A stretch of 61,793 bases of DNA, counting the filler. It is 7 parts of 7 records of this genome, joined end to end, with 100 filler letters (N's around TTAATTAATTAA, not from the genome) between each part and the next. Parts side by side here need not be neighbours in the genome. Positions count along the whole stretch, not along the records: positions 31,171 to 40,299 come from DRR378314_1830; 6 more parts are not named here. One strand, given 5' to 3'. Shown here piece after piece: positions 1 through 61,793 of the stretch (positions are counted from its first letter, which is position 1; each line of letters opens with the position of its first letter). The notes under the pieces were generated by a model, which worked only from the letters and a program-made list of their open reading frames with translations, did not search any database and was not told the origin of the DNA. The translations under genes and the position numbers were made by a program.

Positions 1-102
1 TTTTTGGCCTTATATACTGTCCGCACCCTCCACACGCGCACACAGTAGACTTTCACCACCGCGCCGCGCTAGGCATCCCCAAACCGCAACAAGGACACTT
101 CC

Positions 103-498
103 ATGGGCTTTATCCTGCGCTGGCTCTGCGCCTTCCTTCTCTTGGCCGCCACCTTCAACCCCACCCAGTATAACTACGTCTCATGGGTGCGCAGCTACGG
201 CGATGACAACCTCTCCATCGCCGTCCTTGCCGGGTTGATCCTGTGCATCGGCTATATCATCTATCTGCGCGCCACCCTGCGTTCGATCGGCGCTTTGGGC
301 ATAATGCTGGTGATGGCTGTGGTCGGTGCCTGCCTTTGGGTCCTCTATGATTTCGAAGTCTTGCGACTGGATGATGCCACATTCAACCTCTGGCTCGGGC
401 TGGCTGCACTCAGCTTTGTCCTGGGAATCGGCCTCAGCTGGAGCCATGTGCGCCGCGCCCTCTCCGGTCAGGCCGATATGGATGATGTTGACGAATAG
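103..498 (+). CDS. Small multi-pass membrane protein (DUF6524-like, alphaproteobacterial)
   Basis: 131 aa with about 4 hydrophobic segments, 'ATFNPT..NY' and 'LSWSHVRRALSGQAD.DD' ends; AAGGA upstream. Confidence 0.7.
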   Translation: MGFILRWLCAFLLLAATFNPTQYNYVSWVRSYGDDNLSIAVLAGLILCIGYIIYLRATLRSIGALGIMLVMAVVGACLWVLYDFEVLRLDDATFNLWLGLAALSFVLGIGLSWSHVRRALSGQADMDDVDE

Positions 499-542
499 CG
501 GGACGGCGGGCGGGGCGATTTGGCCCTTGGCCAACAGCGCCG

Positions 543-857
543 TCAGGCACCCGCCAGTTTCACCGGCATTCCATGTGGCGTGCTGAGATAGGCCGCTTCC
601 CAGGCATCACGCAGCATGCGCAGTTCCGCAGGGGCTGCCATGCCGATCTCGGCCAGAAACCCTTCCAAAGTTTCCAGCCAGGCGGCAAAATAATCCTCGC
701 CGCCATTCAATTCCCGCGCTACTCCGTGCTGCTTCAATGTTGCACCAAAACGTTCCGCCCAGGCCCCCCATTCAAAATGTCCCGCCTCGTTCAGGTGGAC
801 GGTCAAGGCAAAGACCTGCGCATGCCAGGGTGCCTCAAAAACTGGTTCCGGCTTCAT
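543..857 (-). CDS. Nitrile hydratase accessory (activator) protein
   Basis: 'PVFEAPWHAQVFALTVHL...F.W..W' and 'YF.AWL..LE' motifs; ATG at 857 overlaps the beta-subunit stop (ATGA). Confidence 0.9.
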   Translation of the reverse strand: MKPEPVFEAPWHAQVFALTVHLNEAGHFEWGAWAERFGATLKQHGVARELNGGEDYFAAWLETLEGFLAEIGMAAPAELRMLRDAWEAAYLSTPHGMPVKLAGA

Positions 858-1531
858 GTTGCTGCCGTCAGGTAGCTTTGCCACATGTCCACAACCACCT
901 CGTCATGAGGGTGTTCTGGATGTGCCCATAGTTCAGCAGCCGCAAACACCACCGCATAAAGCGGCTCTGGCGCTTCGCCACCGCCATGCGCATTGCTGTC
1001 AGGAAACACATGGGTGCCATGCAAGCGCAAAATCCGCCCCCGCGCCCCGGCAGCATAAGACGGCAACCGGGTATGGCCGCCGCTGACATCTGCATTATCG
1101 GCAAACCTGCGGGCCACCACCAGATCCCCTGCTGCAAAAACCGGTGCCACATCAGAAGGACGATCCACCGGCCCACCTTTGGCCAGCACCCCCGCAACCC
1201 GATCCGCATTTAACTTTCGTTCGGCCAGCGGGCTGGGTGTGGGATCAACGGTTCCTGCCAGTTCCTCACGGGTGACAACCCCCACCTGCGTCAGGACATT
1301 TGCCAATCCGCCCAGCCATTTTTCATAATAGGAAAACCGCATGTAATCCTTGGGTGACAAGGATTCGCGGGCATGGCGGGACATATCCAGATTAAACGCC
1401 CCCACCGCCCCTGTAGCCACCGTCAACGCCATCGCGCGCGGGTGCCAGTCGGCGTGAAAAATAACATCTTCAGGCTCCGGTACAACCGGACCATCACCGA
1501 AACGACCACCCATATCGTGAAGTCGGCTCAT
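854..1531 (-). CDS. nthB: Nitrile hydratase beta subunit
   Basis: MSRLHDMGG, SYYEKWL, GHTRLPSY, VFPDSNAHG motifs; GGAGG RBS before ATG at 1531. Confidence 0.95.
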   Translation of the reverse strand: MSRLHDMGGRFGDGPVVPEPEDVIFHADWHPRAMALTVATGAVGAFNLDMSRHARESLSPKDYMRFSYYEKWLGGLANVLTQVGVVTREELAGTVDPTPSPLAERKLNADRVAGVLAKGGPVDRPSDVAPVFAAGDLVVARRFADNADVSGGHTRLPSYAAGARGRILRLHGTHVFPDSNAHGGGEAPEPLYAVVFAAAELWAHPEHPHDEVVVDMWQSYLTAAT

Positions 1532-1616
1532 ATCCGTCGCCTCCACAAGCTAGGCGCCGCCAAAGCGGCGGATACACCAAATACGGCTTCAGCCCCTGTT
1601 GGATGATCAGCCCCCC

Positions 1617-2234
1617 TCATGATGCACCCGCCAGTCCAGTGCCAATCATGCTGTCGCGGCTGACCAATGCCATCAAGGCCTCTTCATCCATACCTTCCGT
1701 CCCTGCAGGGCGCTGCGGGATCACCAGATAACGCATTTCTGCGGTGCTATCCCAAACCCGCACCGCAGTTTCCTCTGGCAAAACCACCCCGAAATCCGCC
1801 AGAACCTTGCGCGGTTCCCGCACCACACGGGCGCGATAGGCGTCGGATTTATACCAGCCCGGCGGAATCCCCAGCAGGGGCCACGGGTAACAGCTGCACA
1901 GGGTACAGACGACCATATTATGCACCTTGTCGGTATTTTCCACCGCCATCATATGTTCACCCTGACGGCCATAGAAACCCAGATCCGCAACAACAGCTGT
2001 GGCATCTTTCAGCAACGCATCGCGAAACGCCGGATTGGACCAGGCCCGCGCCACGACCCGTGCCCCATTGCGCGGACCGATCTTGTTTTCATAGGTATCG
2101 ATGATTTCATCCAGCGCCGCCGGATCAATCAGACCCTTCTTGGTCAACAGGGTTTCCAACGCCTTAACCCGCAAAGCCGGGTCAGAGGGCAAAAGCGCAT
2201 GCGGGTCATCGTGTGAAGGGTGATCATGTGGCAT
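1617..2234 (-). CDS. nthA: Nitrile hydratase alpha subunit, cobalt-type
   Basis: [10 protein letters not shown] metal-binding motif (Thr/Tyr signature of Co-type); start placed at MPHDH because the longer ORF-track extension overlaps secG. Confidence 0.95.
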
Positions 2235-2361
2235 GGTGCAAACCTGCCCCAGCTTTCGCGCCTTGTCCATTTGCTTTTGCCCCGATGACCGCGTTCCTCC
2301 CTTGCCCCGCAGGCCAAACATGCATAGATAGCCGCAAACGCCAATCGAAAGCAGCCTACCC

Positions 2362-2724
2362 ATGGAAAATGTCGTTCTGATCATCCACCTCTTGCTGGCC
2401 CTCGGCCTGATCGCCGTTGTGCTGATGCAACGCTCTGAGGGTGGCGGCCTTGGTATGGGTGGCGGCGGCGGCGGCGCGGTACCGGGACGTTCAGCAGCAA
2501 CCGCGCTGAGCAAGCTGACATGGATCCTTGGCGCGGCCTTTCTCGTCACATCAATTACCCTGACCATTATTGTGGCACAGAAATCTTCCGGTGCTTCGGT
2601 GATCGACCGTCTGGGTGTAACACCACCAGCGGCAACGCAGGGCGACGATACTTCAGCTCCTTCCGGTGACCTCTTGCTGCCCCCGACGGACAGTGACGCA
2701 CCTTTGGTCCCGCTTTCCGACTAA
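2362..2724 (+). CDS. secG: Preprotein translocase subunit SecG
   Basis: '[22 protein letters not shown]' and 'LSKLTWILG' motifs; upstream of pyrG. Confidence 0.93.
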
Positions 2725-2902
2725 CCACAAACATCTAAACCTTGAGGCAATGCCATTTTTCGCAACAGGATGTTGCGGCGTGGCCTTGCTTTGCTGCGGC
2801 GAATCCTGCTATTCTTAAATCCCGTGATGGTGCGGCTTTAAGAGCATGCAACCGGCGGAGATTCCGCATACATCTAAGAATTTCACGGGGGTCTTCGGGC
2901 AC

Positions 2903-4549
2903 ATGGCACGCTATATTTTCATCACCGGCGGTGTGGTTTCATCCCTTGGCAAAGGTCTCGCCTCTGCCGCCTTGGGGGCCCTGTTGCAAGCGCGTGGGTT
3001 TTCCGTCCGACTGCGCAAACTTGATCCCTATCTGAACGTCGATCCCGGCACGATGAGCCCGTTTGAACATGGTGAGGTTTTTGTCACCGACGATGGTGCG
3101 GAAACCGATCTGGATCTGGGTCATTACGAACGCTTCACCGGTGTGCCCGCGCGGATGACCGATTCCGTTTCCTCCGGGCGGATCTATTCCACCGTGCTGG
3201 AGAAAGAGCGCCGCGGTGACTATCTGGGGAAAACCATTCAGGTGGTCCCGCATGTAACGAATGAAATCAAAGACTTCCTAAAAATCGGCGATGATGAGGT
3301 TGATTTCATGCTCTGTGAAATCGGCGGCACCGTGGGTGACATCGAAGGGCTGCCCTTCTTTGAGGCGATCCGCCAGTTCTCCCACGACAAGCCACGCGGC
3401 CAGTGCATTTTCATGCATCTGACCCTGCTGCCCTATCTGGCCGCCTCGGGCGAATTGAAAACCAAACCAACCCAACACTCGGTCAAAGAATTGCAAAGCA
3501 TCGGCATTGCACCGGACATTCTGGTCTGCCGCTCTGAACAGCCGATCCCGGAGAAAGAGCGCGAGAAGATTGCCCTGTTCTGTAACGTGCGCAAGGAACA
3601 TGTAGTCGCGGCTTATGATCTGAAATCCATCTATGAGGCCCCGCTGGCCTATCACGCGCAGGGTCTGGATCAGGCGGTGCTGGATGCCTTTGACATATCC
3701 CCCGCCCCCAAACCCGATCTGAACGTCTGGCATGATGTCTATGACCGTGTGCACAACCCCGAAGGTGAGGTGCGTGTCGCCATTGTCGGTAAATACACAC
3801 AGCTTGAAGACGCCTATAAATCCATTGCCGAGGCGCTGACCCACGGCGGCATGGCCAATCGCGTCAAAGTCAAGATCGACTGGGTCGATGCAGAGGTCTT
3901 TGACAGCAGCGAAGACGTGGCCACCCACCTTGAAGGATTCCACGCGATTCTGGTGCCTGGCGGCTTTGGCGAGCGCGGCACCGAAGGCAAGATCAAGGCG
4001 GCACAATACGCCCGCGAGCAAAAGGTGCCCTACCTTGGTATCTGTCTGGGCATGCAGATGGCGGTAATCGAAGCGGCCCGCAATGTCGCCGGTGTGAAAA
4101 CCGCCGGCTCCGAAGAATTCGACCATGAGGCCGGGAAAAAGCGTTTTGAGCCAGTGGTGTACCACCTGAAAGAATGGGTACAGGGCAATCACAAGGTCGA
4201 ACGCAAGGTCGGCGACGACAAGGGCGGCACCATGCGATTGGGTGCCTATGACGCAACCCTGACCCCCGGGTCACGCGTCGCCGAAGCCTATGGCACCACC
4301 ACCATTGATGAACGCCACCGCCACCGCTACGAGGTCGATGTTGCCTATAAGGACCAGTTGGAGAAAGCCGGTCTGGTCTTTTCCGGCATGTCCCCCGATG
4401 GCAAACTGCCAGAGATTGTCGAATGGCCGGATCACCCGTGGTTCATCGGGGTACAGTTCCACCCGGAACTGAAATCGAAACCCTTTGACCCCCACCCGCT
4501 GTTCAAGGATTTCGTCCGCGCCGCAAAAGACATGTCGCGGCTGGTGTGA
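2903..4549 (+). CDS. pyrG: CTP synthase
   Basis: [38 protein letters not shown]. Confidence 0.98.
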
Positions 4550-4637
4550 CCTCCGTGCTGGTATGACATCCAGTACAATTTAACATTTCATGTCGAAACG
4601 CTTGCTGGTGTTTCGACGTCCCCGGCAAAGGTGACAG

Positions 4638-5414
4638 ATGCTTTCATACCAACACATCTATCACGCCGGAAATCTGGCAGACGTCCATAAGCACGGGCTG
4701 CTGGCCTGGATGCTGGAATATCTCACGCGTAAAGACAAACCGCTGACCTATATCGAAACCCATGGCGGGCGGGCGATTTATGACCTGACCGATGCGGCTG
4801 CCCGCAAGACCGGCGAGGCCGCGCAGGGCATCGAAAAGACGCGGCACTGGTTTGGCACCAAACACCCTTTTACTCTTGTTTTGCAACAGGTTGCGGCGAG
4901 TGACGGGGCCGATAGCTATCCCGGCTCTCCATTGATCGCGGCAAGCCTGCTGCGCCCCACCGACAGCATTCATCTGGCTGAATTGCATCCCCAAGAACAT
5001 GCCGCGCTAACCTTGGCGATGTCGCCCTATCCCGCAAAAATCCATCTGCGTGACGGGTTTGATATGGCCCATGGGCTGACCCCGCCAACCCCACGCCGCG
5101 GCATGATGCTGATCGATCCCAGCTATGAAATCAAAGACGACTACCTTACCATCCCGCGCCATATCGCCAAATTCACCCGCGCGTGGAATGTCGGCATTAT
5201 TGCCCTGTGGTATCCGATCCTTACCAACAAGGCCCATCTGCCGATGCTTGACGCCATGATGGCCGACCACCCGCAAGCGATGCGCCATGAGGTCCGCTTC
5301 CCCCCTGCCCGTCCCGGTCACGGTATGGTCGGATCCGGCATGTTCGTGATAAATCCGCCTTACGGGCTGGACGTCGAAGCCGGCAAGCTCAGCCAGAAAT
5401 TCAACACGCTTTAA
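4638..5414 (+). CDS. rlmJ: 23S rRNA (adenine2030-N6)-methyltransferase
   Basis: MLSYQHIYHAGNLADVHKH, YPGSP, ELHP, LIDPSYE, WYP, GSGM..INPP. Confidence 0.93.
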   Translation: MLSYQHIYHAGNLADVHKHGLLAWMLEYLTRKDKPLTYIETHGGRAIYDLTDAAARKTGEAAQGIEKTRHWFGTKHPFTLVLQQVAASDGADSYPGSPLIAASLLRPTDSIHLAELHPQEHAALTLAMSPYPAKIHLRDGFDMAHGLTPPTPRRGMMLIDPSYEIKDDYLTIPRHIAKFTRAWNVGIIALWYPILTNKAHLPMLDAMMADHPQAMRHEVRFPPARPGHGMVGSGMFVINPPYGLDVEAGKLSQKFNTL

Positions 5415-5426
5415 AGGGAGGCCCCC

Positions 5427-5720
5427 ATGCCCAAAGGATACTGGATCGCCACGATGGACGTGAAAGACGCTGCGGTTTATGATACCTATCGCGCCGCGAA
5501 CGCCAAACCATTGGCCGATTATGGTGCGCGTTTTGTGGTGCGCGGCGGCACACAGATCCAGACCGAAGGCACATGGCGCAGCCGTACTGTGGTCATCGAA
5601 TTCGCCAGCTACGCCGATGCCATCGCCTGTTACGAAAGCGAGGCCTATCAAGCGGCCAAGGACATCCGCGTCCCTGTTGCAGACAACAACATGGTAATTG
5701 TCGAAGGCTACGAAAACTAG
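5427..5720 (+). CDS. DUF1330 family protein
   Basis: 'YGARFVVRGG...EG....RTVVIEF.SY..A...Y.S..YQ.A...R' pattern; GGGAGG RBS. Confidence 0.88.
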   Translation: MPKGYWIATMDVKDAAVYDTYRAANAKPLADYGARFVVRGGTQIQTEGTWRSRTVVIEFASYADAIACYESEAYQAAKDIRVPVADNNMVIVEGYEN

Positions 5721-5771
5721 CACTTTTCAAGAATCACGCCAATGGCCGCAAAACTGTGCTAAGCTGCTGCC

Positions 5772-6422
5772 ATGATCCGTTTGGCGGCCCTCATTCTGGC
5801 TCTGACCCCAAGCGCGGCACTGGCCTGCGGCGCGCCAGTTTGCCTTGTTGATCCCGCCAGCCTGAGCCTGACCCGGATCATCACCTTTGAGGATCAACGA
5901 TCCGGTGCTGGACCGGGCCATAATATTGATGAGGTCTTGCCCTTGCTTGGGGCCACCTTTGGCGAACATTTCGCGGGGCAAAGCGTGACCGCACGCGGGG
6001 CCCATGACGAGATATTCGGTGATGCTTTCTCCCCTTTGACCCTGATGGCGGGACCTGCAGGGCAGAACCTTTCGCTGGTCAATTTCGCAGGCAACACAGT
6101 GTTGAACGGATATGGCCGTGCGGGTTTCCCCAAGCGTAACGGACAGGGCGAAGGCGCGATCGCGGTGCTGTTCGATCAGGACCAATCCGCCCTTGCCTTT
6201 GATCTGCGCGGCGGTGAGGACGGTGCCGCGCTGGTGCATTTTTACCGCCGGGATGGCAGTTTTATCGGACCTGTAGCGATCCAGCCGACCGGTGAATTTG
6301 CTGTCGCCTTCCTGCGTTCGGGCGGGCATGCGGACATTGCGGGTTTTATTGTCACAAATACTGACCCTCAAGGGCTGGCAATGGACAGTTTACGCTTTGG
6401 AAAACCACCCGACTTGAGTTAA
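5772..6422 (+). CDS. Secreted hypothetical protein
   Basis: N-terminal signal peptide (MIRLAALILALTPSAALA), 216 aa, co-oriented with neighbours. Confidence 0.65.
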   Translation: MIRLAALILALTPSAALACGAPVCLVDPASLSLTRIITFEDQRSGAGPGHNIDEVLPLLGATFGEHFAGQSVTARGAHDEIFGDAFSPLTLMAGPAGQNLSLVNFAGNTVLNGYGRAGFPKRNGQGEGAIAVLFDQDQSALAFDLRGGEDGAALVHFYRRDGSFIGPVAIQPTGEFAVAFLRSGGHADIAGFIVTNTDPQGLAMDSLRFGKPPDLS

Positions 6423-6433
6423 CGATTGTTGTT

Positions 6434-6871
6434 ATGTTTGAACGTCTCTTTCCCCGCCGTGTCCCGGAACCGAAACCTCTGCCCCAGCCCAACGCCCAGC
6501 TTGCACTGGGTGCATTACTGGTGCGGGTGGCTTTTGCGGACAGTAATTACCGTGCAACCGAGATCGGCCAGATTGACCGCATCCTGTCGCGTACTTTCAA
6601 CATCGGCCCAATTGAGGCTGCGAAACTGCGTGCCACCGCCGAAGCACTGCAACGCGATGCACCGGAAACCCCGGAATTTGCCCGCATCCTGCGCGAAGAG
6701 GTCGATTATGCCCACAGGCTGGCATTGGGCGAGGCCATGTGGTCCGTTGCCCTTGCCGACGGGCATCGTCATGAAAAAGAGGAAATTCAGCTGCTGGCCA
6801 TCGAAACCGCGCTGGGGTTGACCGATCAGGACATTGAAGATCTGCGCGAAAAGGCAACGCGGGCACGCTGA
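6434..6871 (+). CDS. TerB family protein
   Basis: 'ALGALLVRVAFAD..Y...E' and 'MWSVALADG.RH..E' motifs. Confidence 0.85.
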   Translation: MFERLFPRRVPEPKPLPQPNAQLALGALLVRVAFADSNYRATEIGQIDRILSRTFNIGPIEAAKLRATAEALQRDAPETPEFARILREEVDYAHRLALGEAMWSVALADGHRHEKEEIQLLAIETALGLTDQDIEDLREKATRAR

Positions 6872-6907
6872 CTTGGCCTTTTGGTTCGGTGCCCCTATAT
6901 GGACCTC

Positions 6908-7348
6908 ATGTTTGGTGATTTTCTAAAACGGCTGACACAGCCCGACCCCGCCCCGCTGGCCGATTCTGACGCGCGCCTGGCCCTGACGGCCCTTTTGGTC
7001 CGTGTCGCACGGTCCGACAATGACTATGCGACGTCCGAGGCCCGGCTGATCGAAGAGATTGCCGCCACACGCTATGGGTTGGATGCGGCGCAAGCGCGAG
7101 ATTTGCGCAGCCAAGGCGAAGCGCTTGAGCGCGAGGCCCCTGATACCGTCCGCTTTACCCGCGCCATTAAGGAAGCCGTTGCTTATGAGGACCGGTTGGC
7201 CGTGATCGAAGCACTTTGGCAGGTGGTGCTGGCTGATGGCACCCGTTCTGACGAGGAAAACGCATTGTTGCGCCTTGTGGCCAATCTGCTGGGTGTGACA
7301 GACACCGACAGCCATACCGCCCGTCAGCGCGTGGCACAGAGCAGCTAG
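6908..7348 (+). CDS. TerB family protein (second paralog)
   Basis: 'ALTALLVRVARSD..Y...E', 'DTVRFTRAIK', 'LWQVVLADG.RS.EE'. Confidence 0.85.
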   Translation: MFGDFLKRLTQPDPAPLADSDARLALTALLVRVARSDNDYATSEARLIEEIAATRYGLDAAQARDLRSQGEALEREAPDTVRFTRAIKEAVAYEDRLAVIEALWQVVLADGTRSDEENALLRLVANLLGVTDTDSHTARQRVAQSS

Positions 7349-7459
7349 GGGCGCAGATGGCCTGACTTCGGGTCAGGTTGACTGTCATATTACCGAATCC
7401 GTTGCAATTGGTGGCGTTTTGCCCCCTTATCTTTGTGCAAGCAGCAAGAGTACCCCTGA

Positions 7460-8236
7460 GTGAGCACACCGCCCCCTGTCATACAGATCGACGGCCTGCA
7501 TAAGGCCTATGGTGCATTGGAAGTCTTGAAAGGCGTCAGCCTGTCCGCCCCGCGCGGGCATGTGATATCGCTGATCGGCTCTTCTGGGTCCGGCAAATCC
7601 ACCTTGCTGCGCTGCTGTAACCTGCTGGAAGACAGCCAACAGGGCGACATCCTGTTCAAAGGCGAACCTTTGACCTGGAAAGGCACGGGCCACGACCGCC
7701 GCCCCTCCGATGCAGAACAGGTGCTGCGCATCCGTACAAACCTGTCGATGGTGTTTCAGCAGTTTAACCTCTGGGCCCATATGACGATCTTGCAAAACGT
7801 CATGGAAGCGCCGCTGACCGTCTTGCGCCGGGACCGCGCCGAGGTCGAGAAAGCTGCGCGCGGGTATCTCGACAAGGTTGGCATCGGTGACAAATGTGAC
7901 GTCTATCCGGCCCAGCTTTCCGGTGGCCAGCAGCAGCGGGCCGCAATTGCGCGGGCTCTGTGCATGGAGCCCGAGGCGCTGTTGTTTGATGAACCGACAT
8001 CAGCGCTGGATCCAGAGCTGGAACAGGAAGTTGTCAAGGTGATCAAGGATCTGGCCACCGAAGGGCGCACCATGATCATCGTGACCCACGACATGAAACT
8101 GGCCGCAGATGTTTCCGATCAGGTGATTTTCCTGCATCAGGGCCTGATCGAAGAACAAGGGTCGCCGGATGTATTGTTCGGCGCACCCAAATCAGAACGC
8201 TTGCGCGGGTTCCTATCGGCAACCCTAGCGACGTAA
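7460..8236 (+). CDS. Polar amino-acid ABC transporter ATP-binding subunit (HisP/AotP-like)
   Basis: Walker [29 protein letters not shown]. Confidence 0.93.
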
Positions 8237-8266
8237 ACAAAAAAACCAAAAACGGGAGACTACCAC

Positions 8267-9004
8267 ATGAAGAAGATCATTCTTTCCACTGTTGCGCTTG
8301 CACTCACAGCCGGTGTTGCCATGGCTGACGGTCACGGCAAAACCATCCGCATGGGGACCGAAGGTGCCTACCCTCCCTATAACTTCCTCAACGACGCAGG
8401 CGAGGTTGACGGTTATGAGCGCGAATTGGGCGACGAGATGTGCAAACGCGCCGAGCTGACCTGTGAATGGGTTACAAACGAATGGGACAGCATCATCCCG
8501 AACCTGACGTCAGGCAACTACGACACCATCATTGCAGGCATGTCGATCACGGACGAGCGCGATGAAGTGATTGATTTCACTCAGAACTATTTCCCGCCAG
8601 CAGCCTCTGCCTATATGGCGAAATCTGCGGATGCGGATCTGAAAGGTGGCGTGATTGCCGCACAGACCAGCACAATCCAGGCGGGATATGTGGCAGAATC
8701 CGGTGCAACCCTGTTGGAATTCGCAACCTATGACGACACCGTGGCCGCTGTTATGTCCGGTGAAGCGGATGCGGTATTTGCCGACAAGGACGCCTTGGCC
8801 CCAACCGTTGAAGCCTCCGGCGGCGAGTTGATCTTTGCTGGCGACGACGTGCCTTTGGGCGGCGGCATCGGCATGGGTCTGCGTGAAAGCGACACAGAAC
8901 TGAAAGAGAAGTTCAACGCGGCCATTACCTCGATGAAAGAGGACGGCACAATCAACGCGGCAATCGTCAAATGGTTTGGCGAAGACGCCAAGGTTTTTGA
9001 ATAA
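8267..9004 (+). CDS. Polar amino-acid ABC transporter substrate-binding protein
   Basis: Signal peptide, GTEGAYPPYN, WDSIIP.L, GMSITDER. Confidence 0.93.
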   Translation: MKKIILSTVALALTAGVAMADGHGKTIRMGTEGAYPPYNFLNDAGEVDGYERELGDEMCKRAELTCEWVTNEWDSIIPNLTSGNYDTIIAGMSITDERDEVIDFTQNYFPPAASAYMAKSADADLKGGVIAAQTSTIQAGYVAESGATLLEFATYDDTVAAVMSGEADAVFADKDALAPTVEASGGELIFAGDDVPLGGGIGMGLRESDTELKEKFNAAITSMKEDGTINAAIVKWFGEDAKVFE

Positions 9005-9013
9005 TCCAGATTT

Positions 9014-9040
9014 GGGGCGGGCCTTGGGCCTGCCCCTTTT
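9014..9040 (+). terminator. Intra-operon hairpin / intrinsic terminator
   Basis: GC-rich hairpin GGGGCGGGCCTTGGGCCTGCCCC followed by TTTT, just after the binding-protein gene. Confidence 0.6.
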
Positions 9041-9096
9041 ACCTATGTTTCTGATCCCCAGCCATATCCCTCACCTCGCGCAGCAAAGCCTGCGTC

Positions 9097-9699
9097 ATGT
9101 TTGAGTATTGTATTGATCCCCCCTCCCTTGAGGGGCTGAAATGGCTGAGCTGTTATCTCACCACCGGCAAACATCTGGCCTTCTATTCGGCCTTTGGCAC
9201 GGTGCTGTTGCTGCTGGCGATCACTGCGCCCACCGCCTTGGCTTTCGGCTTTGGCGGTGCGATGGCAGCGCGGGCGCGATTTGCCCCGCTACGCTGGTTT
9301 GGCAAGGGGTATATCGCCGTTGTGCGCGGCGTGCCGGACATTGCATTCTTTCTGTTTTTCGTCATCGCACTGGATCAGGGGCTGGAATACCTGCGCCACA
9401 AGATGAAATGCCCCGACTGGGATGAGCCCCTCCGTCAGGGCAGTGACTTCATTGTTTGTCAGGCCGCAAAAATGCCGCTGGGGAACGCGCCACAATGGGT
9501 GCATGAGGTCTATGGGTTTTCCCTTGCCGTTGTGACATTCGCCATTGTTTTCGGGGCCTTTGCCGCCAATGTGCTTTATGGAGCCATGCGTGCTGTGCCC
9601 CGTGCACAGGTGGAAACCGCCGAGGCTTACGGCATGACGCCGCGCCAGACCTTCTGGCGTATCACCGTGCCGCAAATGTGGGTCTATGCCCTGCCCGGC
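9097..9699 (+). CDS. Polar amino-acid ABC transporter permease (3' truncated by contig end)
   Basis: 'Y..VVRGVP', EAA-like loop 'QVETAEAYGM', 'PQMW..ALPG'. Confidence 0.9.
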
Positions 9700-9799
9700 N
9701 NNNNNNNNNNNNNNNNNNNNNNNNNNNNNNNNNNNNNNNNNNNTTAATTAATTAANNNNNNNNNNNNNNNNNNNNNNNNNNNNNNNNNNNNNNNNNNNN
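9700..9799. other. Artificial contig spacer
   Basis: 100 nt: N-run, TTAATTAATTAA, N-run. Confidence 0.99.
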
Positions 9800-11224
9800 A
9801 TGAAGGTCTCCGACCCGATCATCTTTGGCCATGCGGTCAAGGCCTTCCTTGCGCCGGTATTTGAAAAGCATGGCACCGCGATGGCCGATCTGGGAGTGAA
9901 CCCGAACAGCGGCCTTGGCGATCTGCTGGCCCGCGTGAAGGACAACACCGAAATCATGGCGGATATCGACGCCTGCATGGCCGCGCGCCCGCCAATGTAT
10001 ATGGTGGATTCCGACAAGGGCATCACCAACCTCCATGTCTCCTCTGACGTGATTATCGACGCCTCCATGCCAGCGCTGATCCGCGCAGGCGGCAAAGGTT
10101 GGGGACCAACGGGCGAAGAATCTGACGCCAATTGTGTGATCCCGGACAACTCCTATGCGCCGGTCTATGATGAGACGATCAAGTTCTTCAAAGAAAACGG
10201 TAAAATGAACCCGGCCACCGCGGGCACCGTTCAGAACATCGGGTTGATGGCACAAAAGGCCGAGGAATACGGCTCCCACCCCACCACCTTCGAGATTGCC
10301 GAAGCGGGCACCGTCAAGATGATCCTTGAGGATGGCACTGTATTGCACAGCCATGAGGTCGAGGCTGGCGATATCTGGCGCTCTGCCTCCGCACGCAAGG
10401 CCCCGATCGAAGACTGGGTGAACCTTGCCATCGACCGTCAAAAGGCCGAAGGCTGCCGCGCGATTTTCTGGCTTGATGCAAACCGCCCCCATGATGCAGA
10501 GCTGATCAAATACGTCGAACCGATTTTGCAAGCCAAAGGTGTCGCGGATAAGTTTGAGATCATGGCCCCGCGCGAGGCGACACGCGCCTCTTTCGAGACC
10601 ATCACCGAAGGCAAAAACACCATCGCCATCACCGGCAACGTATTGCGCGATTACCTGACCGACCTGTTCCCGATCCTCGAACTGGCCACTTCTGCCAAGA
10701 TGCTGTCGATTGTGAAACTGATGAACGGCGGCGGCCTGTTTGAAACAGGTGCCGGTGGTTCGGCCCCAAAACATGTTCAGCAGTTGCAGGAGGAAAACCA
10801 CCTGCGCTGGGACAGCCTTGGCGAATTCTGCGCGCTGGGTGAAAGCCTGACTTTCCTTGCCGATGCCAAAGGCAACGAGAAAGCCCGCGTGTTGGGCCAG
10901 GCGGTGGATGCCGCGACCCAAGGTATCCTTGATCATGGCCGTTCCCCTTCGCGCAAAGTGGGCGAACCGGACAACCGCGACAGCCACTACTGGTTTGCCC
11001 GCTATTGGGCCGAAGCCCTCGCGCGTCAAAACAGCGATGCGGAGCTTGCCGCACATTTCGCCCCGATTGCCGAAGCACTGGCAGGTGGGGAAGAACAGAT
11101 CCTGTCTGAATTGGCAGCGGCGCAAGGCCCAGCGGTGGATCTGGGTGGCTATTACCACGGCGACGCGGCCAAAACCGCCGCAGTGATGCGCCCGTCCGAG
11201 ACGTTGAACAGCATCATCGGGTAA
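9800..11224 (+). CDS. icd: Monomeric NADP-dependent isocitrate dehydrogenase (5' truncated)
   Basis: [48 protein letters not shown]. Confidence 0.96.
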
Positions 11225-11241
11225 AACCGGATAAACAAATC

Positions 11242-11280
11242 AAAAGGGCCGCGCATCATCACTGAAGCGCGGCCCTTTTT
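11242..11280. terminator. Bidirectional intrinsic terminator
   Basis: AAAAGGGCCGCGC...GCGCGGCCCTTTTT between convergent icd and DMT genes. Confidence 0.8.
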
Positions 11281-11294
11281 CGTTTAAGGAGAAA

Positions 11295-12188
11295 TCAGAC
11301 TGGCGGAGGTTGCCGGCGACGCACGCTGATCAACAGCCCCAGGGTCAACAGGGCAATGGCGGATATGCTGATCCAGCTCAGGTTTTCCCCCAATATCAGC
11401 GCCCCCAATAAGCCGCCGCCCCCCGGCACTGCCGCAAGGATCGACGAGGTGTTTGCGGTGCCAATGCTGCGCGAGGCATGGGCGATCAGCAACAGGCCAA
11501 TGAGGTTGGGCACAAATCCCTGATAGACCGCCTGCAACAGCAGCGGCCCCATTGGCGCATCAGCCAGCCCGCTGGGCAGCCAAAGCGCCCAAATCGGCAG
11601 ATAAAGCACCGCATTTACAACTGTACCGCAAAAGATGATCTGCATCGCGCTCAGTTGCCAGCGCTCGGAGAGGATCACATAAATGGCAAAGAACATGGCC
11701 CCGATCACAAACAGCAAATCCCCGACCCATGCATCCGGTTCGCTGGTCACGCTGCCGTCCCATGCCAGCACTATTGCCGACAATAGGATCAACGCCGCTC
11801 CCATGACCTGCCGTAAGGATGGTTTGGCCTGAAACAACAGCAGCGCAAAGGTGATGCTGATCAGCGGCAGCACCCCGTTCATAAAAATGCCGCCATGGGC
11901 CGCCGGTGCGAAGTGGAACCCGGTAAAGACACAGAGGATATACACCGGCCCCAGAATGAACGAGAGCACCGCAATCTGAAACAGGCGTAGCCCCCGCCAG
12001 GGTTTGTAATAGAGGCAAAGCGGCAAGGCGACCAAAGAGGCCAGCCCATAACGCATTGCAGCCAGATCATAGATGGTCAGGCCGCTGTCATTGGCGACAC
12101 GGCTGACGATCAGCCAGAACGACCAGACAAAGACGATGGTCCATGCCGCAGCATAGCCCGTGAACTGGGAGGAGGGACTGCTGGACAT
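11295..12188 (-). CDS. DMT/EamA family transporter
   Basis: About 10 hydrophobic segments, 'DLAAMRY', 'APAAHGG', 'LILGE'; start placed at MSSSPS. Confidence 0.9.
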   Translation of the reverse strand: MSSSPSSQFTGYAAAWTIVFVWSFWLIVSRVANDSGLTIYDLAAMRYGLASLVALPLCLYYKPWRGLRLFQIAVLSFILGPVYILCVFTGFHFAPAAHGGIFMNGVLPLISITFALLLFQAKPSLRQVMGAALILLSAIVLAWDGSVTSEPDAWVGDLLFVIGAMFFAIYVILSERWQLSAMQIIFCGTVVNAVLYLPIWALWLPSGLADAPMGPLLLQAVYQGFVPNLIGLLLIAHASRSIGTANTSSILAAVPGGGGLLGALILGENLSWISISAIALLTLGLLISVRRRQPPPV

Positions 12189-12380
12189 GTGAAATACTAA
12201 ACCTGAAAAAACGGGGGAAATCCCATGGCTTAGCAGTAGAAGCCCCTCCGCAGTGTGACAAGGGGCCATGGGCAGAAATCGCCTCGCGCGAAAATCGGCA
12301 GCTGACGGGACGAAACGATACGCATTGACCTGCATCCGGGCTATGACAGGCCAAACGCAAATGATTGAAAGAGGCAAGAC

Positions 12381-13343
12381 ATGGCAATTCGCACCGCGAT
12401 CATTGGGCTGGGGATCATGGGGCGGCGCATGGCCGAACATATGACGCTGCACCCTGAATTTGCGGTTGATGCGATCTGGGATCCTGATCCCGCCGCCTGC
12501 AAACTGGCCCAAAGCATGGCGCCGGAGGCAAGGCTGGCCAGCTCGCCCGAAGCGGCGATGGCGGATGTTGATCTGGTCTATCTCGCCTGCCCACCGGCGC
12601 CGCGCAAGGCCTATGCCATGGCGGCAGCGGGGGCTGGCAAGGCAGTGTTTCTGGAAAAACCTCTGGGCGTAGACGTCGACGCCAGCCGCGAGCTGGTGCA
12701 GGCCCTTACGGCATCCGGCGTACCAGCGGCTGTCAACTATACACAGGCAGCGGGCGACGCCCTGACAGAGGTGACCGCAGCCGCCCGCGCGGGCAGCTTG
12801 GGCACACTTATGGGTGCCGACATATTGGTCACCTATGCGCAGTGGCCGCGTGTATGGCAGGAAGCGGCAGACTGGCTGCGGTTTCGCGCCGAGGGTGGCA
12901 TGACCCGTGAAGTCATCTCGCATTTTCTGTTCTTTGCGCAACGTGTTCTTGGGCCGCTTGAATTGATTTGGGCCCGACCCGACTACCCCGCTGACAGCGA
13001 TCTTTGCGAAACCCATGTGGCGGCGCGTCTGCTGTCCGCCACGGGCATGCCGGTAACGGTGATGGGCAGTGTTGGCGGCGCGCAACCGGACCGCCAAGAA
13101 GTCACCATCAAAGGCAGTACGCAAAGCCGGCGCATTTCGGATTTCTACCGCAATGCGGCCTCAGACGGCGGCCCGTTCACACAGCTGCATGGTGCATATG
13201 ACGACCCGCGCGCGGCCAGCCTGAAGGTGCAGCTGGATGATCTTGCCCTGTTGATCGCAGGCAAACCCAGCCGCCTTGCCACCCCGCAAGAAGCCCTTGA
13301 GGTGCAAATACTGGTCGAAGCGATCCTTGCCTCTAACCATTGA
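12381..13343 (+). CDS. Gfo/Idh/MocA family oxidoreductase
   Basis: GLGIMG Rossmann motif, 'VFLEKPL'; GAGG RBS. Confidence 0.9.
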   Translation: MAIRTAIIGLGIMGRRMAEHMTLHPEFAVDAIWDPDPAACKLAQSMAPEARLASSPEAAMADVDLVYLACPPAPRKAYAMAAAGAGKAVFLEKPLGVDVDASRELVQALTASGVPAAVNYTQAAGDALTEVTAAARAGSLGTLMGADILVTYAQWPRVWQEAADWLRFRAEGGMTREVISHFLFFAQRVLGPLELIWARPDYPADSDLCETHVAARLLSATGMPVTVMGSVGGAQPDRQEVTIKGSTQSRRISDFYRNAASDGGPFTQLHGAYDDPRAASLKVQLDDLALLIAGKPSRLATPQEALEVQILVEAILASNH

Positions 13344-14247
13344 AATGCAGGCGGTGACCGGGACTGGGCCAGCGCATGTGGTAAAGACATCCCGTGCCCG
13401 AGGCGGTGATCCATGCATCACGCATATCCGCCCCGCCAAAACAGATGTTGGTGATATAAGGGTCCCCCGGCACTTCGATAAAATCGACCGCCCCGCCCCC
13501 TGTGGGCACCACGCTGATGCCCCCGCGCATCAATGTCGCAACACAGATTTTCCCGTCCGCCTGCACTGCCAGACTGTCCAGCAGTTGATACTCCGGCAGG
13601 GTCACCTCCAGCCGTCCGGGCATGTCAAACGGTGGTGGTGCGATTTCACCCGGCCCGATCAGATCAAAACTCCAGACGCGACCAGTACGGGTTTCCGCCA
13701 CATGCACCGTCTTGTCATCCGGTGACAGGCCGATGCCATTGGGAGTGATCATTGGCGCGTGTACCCGGATGATCCGGCTGCCGTCCGCCAAGGCATAATA
13801 GAATGCGCCGTGATGCACATATTCGGCATTGGATTTGCCCAGATCGGTAAAGTAGAACCCGCCCTGCGCGTCAAACACAATGTCATTGGGACCGCGCAGC
13901 GGCTGGCCATCACAGCTGTCATAGATCGTCTCGAAGCGACCTGTTGCCGGATCAACCCGTTGGATGGATCCGCTGACATAGTCATCCGGGGTCCCAATGG
14001 GCCGCATGATGCCGTCCTCCTGCGTCCAGAGAAACCCGCCGTTGTTGCAGACATAAACCATGCCATCCGGCCCGATGGCAGCCCCGTTCGGACCACCGCC
14101 AAGCTGGGCAATCACCTCTATATTGCCATCAGGCAAAACCCGCGACAGGGTTTGGCGGCGGATCTCCACCAGAATGACAGAGCCATCAGCCATCGCGATC
14201 GGACCTTCGGGGAAATCCAACCCCTCACATCGTTTGGTCAGCTTCAT
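13333..14247 (-). CDS. SMP-30/gluconolactonase family protein
   Basis: FPEGP, GGPNG, GPNDIVFD..GGFYFTD, PNGIGLSPD, TNICFGG; AAGGA RBS before MKLTK. Confidence 0.92.
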   Translation of the reverse strand: MKLTKRCEGLDFPEGPIAMADGSVILVEIRRQTLSRVLPDGNIEVIAQLGGGPNGAAIGPDGMVYVCNNGGFLWTQEDGIMRPIGTPDDYVSGSIQRVDPATGRFETIYDSCDGQPLRGPNDIVFDAQGGFYFTDLGKSNAEYVHHGAFYYALADGSRIIRVHAPMITPNGIGLSPDDKTVHVAETRTGRVWSFDLIGPGEIAPPPFDMPGRLEVTLPEYQLLDSLAVQADGKICVATLMRGGISVVPTGGGAVDFIEVPGDPYITNICFGGADMRDAWITASGTGCLYHMRWPSPGHRLHFNG

Positions 14248-14445
14248 ATCGGTTCCTTTCACGCGCATCTCATGGACAAACCGCAATTTCTGTGAGTTCT
14301 TGGCTGTAAAGACAGCATAATCCGCAGGCGGGCGATATGAAAATCTAACGGCAGCCTCTTTGCGCCGCCACTGCGGAATGGCGCATACCGCCAACCGCGA
14401 TGACCTCGCCCCCCGCGCCTTATGCCCGGAATGAAAGGCCCGCTT

Positions 14446-15519
14446 ATGAAACTCTCCGCCAAAGAACTGACCACAGTGGCCCGTTCGATCCTGTCTCATG
14501 CGGGGGCTACAGCCCGGGACGCAGACCGGGTGGCAACGCGTCTGGTGGATGCCAATCTGACGGGCCATGACAGCCACGGTGTCGGCATGATCCCGGCCTA
14601 TGTGCAGGGAATTCTGGCCGGTCAGCTGATCCCCGATGCCGCCGCCGAAGTGGTGCAGGACAAAGGTCCGTTCCTGTTGGTCGAGGGCCATCAGGGCTTT
14701 GGCCATATCATTGCGGAACAAGCGATGACACTGGCCATCGCGCGGGCAAAAACCAGTCATTTCGCGGTTCTGTCCCTGCGCCGCAGTTTTCACCTGGGCC
14801 GCCTGGGTGATTGGGGTGCCATGGCCGCAGCGGAAGGTTTCATCTGCATTATCTACGCCAATGTTCAGTCCTCCCGCCCAATCGTTGCGCCCTTTGGCGG
14901 CAGCGACGCGCGTTTTGTCACCAATCCCTATTGCACTGCCATTCCAGCCACCAGGAAACACCCGATGTTTCTGTTGGACATGGCGACCAGCACAATTGCG
15001 ATGGGCAAGGCACGTGTGGCAGAGCTGAGCGGCAAGCAGGTGCCCGAAGGCTGTGTGATCGACGCGGCCGGAAACCCGACCACCGATCCCTCAGTGATGT
15101 TCAATGACCCGTTGGGGGCGCTTACAACTTTCGGGCAACACAAGGGTTTCGGGCTGGCCTTGCTGGGCGATATCCTTGGCGGTTCTTTCAGTGGTGGTGG
15201 GGCCTATTTGCCGGAACGCGAAGTTGAAGGGCAGATCCTGAACAACATGATGGCAATCCTGATCGACCCCAATGTGTTCGGCAATGCCGAGGCTTTTGGA
15301 ATTGATGTGGACAATTACACCGACTGGGTCAAATCATCGCCCCCTGCCCCCGGCTTTGATGCGGTGATGCTGCCCGGTGATCCCGAAAGGCAAAGCGCCA
15401 AGGCGCGAAACGCCGCTGGTATCCATTTGGATGCAGGCACTACCGCACAGCTGATCGAAGCCGCAAGATCCGTCAAGGTTCCAGAGAAGGAGCTCTTCAC
15501 GCTGCTTAACGCAGGCTGA
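14446..15519 (+). CDS. Malate/lactate/ureidoglycolate (Ldh_2) family dehydrogenase, YbiC-like
   Basis: ANL.GHDSHG, HLGRLG, APFGG...TNP, DMATS, HKGFGL, LPGDPE. Confidence 0.9.
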   Translation: MKLSAKELTTVARSILSHAGATARDADRVATRLVDANLTGHDSHGVGMIPAYVQGILAGQLIPDAAAEVVQDKGPFLLVEGHQGFGHIIAEQAMTLAIARAKTSHFAVLSLRRSFHLGRLGDWGAMAAAEGFICIIYANVQSSRPIVAPFGGSDARFVTNPYCTAIPATRKHPMFLLDMATSTIAMGKARVAELSGKQVPEGCVIDAAGNPTTDPSVMFNDPLGALTTFGQHKGFGLALLGDILGGSFSGGGAYLPEREVEGQILNNMMAILIDPNVFGNAEAFGIDVDNYTDWVKSSPPAPGFDAVMLPGDPERQSAKARNAAGIHLDAGTTAQLIEAARSVKVPEKELFTLLNAG

Positions 15520-15629
15520 TGGGCGGGATGCGTTAGGGTATTTTGGATACTCGAACTGGTTTGTCAGCGCATTTGCGCTCTGCGCCCCCTCTTTCCTGCG
15601 GATGAGCCCCTCTCATTCTACAGCTCTTT

Positions 15630-16030
15630 ATGTCAGCACCTTTGCCGAATGCCCTGCGGGAGCGGTTTCAGAGATTGATTGAAGAAGGGTTAAGCGGGCG
15701 CGCGGCGGCGGTGCGGCCGAAGCTCTCGCCCGCAACCAGTGCGCGTTGGCGTCTTGCGATCAGGCGAGTTGGGCGGGCAAGGGCCGCGCATCGCAGCCAG
15801 CCAAAGGGCAAGTTTGACGAGGTGCTAGAACTCTCGCTCCGACTCCTCGCAAACCCTTGGAAACTATGGGAATCAGGTCACATCACCCTGCGTAGAACCG
15901 TCCTCAGACTGGCCTTCACAGACCGTCTGCAATACCATCGAAAAACAGATGCTAGAACACCTAAAACAGCCTTCGTATTCAAGGCGTTAGGACGTCATTT
16001 GGGTGGTGAAATGAAAAGTGGTGCGGTCGG
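15630..16030 (+). pseudogene. Chimeric remnant: IS630-like transposase N-terminus joined to a serine-recombinase C-terminal tail
   Basis: MSAPLP.ALR.RFQR.IEEGLSGRAAA.R.KLSPAT..RW resembles the HTH of roseobacter IS630 transposases; after QPKGK it switches to FDEVLELSLRLLANPWKLWESG...RRTVLRLAF, recalled from tRNA-adjacent recombinase tails. Neither catalytic domain is present. Confidence 0.65.
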
Positions 16031-16047
16031 AGGACACCGCGCGTTAG

Positions 16048-16184
16048 TCGCAGGCTGTTGCAATGGTGCGCAGCTTGATACAATATCCCCTTGAAATAAG
16101 GCCCATGTTTTCGCAGGCTGTCGCACGTATCACCGTATTTGTGCTGCACATCGCGGATTGCTTCGGGGGTCAATTCGGGGGTCA
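16048..16184 (+). repeat. att-region direct repeats (candidate accessory-factor and integrase arm sites)
   Basis: TCGCAGGCTGT(T/C)GCA at 16048-16062 and 16111-16125; TTCGGGGGTCA at 16162-16172 and 16174-16184. Confidence 0.7.
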
Positions 16185-16204
16185 GAGGATAGGAAGACAG
16201 CGAT

Positions 16205-16537
16205 ATGGGACGACCCCTAAAATTCAGATGGTGGAACGGAGTGAAAATGGTTCCCAGTGAATCTTTGATGATTGGTGCCAAGAACCTGAAAGCCCCCATG
16301 CACATGCAGTGCGTTGGACTAAAGGACGCGAACGGCGTTGATATATACGAGGGCGATATTCTTGAAGAGCGTCAGGGTTCGTTTTTCAGTGTAGTTTGGG
16401 ACGCAGGCTGGGCAAAATTCAAGCTGCAACACCCGCCTAAGACTATTCAATACCCTGAGTGGAATAGAGGGAAGAAAATGAAGGTAGTGGGGAATATTCA
16501 CGAAAACCCAGAATTGATGCAAATTGAGCCGCAATAA
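16205..16537 (+). CDS. YopX family phage protein
   Basis: 'KFR.W', 'GLKD.NG..IYEGDIL', 'VVGNIHENPEL'; AGGA RBS; visibly AT-richer than the host genes. Confidence 0.88.
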   Translation: MGRPLKFRWWNGVKMVPSESLMIGAKNLKAPMHMQCVGLKDANGVDIYEGDILEERQGSFFSVVWDAGWAKFKLQHPPKTIQYPEWNRGKKMKVVGNIHENPELMQIEPQ

Positions 16538-17717
16538 GCTATCCGCCTTAGCGGTGCGCAATGCGAAGCCCGGACGCCTATTTGATGGCGGCGGGCTTTT
16601 TCTCATTAAGACGCAGGCAGGCGGCAACTGGATTTGGCGTTACAGCTATCTAAAGCGGGTCAGGGAAATGGGGCTTGGCCCGCTGGACGCTGTGAGCCTG
16701 TCAGACGCCCGCAAGGCCCGTGACACATGGGCAAGCGTTCTGGCAATGGGGCAAGACCCCATAGCGGAGCGTGAACGCCAGCGGGACGCAGAGAGGGCCG
16801 CACGGGACAAGGACGCCCCAACCTTTGCCGAGGTCGCGGACATTGTGTTTGAATCGCACAAGGCCAGCCTGCGCGGCGATGGCGAACGGGGGAAGTGGTA
16901 CAGCCCGTTGCGGGTTCACATCATTCCCAAGCTGGGGGCCATGCGCATATCCGAGATCCACCAGACCGATATTGCCACCACCTTGCGCCCGATCTGGAAA
17001 ACTAAACACCCGACTGCGAACAAGGCTTGGCAGCGGTTGCGATTCATATTCCAGCAGGCCGAATTAATGGGCTATGACTGCAAACCGTTCGCTGCGGACG
17101 CCGCGCGGGTTATGCTGGGGAAGGTTGATCACCAGACAGAGAACGTCGCCGCAACCCCATGGCAGGAGGTCCCTGCCCTATACCAAGCCCTTGACGGCAT
17201 GTCGTCGCCCAAGCTGTGCCTGCGCTGGATGATACTGACCTGCGTTAGATCAGCCGGTTGCCTTGGCGCTCGCTTCGATGAAATCGCAGACGGTGTGTGG
17301 ACCGTGCCAGCCGACCGGATCAAGGGTATGCGCGGGTCAGTGCAAGACTTTCGCGTTCCGCTTGGGGCCGAGGCGCTGCGCATTGTGGAGATAGCCAGCA
17401 CCGTCGATGACACCTATCTGTTCCCGTCATACCGCAAGCGCGGCGGCAACATCACAGAAGCAGCGTTACGCAAGGAATTGGCCGCTCAGAAGGAGGCGGG
17501 AAGGCCCCACGGGTTTCGCACGTCATTCCGCACATGGGCCGAGGAAACAGACCAGCCGTGGGACGTGTCGGAAACGATACTTGGCCACCAGATCAAGGGG
17601 AGAGTTGAACGCGCCTATGCCCGCTCGGATTTACTCGACCGCCGCCGGGTGGTTATGGACCGATGGGCCAGCTTTGTGAGCGGCACCGGCGCTGATATTG
17701 TGCGGATCAGGGGGTAG
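16524..17717 (+). CDS. P4-like tyrosine integrase with arm-binding domain
   Basis: 'KPG...DGGGLFL....G..W..RY......EMGLG....VSL..AR' arm domain; catalytic R (CVRS), HGFR, LGH and Y (ERAY) present; TTG start overlaps yopX. Confidence 0.93.
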   Translation: MSRNKLSALAVRNAKPGRLFDGGGLFLIKTQAGGNWIWRYSYLKRVREMGLGPLDAVSLSDARKARDTWASVLAMGQDPIAERERQRDAERAARDKDAPTFAEVADIVFESHKASLRGDGERGKWYSPLRVHIIPKLGAMRISEIHQTDIATTLRPIWKTKHPTANKAWQRLRFIFQQAELMGYDCKPFAADAARVMLGKVDHQTENVAATPWQEVPALYQALDGMSSPKLCLRWMILTCVRSAGCLGARFDEIADGVWTVPADRIKGMRGSVQDFRVPLGAEALRIVEIASTVDDTYLFPSYRKRGGNITEAALRKELAAQKEAGRPHGFRTSFRTWAEETDQPWDVSETILGHQIKGRVERAYARSDLLDRRRVVMDRWASFVSGTGADIVRIRG

Positions 17718-17855
17718 GCCAGCTAAATGTAAACGTCGCCATCGAGACGGTCTATGATTGCGCACACTTCGCCGCCGCGTTCGGCTGCGATATCAACAAG
17801 GCCCTGAGCCGTCGAACCACCCCGCTTGCGTCCCCCCGTTCTAAAAAACTGTTGT

Positions 17856-17873
17856 TAGTTACAAAAGCAACTA
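17856..17873. promoter_or_regulatory. Palindromic operator candidate
   Basis: TAGTT-N8-AACTA about 55 bp upstream of the oxidoreductase start. Confidence 0.4.
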
Positions 17874-17929
17874 CTAACCAAAGCAGTGATGGCAGAACAT
17901 TGCCGCGAAACCACGCTGGAGGGGATGAC

Positions 17930-18622
17930 ATGGTTGCATCACGTTACGAGACCGCGTTCAAACTTTATCCTTACGAAAAAGTCGCAGCGCAAAGCGGCAC
18001 GCCCGAGCGCCATCCGGTGGTTATTGTCGGTGGTGGGCCGGTGGGCCTGTCCCTTGCCCTTGATCTGGGTAAAAGAGGCACGCCGGTTCTGCTTCTCGAT
18101 GATCATGACGGTGCCGGATTGGGCAGCAAGGCGATCTGTTTTGCCAAACGCACCTTGGACATCGCGCACCGTCTTGGGGCCAGTACGCCGATGGTCGACA
18201 AAGGTGTGGTCTGGAACGTGGGCCGTGTGTTTCGCGGGGACGGGCAATTGTTCGGGTTCGATCTGCAACCCGAAGATGGGCATCGCAACCCGGCTTTTAT
18301 CAACTTGCAACAACCTGATTTCGAACGCTTTCTGGTCGATGCTATTCGTGTGTCCCAAGACGCTGGCGCGCCGATAGAATTGCGTGGACGCAACCGGGTG
18401 ACGGGTGTGGAGCCCCATGATAACCATGTGACGCTGGACATAGATACCCCCGACGGCCCCTATCAGCTTGAGGCGGATTATCTGGTCGCCTGTGACGGCG
18501 CACGCTCCGGTCTGCGCGACATGATGGGCCTGTCGTTTGACGGGCGGGTGTTCGAAGATAACTTCCTGATTGCCGATGTGCGGATGAAGGCGGATTTTCC
18601 GACCGAACGCTGGTTCTGGTTC
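17930..18622 (+). CDS. FAD-dependent aromatic hydroxylase-family oxidoreductase (3' truncated)
   Basis: VVIVGGGPVG, ACDGARS; GGAGGG RBS before ATG at 17930. Confidence 0.88.
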
Positions 18623-18722
18623 NNNNNNNNNNNNNNNNNNNNNNNNNNNNNNNNNNNNNNNNNNNNTTAATTAATTAANNNNNNNNNNNNNNNNNNNNNN
18701 NNNNNNNNNNNNNNNNNNNNNN
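18623..18722. other. Artificial contig spacer
   Basis: N-run/TTAATTAATTAA/N-run. Confidence 0.99.
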
Positions 18723-18723
18723 C

Positions 18724-19578
18724 ATCAAGATCGGCCGCACCCATACGCAGGACGCCACGCCGCTGACGCTCGGTCAGGAATTTGGCGGCTACGCGCATCA
18801 GATCCGTCAGGGTCTGGCGCGGGTCGAGGCGGCAATGCCCGGCATCTATGAGCTGGCGCAGGGCGGCACCGCCGTCGGCACCGGCCTCAACACCGTTGAG
18901 GGCTGGGGCGAGGAAGTCGCTGCAAACATGGCCGAAATCACCGGCCTGCCCTTCGTGACCGCGCCGAACAAGTTCGAGGCATTGGCCGCCCATGACGCCA
19001 TGGTGTTCCTCTCCGGCGCGCTCGCGACCATCGCTGGCAGCTGCTACAAGATCGCCAACGACATCCGGTTCCTGGGCTCCGGCCCGCGCTCTGGTCTGGG
19101 CGAGTTGGTGCTGCCCGAAAACGAGCCCGGCTCCTCGATCATGCCGGGCAAGGTGAATCCGACCCAAGCCGAGGCGCTGACGCAGGTAGCCGCACACGTC
19201 ATGGGCAATGACGCCGCGATCAAATTTGCAGGCTCTCAGGGTCACTTTGAACTCAACGTTTACAACCCGATGATGTCCTATAACCTGTTGCAATCCATCC
19301 AGCTTTTGGGTGATGCAGCGGACAGCTTCACCGAGCGGATGCTGAACGGCATCAAGGCCAACGAGCCGCGCATCGAAAAGCTGATGACGGAGAGCCTGAT
19401 GCTGGTGACCGCACTGGCGCCGACCATCGGTTACGACAATGCCACCAAGGTAGCGAAGACTGCGCATAAGAACGGCACCACGCTGAAGGAAGAGGCAATC
19501 GCGCTTGGCTTTGTGGACGAAGAGACCTTTGAGAAGGTCGTTCGCCCCGAGCAGATGATCGGCCCGAAGGCAAAGTGA
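18724..19578 (+). CDS. fumC: Class II fumarate hydratase (5' truncated)
   Basis: [34 protein letters not shown]. Confidence 0.97.
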
Positions 19579-19763
19579 TGGGAAAACCGGTCAATCTGAA
19601 CCGGTTTCGGAAACAAAAAGCGCGGGCCGAGAAAAAGGCCCGCGCGGATCAGAACGTTGTCAAACATGGTCGGACCAAAACCGAAAAGGCCCGCGACAAG
19701 GCCGATGAGGCGCGCGACAAGACCCTCATTGACCAGCACAAACTGGACCATGGAGACGAGTGA
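19578..19763 (+). CDS. DUF4169 family protein
   Basis: 'VNLNRFRKQKAR......ADQN..KHGRTK.E'; TGATG overlap with fumC. Confidence 0.88.
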   Translation: MGKPVNLNRFRKQKARAEKKARADQNVVKHGRTKTEKARDKADEARDKTLIDQHKLDHGDE

Positions 19764-20035
19764 CACGCCATGAAGCGTCGCCAACGCAGAGAAAACCCGC
19801 CCCGATGATTGGCGAGCGCCCGCAAAAACGCTCTCTGACCCTGCGCGGGCATCGGACCTCGGTCTCGCTGGAAGATGCATTCTGGGCGGAGTTTAGACGT
19901 CTCGCTGCCGATCAGGACCGTGCGATCAATGAGCTGGCAGCCGAGATCGACGAAGAGCGTGGCACCGATTGCGGGTTGGCTTCGGCAATCCGGCTCTATG
20001 TGTTGCAGGCGCTGAAGGCTGAAGCCGCGCGCTGA
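19760..20035 (+). CDS. Ribbon-helix-helix domain protein
   Basis: 'KRSLTLRGHRTSVSLED.FW....LASAIRLYVL'. Confidence 0.9.
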   Translation: MTRHEASPTQRKPAPMIGERPQKRSLTLRGHRTSVSLEDAFWAEFRRLAADQDRAINELAAEIDEERGTDCGLASAIRLYVLQALKAEAAR

Positions 20036-20041
20036 GCCACA

Positions 20042-21400
20042 TCAGCGCTCCGTCAATCGCAGCCAGATCCCGTTTTTCGACCTTACTGTCAGATGCGCCA
20101 CCGGCTGCGGATCGTGGCCCTCAATCCGCTCCACCCGATAGCGGCGCAGCAGGTGGGCGAGGATCAACACGCCCTCAACCATGGCAAACCCAGCCCCGGT
20201 ACAAACCCGCGATCCGGCAGAGAACGGCATATAGGCGCTGCGAGCACAGGTCTTGCCGGCCTCTGTCTGCCAGCGCGCGGGGTCAAAGTCGTCCGGACGT
20301 TCCCACAACCGCTCATGGCGATGCAGATGCCAGGGGCTGAGCACCATCTGTGCGCCCCTGGGGATGTCACGATCGCGAAAGCGCTCGGGACATGTGGCTT
20401 CGCGCACCATCATCGGCACCGGCGGATAAAGCCGCAGTGTTTCGCGGAACACGTCGCGGGTGATCCGCAGGCGAGCGATGGCGGCGAACGCCTCGGTGCC
20501 ATGTTCTGTTGCCTCCGCCGCGACCTTCTCCTGCCAGTCTGGATAAAGCGCCATCAAATAGAGCGCCCAGCCAAGCGCCGAGGCGCTGGTCTCATGCCCC
20601 GCAAGAAAAAAGATCGCCACCTGATCGACCATTTCCTCGGTATCGAACCCTGCGCCTGTCTTCGGATCAACTGTGGTCATGATCTTGGTGGCCAGATCCT
20701 GCGGTGCGGTGCCGGCGGCGATCTCCGCCATGCGGGCCTCGGTCAGGCTGGCGATCAGGCGGCGGATACGGGCCGCATTGGCGCGGGTGCCCTTGGGATA
20801 GAGGCGCGGCATCCAGCGCGGCAGCGGCACAAAGGCCGCAAGGTTCAGGATCGGCTGCGCCTGCTGATAGGCGCGAAAGCGGGCAAAGACCTCCGTCGCG
20901 ACCTGATGTTCGATGGGTATCGAGAACAGGGTGCGGAAAATCACATCCGCCGCGATATGAGAGGTCTCGGCCTCGATCTCCAGCGGGATGCCATCTGCCT
21001 TTGGCGCCAGCCGCGCCACCCCGGCTTCGGCTGCGGCCAGCATGGCGGGAAATGTCTCCTTCAGCCGCCCCCCTTCAAAAGCCGGGTCAATGATGCGGCG
21101 CTGGCGTTTCCAGGTCTCGCCATTGGTCAGAAAGACGGAATTGCCCAGAAGAGGCCGCAGCCCCTCGCCCACCCGGTTTGATTTGGGAAAATCATCCGGG
21201 CGCTCTTTAAGGATGACATCCAGAAGATCCGGCTGGTTCACCAGATAGGAGCGGAAAAACGGCGTGCGGAACTCTGCCATCCAGGCCCGATAGAGCCGCT
21301 GCGGCTGAGCCGAGAGGATATCGGCGCGAAACAGCTTCAGGTAACGCCAAAGCGAGACCTTGTCAGGCCGGGCCGGGGGTTTGGGCGGCCGCAGATTCAT
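20042..21400 (-). CDS. Cytochrome P450
   Basis: I-helix FFLAGHETS, ETLRLYPP, heme loop PFSAGSRVCTG. Confidence 0.95.
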   Translation of the reverse strand: MNLRPPKPPARPDKVSLWRYLKLFRADILSAQPQRLYRAWMAEFRTPFFRSYLVNQPDLLDVILKERPDDFPKSNRVGEGLRPLLGNSVFLTNGETWKRQRRIIDPAFEGGRLKETFPAMLAAAEAGVARLAPKADGIPLEIEAETSHIAADVIFRTLFSIPIEHQVATEVFARFRAYQQAQPILNLAAFVPLPRWMPRLYPKGTRANAARIRRLIASLTEARMAEIAAGTAPQDLATKIMTTVDPKTGAGFDTEEMVDQVAIFFLAGHETSASALGWALYLMALYPDWQEKVAAEATEHGTEAFAAIARLRITRDVFRETLRLYPPVPMMVREATCPERFRDRDIPRGAQMVLSPWHLHRHERLWERPDDFDPARWQTEAGKTCARSAYMPFSAGSRVCTGAGFAMVEGVLILAHLLRRYRVERIEGHDPQPVAHLTVRSKNGIWLRLTER

Positions 21401-22644
21401 CGCGGATCCATCGAGCGGAAGCGGTTTACCGGACGCGCCAGCCGGGAGCGGGAATGCGCCCTGTTCTGCAGCCTGTCGCCGAGGGTCTGCGGCCCGGCGG
21501 TGATGCGGAAATAGTCATAGTCCTTCGGGTGGTCAAAGGCGCAGAGATACTGGAAATGCAGTCGGAAATAACGCCGCTTCAACGCCTGCCAGCGCGCGGC
21601 GCTGAGGGTCTGGGTAAAGGCGGCGGAAAACACGATGGGCCAGCGCTGATCCTTTGGCGCAACGCCGGTGACCCCAACCGGATCACAGAGCGCAAAGGCA
21701 CAGCCATCGCCGGGCGCGGTGACGTCATACCACGGGATCTGCCCCTGCACCGACATCTCTCGCAGGTCGCGACGCAGGCGGGTGGCGCGCGGCAGGAAGG
21801 ACACCATCGGCACCACCTGCCCGAGGCTGAGAAAGCTGAGGCTGGGGCGCTCTGCGGGCAGCCCCTCGTGCAGCAGATCCGCCAGCACCGACACGCCGAT
21901 ATGGGCGCCGGAGGAATGACCGACCACCAGCACCTCATCGACATTGTTGTCCTCCAGAGCGGCGCGAATGGCGGCGCGGAACACCTGCATACGCGCCTCC
22001 AGCTCCGGTGGGTTCTGCCCGCGCAAGACGGCAGAATAGGCGTAGTCATGCATCAGGTAGTAGACAAACAGCTTGTTGTCGCGGGCCTTGAAGCCACGCA
22101 GCAGCGCCACCGCAGCCCCCACCCCGGCCAGCATCTGCGCGATCCAGATCAGCGGCGCAGGCAGCGGCAGATGCCCCGACAACGCGCCGACAGCCCAGGC
22201 CACAATCCATCCCAAAAGCGCTGCCAGCAAAGCCTGTACCAGGAGGATCACCACCGGATAGAGCGCCGCGATCACCGGGCCCTTACGCAGCCGCATCAGC
22301 CGCCACAGCGCGCCGGAGGCGATGTAGGTCCAGGCGGTGCGCAGAAGCTGCAGATAGGTCGCGGCAATGGAGCTGTTCATGCTGTGCTTGACGATATCGG
22401 ACCAGACCAGCACCTCCACATCGGTCTCCACCTGCGCGCCTTCGATCTCCGCCGAGACATGCCAGCCGTAAGCGCCCTTGGTGGTCTTCGGAGTGAGGGT
22501 CAGCGCGTAGCCCGACAGCTGCGCCTGCTCCGCCCCCTCGCCGCGATAGAGTTCGCGGTAGCGGCGGGGGTGGAACGGGTCGTAGCCCGGAATATAGAAC
22601 ACCCGGCGGCTGCGCACCGTTGATGTCGTGGCGTTGCTGCTCAT
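21397..22644 (-). CDS. Membrane-associated alpha/beta-hydrolase-like hypothetical protein
   Basis: N-terminal 'RRVFYIPGYDP', two central TM segments, nucleophile-elbow-like VVGHSSG, distal D and H candidates; ATGA overlap with the P450. Confidence 0.8.
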   Translation of the reverse strand: MSSNATTSTVRSRRVFYIPGYDPFHPRRYRELYRGEGAEQAQLSGYALTLTPKTTKGAYGWHVSAEIEGAQVETDVEVLVWSDIVKHSMNSSIAATYLQLLRTAWTYIASGALWRLMRLRKGPVIAALYPVVILLVQALLAALLGWIVAWAVGALSGHLPLPAPLIWIAQMLAGVGAAVALLRGFKARDNKLFVYYLMHDYAYSAVLRGQNPPELEARMQVFRAAIRAALEDNNVDEVLVVGHSSGAHIGVSVLADLLHEGLPAERPSLSFLSLGQVVPMVSFLPRATRLRRDLREMSVQGQIPWYDVTAPGDGCAFALCDPVGVTGVAPKDQRWPIVFSAAFTQTLSAARWQALKRRYFRLHFQYLCAFDHPKDYDYFRITAGPQTLGDRLQNRAHSRSRLARPVNRFRSMDPR

Positions 22645-22724
22645 GCCCGATATGTGGCCCCGATCATTGTTGATCAGAGCCTAGCGCAGCTTTGCGGCCA
22701 GCGTAAGAGTGTGTTTTCCAGCGG

Positions 22725-23477
22725 TTAGCCGAGGGTCGCCAGCGCCGGGAAGGTTTCCAGCAGCCAGAAGGAGAAGCTGGTGAACAGGCCAGTGACCAGC
22801 ATGATGCCGACGATCAACAACAGTCCCCCCATGACCTTCTCAATCAGCCCCATGTGCCGCTTGATCCGGTTCATCAGCGCCATGGAGCGGGTCAGGAAGA
22901 TCGCCGCCAGCAGGAAAGGCACACCAAGCCCCAGCGCATAGACGCCAAGTAGGATGGTGCCCCGGCTGACAGAGGCCTCAGAAGCGGCCAGCGACAGGAT
23001 CGCCCCCAACTGCGGGCCAATGCAAGGCGTCCAGCCAAAGGCGAAGGCAAGCCCAAGCACATAGGCACCAAGGACAGACCCACCTGCATCGCCGGTCTCC
23101 ATCCGCGCCTCGCGGTCCAGCAGCGGAATGCGGAACACCGACAGGAAATGCAAACCAAAGACAATCACCACGAGGCCGGAAGCCTTGGCAAACAGCTCCT
23201 GATTCTGCAGCACAAAGGCGCCAAAGGCCGAGGCGGTGAAGCCCAGCAGCAGGAACACAGTCGACAGCCCCATCACAAAGAACATCGCCGCCAGGATCGC
23301 CTTGCGCCGGGCGGCGGCAGTGCCCTGGATCTCGCCAATGGTCACCCCGCTCATATAGGCCAGATAGGGCGGCACGATCGGCAGCACACACGGGCTCAGA
23401 AAGCTGATGATGCCCCCGACAAGGGCAACGAACATGGCGGGCAGAAGGCTCGCGTCAATGATCTCGATTCCAAACAT
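22725..23477 (-). CDS. ccdA: Cytochrome c biogenesis protein CcdA
   Basis: SFLSPCVLP and FGWTPCIGP. Confidence 0.93.
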   Translation of the reverse strand: MFGIEIIDASLLPAMFVALVGGIISFLSPCVLPIVPPYLAYMSGVTIGEIQGTAAARRKAILAAMFFVMGLSTVFLLLGFTASAFGAFVLQNQELFAKASGLVVIVFGLHFLSVFRIPLLDREARMETGDAGGSVLGAYVLGLAFAFGWTPCIGPQLGAILSLAASEASVSRGTILLGVYALGLGVPFLLAAIFLTRSMALMNRIKRHMGLIEKVMGGLLLIVGIMLVTGLFTSFSFWLLETFPALATLG

Positions 23478-23571
23478 ATCGCCTACTTAGTCGAAGCCTC
23501 TGACGTCGTCACCTGCACGGGATGTCACATCCTTGTGGACAGGCTGTAACACGCGGCTTATTTCGGACCAC

Positions 23572-23808
23572 ATGACAGATTTTGACGCCACGCTGGACGC
23601 CATCGGCCTCCTCTGCCCCCTTCCCGTCCTCAAGGCCCGCAAGCGGCTGGAACCTCTGCCCGACGGCGGTGTGCTGCGCATATTGGCCGATGATCCGGCA
23701 GCCATTATCGACGTGCCGCATTTCTGTGCCGAGGCCGGACATGGCTTTATCGGGATGGAAGAAGATGGCGCGCATCAGGTCTATCTGATCCGCAAGGGCG
23801 CGCGCTAA
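23572..23808 (+). CDS. TusA/SirA family sulfurtransferase
   Basis: LDA.GL.CPLPVLK, ADDP....D.P.FC. Confidence 0.9.
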   Translation: MTDFDATLDAIGLLCPLPVLKARKRLEPLPDGGVLRILADDPAAIIDVPHFCAEAGHGFIGMEEDGAHQVYLIRKGAR

Positions 23809-23831
23809 TCTCAGAAATGTGAACTGAAAGC

Positions 23832-23864
23832 AAAAAAGGCGGCCCTGCTTGGAGCCGCCTTTTT
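23832..23864. terminator. Bidirectional intrinsic terminator
   Basis: AAAAAAGGCGGC...GCCGCCTTTTT between convergent tusA-like and rne genes. Confidence 0.8.
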
Positions 23865-23883
23865 CAATGTCGTTGTGTCAGAC

Positions 23884-25479
23884 TCAGCTGCCGACAGACC
23901 ACCAGCCACGACGCTTGGGCTTTTGCGACTGTGCAGGTTCTGGCTGCGCCGCGACAGGCTCCGGCTTCGTCTCGGCTACGGTCGGTGTAGCAGCAACCGG
24001 TGCGTCCTCGGCTTGCGGTGCCGCCGGGGCGGGCTGCGCCTCTGACGTAACCTCGGGTGCCGATGCCTGCTCCGCAGGTGCCTCTTGCGTCGGTCCTTCC
24101 GAAGCGGTTGGCTCGGGCGCTTTTTGCGGTTCTGGCGCGGGTGTTGGCTCAGGTGCTGTCGCGGGCGCTGCCGCAACGGGTGCATCCTGCGCTTCGACCT
24201 CGGCTGCAACTTCAGGCGCGGCAGCAACGCTCGGCGTCACCTCTGTTGCGACGGCGGGTGCCTCTGCGCGATCAGCTTCAGCGGTCGCAGGGGCATCAGC
24301 GGCTACGGGTTGATCCGCCTCGGCCTCCACTTTCTTGCGTGTGCGGCTGCGTGTCCGGGTGCGGGTCCGCTTTTTCTTCGGTTCCGCATCGGCCTCGGGC
24401 TCACAATCGGCAGCAGGATCAGCAGTCGTGTTCGCCTCGTCCTGCGTGTTGGCCTCTTTGGCCGGCTCAGACGTGTCACCGTTCGCAGAGCCGTTCTCAC
24501 CGCTCTCATGACCGTTCTCACCATTGCCGGATTTTTTCCGACGACGACGCCGACGCTTCCGCTTGGGTTTGGCTTCGCCTTCGCTCTCTTCGGACCGAGC
24601 CTCGGATTCGACCTCAGCCTCTACCGGCGCAGGCGCAACCTCGACCTCTTCCTCCGGCTCTTCAATCGCGTCGATCTGATCCATGATGGACGCATCGACT
24701 GACACGACGGGGCTGGACACCACCGGAATGGCGCGCGAGGCGGTCTTGAACTTCTCAAGCGTGAAATCAGGGCTGACCAGCGTCACGTCCCCTTCGATCC
24801 GAACCGACAGACCGTAGCGGGCCTCGATCTGGGCGATATGCTCGCGCTTCTGGTTCATCAGGTAGTTGGCGATGTCCACAGGGCATTTCACCAGCACTTC
24901 ACGGGATCGACGGCGGGTGCCCTCTTCCTCGATCTGACGCAGGATCGACAGCGCCATGGAGTCGTCGGAGCGGATAAGGCCGGTGCCATGGCAATGCGGG
25001 CAAGGCGCCGTCGTTGCCTCGATCATGCCGGGACGCAGACGCTGGCGCGACATTTCCATCAGACCAAAGCCCGAGATGCGACCCACTTGAATGCGGGCGC
25101 GATCGGTCTTCAGCTTGTCTTTCATCCGCTTTTCGACGGCGGCGTTGTTCTTGCGCTCGTCCATGTCGATGAAGTCGATGACGATCAGACCGGCAAGGTC
25201 GCGCAGACGCAGCTGACGTGCCACCTCTTCGGCGGCCTCAAGGTTGGTCTTGAGCGCGGTATCCTCGATCGAAGCCTCTTTTGTGGCCCGGCCGGAGTTC
25301 ACGTCAATCGCCACCAGCGCCTCGGTCACACCGATCACGATGTAGCCGCCGGATTTCAGCTGCACGGTCGGGTTGAACATGCCGCCAAGGTAGGTTTCGA
25401 CCTGATAGCGCGCAAACAGCGGCATCTGATCCTGGTAGTTTTTCACATTCTTGGCGTGGGACGGCATGATCATTTTCAT
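23884..25479 (-). CDS. rne: Ribonuclease E (5' truncated)
   Basis: AIDVNSG, LRLRDLAGLIVIDFIDM, CPHCHG Zn-link; disordered tail with Arg-rich patches ending KRRGWW. Confidence 0.96.
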   Translation of the reverse strand: MKMIMPSHAKNVKNYQDQMPLFARYQVETYLGGMFNPTVQLKSGGYIVIGVTEALVAIDVNSGRATKEASIEDTALKTNLEAAEEVARQLRLRDLAGLIVIDFIDMDERKNNAAVEKRMKDKLKTDRARIQVGRISGFGLMEMSRQRLRPGMIEATTAPCPHCHGTGLIRSDDSMALSILRQIEEEGTRRRSREVLVKCPVDIANYLMNQKREHIAQIEARYGLSVRIEGDVTLVSPDFTLEKFKTASRAIPVVSSPVVSVDASIMDQIDAIEEPEEEVEVAPAPVEAEVESEARSEESEGEAKPKRKRRRRRRKKSGNGENGHESGENGSANGDTSEPAKEANTQDEANTTADPAADCEPEADAEPKKKRTRTRTRSRTRKKVEAEADQPVAADAPATAEADRAEAPAVATEVTPSVAAAPEVAAEVEAQDAPVAAAPATAPEPTPAPEPQKAPEPTASEGPTQEAPAEQASAPEVTSEAQPAPAAPQAEDAPVAATPTVAETKPEPVAAQPEPAQSQKPKRRGWWSVGS

Positions 25480-25480
25480 G

Positions 25481-25580
25481 NNNNNNNNNNNNNNNNNNNN
25501 NNNNNNNNNNNNNNNNNNNNNNNNTTAATTAATTAANNNNNNNNNNNNNNNNNNNNNNNNNNNNNNNNNNNNNNNNNNNN
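25481..25580. other. Artificial contig spacer
   Basis: N-run/TTAATTAATTAA/N-run. Confidence 0.99.
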
Positions 25581-25731
25581 CGCATCCCCATGAGGCAGCA
25601 ACGACATATAGAACAAGAAGAGCACTCTCCATTAGTTGGCCTTATCCGGCCTGGCGGGCGTGTTTCAGCACCAGTGCACGAGAACCGCGGACTCGCGCTC
25701 CTCTCTGTCGCGCAACTGGCTGCCCACGTAC

Positions 25732-26543
25732 CATCACAAGGTCGCGCGTAGCTTCGAACCGGTTGTAGAAGCAGCTCAACAAGGAGAACCCGATAATCGA
25801 GAGGATCGTTAATCCCGTCACAAAAATATCCCACGGAGACCGCTGATCTGCGTTCGGTTGATTCACACGAGGAAACCAGGGGACGACTCAGAATCCCAAA
25901 CTCCCGCACGCGCAGTGCTTTGTCGCTCTGCGAAACTGCGCGCAGCTTCGCAGAGCGAGCCAACGCCCAAACTCACCTAGGCACTTCGCCTCGACATCCT
26001 GGCAGAATCTCCCCGCCTTCCGAACATTCTGCAAGCACTGCGTCTTTGTACACACATCGCACGCCTAATCTATCGAAAGGGACGGTAAATTACAGGGTGG
26101 AACAGGACAATAGCCGGATATCAAGCAAGCTCGCGCACGCGTGCTCAAACAAAGCTTGGCGGTGCTGTGGAGTATCCGCACGGCGCGGCGCAGCACATAC
26201 CTGTACGGGAAACGTTCCATTCCAGAACTTATTATTTGGTTCTTGTAGACAGATACCGGAATAACAGCAAAGGCATTCGCACAGGACAGAGGCCTGCGCG
26301 CGGGAACGCCACGAAAATAGCGGCCAGACCAGACGTAAGAGGGAACGCAGCCGCGCGGACAGCGCGAGCTCGCAGCGCTGACGGCAGCCAGTACAGCCCG
26401 TAGCTCCCACAAGCTGGGCGACTGGTACAGACGCAAGGGTGGAAAACACACAGCACATGACCAAACAAACGCACCGATGCCTTGCTTGAAAGCGCCATCA
26501 ACAATGTGCATATTCCCAGCGCCAGCCGCATCGATGTGCCCAT
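25732..26543 (-). CDS. Eukaryotic small Cys-rich single-pass membrane protein (spliced; 3' end uncertain)
   Basis: Exons 26543-26475, 26293-26201, 26064-25977, 25847-25732 with GT..AG borders join in frame to give a signal peptide, a 10-Cys ectodomain and a TM helix. Confidence 0.7.
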
Positions 26544-29050
26544 CGCAAAGTAGTCGGTACACGCCGTCGTCACGCCGCAACGATCTGTGCCCGCACTCGC
26601 CCTTACACACTCCTGGCCAGATTGAGAGCGGAAAAGTGCGCCGCGCAGAATCCCCCACAAAAAACAAAAACAAACAAACTAGTGCAGTCCAGTAACCTAT
26701 CAAGCGTTTTCAGAATGGACACGTTTCTCCAGGCACGCCCGCGACGATCACTCAAGCGTCGGCAGCAGCGCGCCACACTTATTCGACGCTCTGATACAGG
26801 CGCTGCGGAACGTGCAGTGGCAGAGGGCGGTCGGCGAGCTCTCTCGTCACAGCAGTCGGAACCTGGCAGCGAGAGGATATACATGCAGCCCTACGAACTA
26901 AACTTCCTCGCCGGGGAGAGAAAACTCCTGACCCCAGAACGCGCAACGCTTCAGAAGCGCGCTGTCCACTCCCACACTCTGGAAATGCCACGACTGTTTT
27001 ATATTTTCGCTACAGATCCCATGTATCACTCTTTCTCATTTTATACGCAATAGGTTGCGTATCCATGAGGCCAAGAGGAGAAGGAGAGTTGATGAGGACG
27101 CGCGGTATCACGCACGCAGCCAGCTCCTGCTGCGATATATGTACGGTGTAACCCTATCCTCGCAACAGCGAACAAGCCGTGGCCTCGATTGTGCGACAAA
27201 GCGGGCTCTTGCACGAGGTGCAGCATGATACACAGGCAAACCCTGCACAAGCCCACACGTACTCGCTTGCTTTCTCTACCTGTCCTCTAGCACGGATACG
27301 TCTAGTTTTGAGATGGCCGACGGTACCGAAGCACCCAAGAAAAAGTATGATGGTAGATAATACATGTAGAATGTAGCAGTATATACCTATGCGTCTCCCA
27401 TGCTACTTCCAATCGCGTGTATTGTTTCTCCTGCGAGCGCGTGCTTGAACAGTGCACGTGCACCGACGGGGAATATGTGCACATGCTGGGGAGGTCCTGC
27501 TGCTGAGCCTCCTTTCCTTGCCCGCATTTCCGCCGCGGCAATTGCAGAATATGCTGTGCTTGCCCCGACACGAAGGCGAAGCGTGATGAGTGCATTGCTA
27601 TGCATGGAGAGGACAAGTGCAAGGCGCTTATCGAAGACCATCTTGCCTGCCTGCGAAAGGAAGGCTTCGACGTGCGTTCGATGTGTTTCGCACGGCATTT
27701 CTTCCCGCAGCGTTGCCTTTCCCGACGCACGCACTGCCTACGTGGCCACTGCTCTGCAGAAATGTAGACAGCAAGGGTGCACAGCAGGTTACGAACGGAT
27801 GGTTATATAGAACCTGTCATCTTTGCGTACAGAAGCTGAGCTCTACGCGCGTCGGGAAAGCTTTTCCTTGGTACAAGGCAGCCAGCGGCCCTTGCCGAAG
27901 CAGACGGAAAGGCCGCCCCGATGTCGTGGCTCGGCTACGTGCTCGTGCACGGGCGCGTGCGATGCTACAGCACTCACTCTCGTGAAAAGACTTTTTCTGC
28001 CCCACCACTCTGCTTCTCGCAACGCTCCGTCTTGGTGATTACTTCAGCCTTAGTAAGACAAATGAAGCTAGCGCAGTCGATAAATGCTCTTGGTGAAGTG
28101 AAAGGGAATGTTTTCTCCGTCCGTCTGAAGAGGACGAGAGTGTACAAAGTTGCTGTGTTGTTCCACTGTCCTGTGCTTTCTCTGCTGCGTTGCGCGATGA
28201 ACTGCACTCACTGTGGCGGGCACTCGGTGCTGCTCTGTCTTTGATGAACTTGTGCGGTCGCGGGTGCAGGTGTAAGCTTTTGACAGCACGCTTTGTCGCC
28301 CGCGCGGGCGCCCCGCTCAAGTGATCCAGAATGCCCCCGGCATGGAACATACGTTTCTTTCCTTTTTTTCCAAATCATGATTCGTATCGTTCCCAGTGAG
28401 GCGAATCAAATTCGAATGACTGGAAGTGCCTCGGGCGCCTTGCCATCGAACGGCGTACACGTGCCGGTGCCGCCAGCAAGCTGCCGATGAGTAGGGTTGG
28501 AAAGCGCCTGGCCCTGCCTCTGTGCACATTCTGCAACGCTGCGCGCGCGCTCTTCTGTCATCGCGCACAAGTTTATTTCCCTCAGGATACATGGATGATA
28601 ATATAATGAATATGCATGACGCTATCACCATTCGCCCACAACGCAAACGATCGCGCGGCTCTTCGAGTTTGCGACGCTCGCGCAGCGCAGTCTTCACTGT
28701 CAAAGCAGAGGCCAAAACACATTCGAGATCCCGAAAAGTTCCTCCCGACGCACACGAGTTTACCCAGAACTAGTGCAATCACTGACCTGCTGCTTGTAGG
28801 CCGCGAGACGTTGGTTTCTGCTCTCCCCACTGTGAGCGCGCCTGCTCAGAGGAAAGACGCGCATCGTTGCCAGAAAGTGCGTACACTCGCAAGCGTTAAG
28901 ATCCACGCTCGTGCAGTAAAAGGACGCATCGTTCCCTTTATTTTGCAGTTTGGCCCTCTTTTGTTGTTGTGCAGGCAGTTTCTCTTTCTTTTTTGTTCTG
29001 TTTTGCCTTCCACTGGAATAGCCCGTAGCCAGAGGTAGCCGATAGCAGTC

Positions 29051-30880
29051 ATGGTTGCCGCGAAAAAGTCCGCGACGTCGGTCGCCGCCATCCCGCGCTT
29101 GTTTGACGAGTGCCAGCGCAGTTTTGCTTCGCATCGCAAGGCCGCAGCAGTTCTGCGAAAGATCCAAGTAGATGATCCGGAGAGTTTTGCCAAGGTTTTC
29201 ACGCAGCAGGTGGATCGACTGCTTCTGGTCTTCAAGCGCGAGCCCGCTGTCGAACGTCTCGTGCAGTTTGTGGTTTCCTTCTCCACCAACGTGGCGCTTG
29301 GCGCCGGCGACGCAGAAGAGGATGCCGGCGATACCAACTTCGCCCCCTACCTTCTCGCGTATCTCATTCGTTATGCAAACGCGAAAGAAAAGTCTGTTCG
29401 ATTTCGCGTGTGCCAATTCGTTGGTGGGCTCTTGGCACAAATGAGCGAGGAAGCAGAGATCAGGTGCGCGACGCGACAGACTCCCGCGTGTCCTTGGCGC
29501 GCGCCGCCGCTGCTTGGCTGCACTGCGGAAGCCTCTCTACGTCTCTGCCCGCTGCACGCTTTGCTGCTTTGCAACGGAATCAAGGCGGAACGCTTATTGC
29601 ATTGGGAAAGCTCTTTGCCTCTCCCTGAATCGATGAGGTTGTGGCTTCTCGCCGCTTCTAAGGAGAATACCGTTTGCACGCGTTGCACGTCGGTGCTGGT
29701 GTGTGCTTCGCTTTCTGTGGCTGACCAAGCGTTGTTGCTGCGCAAGGAGCGTGTGGTCGCGTTGACAGATTTGGCGCGAAGAGCTGTTCGCGCAGGGACG
29801 GGAAACCCCAGACAGGCAGCGTGCGCACGTACAGCAAGAGACCGTCCTCCACCATTGCATTACCCAACCCAACTCTCACAGTCGTTTTTTTCTTTCGTAT
29901 ACTTTTATTCTCATCTTAATTTGTCACAACTGGATCGCTGCGCGACACAACAGCGATGAGCTTTGGGAAACCGTACAAAACGAAATGCTCCTGCGCGCAA
30001 CCGACAAGGTTCCTGCAGTGCGAGCGCAGGCGATCAAAGCGCTAACGCGCCTACAGGACCCGTCCGAAGTCAACGACCCTGCTATGACGACCATTTTACG
30101 GGCGATGGAGCATGATCCGAGCAAGTATGTTTCTTGTTGATAGTAAGCGGGGGCACCAGTTCTCATGAATTTCTTGGTAGGACAATCTGACGAGGGTTCG
30201 GGATCGTCGCTGCACGGAGGCGAAACCGCGCCGTGCAACCCTGCAGCGCAGCGCGAAAGGCCATGCTTTGCCTGCCTGGCTAGTGCCGCTTTTCTTACAA
30301 CCATGCCGACATACTCAGTGACTCACGATATTGTTGCTTGTTTCGTTTTGTGTGTTTGTGCAGGGAAGTGCGAAAGATGGCCCTGTCCGCCATCGCCATG
30401 ACGCGCTCAACGCTCCCGTACGTGCTGCAGCGCCTGCACGACGTGAAGGAAGACGTCCGCCGCGAAGCGGTGCTCCTTGTCGGAACAAAGATCAACATGC
30501 TGCATCTAACGATCCAGCAACGTATCGATGTCCTCCGCGGGGCGCTCCGCGATCGGAGCGCCATGGTGCGGGATGCGTGCAGCGGAATTATCAAATCCGA
30601 GTGGTATTCCAAGGTATGCATTGTGGCAGTGCGCTCCTACCCATCTACGCGGGTCCTTGCTGGCGCGCAGTGCGTTGCAGAAAGGGTCTTACGGTGACGA
30701 GCGCGGCACTGCTTCTGGTGCAGGCGAGCGAAAAGAGTGCGGTTGCGTTTGTGCGCGCCCTAGACGTCGAAACGTACGAGGAGGTCGCCGAGACTGCAGC
30801 TCGCTGCGTGCTGGAGGAGTGCGTCAGCGACGAGGCAGGCCCGTTCAGTGGAGCATTTGCGCCAGCGCTGGAAACAATCG
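29051..30880 (+). CDS. NCAPG: Condensin complex subunit 3 (CAP-G/Ycg1), first four exons (3' truncated)
   Basis: Exons 29051-29463, 29954-30124, 30364-30613, 30724-30880, all GT..AG and in frame; HEAT motifs KSVRFRVCQ, RATDKVPAVRAQAIKALTRLQD, HDPSKEVRK, DVKEDVR, LRDRS..V, LDVE. Confidence 0.9.
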
Positions 30881-31070
30881 GTACGTGTCGTCGATGGGCG
30901 ACAGCATGCGCAGGTGAAAAGCCTCAAAAACCAGTCACACGGAAATCGTGGCGTATGCTTTGTTTGCGAAAGGAATTTTACGTGTGCTTTTGGCGACGAC
31001 ATCCGCGAGCGTTGAATGTGTGCGCTGGGCGGACTATTTGTTTTTCTTTTTTCTTTTTTCTTTTTTCTTT

Positions 31071-31170
31071 NNNNNNNNNNNNNNNNNNNNNNNNNNNNNN
31101 NNNNNNNNNNNNNNTTAATTAATTAANNNNNNNNNNNNNNNNNNNNNNNNNNNNNNNNNNNNNNNNNNNN
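31071..31170. other. Artificial contig spacer
   Basis: N-run/TTAATTAATTAA/N-run. Confidence 0.99.
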
Positions 31171-32529
31171 GGCGCGCCGCGACTTCTTACCGATACGGAA
31201 GCAGAGTACAGCGTCGGTGTTGTGAAGCACCATCTCCTCGACGGTCGTATTGTGCTGCATTTCCGCATCCGCAACACCGTCGATTTCGTTTCGCTTTCCG
31301 ATGTGCGTGTCGAATTGGAACTTCTCGAGTCTTCGTTGCCAATCGTGGACGTCCAGGTCGTTTCCTGCGCTTCCATTGGCTACGACGAAACTGGCGATGT
31401 GCTCTGCGTAGTGACGAGCGACAATGGCGGCGACGAAAGCGCCATCAATCTCTGCTCCTTCTCCGCAGTGCTGCACTTTATGCAGCACGAGCGCGATCCA
31501 GACTCGGGAGATGTCGATCCCGATGGTGTGGAAGACGAGTACCAGATCGAAGACGTTCAGGTAACGAAAACCGCTCGCTCTGCTCCGACATCGACTTGCG
31601 CCGTTCCTTGTCCTCTGACCCGTTTGTCCTTAAAGCACTCGCTTGCTTTATTTGTTTTTTTTCTTGTCACCTGGTATTTTCGCCGATAGAGTGAGCGCTT
31701 GGCAGGAGGATTCCGCTAGAGGTCATGTGCGCTTGGTTGTGTGGACTTGGAATCTCGGCACCTTGTCTCACGATTGTCTATGCGGAAGAGTCCTTGTTGC
31801 TCATGTATAGAAACTTGCTTTTGGATCGTGCATCCTACAAACCCAGGGAGTGTTCGCCTTGTCGTGGCGTTGCTTTTTCCCAGCGTGAGTGTTCGGTTCT
31901 TGTTGTGCTTCGTAGAGCTGGTACCAGAGGTGTTGCTGCGGTTGTATTTCATCGGGAGTAGTTTGGGACTGTATCGCCTCGGACGCTTACACGTTGCTCT
32001 GTAGCGTATTGCGCTTCCCTCGTATGGGTTCTACTAGCGACATGGGAATATAAGTTATACTTATTTCTTGTATTGCCACGTGTGGCGCAATCATGGTCTC
32101 TCTGGGTAGGAATTCGATCTCTGCCGTTTCGCTTATTCGTTTCTCCCTGTTCTCTCTCTCTCTCTCGTGCAGCTCTCTCTGCCGGATTACATCCAGAAGA
32201 TCAATGTCAGCAGTTTCCGATCGACGTGGGAATCCATGGACGACAGCAATGATGCGTCTGATGTATTCGAATTGACTGCGATTCACAGCGTGAAAGAAGC
32301 AGTGATGAAAGTTGTGGATCTTCTTGGAATGCAGGTGTTTGGCGATGGCGAGTCGGTGGCGGAAGATGCGGCAATGCACGTGCTGTACCTGAGCGGACTG
32401 TTCCAAGGCGCCAAGACTCTCGTTCGCGCACAGTTCAAACTGGGGGATGCCGGATACGTTCACATGCGTATTGGCGTGCGGACGGAGAACGCGCTTGTAA
32501 GCCAGTTGGTCATGTCAACGTTTGGTTAA
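31171..32529 (+). CDS. COPG: Coatomer subunit gamma, C-terminal appendage (last two exons)
   Basis: Exons 31171-31560 and 32173-32529, phase-0 GT..AG intron with (CT)n tract; LTDTEAEY.V..VKH, DPDSG...DG.EDEY.IED, LLGMQ, H.LYLSG.F. Confidence 0.88.
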
Positions 32530-35263
32530 ATAATAGCAGTCTGCGGTTCATTGCTTCACCGCTCGCGTGTCAGTGGCCCAGCGCGCTCTGGTGCTCCAAA
32601 CGTGCAACACTGTGTGGACGTGCGGACTTTGGGCATGTTTGCCATTGATCCTTCCCGTGTTGCTTGAAGTACTTTCCCCCGTTTTTTGCGTTTCTTCGTG
32701 CGTGTGTATGTATCTTGAGCACGCGCACGCTATTTTTCCTCGTGTGTTGTCCCCGCCTTGACTCCGCCAAGTTTGCGCGAAGCAAGAGGGTCACCTTTCT
32801 GGAACAAGAGGAAGCTGTCAGCGCGCTGCAAAACCTCCGCGATTTGGTTTCGGCGCACACTGTCGCCATCCTAGTCGTGCGCATGATAAGAATGGTGCTG
32901 CTTCTTCGCCAGCTGCGCAGTGCATCAGTGTGTATCAGCGAGACAATGAGAAATGAATGTGGGAGCGTTATAAGGCGACTTGGCGGCGGAAATGTTGTCG
33001 CATGGTGCGCTATGAACTTGCTTGCATGGCGGGACGGTGACTCCCGGCCCACTGGAATCCTGCCAGATCGCCCTTGTGCGCAATGGCAACGTGCTCGATG
33101 CGCTTGTCCTGTTCGGCTGTGGGAACTGAAACGACGTCAAAGAGTGCACAGCACGTGTTTGGTAATGCGAGCAACCTGCGGTTCTTCTGGTGAACTGATC
33201 GCGCGACGCACGTTTGCAGTGCGTGGTTTTGCCACGTTGGTGCGTTTGCCGAAGGCCAAAACAAATGGTCGCGAGCAGAACCGGCCCCCTTCACTGCGCC
33301 GTGCTCGTTTCCGAGTGCCTGGGAGTCGACACAGGGGCATTGCGTGTATATTTGGCGCTACGTGCGGCCCGCAAGCCGCCGGGACCATTCTGATCATTTC
33401 TCGAATCCTTCTGCATTTTGGAACGCTGCACTGTATAGTCCTTATCCTCTCGCTGGTTTTGACGGAGAATCCGTCGTTGTCCGCACGCTCTTTCCCGGTC
33501 AGATGAGCATATTCAGAAACCAAATGCCACATATTGAGCCACGTTGGCCTTCGAGACACGTCTCGAACAGCACCAGTACCGTACAGGCCGGGAAGTAGCT
33601 GTTGAAGCGCCTCCGTATCGCTGCGACTGCGGCAGTGCGGCGAGGGCGTCGGGTGGGAGAGCAGGAGCCACGGTCTCGACAGGCGAAGAGCTGTCGCTCA
33701 GCGCGGAGGTACTGCGGCAGGCTCGAGAGGACGCGGGAACATGAGAGGGCCGGGTCCGGCGCTCAACTCTTTGCAGAAATGGAATGGATACCTGTTATTG
33801 CGCACAACTCGACTTCTGTAGTCAATAGAGATCGGCTGTGAGAAGTGATGTATTCAGAAAGATACTGCCGGAGTACCGTGCTGTGTACGTGGCAGGGCAA
33901 GGTTCGCGCGAATGGGGTTGCAGCGCGGATCAGCGAGGTGTCGCGCGGGCGTTCTTGTCCTCACCCTACTTGGTAGTGGTGCGATTTCTTTCACGGTAAT
34001 CAGTTTGGTCTATCGCAATGGTCTTGAGAGCAGTACACAGGTGGATACACGTTGGGAACGCGCTTGCACATCACTGAAATTTCCCCTTCCGCATCTGCCT
34101 CGCCTGTCTGTAGAAGCAGTGCAGAGGTACGGCGCGACCTTGTGCGGGAACCGGGCTGCTGCGGTACATCACAAAACGTGCGCACTACGATGCTGAGTAA
34201 CTCCGTCTCCACAATCAGCGAGCTTGGTGGTAGGACATTCTTTCATATTGAGCACTTAGTTCCATCCTCTCCGCGGTTACGAGCAGGTCTGTTGCGCAGC
34301 TCTTTCGCAAGGTGCTGAGGGAGTGACAGCGTCATGGTAGTTGGGGTGGAACTTCTCACCGCGCGCGGGCCTCGATGTCGCTTCTCGATCAGTATAGTGC
34401 GCGAATTCTCTTCTCTTCCCCCAATTATCGCTGTCGTTTCCGCGAATGAGCTCCAAATCGGTAGAATTGGGTGTATTAGATTCCTTTGATGAATAGGATG
34501 CGACCCTGGCGGCTTCTCTGCGAATAGTGATCTGCGTGAGGCTACCTCGCAAGGAAGACCCTCGCGGACCCTGGGCCACTGCAGCAGCTCTGCCCTTGGG
34601 TGCGCGTTGGCCCTGTGCCCTGCCACTGCATCATGATCCTTCCCCTCCCATGCACAGAAGGAAAAAGTTTGCTCTTTCGCATCCCAAATACCAAAGATTT
34701 TGTGGAATTTATTGACAGGCGTAAACCATGGGCCCTATCTGTCAGCTGTATTCTGTTTGTGTGCTGGGTGGTATGGCAACGGGAGGGCGGTGGCCGCGTG
34801 ACCCGCGCGGCCGCCGCGCCGTCGGTGCCTCGCTCTGCGTCTTCCTTGCCCCGGGCCCCGAAGCCCCCGGCAAAGAGCGCAGAACGCGCCACCGAAACTG
34901 CTCACCAATACTCACGCTGCACTATAATTGTATGCCACCACAAGCATTCGCCTTTCCTATTTTTTTCTGCGAGAAAAAAAGCACCACGTCACGGGTGACA
35001 CTCGTACCCTGCTTTTGGTTCTGTGCCCTTGCGTCAGCGCGCCGTCCAATGTCTGCACCGCTCCGCCGCAGGGGCGGGGCCCAGCCCTTGGCCAGAGCGC
35101 TGACGCACGCGTGCGCACGCCGCGCACAGCGCTCTGGCCAGCACGAGCGCTCTGCTTGTACCCTGACGTCCGCCAGACCACAGTCTTCACACGTCGTAAC
35201 TGATGCTCTCATCTCTCGCCCACAACTCATGTCGCTTGTTACACGTAGGGCAAATATCGTATC

Positions 35264-37222
35264 ATGGGCGCAAAAGGTGACAAGACTGAGAAGCGCGTGC
35301 TCGGGCGCGAGGAGTTTCGCGTTCCTTTGCAGGCGCGCTATGTCTTGCTTGCCATCGCTGCGGTCTACGCGGGAGTTGTCCTCAAGGCAGTGCTCGATGG
35401 ACAGTACTCCAAGGCCCTCGACTTTTCGGATGCACAGGGACTCATCTCCATGGATGGAGGAAACCAACGCATGAGGATTGCATTCAAAAAAGTGGCGGGA
35501 ATTCGAAAGGCGCTTGCAGTGGGAGACTATGACAAAGCATTTGCGGAAAGTGAGCTCATCACCTTACCCGCAAGCATTGAAAATGAGGACGAACTTGTGG
35601 TGCTCCACGTTGCTGCCGCACGGATTCTGGCAAAGAAGTTTGCGCTAGCAGCCAACGCTCTCGCTCGCATCCTTCATAAGCGTCTTGTCACTGCAAAAGA
35701 AGAGCTTGTCAAGCTGCAGGATGAAGAAGAGGTATGCTTTACGAAGATATATCCTACGTGCACGGCCTGTTTCTATTCTTGGTTGTTGCCGATGCGATGG
35801 TGTAGACGGCCCATGGAGCTCTGCAGAGCGCGCGCGTTTCTGCTTTGCGCAGTCGCAATATCCAGCTCGTCTCGTCGCTTGTTTCTCACTCATCATGAGT
35901 AGAAAAGGGAGTCCCTTTTCCTTTCTGCAGGTCGGAAAAGAATGCTACGTATTAGTATGATTTAGACTGGGAGTGTCCAGGAGAACAGTCCTGGAGGTGT
36001 CGCCTCTGCGTCTCCAAGTACAAAATGTCGGCGCGGAGGTCGCCTCCCACGCACGCAGATGGCCTTGGCTGTACTTGCGCTGCCTTTCCGCCTGTGAGAG
36101 AGCAGTCTCCGATAGGGGATACTCCCGTATGAGCCCATTGCACGTCACATAAGTAGAAAGAAAATACTGGTATCGGCTTTGCAACGGAGTGGACTTGGAA
36201 AAAAATAGCCGGAGAATGCCCGTGTCGACTACTTCAAGGAGTGGCAGTCTCGCAGAAGCGGGTGTCGTTCTTTATCGGGACTCCGTGGGGCCAGGCGGGA
36301 CATACAGCCAAAACGTAGTGCCTCCGCTCTAGGAATCCTGTCGTGCTGTCCACATGAGATGACTTATACGCGCAAAAACTTCACGCATCCTGCTACCCGA
36401 CTTCCTCAGATCGCTGCTGATGAAGATGAAACGGATATTGAAGAAACTACCGACGGCGGGGAAGTCGAGGAAGTCGTTAGCCCTCTGGAACAAGCGCAAA
36501 ACGACTATCACCAAAGTTTCCTCGGATACACGCTCTTTGCCACTGCAACGTCGGTGCTACTCGTGGGTGAAGGAAAAGCGAAAACAGCCCACAAAATTGC
36601 TGTCAAGTGCGAAAGAGATCTCGGTCAGCTTCCGGACGGCCTTCGGGTGCATCCCTGCTTCGCTGCGCGCTTACTCGCGCTGGTGTCGAAGAACGGGCTG
36701 TCCGAGGCTCTTTCGTCCACGGTCACATCGCTGTCGACGATGCAGTCGAGCGCACTCCAGCCGCTGCTGCAGACGGTTCTCAAGGCCGCCGGACTCAGTG
36801 ACAACCAGGCAGACGTAGCGTCGGACGGTATTGTCAGCAAAGGTCTCTTGCCCACTATTCTTCCGATGCTCCTCACCTACTTGAAAAGGTATATTGCTGA
36901 TTCCTTCCCGACCGTCCGTATCGAAGTCATTGACGCGCTTCCAAGCAGCTCCAAGGTCGTCATTCTCCTGGTTTCGTCGTTCCTGCGTCAGACGGTACAT
37001 AGCTTCGCCCCGGTAATTTTTAGCATCCTTGGCATCAAGACGGAGGTGTCGACGCCATCTCTTTCCTTTGGCGACGCTATCCGTGTCGGAACGCGAACGC
37101 TCGCGCGCATTATCGCCAACAATGCCGAGAAAGTCGGAGTCGACATTGAGCTCGCGGACCTCGAGGAAATGGTGAGCTCACTTACTAAGTCTGCAATCTC
37201 CCTAGCGAGTTCCATCCTCTAA
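35264..37222 (+). CDS. Eukaryotic hypothetical protein, two exons (about 426 aa)
   Basis: Exons 35264-35731 (GTATGC donor) and 36410-37222 (CTTCCTCAG acceptor) join in phase 0; an acidic tract continues across the junction. Confidence 0.65.
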
Positions 37223-37764
37223 AGATACCGAAGAAGATGAGATTGCTTGGGGATGGTGGAGAACTGGTTTTGTTTCGCTCAATCTATCTCGGCGAAACTT
37301 GCCATTCTCTCTCCCCTGACGCTTCGTACTTTGTGGGAGATGGATGGCAGCGCTTGCCGTGACTGGAATCCGTCAAGTGCGCCGTGCTCCATCTTGCACA
37401 AAGGTTTACGTATGTAAATGTATGAAAATCCGATTTTTCGAGCGTATATATTCTACTGGTAGCTCGTTTGCTGTGGATGTGGACAGGGGGTGTCTTTATG
37501 GCCTCTGGGTGGCGCGGGCGCGAGCGGGAGCGCTGCGGCAGCGGGGGGGGGGAAACTCCGACAGCAGCGCGCGCGCGCACTCTAGCGCGAAAGCTGCGTT
37601 GGAACAGGGCGCGTCATTCCCCTTGACGTGTATTCGCTGTCAAATTTGGTGAGCCACACCATCCCATTCGTAGCACAAACGAAAAAATCAGATCCCGTTC
37701 CGGTACTATACATGCTGCTGCGGACGCGCTTGGGAATGCCGTGTTGGTGCTCTGGCGCGGCACC

Positions 37765-40136
37765 CTAGTTGAAGTAGACAAAGTCGCGGCCTTCGGTCCA
37801 GCCCATCGAGAGCACGTTCGCCTCGTATCCGCAGTGCAGTCCACCGCGCTTTACACATGCAACAACCGGTGGAACAGCATCTGTCATTGAACACGTTTGT
37901 ACAGCGAGATTCACCCGTGCATAATGTGAGAACCGGTGCAATACATACGCACTCCCGCGCTCTAACGCTCTCCGAAATCAGCAGCAAACTCGAGAGGAGG
38001 AAAGGGCAGCGGAGACTGCAGAGACGGGCGGGCGCACTCGCATTGGATTTCGAGGCGTTCCTTCCCATGCCAAACCAGTCTCTGGAAACATTTACACTTC
38101 AGCTTGCTTTCTCAAACAAACATGCGGTCAGAGGGGGAAAGAAATTCTCATATGTGCTGGTTTCCCGCGTAGCGATCCCAAGGCGGCACGAATCGCATAC
38201 AAAAACCTACGACGCCATTCCCCGTACCACGAAAATGGACAATTGGTATCGTCCGCGTCTGGCTTTTGTCGCTTTTGTCAATATACGTGTAGTGTCCGCG
38301 ATTGATCATTCGCTCGTCAATGTCGCAAAACTTTGCAATACTGCACGCGACCGACGTCAATATGCCAGAACGAATTGTGAATGAGCTTGGCGCAAACCAC
38401 TCTTCGTCGGTACCGGGCACAAAACTCGTGCCCTCACACATTCGCATCGCGCAGCACGTCCAATTTCTACTCAAAATCTTCAGGTCTGTGCGCGTCTATG
38501 CAGGTCCCACCACGCCCGCCGCGACACGTACCGGCTCTTCCCTCTGCGGCTCAGGGAACGGTAGAGACGACGACCTGTTTTGCCGGCTCCCCACACAGTC
38601 ACATTCGACCAGTCATACAGGTCCATCTGACGAGGGAAAAACGGGCGAACAAAAATAGTGACAATGATGCTGCGTTAAGCAACTTCACACGCAGAGTGAA
38701 TAGCGATTCGGCAAACTATCCCGACGCAGCTCCGTATGACAGTAAGCGCTGTCCGGCTGTGATCCGCGCTGCAGACGTGGTGCTTGGCGTCCGATTACCA
38801 CAAGAGTGGAAACAGACGGAACAGCTACCGCAATGTACTGGCCGTGATTGTGTGTACTTGCATTCTGAAAATAAAATGCAACACGAAACAGAAACTCAGG
38901 TAGAGTCGGGTGGCAACGTACCCAATGTTCCAGGAGAGCAGCACGTTCGCGGTCGATCGCCTCGCTGGGAACGCGGTGCGAAGCACAAGCGCTGTGGTAT
39001 CTCCAGAGACACATCGAAGCGGGTACTAAAGCCAGTTCTCCCTGTGCAAGTACATGCTTATGAAGAAACATGGCATCTTCTGCGGAATGAAGAAATTGGA
39101 ACAGCATGGAAACCGTTCCACTGAGTGAAATGGAAATATTCGCCCGACAAAGTGCAGCGCAGTACAACCGTGCAGTGATGACGCGCAGTGACGACAAGTT
39201 CGTCTTCTCTTCGGACAGCAAGATGACCAGCTGCACACGGTTCGCATGGATAGAACCGAGGTACAGACGGATGCAGGTCTTTGTGTTTACAAAAACACCG
39301 AAAGCGACGCGATTGGGCAAAGAAAAACGCGAACGCGCGGATTCGTACCAGGACAGCCAAGTCCTTCTTCTGCGTAGCCATCAAGCTCTTTCCATCGGGA
39401 ATAGTTCATCACCCAAGTCGGATGAATGATGGTATTTTCACAAAAGAGCTGTAAATACAGTTGTTCAGGCTGTAGATGATTTGCCCATTCAGTTAAACGC
39501 GCAGTAGATTCCTACAAACGAAACAAGTACGGAGAAGTAGCGCAAGGAGAACGCTTAGTGTCGTGCACTGTAACCAAATCTGGCTCATCACGCACAAAGT
39601 ACACGTTTGGTGCAAACGCGTTTCACCTCAGCCGCGCGATTCACACTTTCTGGGTAACAATCAATGCCACATAAGAACACTGAACAATCCGAATTTTGTC
39701 CAGCAGTACGAAGTAGCAAAGTGGCTAGACTGGAAAAAAAACAACCGCCGTTGCGCATGGGCTAAAAGGGGACCCGAGGTCACAGGAACGTGCACGACGC
39801 AGAGCAAACAGCTTCGCTACTCCATCGCGAAACGAGAAAGCATGCTCCTGGAACGAGCAGAATTTCGCCTAATTGTTCTTTCCGCGTGGTACCTCGTTGT
39901 CATATTTCCCACATATACTGAAGATTTGGCTTTGGGATAGGTGAGTTGCGTTTCGTTCTGCGCGTGTGGCGGGGGAGGAGGGGGTGGACAGGCGTTTGCG
40001 CGCCGGACCGCGGTGTCGTGCGTGGTGGCTCGGTGCACCGCTGGCGACGGCGACGCACCGCTGGAATTCTGTCGAATCGCGTCCCCGTGAGTGCGCGAGG
40101 TACACGGCGCAAAATTGCCCTTTGTACGCGAATACG
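37765..40136 (-). CDS. B3GNTL1: B3GNTL1/QTGAL-like GT2 glycosyltransferase, last six exons (5' truncated)
   Basis: Exons 40136-40059, 39511-39349, 39079-38922, 38626-38532, 38340-38228, 37880-37765 join in frame into 240 aa plus stop; motifs T.I.PTW, PED..F, L.RYH, VWGAGKTGRRLYRSL, FCDID, IPIVHFR, PP...CVK, EG.DF..F. Confidence 0.88.
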
Positions 40137-40299
40137 CTGCCGGAACGCCGAGCAAGTGAGCGAAGGAGGGAATGAACGAATGCGAAGAATATCCACCGAG
40201 ATAATCCGACAGCCCGACAAATAAGCGGATTCCACACACAACGCAAAAAAAAAAAAACAAAAAAAACGAAAAGAAACAGCAAATACGAAAACAATTACA

Positions 40300-40399
40300 N
40301 NNNNNNNNNNNNNNNNNNNNNNNNNNNNNNNNNNNNNNNNNNNTTAATTAATTAANNNNNNNNNNNNNNNNNNNNNNNNNNNNNNNNNNNNNNNNNNNN
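40300..40399. other. Artificial contig spacer
   Basis: N-run/TTAATTAATTAA/N-run. Confidence 0.99.
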
Positions 40400-40401
40400 A
40401 A

Positions 40402-43209
40402 GGAGAAATGACTAATAAATTCTTATCTGAAACCACCTACGTAAACATGGTTATTGATGATGGCAAACAACAAAAGCCAACAATTAATGAACCTATTTTA
40501 CTTTCTGGCTGGGGAAATAATTCTTGGAGTTATTCTACTAATTTTTTAAACCAAGATGTTCAAATAAAATTGGTTGATTATATTCCTTGGGCAACACAAA
40601 AATTTATAGAAGACGAAAACGGAGAAGACTATTTATTTGTTGTAGAATCTAGTAGTGGATCTAGACATGAACATTATATAAAAAAAGGAACTGTACAAAA
40701 CATCCATAATGTTTTAGTTGGTTTTGATGCACCAGACACTGCAACAATTAATATTACCTCATCAGAAACTGGATTAAATATCAAAACAGGAGTTGAAGGG
40801 ACGTTTATGAGAATGGCAGATAGATTAGAAGGAACAGTAACTAAAGACTCTGTTCAAGATTTTAAATTAAGATCTTTATATAAAGTAGCAGGATTACCTT
40901 TTGTGGTTCCAAATCCTGTAACTAAAGGAAAAATGACTACTGTTAGAGGTCCTAAAAACGACAAAGACTTAAGTTCTGATATGATCGTTTTAGATGTAAC
41001 TACAAATAATAAAACAGAGAGAGTTGAATTGACAGGTGGAAAGTTTAACTCTAGAAACTCTAAACAATTTAAAGTAGATAATTTAAATTTTAGAATGTTG
41101 TACGGATCAAATACATTAGAAACTCCTTTTCATATTAAGCTAAAAGATTTTCAATTAGAAAAATATCCTGGCTCTGAAAGTGCAGCATCTTATGCAAGTG
41201 AAGTTACTGTAATCTCACCTGAGAAAACTTTTGATTACAGAATATATATGAATCACATTTTAGACTATAAAGGCTATAAATTTTTTCAATCTAGTTATGA
41301 CTTAACTGGAGAAAAGGAAGAAACTCACTTATCTGTAAATCATGATTTTTGGGGTACATTAATCACCTACATTGGGTATTCTTTATTATACTTTGGAATG
41401 ATTTGTATCTTGTTTGCAAAAAACACACGTTTTGACTCTTTAAAAAATACACTAAAAAAGATAAGAAAGAAAAAGGCTGCTTTAACAGTAACTGCTATTT
41501 TGTTTCTTTCCTTAACTGTATCTGCGCAACAACAACATCAACAACATTCAATTACTGATAAGCAAATAGACTCTATATTAAAAGCAAATATTGTAGATGC
41601 AAAACATGCTGAATTATTTAACACTATAGTTATACAGGATGCTGGAGGGAGAATGAAACCAGCTCATACATTTGCTTCTGAATTGGTTAGAAAAGTTACT
41701 CATCAAGAAACTTTTAAAGGGATGAACCCAAGTCAAGTTTTATTATCTATAATAGAAAACCCTAGGTTTTGGATAGAAGTTCCGATGATTTATTTAGAAA
41801 AGAACAATACTAAAATTAGAGAGCAATTAGGGCTAACTAAAGATGCAACTCATGCTAGCTTATCTAAACTACTAACTCCGAAGGGAGAATATTTAATAAG
41901 AGATCAAGTTGCTGAAGCTCAAAAAAACAATGTTAAAAATAAATTTGAAAAAGATTTAATTAATATTGACAAGAGAGTTGGTCTGTTGTATGGTGCAATT
42001 GGTGGACAAATATTTAAAATTTTCCCTATTCCAAATGACCAAAATAACAAATGGGTTTCTCAACTAGAAACCTTACATTCTAACTTCAAGGGAACTGATT
42101 CTGTATTTGTAAGACAAGTATTACCATTTTATAAACAAGTATTACAAAAAGCTAAAACAACTAATGATTATGCACAAGCTGATAAAGTTTTAGAAGGAAT
42201 TAAGAATTTTCAAAAGAAATTTGGAAGTAAAGTTCTACCATCTGAAGATAGAATAAACCTTGAAATTTCTTATAATAAATTAAACCCTTTTAGTAGACTA
42301 TCAAAATTGTATGGAGTTTTTGGAGTGCTATTAATCTTCATTGTTATTGCTCAAATATTTACAGATAAAAAAATCTTGAGCAAGCTTATAAAAAGTTTAA
42401 TTGGAGTAATTATTGTATTGTTTATTCTTCATACTTTAGGTTTAGCTTCAAGATGGTATATAAGTGGTAATGCTCCTTGGAGTAATGCATACGAATCAAT
42501 TATCTATGTTGCTTGGGCTACAATGTTATTTGGTTTAGCGTTTGGAAGAAAATCATCCTTAACAATTGCGGCTACAACATTTTTAACTTCTGTGATATTA
42601 TTATTTGCGCATCAGAACTGGCTAGATCCAGAAATTGCAAATTTACAACCTGTACTTAACTCATGGTGGTTATTAGTTCATGTATCAATTATTGTTGCAA
42701 GTTATGGCCCTTTTTCTTTAGGAATGATTTTAGGTATTTTCACATTATTCTTAATGGCTTTTACAACAGATAAAAACAAAAAGAAGCTTGACTTAGCAAT
42801 TAAAGAGCTAACTGTAATTAACGAAATGTCTATTACCATTGGCTTAATTATGCTAACCATTGGGAACTTTTTAGGAGGAATGTGGGCTAACGAAAGTTGG
42901 GGACGTTACTGGGGTTGGGATCCAAAAGAAACTTGGGCCTTAATTAGCATTATGTTGTACGCATTTGTTTTACACATGCGTTTAATACCTGGCTTAAGAA
43001 GTAGATACACATTTAATTTATGGTCTATAATTACATTTGCATCAATTATGATGACGTATTTTGGAGTAAACTTCTATTTATCTGGATTACATTCTTATGC
43101 AAGTGGAGATAAAGTAATTACACCTAATTCAGTATTCTATTCTATTGGTTTCGTTGCTATTTTAGGAACCTTTGCTTGGATAAAACACAAAAAATACTAC
43201 AAAAAATAA
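40402..43209 (+). CDS. ccsA: System II cytochrome c biogenesis protein, ResB/CcsB-CcsA fusion (5' truncated)
   Basis: WWD motif WANESWGRYWGWDPKETW, L.PVL.S.WL..HV, GLHSYA; ResB-like IYMNH.LDY.GY.FFQSS. Confidence 0.93.
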   Translation, partial: GEMTNKFLSETTYVNMVIDDGKQQKPTINEPILLSGWGNNSWSYSTNFLNQDVQIKLVDYIPWATQKFIEDENGEDYLFVVESSSGSRHEHYIKKGTVQNIHNVLVGFDAPDTATINITSSETGLNIKTGVEGTFMRMADRLEGTVTKDSVQDFKLRSLYKVAGLPFVVPNPVTKGKMTTVRGPKNDKDLSSDMIVLDVTTNNKTERVELTGGKFNSRNSKQFKVDNLNFRMLYGSNTLETPFHIKLKDFQLEKYPGSESAASYASEVTVISPEKTFDYRIYMNHILDYKGYKFFQSSYDLTGEKEETHLSVNHDFWGTLITYIGYSLLYFGMICILFAKNTRFDSLKNTLKKIRKKKAALTVTAILFLSLTVSAQQQHQQHSITDKQIDSILKANIVDAKHAELFNTIVIQDAGGRMKPAHTFASELVRKVTHQETFKGMNPSQVLLSIIENPRFWIEVPMIYLEKNNTKIREQLGLTKDATHASLSKLLTPKGEYLIRDQVAEAQKNNVKNKFEKDLINIDKRVGLLYGAIGGQIFKIFPIPNDQNNKWVSQLETLHSNFKGTDSVFVRQVLPFYKQVLQKAKTTNDYAQADKVLEGIKNFQKKFGSKVLPSEDRINLEISYNKLNPFSRLSKLYGVFGVLLIFIVIAQIFTDKKILSKLIKSLIGVIIVLFILHTLGLASRWYISGNAPWSNAYESIIYVAWATMLFGLAFGRKSSLTIAATTFLTSVILLFAHQNWLDPEIANLQPVLNSWWLLVHVSIIVASYGPFSLGMILGIFTLFLMAFTTDKNKKKLDLAIKELTVINEMSITIGLIMLTIGNFLGGMWANESWGRYWGWDPKETWALISIMLYAFVLHMRLIPGLRSRYTFNLWSIITFASIMMTYFGVNFYLSGLHSYASGDKVITPNSVFYSIGFVAILGTFAWIKHKKYYKK

Positions 43210-43261
43210 AAGGCAAATTTTACAGAAAAATGTACATTTGTCAACTTATAATATATAAAAC

Positions 43262-43777
43262 ATGTTTCACAAAAACTTTAAATTAATAATTGCAGCTTTA
43301 ATCACTGCATGGTCTGTATACGAATTTTCTCAAGGACATATTATGAATGGTATTTCTATATTATTCTTAGCAGGATTTTTCATCCTTTTGTACTTTAAAA
43401 ATGAATTTATTTTATTAGCTTTTTTACAATTACGAAAACAAAATTTCCCTGGAGCTCAAAAATGGTTAGGCTATATTAAAAACCCAACTGCAGCTTTAAC
43501 AAGAAAACAAGAAGGCTATTATAATTTCCTACATGGAATCATGCTTTCACAAACAAATATTACGCAATCTGAAAAATATTTAAAAAAGGCTGTTAAGTTA
43601 GGATTATCTATGGGACATGATTTAGCAATGGCTAAACTTCAACTAGCTGGTATTGCTATGACAAAAAGAAGAAAACGTGAAGCTACTATGTTAATGAACG
43701 AAGCTAAAAAATTAGATAAACAAGGAATGTTGGGTGATCAAATTAAAATGATGAAACAACAGATGAAAAAAATCTAA
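43262..43777 (+). CDS. Conserved flavobacterial membrane protein with TPR-like helices
   Basis: Two N-terminal TM helices followed by a helical, Lys-rich region. Confidence 0.7.
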   Translation: MFHKNFKLIIAALITAWSVYEFSQGHIMNGISILFLAGFFILLYFKNEFILLAFLQLRKQNFPGAQKWLGYIKNPTAALTRKQEGYYNFLHGIMLSQTNITQSEKYLKKAVKLGLSMGHDLAMAKLQLAGIAMTKRRKREATMLMNEAKKLDKQGMLGDQIKMMKQQMKKI

Positions 43778-43799
43778 TTCAATAAAACAACATTTATGT

Positions 43800-43827
43800 A
43801 AAACTCCTGATAATCAGGAGTTTTTTT
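43800..43827 (+). terminator. Intrinsic terminator
   Basis: AAAACTCCTGA-TAA-TCAGGAGTTTTTTT. Confidence 0.8.
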
Positions 43828-43884
43828 ATTTTAAGAGTAAGTTTTAAAAATAAATAACGACATTTAGGTAAATCAACTTAATTA

Positions 43885-44919
43885 ATGAAAACTCTCTTTT
43901 ACATATTAGGATTTGTTTTATTATCCTCTTGTTCTAGTTCTATAGAAAACGAACCTGAAACTATTGACATTACCCAAGAAAACAAATGGATAAATGTAGA
44001 AAAACCCTACCCAGAAGGACAAGATGGAATGTTTCCTTTAGTAAATAAACCTATTTACAAAACAGTTAGTGAAATGACTAACCTGAAAGATTCTGATAGA
44101 GTAGCAATTGTTAGCTATCATAATAGAATAAAAGTTTATCCTTATTTATATGTAAACAAATCAGAAATTGTTAATGATTCTATAGGTGAATATTTCTATG
44201 CTGTTTCCTATTGTCCACAAACTAAAAGCGCCATCAATTTTAATAGAATTGTGCAAAACGACACTTTAGATTTAGTTGCATCTGGTTATTTATATAAAGA
44301 CAACATGGTTCCATCTGATAAGGATTACAATTTATATTGGTCGCAAATGTTAATGAAAGGAATTACTGCAAATGCAGATTTTAGAAACTTAAAAACCTCT
44401 AATTTAATACAGACTAATTGGAAAACTGTTGTTTCTCATTTTTCAAAAGCTAAAGTTTATTATTACGAAGGCGACATTATTACACCAAGAAAAGAAATTC
44501 AAAATTTAAATAGCAAATCAAATACAGAAATAAATAATGCTGATGAAGTATTTGCTATTGTAGATAATTTTAATAATACAGTAAAGGATTTATCAATAAT
44601 CGCTTATCCTTTAAAAACATTTTCAGAGCAAACTGTTTTAAAAGAATTAATTATAGATAGTGAAAAAACCGTTTTACTTGTTAATAAAGAGAACTACTTT
44701 TATTCAACTTACAAAGTACCAAACGGTTTAGTAATGCATATAGAAAACAGCAGTTTTCCTCCTGTTTTAGGTGATAACGAAGGTAATGAGTGGAATGCTT
44801 TTGGTTATGCAATTAGTGGACCTAGAAAAGGACATCAATTACAGTCTTCAAAATCTTACATTGCTTCTTGGTGGGCTTTCAAAGATTTTTTTAAAGAGAA
44901 AATTACTATTAAAAATTAA
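43885..44919 (+). CDS. DUF3179 domain lipoprotein
   Basis: Lipobox LLSSC; YP......EIVND, SYCP, SG.LY..N....D....WSQ, G.A.SGP.KG..L. Confidence 0.8.
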   Translation: MKTLFYILGFVLLSSCSSSIENEPETIDITQENKWINVEKPYPEGQDGMFPLVNKPIYKTVSEMTNLKDSDRVAIVSYHNRIKVYPYLYVNKSEIVNDSIGEYFYAVSYCPQTKSAINFNRIVQNDTLDLVASGYLYKDNMVPSDKDYNLYWSQMLMKGITANADFRNLKTSNLIQTNWKTVVSHFSKAKVYYYEGDIITPRKEIQNLNSKSNTEINNADEVFAIVDNFNNTVKDLSIIAYPLKTFSEQTVLKELIIDSEKTVLLVNKENYFYSTYKVPNGLVMHIENSSFPPVLGDNEGNEWNAFGYAISGPRKGHQLQSSKSYIASWWAFKDFFKEKITIKN

Positions 44920-44921
44920 TA

Positions 44922-46589
44922 CTATTCTATTCTTTTTATACTTAAATCTGGTTGATACTCTAACAAGAACAATCCTTTGTTTTCAGAAATACTAAAGAGT
45001 CTTTTCTTGTAATCAAACTTACTTTCTATTCTATAAGACACTCCGTCTTTAAAAGTACTTGATAACTTTTTTCCAGAAGCTAACCTCATCAAAACATCAT
45101 AAGTAACATCAAAACCTCTAGTAGCATAATAGGATGGTAAAGCTTTATTTTTCTGTAAATATTGTTTGTTAAAAATTCTTACTGCTGAAGAGTTCTCATC
45201 TACATATGTATCTGTAACGTATACAAATTCTAATTGACCATATTTATTATTGTCTACATAATTAGATTTTTCAAAACCAAAAAGTTTTACTAAGTAATTT
45301 GTTTTCTCAATTGGTTCTTCTGCTTCCTCTCCTTCTTCTGATTCTTCAGGTTCTGGTGGGTCTGGAAAACTAATTAAACTATTAATAGCATCTGCAGCAA
45401 TTACATTATTATTTGTTGCGATAATTACCCAATTTTTAATATTAGTCGTATCAGGTTTCATCATTTTTAGAAAACGCTCTTGAGCTATATAACCATAATG
45501 AGGAATTATCTCATGAACTACATCTATTGAATCATGTTGTTTTAAAACATTTGCAATTTGCTTAATCTCAGTAATAGAAGCAGATGTTGAATCTCCTACT
45601 ATGATGATATTTTCATTGGTATATTTTTTAGTTACATAAGACAATAACTTTTCTTTATACAAGTGCTTATCTGGTGAAGTTTTTACAATTCTAGAAGACG
45701 TAAAAGACGTTTGAGATTTTGAAAATACTGGAAATATTAATGGAGCACTTACACTATTTGCTAACTTTTTAGTTTCATCAGAATATATAGATCCAATAAT
45801 TGCATCTTGATTTTCTAGTGTATTATTAGTAATTAAATCATTAATTACAGTATTTCTATCCTCTGTATCTATAACTGTTAAATCTATATTTACACCTTTG
45901 TTTTTTAAAGAGTCTATTGCCAATTCAGCACCTAAATAAAAATCAGTAACAATATTAGGTAATCTTCTATTTTTAAAAATTTCCTGAGAAGTTACGGTAT
46001 CAAAAACCTTTGCTCTAAATGGTAATAACAGAGCTACTTTTATTGACGAATTTAAAGCTATTGAATCTTTATATATTACATCTAGGTTTTCACCTACTAC
46101 TCTTTTTTTTATCTTAATCGTCAATCCTAACTTTAGCCCGTCTAATAAAACAGGGTTTAACTCTAATAGTTCAGATTTTAAAACATTGTAATATCTTGTT
46201 AAGCTATAAAATGTATCTCCTTTCTGAACTTCATGTATAACATATATTTTCTTTATAGAGTCTAATTCTGTTTTTATGACTTGAATAGAGTCTTTGATTA
46301 AAACAGAACCTTTATCAAGCCCCGTTTTTATTTTATCTACAGCAGTATTATCTTCGGTTAAATTAATTAGTCTTTTATTAGGAATTACAATTTCCGTATC
46401 TGCTTTTGGTCTTCTACTTACATCTGGGTTTAAACGCATTAAATCTTTAGTTTTAACATCTAGTTTCCTAGCAATGCTTCGCATTGTTTCCCCTTGTTTT
46501 ACTTTATAAGTAATGTATTTTTTTTGTTGACCACAAGAAATTGCAATCGTAAAAATAAATAAGGTAACTAATAATTTAATATGCTTCAT
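44922..46589 (-). CDS. LysM-domain lipoprotein with periplasmic-binding-protein-like C-terminal domain
   Basis: Lipobox AISC; two LysM repeats (YKVKQGET..SIA...LNP; HEVQKGDT.YSL...LNP); 'KVALLLPF', 'DFYLGA..AIDSL', 'RGFDVTYD'. Confidence 0.85.
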   Translation of the reverse strand: MKHIKLLVTLFIFTIAISCGQQKKYITYKVKQGETMRSIARKLDVKTKDLMRLNPDVSRRPKADTEIVIPNKRLINLTEDNTAVDKIKTGLDKGSVLIKDSIQVIKTELDSIKKIYVIHEVQKGDTFYSLTRYYNVLKSELLELNPVLLDGLKLGLTIKIKKRVVGENLDVIYKDSIALNSSIKVALLLPFRAKVFDTVTSQEIFKNRRLPNIVTDFYLGAELAIDSLKNKGVNIDLTVIDTEDRNTVINDLITNNTLENQDAIIGSIYSDETKKLANSVSAPLIFPVFSKSQTSFTSSRIVKTSPDKHLYKEKLLSYVTKKYTNENIIIVGDSTSASITEIKQIANVLKQHDSIDVVHEIIPHYGYIAQERFLKMMKPDTTNIKNWVIIATNNNVIAADAINSLISFPDPPEPEESEEGEEAEEPIEKTNYLVKLFGFEKSNYVDNNKYGQLEFVYVTDTYVDENSSAVRIFNKQYLQKNKALPSYYATRGFDVTYDVLMRLASGKKLSSTFKDGVSYRIESKFDYKKRLFSISENKGLFLLEYQPDLSIKRIE

Positions 46590-46663
46590 AAATATATATT
46601 TCAGTAAAATTACAAAAGCTAACAACTTTAATATGATAACAGTAAAATTGCCAGCTTAGTATA

Positions 46664-48199
46664 TTATTCCCATTCTATAGTTGCAGGTGGTTTAGAACTA
46701 ATATCATATACAACTCTATTTACACCTTTTACTTTATTAATAATATCGTTAGAAATTTTTTGTAAAAACTCATATGGTAAATTTACCCAATCAGCAGTCA
46801 TTCCATCTGTACTTTCTACGGCTCTTAGAGCAACACACTTTTCGTAAGTACGTTCATCTCCCATTACACCAACGCTATTTACAGGTAACAACATTGCTCC
46901 TGCTTGCCAAACTTTATCATACAAACCCCAATCTTTTAATCCGTTGATAAAAATTGCATCAACATCTTGCAAAATACGAACTTTTTCTGCAGTAATATCT
47001 CCTAAAATTCGAATCCCTAACCCTGGTCCTGGAAATGGATGGCGACCTAACAATTCAGAATCAATTCCCAATGTAGCACCAACTCTCCTTACCTCGTCTT
47101 TAAAAATAGCTCTTAAAGGCTCTACAATTTTTAATTTCATAAAATCTGGCAATCCACCAACATTATGATGAGATTTTATTGTAGCTGAAGGCCCTCCTGT
47201 TGCAGAAACACTTTCAATTACATCTGGATAAATAGTTCCTTGAGCTAACCATTTAACATCTTCTAATTTATTCGATTCGTCATCAAAAACCTCTATAAAA
47301 GCATTTCCTATTGCCTTACGTTTTTTCTCTGGGTCTTCAATATTTTTTAAAGCGGTTAAAAAACGATCAGAAGCATCTACTCCTTTTACATTTAACCCCA
47401 TACCTTCATATTGCTTTAAAACGCTTTCAAATTCATTTTTACGTAACAAACCGTTATTAACAAAAATACAATACAAGTTTTCTCCAATTGCTTTGTTTAA
47501 TAATACAGCTGCAACAGTAGAATCTACTCCTCCAGACAATCCTAAAACCACTTTATCATCTCCAACTTTTGTCTTTATAGCTTCAACAGTTTCTTCTACA
47601 AAAGAATCTGGAGTCCAATCCTGCTCTAATTCAGCTATATTTACTAAAAAGTTTTCCAATAATTGTTTACCATCTGTTGAGTGATATACTTCTGGATGGA
47701 ATTGAATTGCATAAGTGGTTTCACCTTCAATTTTATAAGCTGCATTTTCTACATCATGAGTACTGGCCAATAAAACACCATTTGAAGGTAGCTTTTTAAT
47801 TGTATCACTATGACTCATCCAAACCTGACTTCCTACTTCAACATTTTTTAAGAAAATCTCATCGTTATTTACAAATGATAAATTTGCTCTACCATATTCT
47901 CTTGTATTGGAAGGAGCTACTTCTCCACCAGAAAAATGCGCCAAATACTGTGCTCCATAACATACAGCTAGTAATGGTTTCTTTCCTCTAATATTTTCTA
48001 AGTCTGGATGTAGTGCATCTTCTCCTCTAACAGAGTTTGGGCTACCAGATAAGATAACTGCTTTATAAGCTTCTAGGTTTAACGGAATTTTGTTGAATGG
48101 ATGTATTTCGGAGTAAATGTTAAGTTCTCTAACTCTACGCGCAATAAGTTGTGTGTATTGCGATCCGAAGTCTAAAATTAATACCTTGTTGTGTTGCAT
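46664..48199 (-). CDS. guaA: GMP synthase (glutamine-hydrolysing)
   Basis: [46 protein letters not shown]. Confidence 0.98.
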
Positions 48200-48270
48200 G
48201 CGCAAAAATACTACAAGAATTTAGATAATGAAATATCTATTTTATTTTTTTTATCTATTAACTATAAATA

Positions 48271-48729
48271 CTAAAATCTATAAACAATCGCATTGATGTT
48301 CATTCCAGACCCAACTGAGGCAAATATCACAACGTCACCTTCGTTAACTTGTTGATTTTCAATTTTACCGTTTAACACTAAATCTAGTAGTGTAGGAACC
48401 GTAGCTACAGAGCTATTACCTAACTTATGAATATTCATAGGCATTACATTTTCTGGTGCTTGCTTTTTAAATAACCTATAAAAGCGTTTTATTATAGCTT
48501 CATCCATCTTTTCATTAGCTTGATGAATAAATACTTTTTTCACCTCATCAATACCAAAACCACTTTTATCTAAAGCCAATTTCATTGCTTGTGGTACATT
48601 ATTTAATGCAAACTCATAGATTTTTCTTCCTAACATTTTAATGTATCGTTCTTCTGGATTTGCATTTATATCAAATGATTTTCCAAAAAACAAATAATAC
48701 GCTTCATCCTTAGCAAATGTTTGAGTTGC
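48271..48729 (-). CDS. fabH: 3-oxoacyl-ACP synthase III family protein (5' truncated)
   Basis: HQAN, GNSS.AT.P, SVG.G. Confidence 0.85.
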   Translation of the reverse strand, partial: ATQTFAKDEAYYLFFGKSFDINANPEERYIKMLGRKIYEFALNNVPQAMKLALDKSGFGIDEVKKVFIHQANEKMDEAIIKRFYRLFKKQAPENVMPMNIHKLGNSSVATVPTLLDLVLNGKIENQQVNEGDVVIFASVGSGMNINAIVYRF

Positions 48730-48829
48730 NNNNNNNNNNNNNNNNNNNNNNNNNNNNNNNNNNNNNNNNNNNNTTAATTAATTAANNNNNNNNNNNNNNN
48801 NNNNNNNNNNNNNNNNNNNNNNNNNNNNN
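48730..48829. other. Artificial contig spacer
   Basis: N-run/TTAATTAATTAA/N-run. Confidence 0.99.
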
Positions 48830-48890
48830 AACTCGCAAAATGTAGCGCAAGGCACACAATTTAAAGCATAAGTTTCCTATATAAATTTAA

Positions 48891-48984
48891 GCACTAAAGC
48901 ACGCCTACAGATGAGCTTGATCCATCATGGCAAACATAATCTCCATATCAGCGTCGGCAAATCATGGCTAAAGCCGATTCCTAC
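48891..48984 (-). repeat. Two GTAG-type REP-like elements
   Basis: Minus strand GTAGGAATCGGCTTTAGCC (48984-48966) and GTAGGCGTGCTTTAGTGC (48908-48891). Confidence 0.45.
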
Positions 48985-49057
48985 GCGGTGAGTTTGACAC
49001 CAAGTTAATCTCACAGCTCGGTAACTTTACTCTTACTAAATTACTAACGAAACCCCC

Positions 49058-49092
49058 AAAAAAAAGCCGCTGTTTGTAACAAACAGCGGCTT
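49058..49092 (-). terminator. Intrinsic terminator of serS
   Basis: 13-bp stem AAGCCGCTGTTTG/CAAACAGCGGCTT with a T-run on the minus strand. Confidence 0.85.
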
Positions 49093-49134
49093 ATCTTAAA
49101 GCTTACGACTTACAGCTCTATAGCTTTAACGAAC

Positions 49135-50442
<1,308 letters not shown>

Positions 50443-50829
50443 TTAACCTTTTTGCATTACCAGCTGAAGGCCCAGCCAAGCCATAAAAATACACACCGTC
50501 ACATTTAAGACGATATTGAGGACCATTTTTAAAAAGTGGCCTTGTTGCAAAAGCAACAACGAATCCATTGAGAATGTCGAAAAGGTGGTCAAAGCACCTA
50601 AAAAGCCAATTCCGATAAGGGATTTGGCGGGGCTGACGGTGATAATTTCGCGCTCTATCAAACCGTATAATACGCCCATCAACAATGAACCCAGAATATT
50701 AACCGCCAACGTGCCAAAAGGGAATCCCCTACCCAGCAGTTTTAACATGGTTTCGCTAATAAAAAAGCGCAAACAGGCACCAGACGCCCCACCCGCTGCA
50801 ATCATGAGGTAGAGCTTAAGTGTTGTCAT
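50443..50829 (-). CDS. crcB: Fluoride channel CrcB/FluC
   Basis: [25 protein letters not shown]. Confidence 0.95.
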
Positions 50830-52159
50830 AGCGCTTTATATCACTTTGCTGATCTCGCTCTTTGAGGTAATCAAGCTTTTGCTTAATTTTTTGCTCAAGT
50901 CCGCGCTCGGTTGGAAAATAATATTGAGTGTCGGCAATTTGCTCTGGAAAGTATTTCTCTCCGGCAGCAAACGCGCCTTCTTCATTATGCGCATAACGAT
51001 ACTCAGCGCCGTAGCCTAAGTCTTTCATTAAATTAGTAGGTGCATTACGTAAATGCTCAGGCACAGGGTAACTTGGTTCATTTTGCGCATCCGCTTTGGC
51101 TTTATTAAACGCCATGTAAACAGCATTACTTTTTGGTGCACTGGCTAAATATATCGTTGCTTGAGCAATTGCTCGTTCGCCTTCGCTTGGCCCGACACGC
51201 TGAAAAATATCCCACGCATTGAGGGCCACTTCCATAGCACGTGGATCGGCGTTACCTATGTCTTCTGTCGCGATGGCTAATAAACGTCTTGCCACATAAA
51301 GCGGGTCGCCACCACCGGCGAGTATCCTGCAATACCAATACAAAGCGCCATCAGGGGAGCTGCCACGCACTGATTTATGAAACGCCGAGATCAAATCGTA
51401 AAACTCATCGCCGCCTTTATCGTATTTGGCTAAATGTGTGGGCAATACTTGGCTAAGTACGTGTTCATCCACTAAATATTGGCCGTTGCTCTTTGTAGTT
51501 AAATCAATCGCTTGTTCGAGTAAGTTAAGCACTTTACGGGCATCGCCATCACTGGCTTGGCACAGTGCTTTTTTAGCGTTATCGGCCAGGGTAATGGTTT
51601 TTGTGCTCAGCTCGTCATCGTTGGCAAGCGCGCGCTCAATAACTAAATGTAAATCGGCTTCTTGTAAGGATTTAAGCACATATACGCGGGCACGAGATAA
51701 AATCGCATTATTTAACGCAAACGACGGGTTCTCTGTGGTTGCGCCAACAAATATAAAGGTGCCATCTTCAATATGCGGTAAAAAAGCATCTTGCTGAGAT
51801 TTATTAAAGCGGTGTACCTCATCAACAAACAACAATGTGCGTTGCCCACGACCTTCAAGGTTATTGCGCGCCTCACTAACTGCATCACGAATATCTTTAA
51901 TACCGGCCGTTACCGCCGACATTTGTATCAGCGCGGCATCTGCGTGGTTCGCTATAATTTGTGCAAGGGTGGTTTTACCCACGCCCGGTGGACCCCATAA
52001 AATAAGGCTATGGCAGCGCCCTGCTAAGATTGCTTGGTATAATGGTTTGTCTTGGCTTAATAGATGCTGCTGCCCTATATATTGCTCAAGATTTGTTGGC
52101 CGCATACGCGCCGCAAGCGGGCGCACATCAGGAGAAAAATTAAAGCCTAAATTACTCAC
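50816..52159 (-). CDS. rarA: Replication-associated recombination protein A
   Basis: [38 protein letters not shown]. Confidence 0.96.
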
Positions 52160-52164
52160 TGTAA

Positions 52165-52791
52165 TTATTCGCCTTGGCTTTGGTCGTCTATTTCAACGTT
52201 TTCAGGAATGGTAAATTCAAACGTTTCGTTGGCTAGTTGTTCATTCACTTTGGTATCACTAAAGGTAAAGGTAGATGATTGCCCTGAGCTGTCTTTAACC
52301 AGTAGTTTTTCAAGTCCTGTTTGGTCTTGTGCAAATACAATATCGAGCTGTTCAACTTGGCTTTCAATGCCTTTGTTTGGTGTCACGCTAAAGCCTGCTT
52401 CAGTTGCTTTAACTTGGTACTTTTGCCATTGTGCTGGGTCTTTTGAGGTTAACAACACAAACGGTGTTGAATCAATCAAGCTGTTTGTGTTCATGATAGT
52501 CACTTGCTCAGCAAAGCTGTCGAAGTAATAGGTTTTATCACCATTTGATATAAACAACGTATCGTCTGGGCTGGCTTGTTGCCAGCGGATCATCATAGGT
52601 TGTTGTAAGGCAATATTGCCCTTCCCTTGCATGATTGACTCACCTTGGTCGTCATTTACTTGCTGTACAAACTGCGCTTGAAAGCTTTTTAATTCGGCAA
52701 GTTTGTCTTGTAGTGCTTGGCTGTCACTGGCAATTACTGTTGTAGATAAAACACAACTTATCGCAACTGCTAAATATTTAAGTTTCTTCAT
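52165..52791 (-). CDS. lolA: Outer-membrane lipoprotein carrier LolA
   Basis: Signal peptide, 'F.A.F.Q.V', 'EQVT', 'TPF.LL', 'F.FT.P..V..DDQ'; ftsK-lolA-rarA order. Confidence 0.92.
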
Positions 52792-55272
52792 TTAATTTGC
52801 TCCACTATTGGGCACTAAAACATCGCGAGCGCCGTTATGTCCTGGTGCACTCACAATACCCGACGTTTCCATTTGCTCGACTAAACGTGCTGCGCGGTTA
52901 TACCCTACACGCAACTTACGTTGTACACTTGAAACCGACACTTTGCCGGTTTCAATCACAAATGATACGGCTTCATCATAAAGCGGATCTGATTCTTCAT
53001 CCGCGTTTTCGCTGGCTTCGCCCGGCAGTAAAATTTCTTCTGTGGCATCGCCGTTAAGTATTTCGTCTACGTAGTTTGGTTTACCACGTTTTTTCCAATC
53101 ATCAACCACCGCATGTACTTCGTGGTCATCTACAAATGCACCGTGTACACGCACAGGTACGCTGGTGCCTGGCGGTAAGTACAGCATGTCACCCATACCG
53201 AGTAGGTTCTCTGCGCCTTGTTGGTCTAATATGGTACGCGAGTCAATTTTACTTGATACCTGAAACGCCATACGCGTTGGTATATTCGCTTTTATTAAAC
53301 CCGTTATTACATCAACCGATGGGCGCTGCGTTGCCAATACTAAGTGAATACCCGCAGCACGGGCTTTTTGTGCAATACGTGCAATCAACTCTTCCACTTT
53401 TTTACCAACAATCATCATCATGTCAGCAAATTCATCAATCACTACAACAATGCTTGGCAGTTTATCAAGCTCATCGGGGCCTTCTTTCATGCCGTCAGTG
53501 TCTTTAAATAATGGGTCTAGAATTGGGTAACCCGCTTCTTTGGCTTCCATTACCTTTTGGTTGTAACCTTTTAAATTACGCACACCTAACGCTGACATTA
53601 ATTTGTAGCGACGTTCCATCTCGCCTACACACCAACGTAACGCATTGGCTGCTTCTTTCATGTCGGTGACAACTTCACACAGTAAATGTGGGATACCTTC
53701 GTACACTGAAAGTTCCAACATTTTCGGGTCAATCATGATCATGCGCACATCATCAGGGCCTGATTTATACAGTAAGCTTAATATCATCACATTAACGCCC
53801 ACTGACTTACCTGAACCGGTTGTACCCGCTACAAGTAAGTGCGGCATTTTGCCTAGGTCGGCACAAATTGGCTCACCCGCTATGTCTTTACCAAGTACCA
53901 TAGTTAGCGGTGATGGGTTTTGCTCAAACTTTGGTGCGTCAATCACTTCAGATAAACGCACTATTTCACGGTGTTTGTTTGGCAGTTCAATCCCCACGTA
54001 GGTTTTACCTGGGATGACTTCAACAACACGCACGCTCACAGCTGATAATGAACGGGCTAAATCTTTAGCAAGGCCGGTGATTTTAGACACCTTAATACCA
54101 GGCGCTAAATCAAGCTCAAAACGAGTCACTACAGGGCCTGGGTATACCCCGACTACCGCTGCTTGTACATTAAAATCAAGTAATTTGGTTTCAACTAAAC
54201 GCGATACAGCTTCAAGCTCTTCAGGCGAAATTGGGTTTTTCGCTTTGTCAGGTCTGTCGAGCAAATCAAGGGTTGGCAGCGGCGCACTTGGTGGCTCTTC
54301 ATCAAGTAATTGTTCAAACTTTTCTTTCGCTGTAGGTGGTGGCTGATACGTACTTTTTGGCTTAGGCATAGGTCTTGCTGGTGAAACAACCGTTGTAACT
54401 GGTTTTTCAGGCTCAGCCACATGGCTTTGATCCAGTGCGTTTAATGCAGCAGCAGTATCCATTGGCTCATCGTCTATGGCGCTAAAGTTAATTTCTTGGT
54501 CAAGAATATCATCGAGATCATCAAACGCATTATGCTGTGGCTGGCTCTGCATTTGGTCTGCTGTAAAACGTTTTGGGGATTGCTCTGTTTTGGGAGCATC
54601 ATTATATGTAATCGCGTTGGTTTGCGCTTGAGTTTCATCTGCAATTACTTCGTCATCAGCTTCAATGGCTTCACGCTCACGATTTAGCCAACCACTAATT
54701 TTAGCCACAATATACTTGTAAATTCGGACCACCCAATCACCCAAAAAGTCAACGAACTGCACCCAGGATACACCTGTAAGCAATGTTAAACCTGCAAAAA
54801 AGAAGCACAGTAACAATATAGATGTACCGGTAAAGTTAAACGCTGGCATCATAGCGCCCGCAATTACATCACCTACTACCCCACCCGATGAAAAGTTATA
54901 GATATCGTCAAAATTTATGCTGCTAATTGCTGTGGCAGAGGTAATAAATAAAGCAAAGCCAATCACTCTTAATGCGAGCGTGGTGTAATCAAGCTGAAAA
55001 ATTTTATGAGGTTGTTTAAACAATAAATAGCCAAATACTTGAATTGCAGCAGGCACTAAATAAGCCAACCAACCAAAGGTGAGTAATAAAATATCAGCTA
55101 TCCAAGCACCTGCGGCGCCTGTTACATTATTTACTTGATGAAATTCACCTGTTTGCGACCACGAAGGATCCGCAGGATCAAAGCTAATTAATGCACATAA
55201 TATGAATATTGCAGCAAAGCTGCTGATAATTAGCCCTGTTTCTAATAGCCTTTGTACACCGTTTAGGCGCAT
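52792..55272 (-). CDS. ftsK: DNA translocase FtsK
   Basis: N-terminal TM domain, [24 protein letters not shown], gamma domain [13 protein letters not shown]. Confidence 0.97.
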
Positions 55273-55406
55273 AATTCCCTATTCCTCATTTTTCTTATTT
55301 CAGTATCTTCATTGCCCAGCAATAGAATACCTTAGCAGGAAATACTTTTTGTTGCACTTTATCATATACACTAACTGCTTAGCCGATTATGAACGGCTTT
55401 TTCGAT

Positions 55407-55886
55407 TTAAGCGATATAGGGGCGAATGATGACGCCTTGCTCACCTTTTACTTCTTCCATCACAACATATGTACGACTTTCACTGACATTAGGTAACTTC
55501 AAAAGTATATCACCAAGCACGCCACGGTATTCTGACATATCATTAACGCGTGTTTTAAGTAAAAAATCGAAATTACCTGATACCAAATGACATTCTATGA
55601 TTTCATCGTGCTTTTTAACCGCCGCGCTAAATTCATCAAATACATCTGGCGATGTTTTAGTAATGGTCACTTCAACATACACCGATAACCCTTGTCCTAA
55701 CTTAGCTGGGTCAACAACTGCTTTATATCCTACAATGTAACCTTCGCGTTCAAGTTTTTTTACGCGTTCTAGGCAGGGCGTGGCACTAAGACCAACTCGT
55801 CGGGCCAGTTCAACGTTAGAAATACGTCCATCAAGTTGTAATTCCATTAAAATTTTACGGTCAATTCGGTCTAATAATTCATGCAT
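55407..55886 (-). CDS. lrp: Leucine-responsive regulatory protein
   Basis: LDRIDRKIL.ELQ.DGRISNVEL...VGLS.TPCLERV; ECHLVSG.FD.LLK. Confidence 0.95.
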   Translation of the reverse strand: MHELLDRIDRKILMELQLDGRISNVELARRVGLSATPCLERVKKLEREGYIVGYKAVVDPAKLGQGLSVYVEVTITKTSPDVFDEFSAAVKKHDEIIECHLVSGNFDFLLKTRVNDMSEYRGVLGDILLKLPNVSESRTYVVMEEVKGEQGVIIRPYIA

Positions 55887-56027
55887 AGGGCTAACTAGTT
55901 TTTTACACTGTTTAAACTTTATATTTAGATTATATCACTAGATTGCACCTTAAAAAAGGTGAGACACACTGGCTTATGATGAATATAATAGTGAAAAATT
56001 TTATCCCGTTCCAACAAGGCAAAGATT

Positions 56028-57149
56028 ATGATTATTGGTGTACCTAAAGAAATTAAAAACCATGAATACCGTGTAGGTATGGTTCCTGCGAGTGTTCGTG
56101 AATTAGTAAATCACGGCCACCAAGTGATTGTTGAAACTAATGCAGGTATGGGCATTGGTTTTACTAATGAAGACTACACCCTTGCTGGTGCTGAAATTCT
56201 ACCAACAGCTGCTGATGTTTTCGCTAAAGCAGAAATGATTGTAAAAGTAAAAGAGCCACAAGCTGTTGAACGTGCAATGCTACGTGAAGACCAAATTCTT
56301 TTCACTTACCTTCACCTAGCACCGGATCTTCCACAAACTGAAGACCTTGTTAAGAGTAAATCAATCTGTATCGCTTATGAAACAGTCACTGATTCTCGCG
56401 GTGGTTTACCACTTCTTGCTCCTATGAGTGAAGTAGCTGGTCGTATGTCTATTCAAGCTGGCGCACAAGCACTTGAAAAATCAAACCACGGCCGCGGTAT
56501 GTTATTAGGTGGCGTACCGGGTGTTGAGCCAGCTAAAGTTGTTGTTATCGGCGGCGGCATGGTTGGTCGTAGCGCAGCACAAATGGCTGTAGGCCTAGGT
56601 GCTGATGTTGTAGTACTTGATCGTAATATCGATGTACTACGTGCACTTGACGCACAGTTTGGTAATAAAGTTAAAGCTATTTACTCAACAGCTGATGCAC
56701 TTGAAAAACACGTACTAGAAGCAGATCTTGTGATCGGTGGCGTTCTTATCCCAGGTGCTGCTGCACCTAAGCTTGTAACAGCAGAGCACATCAAAGCAAT
56801 GAAGCCTGGCGCTGCTATTGTTGACGTTGCAATCGACCAAGGTGGTTGTATCGCTACTTCTAAAGCAACTACTCACGCTGATCCTACTTACATCGTTGAT
56901 GAAGTTGTTCACTACTGTGTTGCTAACATGCCGGGTGCTGTTCCACGTACATCTACATTTGCACTTAACAATGCAACATTGCCTTTCATCATTAACCTTG
57001 CAAACAAAGGTTATAAGAAAGCATTGTTAGATGACGCTAACTTCCTTAAAGGTCTTAACGTAATTAAAGGCCAAGTGACTTACAAAGAAGTAGCTGAAGC
57101 ATTCAACATGGAATATGTTGACCCACGCACTGCAGTAGAAAATGCGTAA
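56028..57149 (+). CDS. ald: Alanine dehydrogenase
   Basis: MIIGVPKEIKNHEYRV, FTYLHLA, PMSEVAGR, DVAIDQGG, VANMPGAV. Confidence 0.97.
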   Translation: MIIGVPKEIKNHEYRVGMVPASVRELVNHGHQVIVETNAGMGIGFTNEDYTLAGAEILPTAADVFAKAEMIVKVKEPQAVERAMLREDQILFTYLHLAPDLPQTEDLVKSKSICIAYETVTDSRGGLPLLAPMSEVAGRMSIQAGAQALEKSNHGRGMLLGGVPGVEPAKVVVIGGGMVGRSAAQMAVGLGADVVVLDRNIDVLRALDAQFGNKVKAIYSTADALEKHVLEADLVIGGVLIPGAAAPKLVTAEHIKAMKPGAAIVDVAIDQGGCIATSKATTHADPTYIVDEVVHYCVANMPGAVPRTSTFALNNATLPFIINLANKGYKKALLDDANFLKGLNVIKGQVTYKEVAEAFNMEYVDPRTAVENA

Positions 57150-57197
57150 CTAGTATTTTACCGCTTATACCTGAGTCATTATTAAGGTATAAGCATT

Positions 57198-57227
57198 AAA
57201 AAAGCAGCTAATTTAGCTGCTTTTTTT
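57198..57227. terminator. Bidirectional terminator between ald and pssA
   Basis: AAAAAAGCAGCTA...TAGCTGCTTTTTTT; a second inverted repeat GCTTATACCT/AGGTATAAGC lies at 57163-57194. Confidence 0.8.
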
Positions 57228-57249
57228 ATACCTCGCTACCTAAGCTAAG

Positions 57250-58575
57250 TTAGATAAAGCGCTTAATTATAAAGTCGACTTTTACCCGCTTAGCCTGCCC
57301 TAATAACTTTTTAACAGGTTGAGGGTAGTCTTCCATCGTTTCTAAATCTTCAGGCCCATTTAAACGACGACAATGTTTAAGTATTTCTGCTTTTTCATTA
57401 TCAATCGCAGGCATTAAAGATTGCTGTGGGTCTTCTAAGAAAATGCCATTTTCAATATCTAAGCCCCACGCACGTGGGTTTAGGTTATGCCCACTCAATA
57501 AATGATATTGGCGATCAGCACAAATCCCTTTCAGGTGAAATGAGTTACTTTCATGCTTCCATAAATAGACGTTTAAGTTGCCATTTGTAATATGACGCTT
57601 CTGAGATTTTAAAAACTTAAGTAAAATAGTCTCATATAAATACGGTAATGCACCAATTTTACTAAAAGGTTCACTAGGGGGCAGATAAAAATCGTTTGCA
57701 GTTTTATCGCCCACCACAATTGTTACTTCCTTCCCCTGCTTTAATAAACGCCTAAGCGAACGCATTAATGGAGCAGGAAAATTAAAATATGGGGTATAAA
57801 GCACAAGTTCTCGCTCAGCCGTATCAAATAATGCTTTAATTACTCTATTAAGCTCATTGTTACGACGCCCTAGCCCCAAAAATAACCTCACACCCAGTGG
57901 TTGATCATTTTCTTTTTCGGCATGTTCATATTGCGTTTGCTTTAATGTACGCATAAGTTGCTTTTGCGCGAGTTTAATATCATTAAATTTAGTCAGTGGT
58001 CGCGTGTCAATACGCGGTACTGCTTCTGAACTAAGTAATTCCTGTTCAATAAAATCGACAACGGCATTACATAAAGGAGCTTGCTTCACTAAAAAATAAC
58101 GATCTAACCTATATCGCTCGCTATGTTGCAAGTACACATTATTTAAGCTTGCGCCGCTATAAAGCAATGTATCGTCAATAACAAAGCCTTTTAAGTGCAG
58201 CACACCGAACAATTCTTTGGCTTTTACTGGTACACCATAAACTTGCACATTCGATTGATACTTTTGTTGATAATCACAATATAAACTCGCATTCCCGTCA
58301 GACTTTGCAGCGCCAATTAATCCGCGTTGGGCACGATGAAAATCCACAAGTACTTTTATTTCAAGATCCGGATTGGCTAATGATGCTTGATGTAGTGCCT
58401 CAAGAACCTCGCGTCCAGCTTCATCGTCTTGCAAATAAAGCGCAGTAATATAAATACGTGTTTGTGCGCTCGCGATTAAAGCAAGTAATTGTGTTCGATA
58501 TTGTTGTGCATTGGTTAAGACGTTAACGTCTTTTGAAGTCAACCCAAATGCGGGTTTTTCCTGCCAAAATAACAT
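57250..58575 (-). CDS. pssA: CDP-diacylglycerol-serine O-phosphatidyltransferase (PLD type)
   Basis: Two HKD motifs (HLKGFVIDD, HLKGICAD), VDFHRAQRG, VGDKTANDFY. Confidence 0.95.
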   Translation of the reverse strand: MLFWQEKPAFGLTSKDVNVLTNAQQYRTQLLALIASAQTRIYITALYLQDDEAGREVLEALHQASLANPDLEIKVLVDFHRAQRGLIGAAKSDGNASLYCDYQQKYQSNVQVYGVPVKAKELFGVLHLKGFVIDDTLLYSGASLNNVYLQHSERYRLDRYFLVKQAPLCNAVVDFIEQELLSSEAVPRIDTRPLTKFNDIKLAQKQLMRTLKQTQYEHAEKENDQPLGVRLFLGLGRRNNELNRVIKALFDTAERELVLYTPYFNFPAPLMRSLRRLLKQGKEVTIVVGDKTANDFYLPPSEPFSKIGALPYLYETILLKFLKSQKRHITNGNLNVYLWKHESNSFHLKGICADRQYHLLSGHNLNPRAWGLDIENGIFLEDPQQSLMPAIDNEKAEILKHCRRLNGPEDLETMEDYPQPVKKLLGQAKRVKVDFIIKRFI

Positions 58576-58860
58576 AGTTGCCTATTCATTTAGGTCACCC
58601 TACTTTAGGGTCACAAATCAAAATTAGCTAAAACATACCAAAAAAAATCAATTTGGTCATGAATTAACGATAGTAGTTAGATTATTAGTGGTTCAATAGT
58701 TTATATTTCATACAAAACCGTCATTTTGTACACACCTAGTACACAATATTTGACAGCTGTGTGATTTGCTCAAAAAAATAATCAGCGCTTTTATTTACTT
58801 CCCCCTTGTTTCTCTTAAAATCGGGCACATTAATACGCTATAAAAACGTTTAGGATATAA

Positions 58861-59814
<954 letters not shown>

Positions 59815-59833
59815 TTTAGACTCTAAATTTACT

Positions 59834-59858
59834 AAAGGCTGATTTTTCAGCCTTTTTT
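59834..59858 (+). terminator. Intrinsic terminator of trxB
   Basis: AAAGGCTGA-TTTT-TCAGCCTTTTTT. Confidence 0.8.
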
Positions 59859-60157
59859 ATTTCTAAATAAAATTTTTAATTGCCACATTAATTTCACAAT
59901 GGATATAGCCCAATATACATATTGTAACTTCGGCCATTCACGAGATTTATAGTGAAGATTCATTTTATATAATATAATTAATGGTGGAAGTACGGTAGGA
60001 TCTAAAGCCGTGCAATGATTACCGTCAAAGTAACGCAAGTAAAACGAACTATAATTATAGTTGGGCATAAAAGCTTTGTTCATTTGGGCATTACTCGTAA
60101 CTGGAAATCAGTTAAAATGCTCAGCTTCATATCAAGTAAATATACCGAGAGTTTTCT

Positions 60158-61793
60158 ATGAGTTTGTATACACAATATATGGAAGAAATCCAAACCCGTA
60201 AAACGGAACTTGGATTAAACCCAAAACCAATCGACAGCGCAGATTTAGTATCTGAATTAATTGCTCAAATAAAAGATACCAATAATGAGCACCGTAAAGA
60301 TTCTTTGCATTTCTTTATTTTCAATACATTACCAGGAACAACAAGTGCAGCGGGCGTTAAAGCACAGTTTTTAAAAGAAATCATCCTTGGTGAAGAAGTA
60401 GTAAAAGAAATCACTCCAGACTTTGCATTTGAGCTTCTTTCACACATGAAAGGCGGTCCTTCAATTGAAATGCTACTTGATTTAGCATTTGGTAATGACG
60501 CTAAAATCGCAGCTCAGGCTGCTGAAGTTCTTAAAACACAAGTATTTTTATACGATGCAGATATGGCGCGTATTAAAGCGGCATACGAAGCAGGCAATGC
60601 CATTGCTAAAGAATTATTAGAAAGCTTCGCAAAAGCTGAATTCTTTACAAAATTACCTGATATCGAAGAAAAAATTGAAATTGTTACGTACATCGCTGGT
60701 GAAGGTGACATCTCAACAGATTTACTATCTCCTGGTAACCAAGCGCACTCTCGTGCTGACCGTGAATTACATGGTAAATGCATGATCACACCTGAAGCAC
60801 AACAAGAAATTGTTGAGCTGCAAAAGAAACACCCTAATGCTAAAGTAATGCTGATTGCTGAAAAAGGCACAATGGGTGTTGGTTCATCGCGTATGTCAGG
60901 TGTTAATAACGTAGCATTATGGGCTGGTAAACAAGCAAGTCCTTATGTTCCTTTCATCAACATCGCCCCTGTTGTTGCGGGTACTAACGGTATCGCACCC
61001 ATCTTTTTAACCACAGTTGATGTAACCGGTGGTATTGGTCTTGACCTTAAAAACTGGGTTAAAAAAATCGATGCTGATGGTAATACAGTGACTGATGCAA
61101 ACGGTGATGCTGTTCTTGAAGAAGCATACTCAGTTGCAACAGGGACTGTTTTAACAATCGATACTAAAGAGAAAAAGCTTTATAACGGTGATAAAGAGCT
61201 TGTTGATGTATCATCAGCATTTACTCCACAAAAAGTTGAGTTTATGCGAGCTGGTGGTTCTTACGCGGTTGTATTCGGTAAGAAAATCCAAACATTTGCT
61301 GCTGAAACACTGGGCATTGATACTCCGCTTGTTTATGCACCTTCAAAAGAAATTTCACATGAAGGCCAAGGTTTAACTGCGGTTGAAAAAATCTTTAACC
61401 GTAACGCCGTAGGTGTACTATCAGATACACCTCTTCACGCAGGTTCAAATGTTCGCGTTAAAGTAAACATTGTTGGTTCGCAAGATACAACGGGCCCAAT
61501 GACATCTCAAGAGCTTGAAGCGATGGCTGCTTCAACGATTTCACCTCTTGTTGATGGTGCATACCAGTCTGGTTGTCATACTGCGTCAGTATGGGATAGC
61601 AAAGCGCAAGCAAATATTCCAAAACTAATGGCGTTTATGAATAAGTTTGGTCTTATCACTGCACGTGACCCGAAAGGCGTTTACCATGCAATGACTGACG
61701 TTATCCATAAAGTACTAAACGACATTACCATTGACGATCGTGCAATCATCATTGGTGGTGATTCACATACTCGTATGTCAAAAGGTGTTGCGT
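60158..61793 (+). CDS. acnB: Aconitate hydratase B (3' truncated; absent from the ORF track because it has no stop)
   Basis: Frame from ATG at 60158 reads MSLYTQYMEEI..., STDLLSP, GVGSSRMS, IAPIF, GSQDTTGPMT, QSGCHT, GGDSHTRM. Confidence 0.93.
   Translation, partial: MSLYTQYMEEIQTRKTELGLNPKPIDSADLVSELIAQIKDTNNEHRKDSLHFFIFNTLPGTTSAAGVKAQFLKEIILGEEVVKEITPDFAFELLSHMKGGPSIEMLLDLAFGNDAKIAAQAAEVLKTQVFLYDADMARIKAAYEAGNAIAKELLESFAKAEFFTKLPDIEEKIEIVTYIAGEGDISTDLLSPGNQAHSRADRELHGKCMITPEAQQEIVELQKKHPNAKVMLIAEKGTMGVGSSRMSGVNNVALWAGKQASPYVPFINIAPVVAGTNGIAPIFLTTVDVTGGIGLDLKNWVKKIDADGNTVTDANGDAVLEEAYSVATGTVLTIDTKEKKLYNGDKELVDVSSAFTPQKVEFMRAGGSYAVVFGKKIQTFAAETLGIDTPLVYAPSKEISHEGQGLTAVEKIFNRNAVGVLSDTPLHAGSNVRVKVNIVGSQDTTGPMTSQELEAMAASTISPLVDGAYQSGCHTASVWDSKAQANIPKLMAFMNKFGLITARDPKGVYHAMTDVIHKVLNDITIDDRAIIIGGDSHTRMSKGVA

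Follow-up and report, generated by a model that had tools for sequence, protein, structure and literature searches.

We read the gene studied here as the 3' two thirds of a B3GNTL1/QTGAL-family glycosyltransferase gene, transcribed and properly spliced, from a eukaryote with closely spaced genes, and we lean, somewhat beyond an even chance, towards a product that would by analogy galactosylate queuosine (Q). The window, by which we mean the whole stretch of DNA analysed (61,793 nt, filler included), consists of seven contigs joined by N linkers, and the gene occupies one end of a eukaryotic contig of 9.1 kb (31171-40299), with an N linker following from 40300.

Exon structure and splicing

On the minus strand, six exons are separated by five introns, which in the direction of transcription occupy 39512-40058 (547 nt), 39080-39348 (269 nt), 38627-38921 (295 nt), 38341-38531 (191 nt) and 37881-38227 (347 nt). 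Each intron is GT..AG, with GTACG as the donor in four cases out of five, and the exon phases are compatible (0, 0, 1, 0, 2, 1). The joined frame of 723 nt runs unbroken over all six exons, giving 240 codons and a TAG stop at 37767-37765. The first-pass annotation had proposed six minus-strand exons with canonical borders, compatible phases and a product of 240 aa; borders and frame were verified on the sequence, and its exon model, drawn by eye, proved exact. It had also remarked that the ORF track shows fragments only, and the stop-to-stop ORF list does split the exons among three frames.

Evidence for splicing comes from the public run X1, the sole run listed with this DNA (word share 0.19), whose RNA label is a guess; among runs on record as RNA, none is listed with it. 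A contig from this run (1,442 nt, depth 7.1) joins all five of the predicted junctions, omitting exactly the five introns given above (at the first of them the joint is 39510/11 > 40058/59), and each gap reads CT..AC on the plus strand, hence GT..AG in the direction of the gene. Loss of five GT..AG introns from a contig is as expected from spliced RNA, and the junctions predicted from the letters all recur in this transcript-like contig.

Past 40136 the same contig continues as a loose end, 255 letters or longer, of sequence absent from the window. Since the contig runs past 40136, exon 1 starts at the AG acceptor at 40138-40137, which closes the pyrimidine-rich 3' end of a preceding intron (40137-40299, minus strand), and further exons lie off the genomic contig. 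Translated by hand, the first 30 letters of the loose end read V-D-A-D-D-I-I-H-A-D immediately upstream of exon 1. The D-A-D-D, six residues before exon 1, falls in register with the invariant D98, D100 and D101 of alignment A2, and the region agrees as well with the invariant R107 and Q111; the family consensus at the site is LDADDVMxPxR. The first-pass annotation had placed the DxD region beyond the contig end, and the hand translation of the loose end agrees with this. What the window holds is the C-terminal two thirds of the protein, with some 105-135 N-terminal residues outside it. In a hunt for the 5' exons, neither metagenome_contigs nor genome_contigs had any match (0 in each) to an exact 42-mer from exon 1. 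The exon 2 peptide has one match in metagenome_contigs, of 16 residues (L001), which we take as chance because the remaining protein does not match that locus.

Family membership, architecture and conserved residues

Used by itself, exon 2 scores E 4.8e-8 in a search of 1,835,955,588 proteins and retrieves 41 relatives at E<=1e-3; exons 3-6, which played no part in the retrieval, match 26 of these 41 representatives at E<=1e-5. These hits and the independent matches together exclude a chance exon model. The spliced product matches 193 of 195 fetched family proteins at E<=1e-5. Its residues 1-240 align with residues 107-346 of 346 in P0081 (named B3GNTL1 by NCBI, from Mercenaria; 38% identity, E 1e-62 in a small set) and with residues 127-366 of 366 in P0084 (from Pyxicephalus, a queuosine-tRNA galactosyltransferase according to NCBI; 91 of 242 positions identical, 38%, 4 gaps), both alignments extending to the last residue of the relative. 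The identities to P0081 are spread over exons 1 to 6 as 7/26, 22/54, 16/53, 16/32, 15/37 and 17/38. A Pfam scan of 28 fetched relatives placed PF00535 (Glycos_transf_2) on the N-terminal side in 26 of them. Judged by sequence, and on the strength of the collinear, end-to-end alignment with proteins that NCBI names queuosine-tRNA galactosyltransferases, the gene is a member of the B3GNTL1/QTGAL family, as the first-pass annotation had held.

Pfam returned nothing significant on the six single exons, the sole row being FAT at E 0.046, under the cut-off; exon 2 against PDB sequences gave chance-level rows only (E >= 0.27), with no solved QTGAL among them; and a protein homologue search with the 64-aa ORF around exon 4 listed 6 candidates, none at E<=1.

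The full protein is predicted to begin with a GT2 catalytic domain of GT-A fold, with the DxD motif just off the contig, and to end in a small Rossmann-like domain specific to the family. Exons 1-3 would encode the last third of the GT-A domain, including PTW and P-E-D, both invariant. The first exon in the window, exon 1 (40059-40136, 78 nt, 26 codons), comes shortly after the DxD motif and aligns with residues 127-152 of P0084, exon 2 (39349-39511, 163 nt) carries the invariant T..PTW block, and exon 3 (38922-39079, 158 nt), at the end of the GT-A domain, carries the conserved P-E-D motif, presumed to be the catalytic base region, in which E81 and D82 are retained. Exons 4-6 would encode the C-terminal domain with its GxGxxG-type loop. 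The domain starts in exon 4 (38532-38626, 95 nt) with the glycine loop W-G-A-G-x-x-G-R, continues in exon 5 (38228-38340, 113 nt) with the blocks F-C-D-I-D and I-P-I-V-H-F, and closes in exon 6 (37765-37880, 116 nt including the stop) with the terminal family motif E-G-x-D-x-x-x-F.

Our evidence on the fold comes from models of relatives of the query, such as P0063 for the C-terminal domain. In one such model, with pLDDT 95.3, the catalytic domain matches the GT-A enzymes TarS, TarP and RmlT of bacterial wall teichoic acid synthesis, which are GT2 proteins (Foldseek, E 3e-14 to 1e-12, TM about 0.5). DxD-dependent, inverting chemistry on UDP- or TDP-sugars is established for GT2 enzymes and would be common to these three and the QTGAL family. 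Unlike the QTGAL family, however, they use other acceptors and have no C-terminal Rossmann-like domain, and identity to them is 15-19%. For the C-terminal domain of the P0063 model, the matches are small Rossmann domains that bind nucleotides or CoA, namely the N-terminal domain of UDP-D-quinovosamine 4-dehydrogenase (3nkl; Z 8.5, rmsd 2.8 A over 87 residues), Rex (Z 6.9), the CoA-binding domain of ATP-citrate lyase (Z 6.6) and the N-terminal domains of PglD/VioB-type acetyltransferases (Z 6.3), with 81-93 aligned residues and, in common, a glycine loop and, following strand 2, an acidic residue; as Z scores these are middling, and perhaps they show a common arrangement only.

How well are the family residues kept? 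Among 49 non-redundant relatives, 49 columns are conserved at >=85% and 13 are fully invariant; the query retains 39 of the former and 12 of the latter. The family residues tested in PTW, P-E-D, WGAGxxG, C and the terminal EG are kept. The ten changed positions include F>V142 in an invariant column, Y>W106, and K>M176, which falls in a near-invariant D-V-D-x-K-K block.

Replacements of this kind, together with the long branch described below, are what would be expected of a decaying or non-functional gene copy. We nevertheless reject the pseudogene reading as very improbable, since the 240-codon frame is unbroken over six exons, the locus is represented by a spliced contig in run X1, and about four fifths of the conserved positions stand. 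The differences listed in exon 2 point the same way, two of the three being synonymous and the third a V>M change.

Relatives and host

With the animal QTGAL (B3GNTL1) proteins the query is collinear across its 240 residues to the C-terminus, and it shares with them DxD (from the X1 contig), PTW, P-E-D, WGAGxxGR, FCD(V/I)D, IPI(V/L)HF and the terminal EGxD..F. It differs from them in the F>V and K>M changes and in its place in the tree. Its identity to each animal protein is 35-40%, whereas animal proteins are 60-68% identical among themselves; within the tree set its identity peaks at 41%, and no protein among 1.84e9 representatives is more than 55% identical to exon 2. The terminal branch of the query is 2.28 changes per column long against a median of 0.43, and in free trees the query falls outside the animal clade, which has support of 99/98.

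Could the contig come from an animal, as host tissue, prey or contamination, so that the gene would be a metazoan QTGAL orthologue of the usual kind? BLAST scores highest against animal proteins, with few gaps, and a tree that holds the query together with 14 animal-clade rows survives the AU test, scoring 8 log-likelihood units above the quick free tree (p-AU 0.65). Against this stand the low identity to animal proteins compared with that within animals, the supported animal clade of the careful tree, which leaves the query out, and the absence of any close exon 2 match in the set of representatives just given. The gene density of the contig argues likewise: its 9.1 kb carry at least 4 transcribed units, about 530 nt separate the 3' ends of neighbouring genes, and introns measure 190-610 nt. 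We therefore consider an animal origin quite improbable, and the host is likely a microbial eukaryote. The proposal of such a host in the first-pass annotation is supported in part, by the gene-dense contig, the bacterial contigs next to it and the free trees; the AU test does not reject the animal grouping.

Some further observations on the surroundings can be added. Bacterial contigs lie beside the eukaryotic one in the window, and the contig is absent from G001, a 4.4-Mb prokaryote and the nearest genome available for comparison (0 of 1 genomes). An Atlas search with a gamma-COP exon led to eukaryote clusters from mixed phyla, a neighbouring 337-aa ORF gave no usable match, and no tRNA genes were found in the window.

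Family members outside animals are already on record. B3GNTL1-like proteins are annotated in Hondaea fermentalgiana (P0048), Chrysotila carterae (P0047), Pavlovales sp. (P0071) and Acytostelium subglobosum (P0057), and the novelty implied by the first-pass annotation was in this respect overstated. These proteins have the same family and architecture as the query (P0048 is 36% identical over 254 columns), but their alignments need 13-56 gaps, against 4 with animal proteins, and none is closely related to it.

Proposed function and significance

By analogy with the characterised vertebrate enzyme, we infer a donor sugar, an acceptor and the presence of queuosine in the host. Most likely, the GT-A domain would bind a UDP-sugar through DxD and a metal ion and pass the sugar, by an inverting reaction, to the cyclopentene-diol of Q34 in a tRNA with a GUN anticodon. 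For the proposed mechanism tRNA-Tyr, the acceptor in vertebrates, serves as the model; the C-terminal domain may help to hold the nucleic-acid acceptor, and queuine would be supplied by bacteria.

QTMAN, the mannosyl-queuosine transferase (GTDC1), belongs to a glycosyltransferase family other than that of QTGAL. As described in the consulted parts of PMC11755703 and PMC12313893, it acts in animals on the same substrate class, Q34 of GUN tRNA, and QTGAL (B3GNTL1) makes galQ on tRNA-Tyr, likewise in animals. Work on animals has characterised both modifications, galQ and manQ, and according to citations in these same parts their enzymes were named only in 2023; their purpose is still termed unclear in the portion of PMC12518689 consulted.

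A member of the same family might, on the other hand, do another job, with a different donor sugar or with another acceptor such as a different Q-tRNA, another nucleoside or a non-RNA glycan, and the gene would then be no indication of galQ. The very long branch and unsettled placement speak for this, as do the ten altered conserved positions, with K>M and F>V at near-invariant and invariant columns of the C-terminal domain. Two animal cases do so as well. In C. elegans a QTGAL gene is present and galQ was undetected on the tested forms of tRNA-Tyr, as reported in the excerpts of PMC12313893 consulted, so that presence of the gene is no guarantee of galQ; mosquito tRNA-Tyr carries manQ, not galQ, in the excerpts of PMC11705514, so that pairings of acceptor and sugar vary. 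Set against these points, the architecture is collinear with that of the animal enzyme, with only 4 gaps to the frog QTGAL, the DxD, PTW, P-E-D and glycine-loop blocks are all retained, and the passages of the literature consulted record no different activity for the B3GNTL1/QTGAL family. On balance we regard another job as rather unlikely, and we keep Q galactosylation as the preferred reading.

For non-animal members of the family, no report of activity was found in the papers searched, and the searched passages of 2026 preprints hold nothing on non-animal homologues. The transcribed homologue described here, in a probably non-animal eukaryote, is one more candidate for Q glycosylation outside animals, to which the members in several protist phyla point likewise.

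More generally, we put forward, tentatively and at somewhat below an even chance, that this fast-evolving, expressed QTGAL homologue makes galQ, or else a different hexosyl-Q, in a protist, free-living or associated with bacteria, that uses bacterial queuine, in which case Q glycosylation would not be an animal-only trait. If this were true, the homologues in labyrinthulomycetes, haptophytes and dictyostelids would date the modification to early eukaryotes, and the altered residues of the C-terminal domain could signal a shifted tRNA or sugar specificity. The locus itself is partial and divergent, and its value is modest, as protist genomes already have annotated proteins of this kind to which it adds little. 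It also illustrates how eukaryotic contigs go unnoticed in assemblies that are mixed or bacterial, in which ORF calling designed for prokaryotes yields only fragments of their genes.

Exon structure and transcript

The QTGAL-like gene lies on the minus strand at the high-coordinate end of the contig at 31171-40299, where the first-pass annotation had proposed six exons, and every detail of their borders is borne out. Exons 1 to 6 run 40136-40059, 39511-39349, 39079-38922, 38626-38532, 38340-38228 and 37880-37765; all five introns between them are GT..AG (with the donor GTACG in four of the five), and the phases are compatible, giving a joined frame of 723 nt, that is, 240 codons and a TAG. The exons are spread over three frames in the list of stop-to-stop ORFs, in keeping with the earlier remark that the ORF track holds only pieces of the gene. 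Since an AG stands immediately before 40136 with a pyrimidine-rich stretch upstream, exon 1 looks internal.

Only one public run was found to contain part of the stretch. This run, X1, consists of assembled contigs, and its word share with the stretch is 0.19. A single 1,442-nt X1 record joins 37880>38228, 38340>38532, 38626>38922, 39079>39349 and 39510/11>40058/59, so that all five predicted junctions occur in one record, each as CT..AC on the plus strand. Spliced RNA gives just such a record, with five GT..AG introns missing, although the run's label of 'RNA' is a guess. In exon 2 three differences between X1 and the window are listed, two of them synonymous and one V>M.

At 40136 the same record leaves the window and runs on for at least 255 letters. 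Of this loose end, the 30 letters shown, reverse-complemented and translated by hand in the frame of exon 1, read V-D-A-D-D-I-I-H-A-D and are followed by R-I-R-V-Q of exon 1. The family consensus there is L-D-A-D-D-V-M-x-P-x-R-I-x-x-Q, in which D98, D100, D101, R107 and Q111 are invariant (49 sequences). The D-A-D-D is thus in register with the consensus, which would put the DxD of the catalytic domain in the transcript, just off the contig, where it had been supposed to lie.

Family membership and a possible activity

Single exons gave no match in Pfam or among PDB sequences. Exon 2 alone (54 aa) retrieved 41 proteins at E ≤ 1e-3 from 1,835,955,588 representative proteins, the best at 4.8e-8. 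The query, the spliced six-exon product, aligns with these proteins well past exon 2, and 26 of them are matched at E ≤ 1e-5 by exons 3-6, which had no part in this retrieval. Pfam Glycos_transf_2 is found on the N-terminal side in 26 of the 28 longer exon-2 matches scanned. Follow-up searches returned 37 proteins with one relative, P0032, as query, and 1,470 at E ≤ 1e-10 with the 41-sequence alignment (names were taken from the best 120 of the 1,470). Many among the matches listed are named in NCBI or UniRef as 'queuosine-tRNA galactosyltransferase' or 'UDP-GlcNAc:betaGal beta-1,3-N-acetylglucosaminyltransferase-like protein 1', and the so-named proteins listed come from frogs, birds, a ray, molluscs, echinoderms, a scorpion and a hemichordate.

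Residues 1-240 of the query align with the last 240 residues of the relatives, through the final residue: 107-346 of 346 in P0081 (Mercenaria, named B3GNTL1 by NCBI) at 38% identity, and 127-366 of 366 in P0084 (Pyxicephalus, named queuosine-tRNA galactosyltransferase), with 91/242 identical and 4 gaps. From the alignment starts in relatives, about 105-135 N-terminal residues are absent from the window. Each exon contributes, the identities to P0081 being 7/26, 22/54, 16/53, 16/32, 15/37 and 17/38 for exons 1-6. Where at least 85% of 49 non-redundant relatives agree, the query keeps 39 of 49 columns, and it keeps 12 of the 13 invariant ones. Retained blocks include T..PTW, P-E-D, W-x-A-G-x-x-G, a conserved Cys and the terminal E-G, and the changed columns are R>Y63, G>D70, Y>W106, F>V142, K>M176, G>C219 and four others. 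Given the collinearity to the relatives' final residue and the conserved columns, the proposed B3GNTL1/QTGAL assignment is sound, and the locus, as judged from its sequence, adds to a known family a new member that is incomplete and unusually divergent.

The predicted model of P0081 (pLDDT 95.3) has two domains, a GT-A domain and a separate C-terminal beta-alpha-beta domain. The former resembles the bacterial GT2 enzymes TarS, TarP and RmlT in their UDP- or TDP-sugar-bound forms (Foldseek E 3e-14 to about 1e-12). In the predicted model of a C-terminal fragment, P0063 (pLDDT 88.2), the part matching exons 4-6 resembles small nucleotide- or CoA-binding Rossmann domains, namely 3nkl (Z 8.5, rmsd 2.8 Å, 87 residues), Rex (Z 6.9), the CoA-binding domain of ATP-citrate lyase (Z 6.6) and PglD/VioB-type N-terminal domains (Z 6.3 and 5.7), although with such middling Z values the likeness is one of fold only. 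In GT2 enzymes the DxD binds the UDP-sugar by way of a metal ion, and an acidic residue acts as the base in an inverting transfer. The query protein would galactosylate queuosine at position 34 (Q34) in its own organism, as QTGAL does, and the Rossmann-like C-terminal domain would assist in holding the tRNA; by analogy, such an activity is plausible. In vertebrates, passages in three papers state, QTGAL (B3GNTL1) puts beta-galactose on Q34 of tRNA-Tyr (PMC11755703, PMC12313893, PMC12518689).

How far does the family reach beyond animals? Among the matches listed, named members come from Hondaea fermentalgiana (B3GNTL1-like), Chrysotila carterae, Pavlovales sp. and Acytostelium subglobosum, so by database sequences the family extends past the animals. 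A link between B3GNTL1 and protists was not found in the literature searched, which did not cover the primary 2023 paper. In the passage on QTGAL and galactosyl-queuosine (galQ) in one article, C. elegans has the gene but galQ went undetected on those forms that were tested, and flies reportedly lack it (PMC12313893); a passage elsewhere gives mosquito tRNA-Tyr mannosyl-queuosine instead of galQ (PMC11705514). The C. elegans case means that presence of the gene is no proof of galQ. Alone, the locus is of modest interest, and would be of more only if hexosyl-queuosine were shown in its lineage or another non-animal one.

Phylogenetic placement and host

Proteins whose match covered at least 190 query residues (155 of 195) were thinned at 70% identity to 49 rows, and quick and careful maximum-likelihood trees were built from 50 rows and 238 columns. 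In both, the query's terminal branch measures about 2.3 changes per column, where the median is 0.43-0.46, and the query falls in no starred clade. The first-pass annotation's reading of the host as a protist stands in part: in the free trees the 14 rows of the animal clade group together without the query (SH-aLRT 98 in the quick tree and 99/98 in the careful one), yet a tree holding the query with the animal rows is not rejected by the AU test (p 0.65) and outscores the quick free tree by 8 log-likelihood units. Separately, seven family members (P0002, P0008, P0013, P0019, P0024, P0031 and P0069) form a subgroup with support 100/99, a long stem and long insertions, ending in G-R-T-E-G-x-D-L-W-H-F-S.

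The 61,793-base window is seven contigs, not a single molecule (1-9699, 9800-18622, 18723-25480, 25581-31070, 31171-40299, 40400-48729 and 48830-61793), with six linkers, each TTAATTAATTAA between two runs of 44 N (9700-9799, 18623-18722, 25481-25580, 31071-31170, 40300-40399 and 48730-48829). G+C is about 54-64% in the first three contigs, whose long unbroken ORFs encode CTP synthase, monomeric isocitrate dehydrogenase, a P450 and a phage-type integrase, among others. The last two have 28-45% G+C and encode, for example, a ResB-CcsA-type cytochrome c assembly protein. The contigs at 25581-31070 and 31171-40299 have 51-55% G+C, only broken ORFs, and eukaryotic genes. These three kinds, high-GC bacterial, eukaryotic and low-GC bacterial, make this a mixed or contaminated assembly. 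The integrase, of the tyrosine type (16518-17714, plus strand), has Arm DNA-binding, central and catalytic domains and hints at an integrated element on its high-GC contig.

At the low-coordinate end of the gene's own contig lies the 3' end of coatomer gamma (31171-32529, plus strand), with both C-terminal appendage domains (PF08752, E 1.7e-26; PF16381, E 1.5e-27). An X1 contig of depth 80.8 bridges its intron at 31558-32169 (612 nt, GT..AG), and another X1 contig, 258 nt long, falls within the intron at 31852-32109. Two further plus-strand units, without a match in Pfam or Atlas, are at 34124-35511 (X1 joint 34124>35247, GT..AG) and at 36209-37229 (a 337-aa open frame, with X1 contigs over 36564-37229). 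The X1 joints and coverage thus give at least four transcribed units in 9.1 kb, with about 530 nt between the 3' ends of the final pair. The query is 35-40% identical to animal proteins, which are 60-68% identical to one another. This low identity, together with the close packing of the genes and the bacterial contigs alongside, speaks for a microbial eukaryote as host. On the other eukaryotic contig, an exon-like ORF at 30284-30694 (plus strand) has a HEAT repeat match of 25.8 bits (cut-off 23.5) and a sub-threshold match to condensin Cnd1, and may belong to a condensin HEAT subunit from the same eukaryote.
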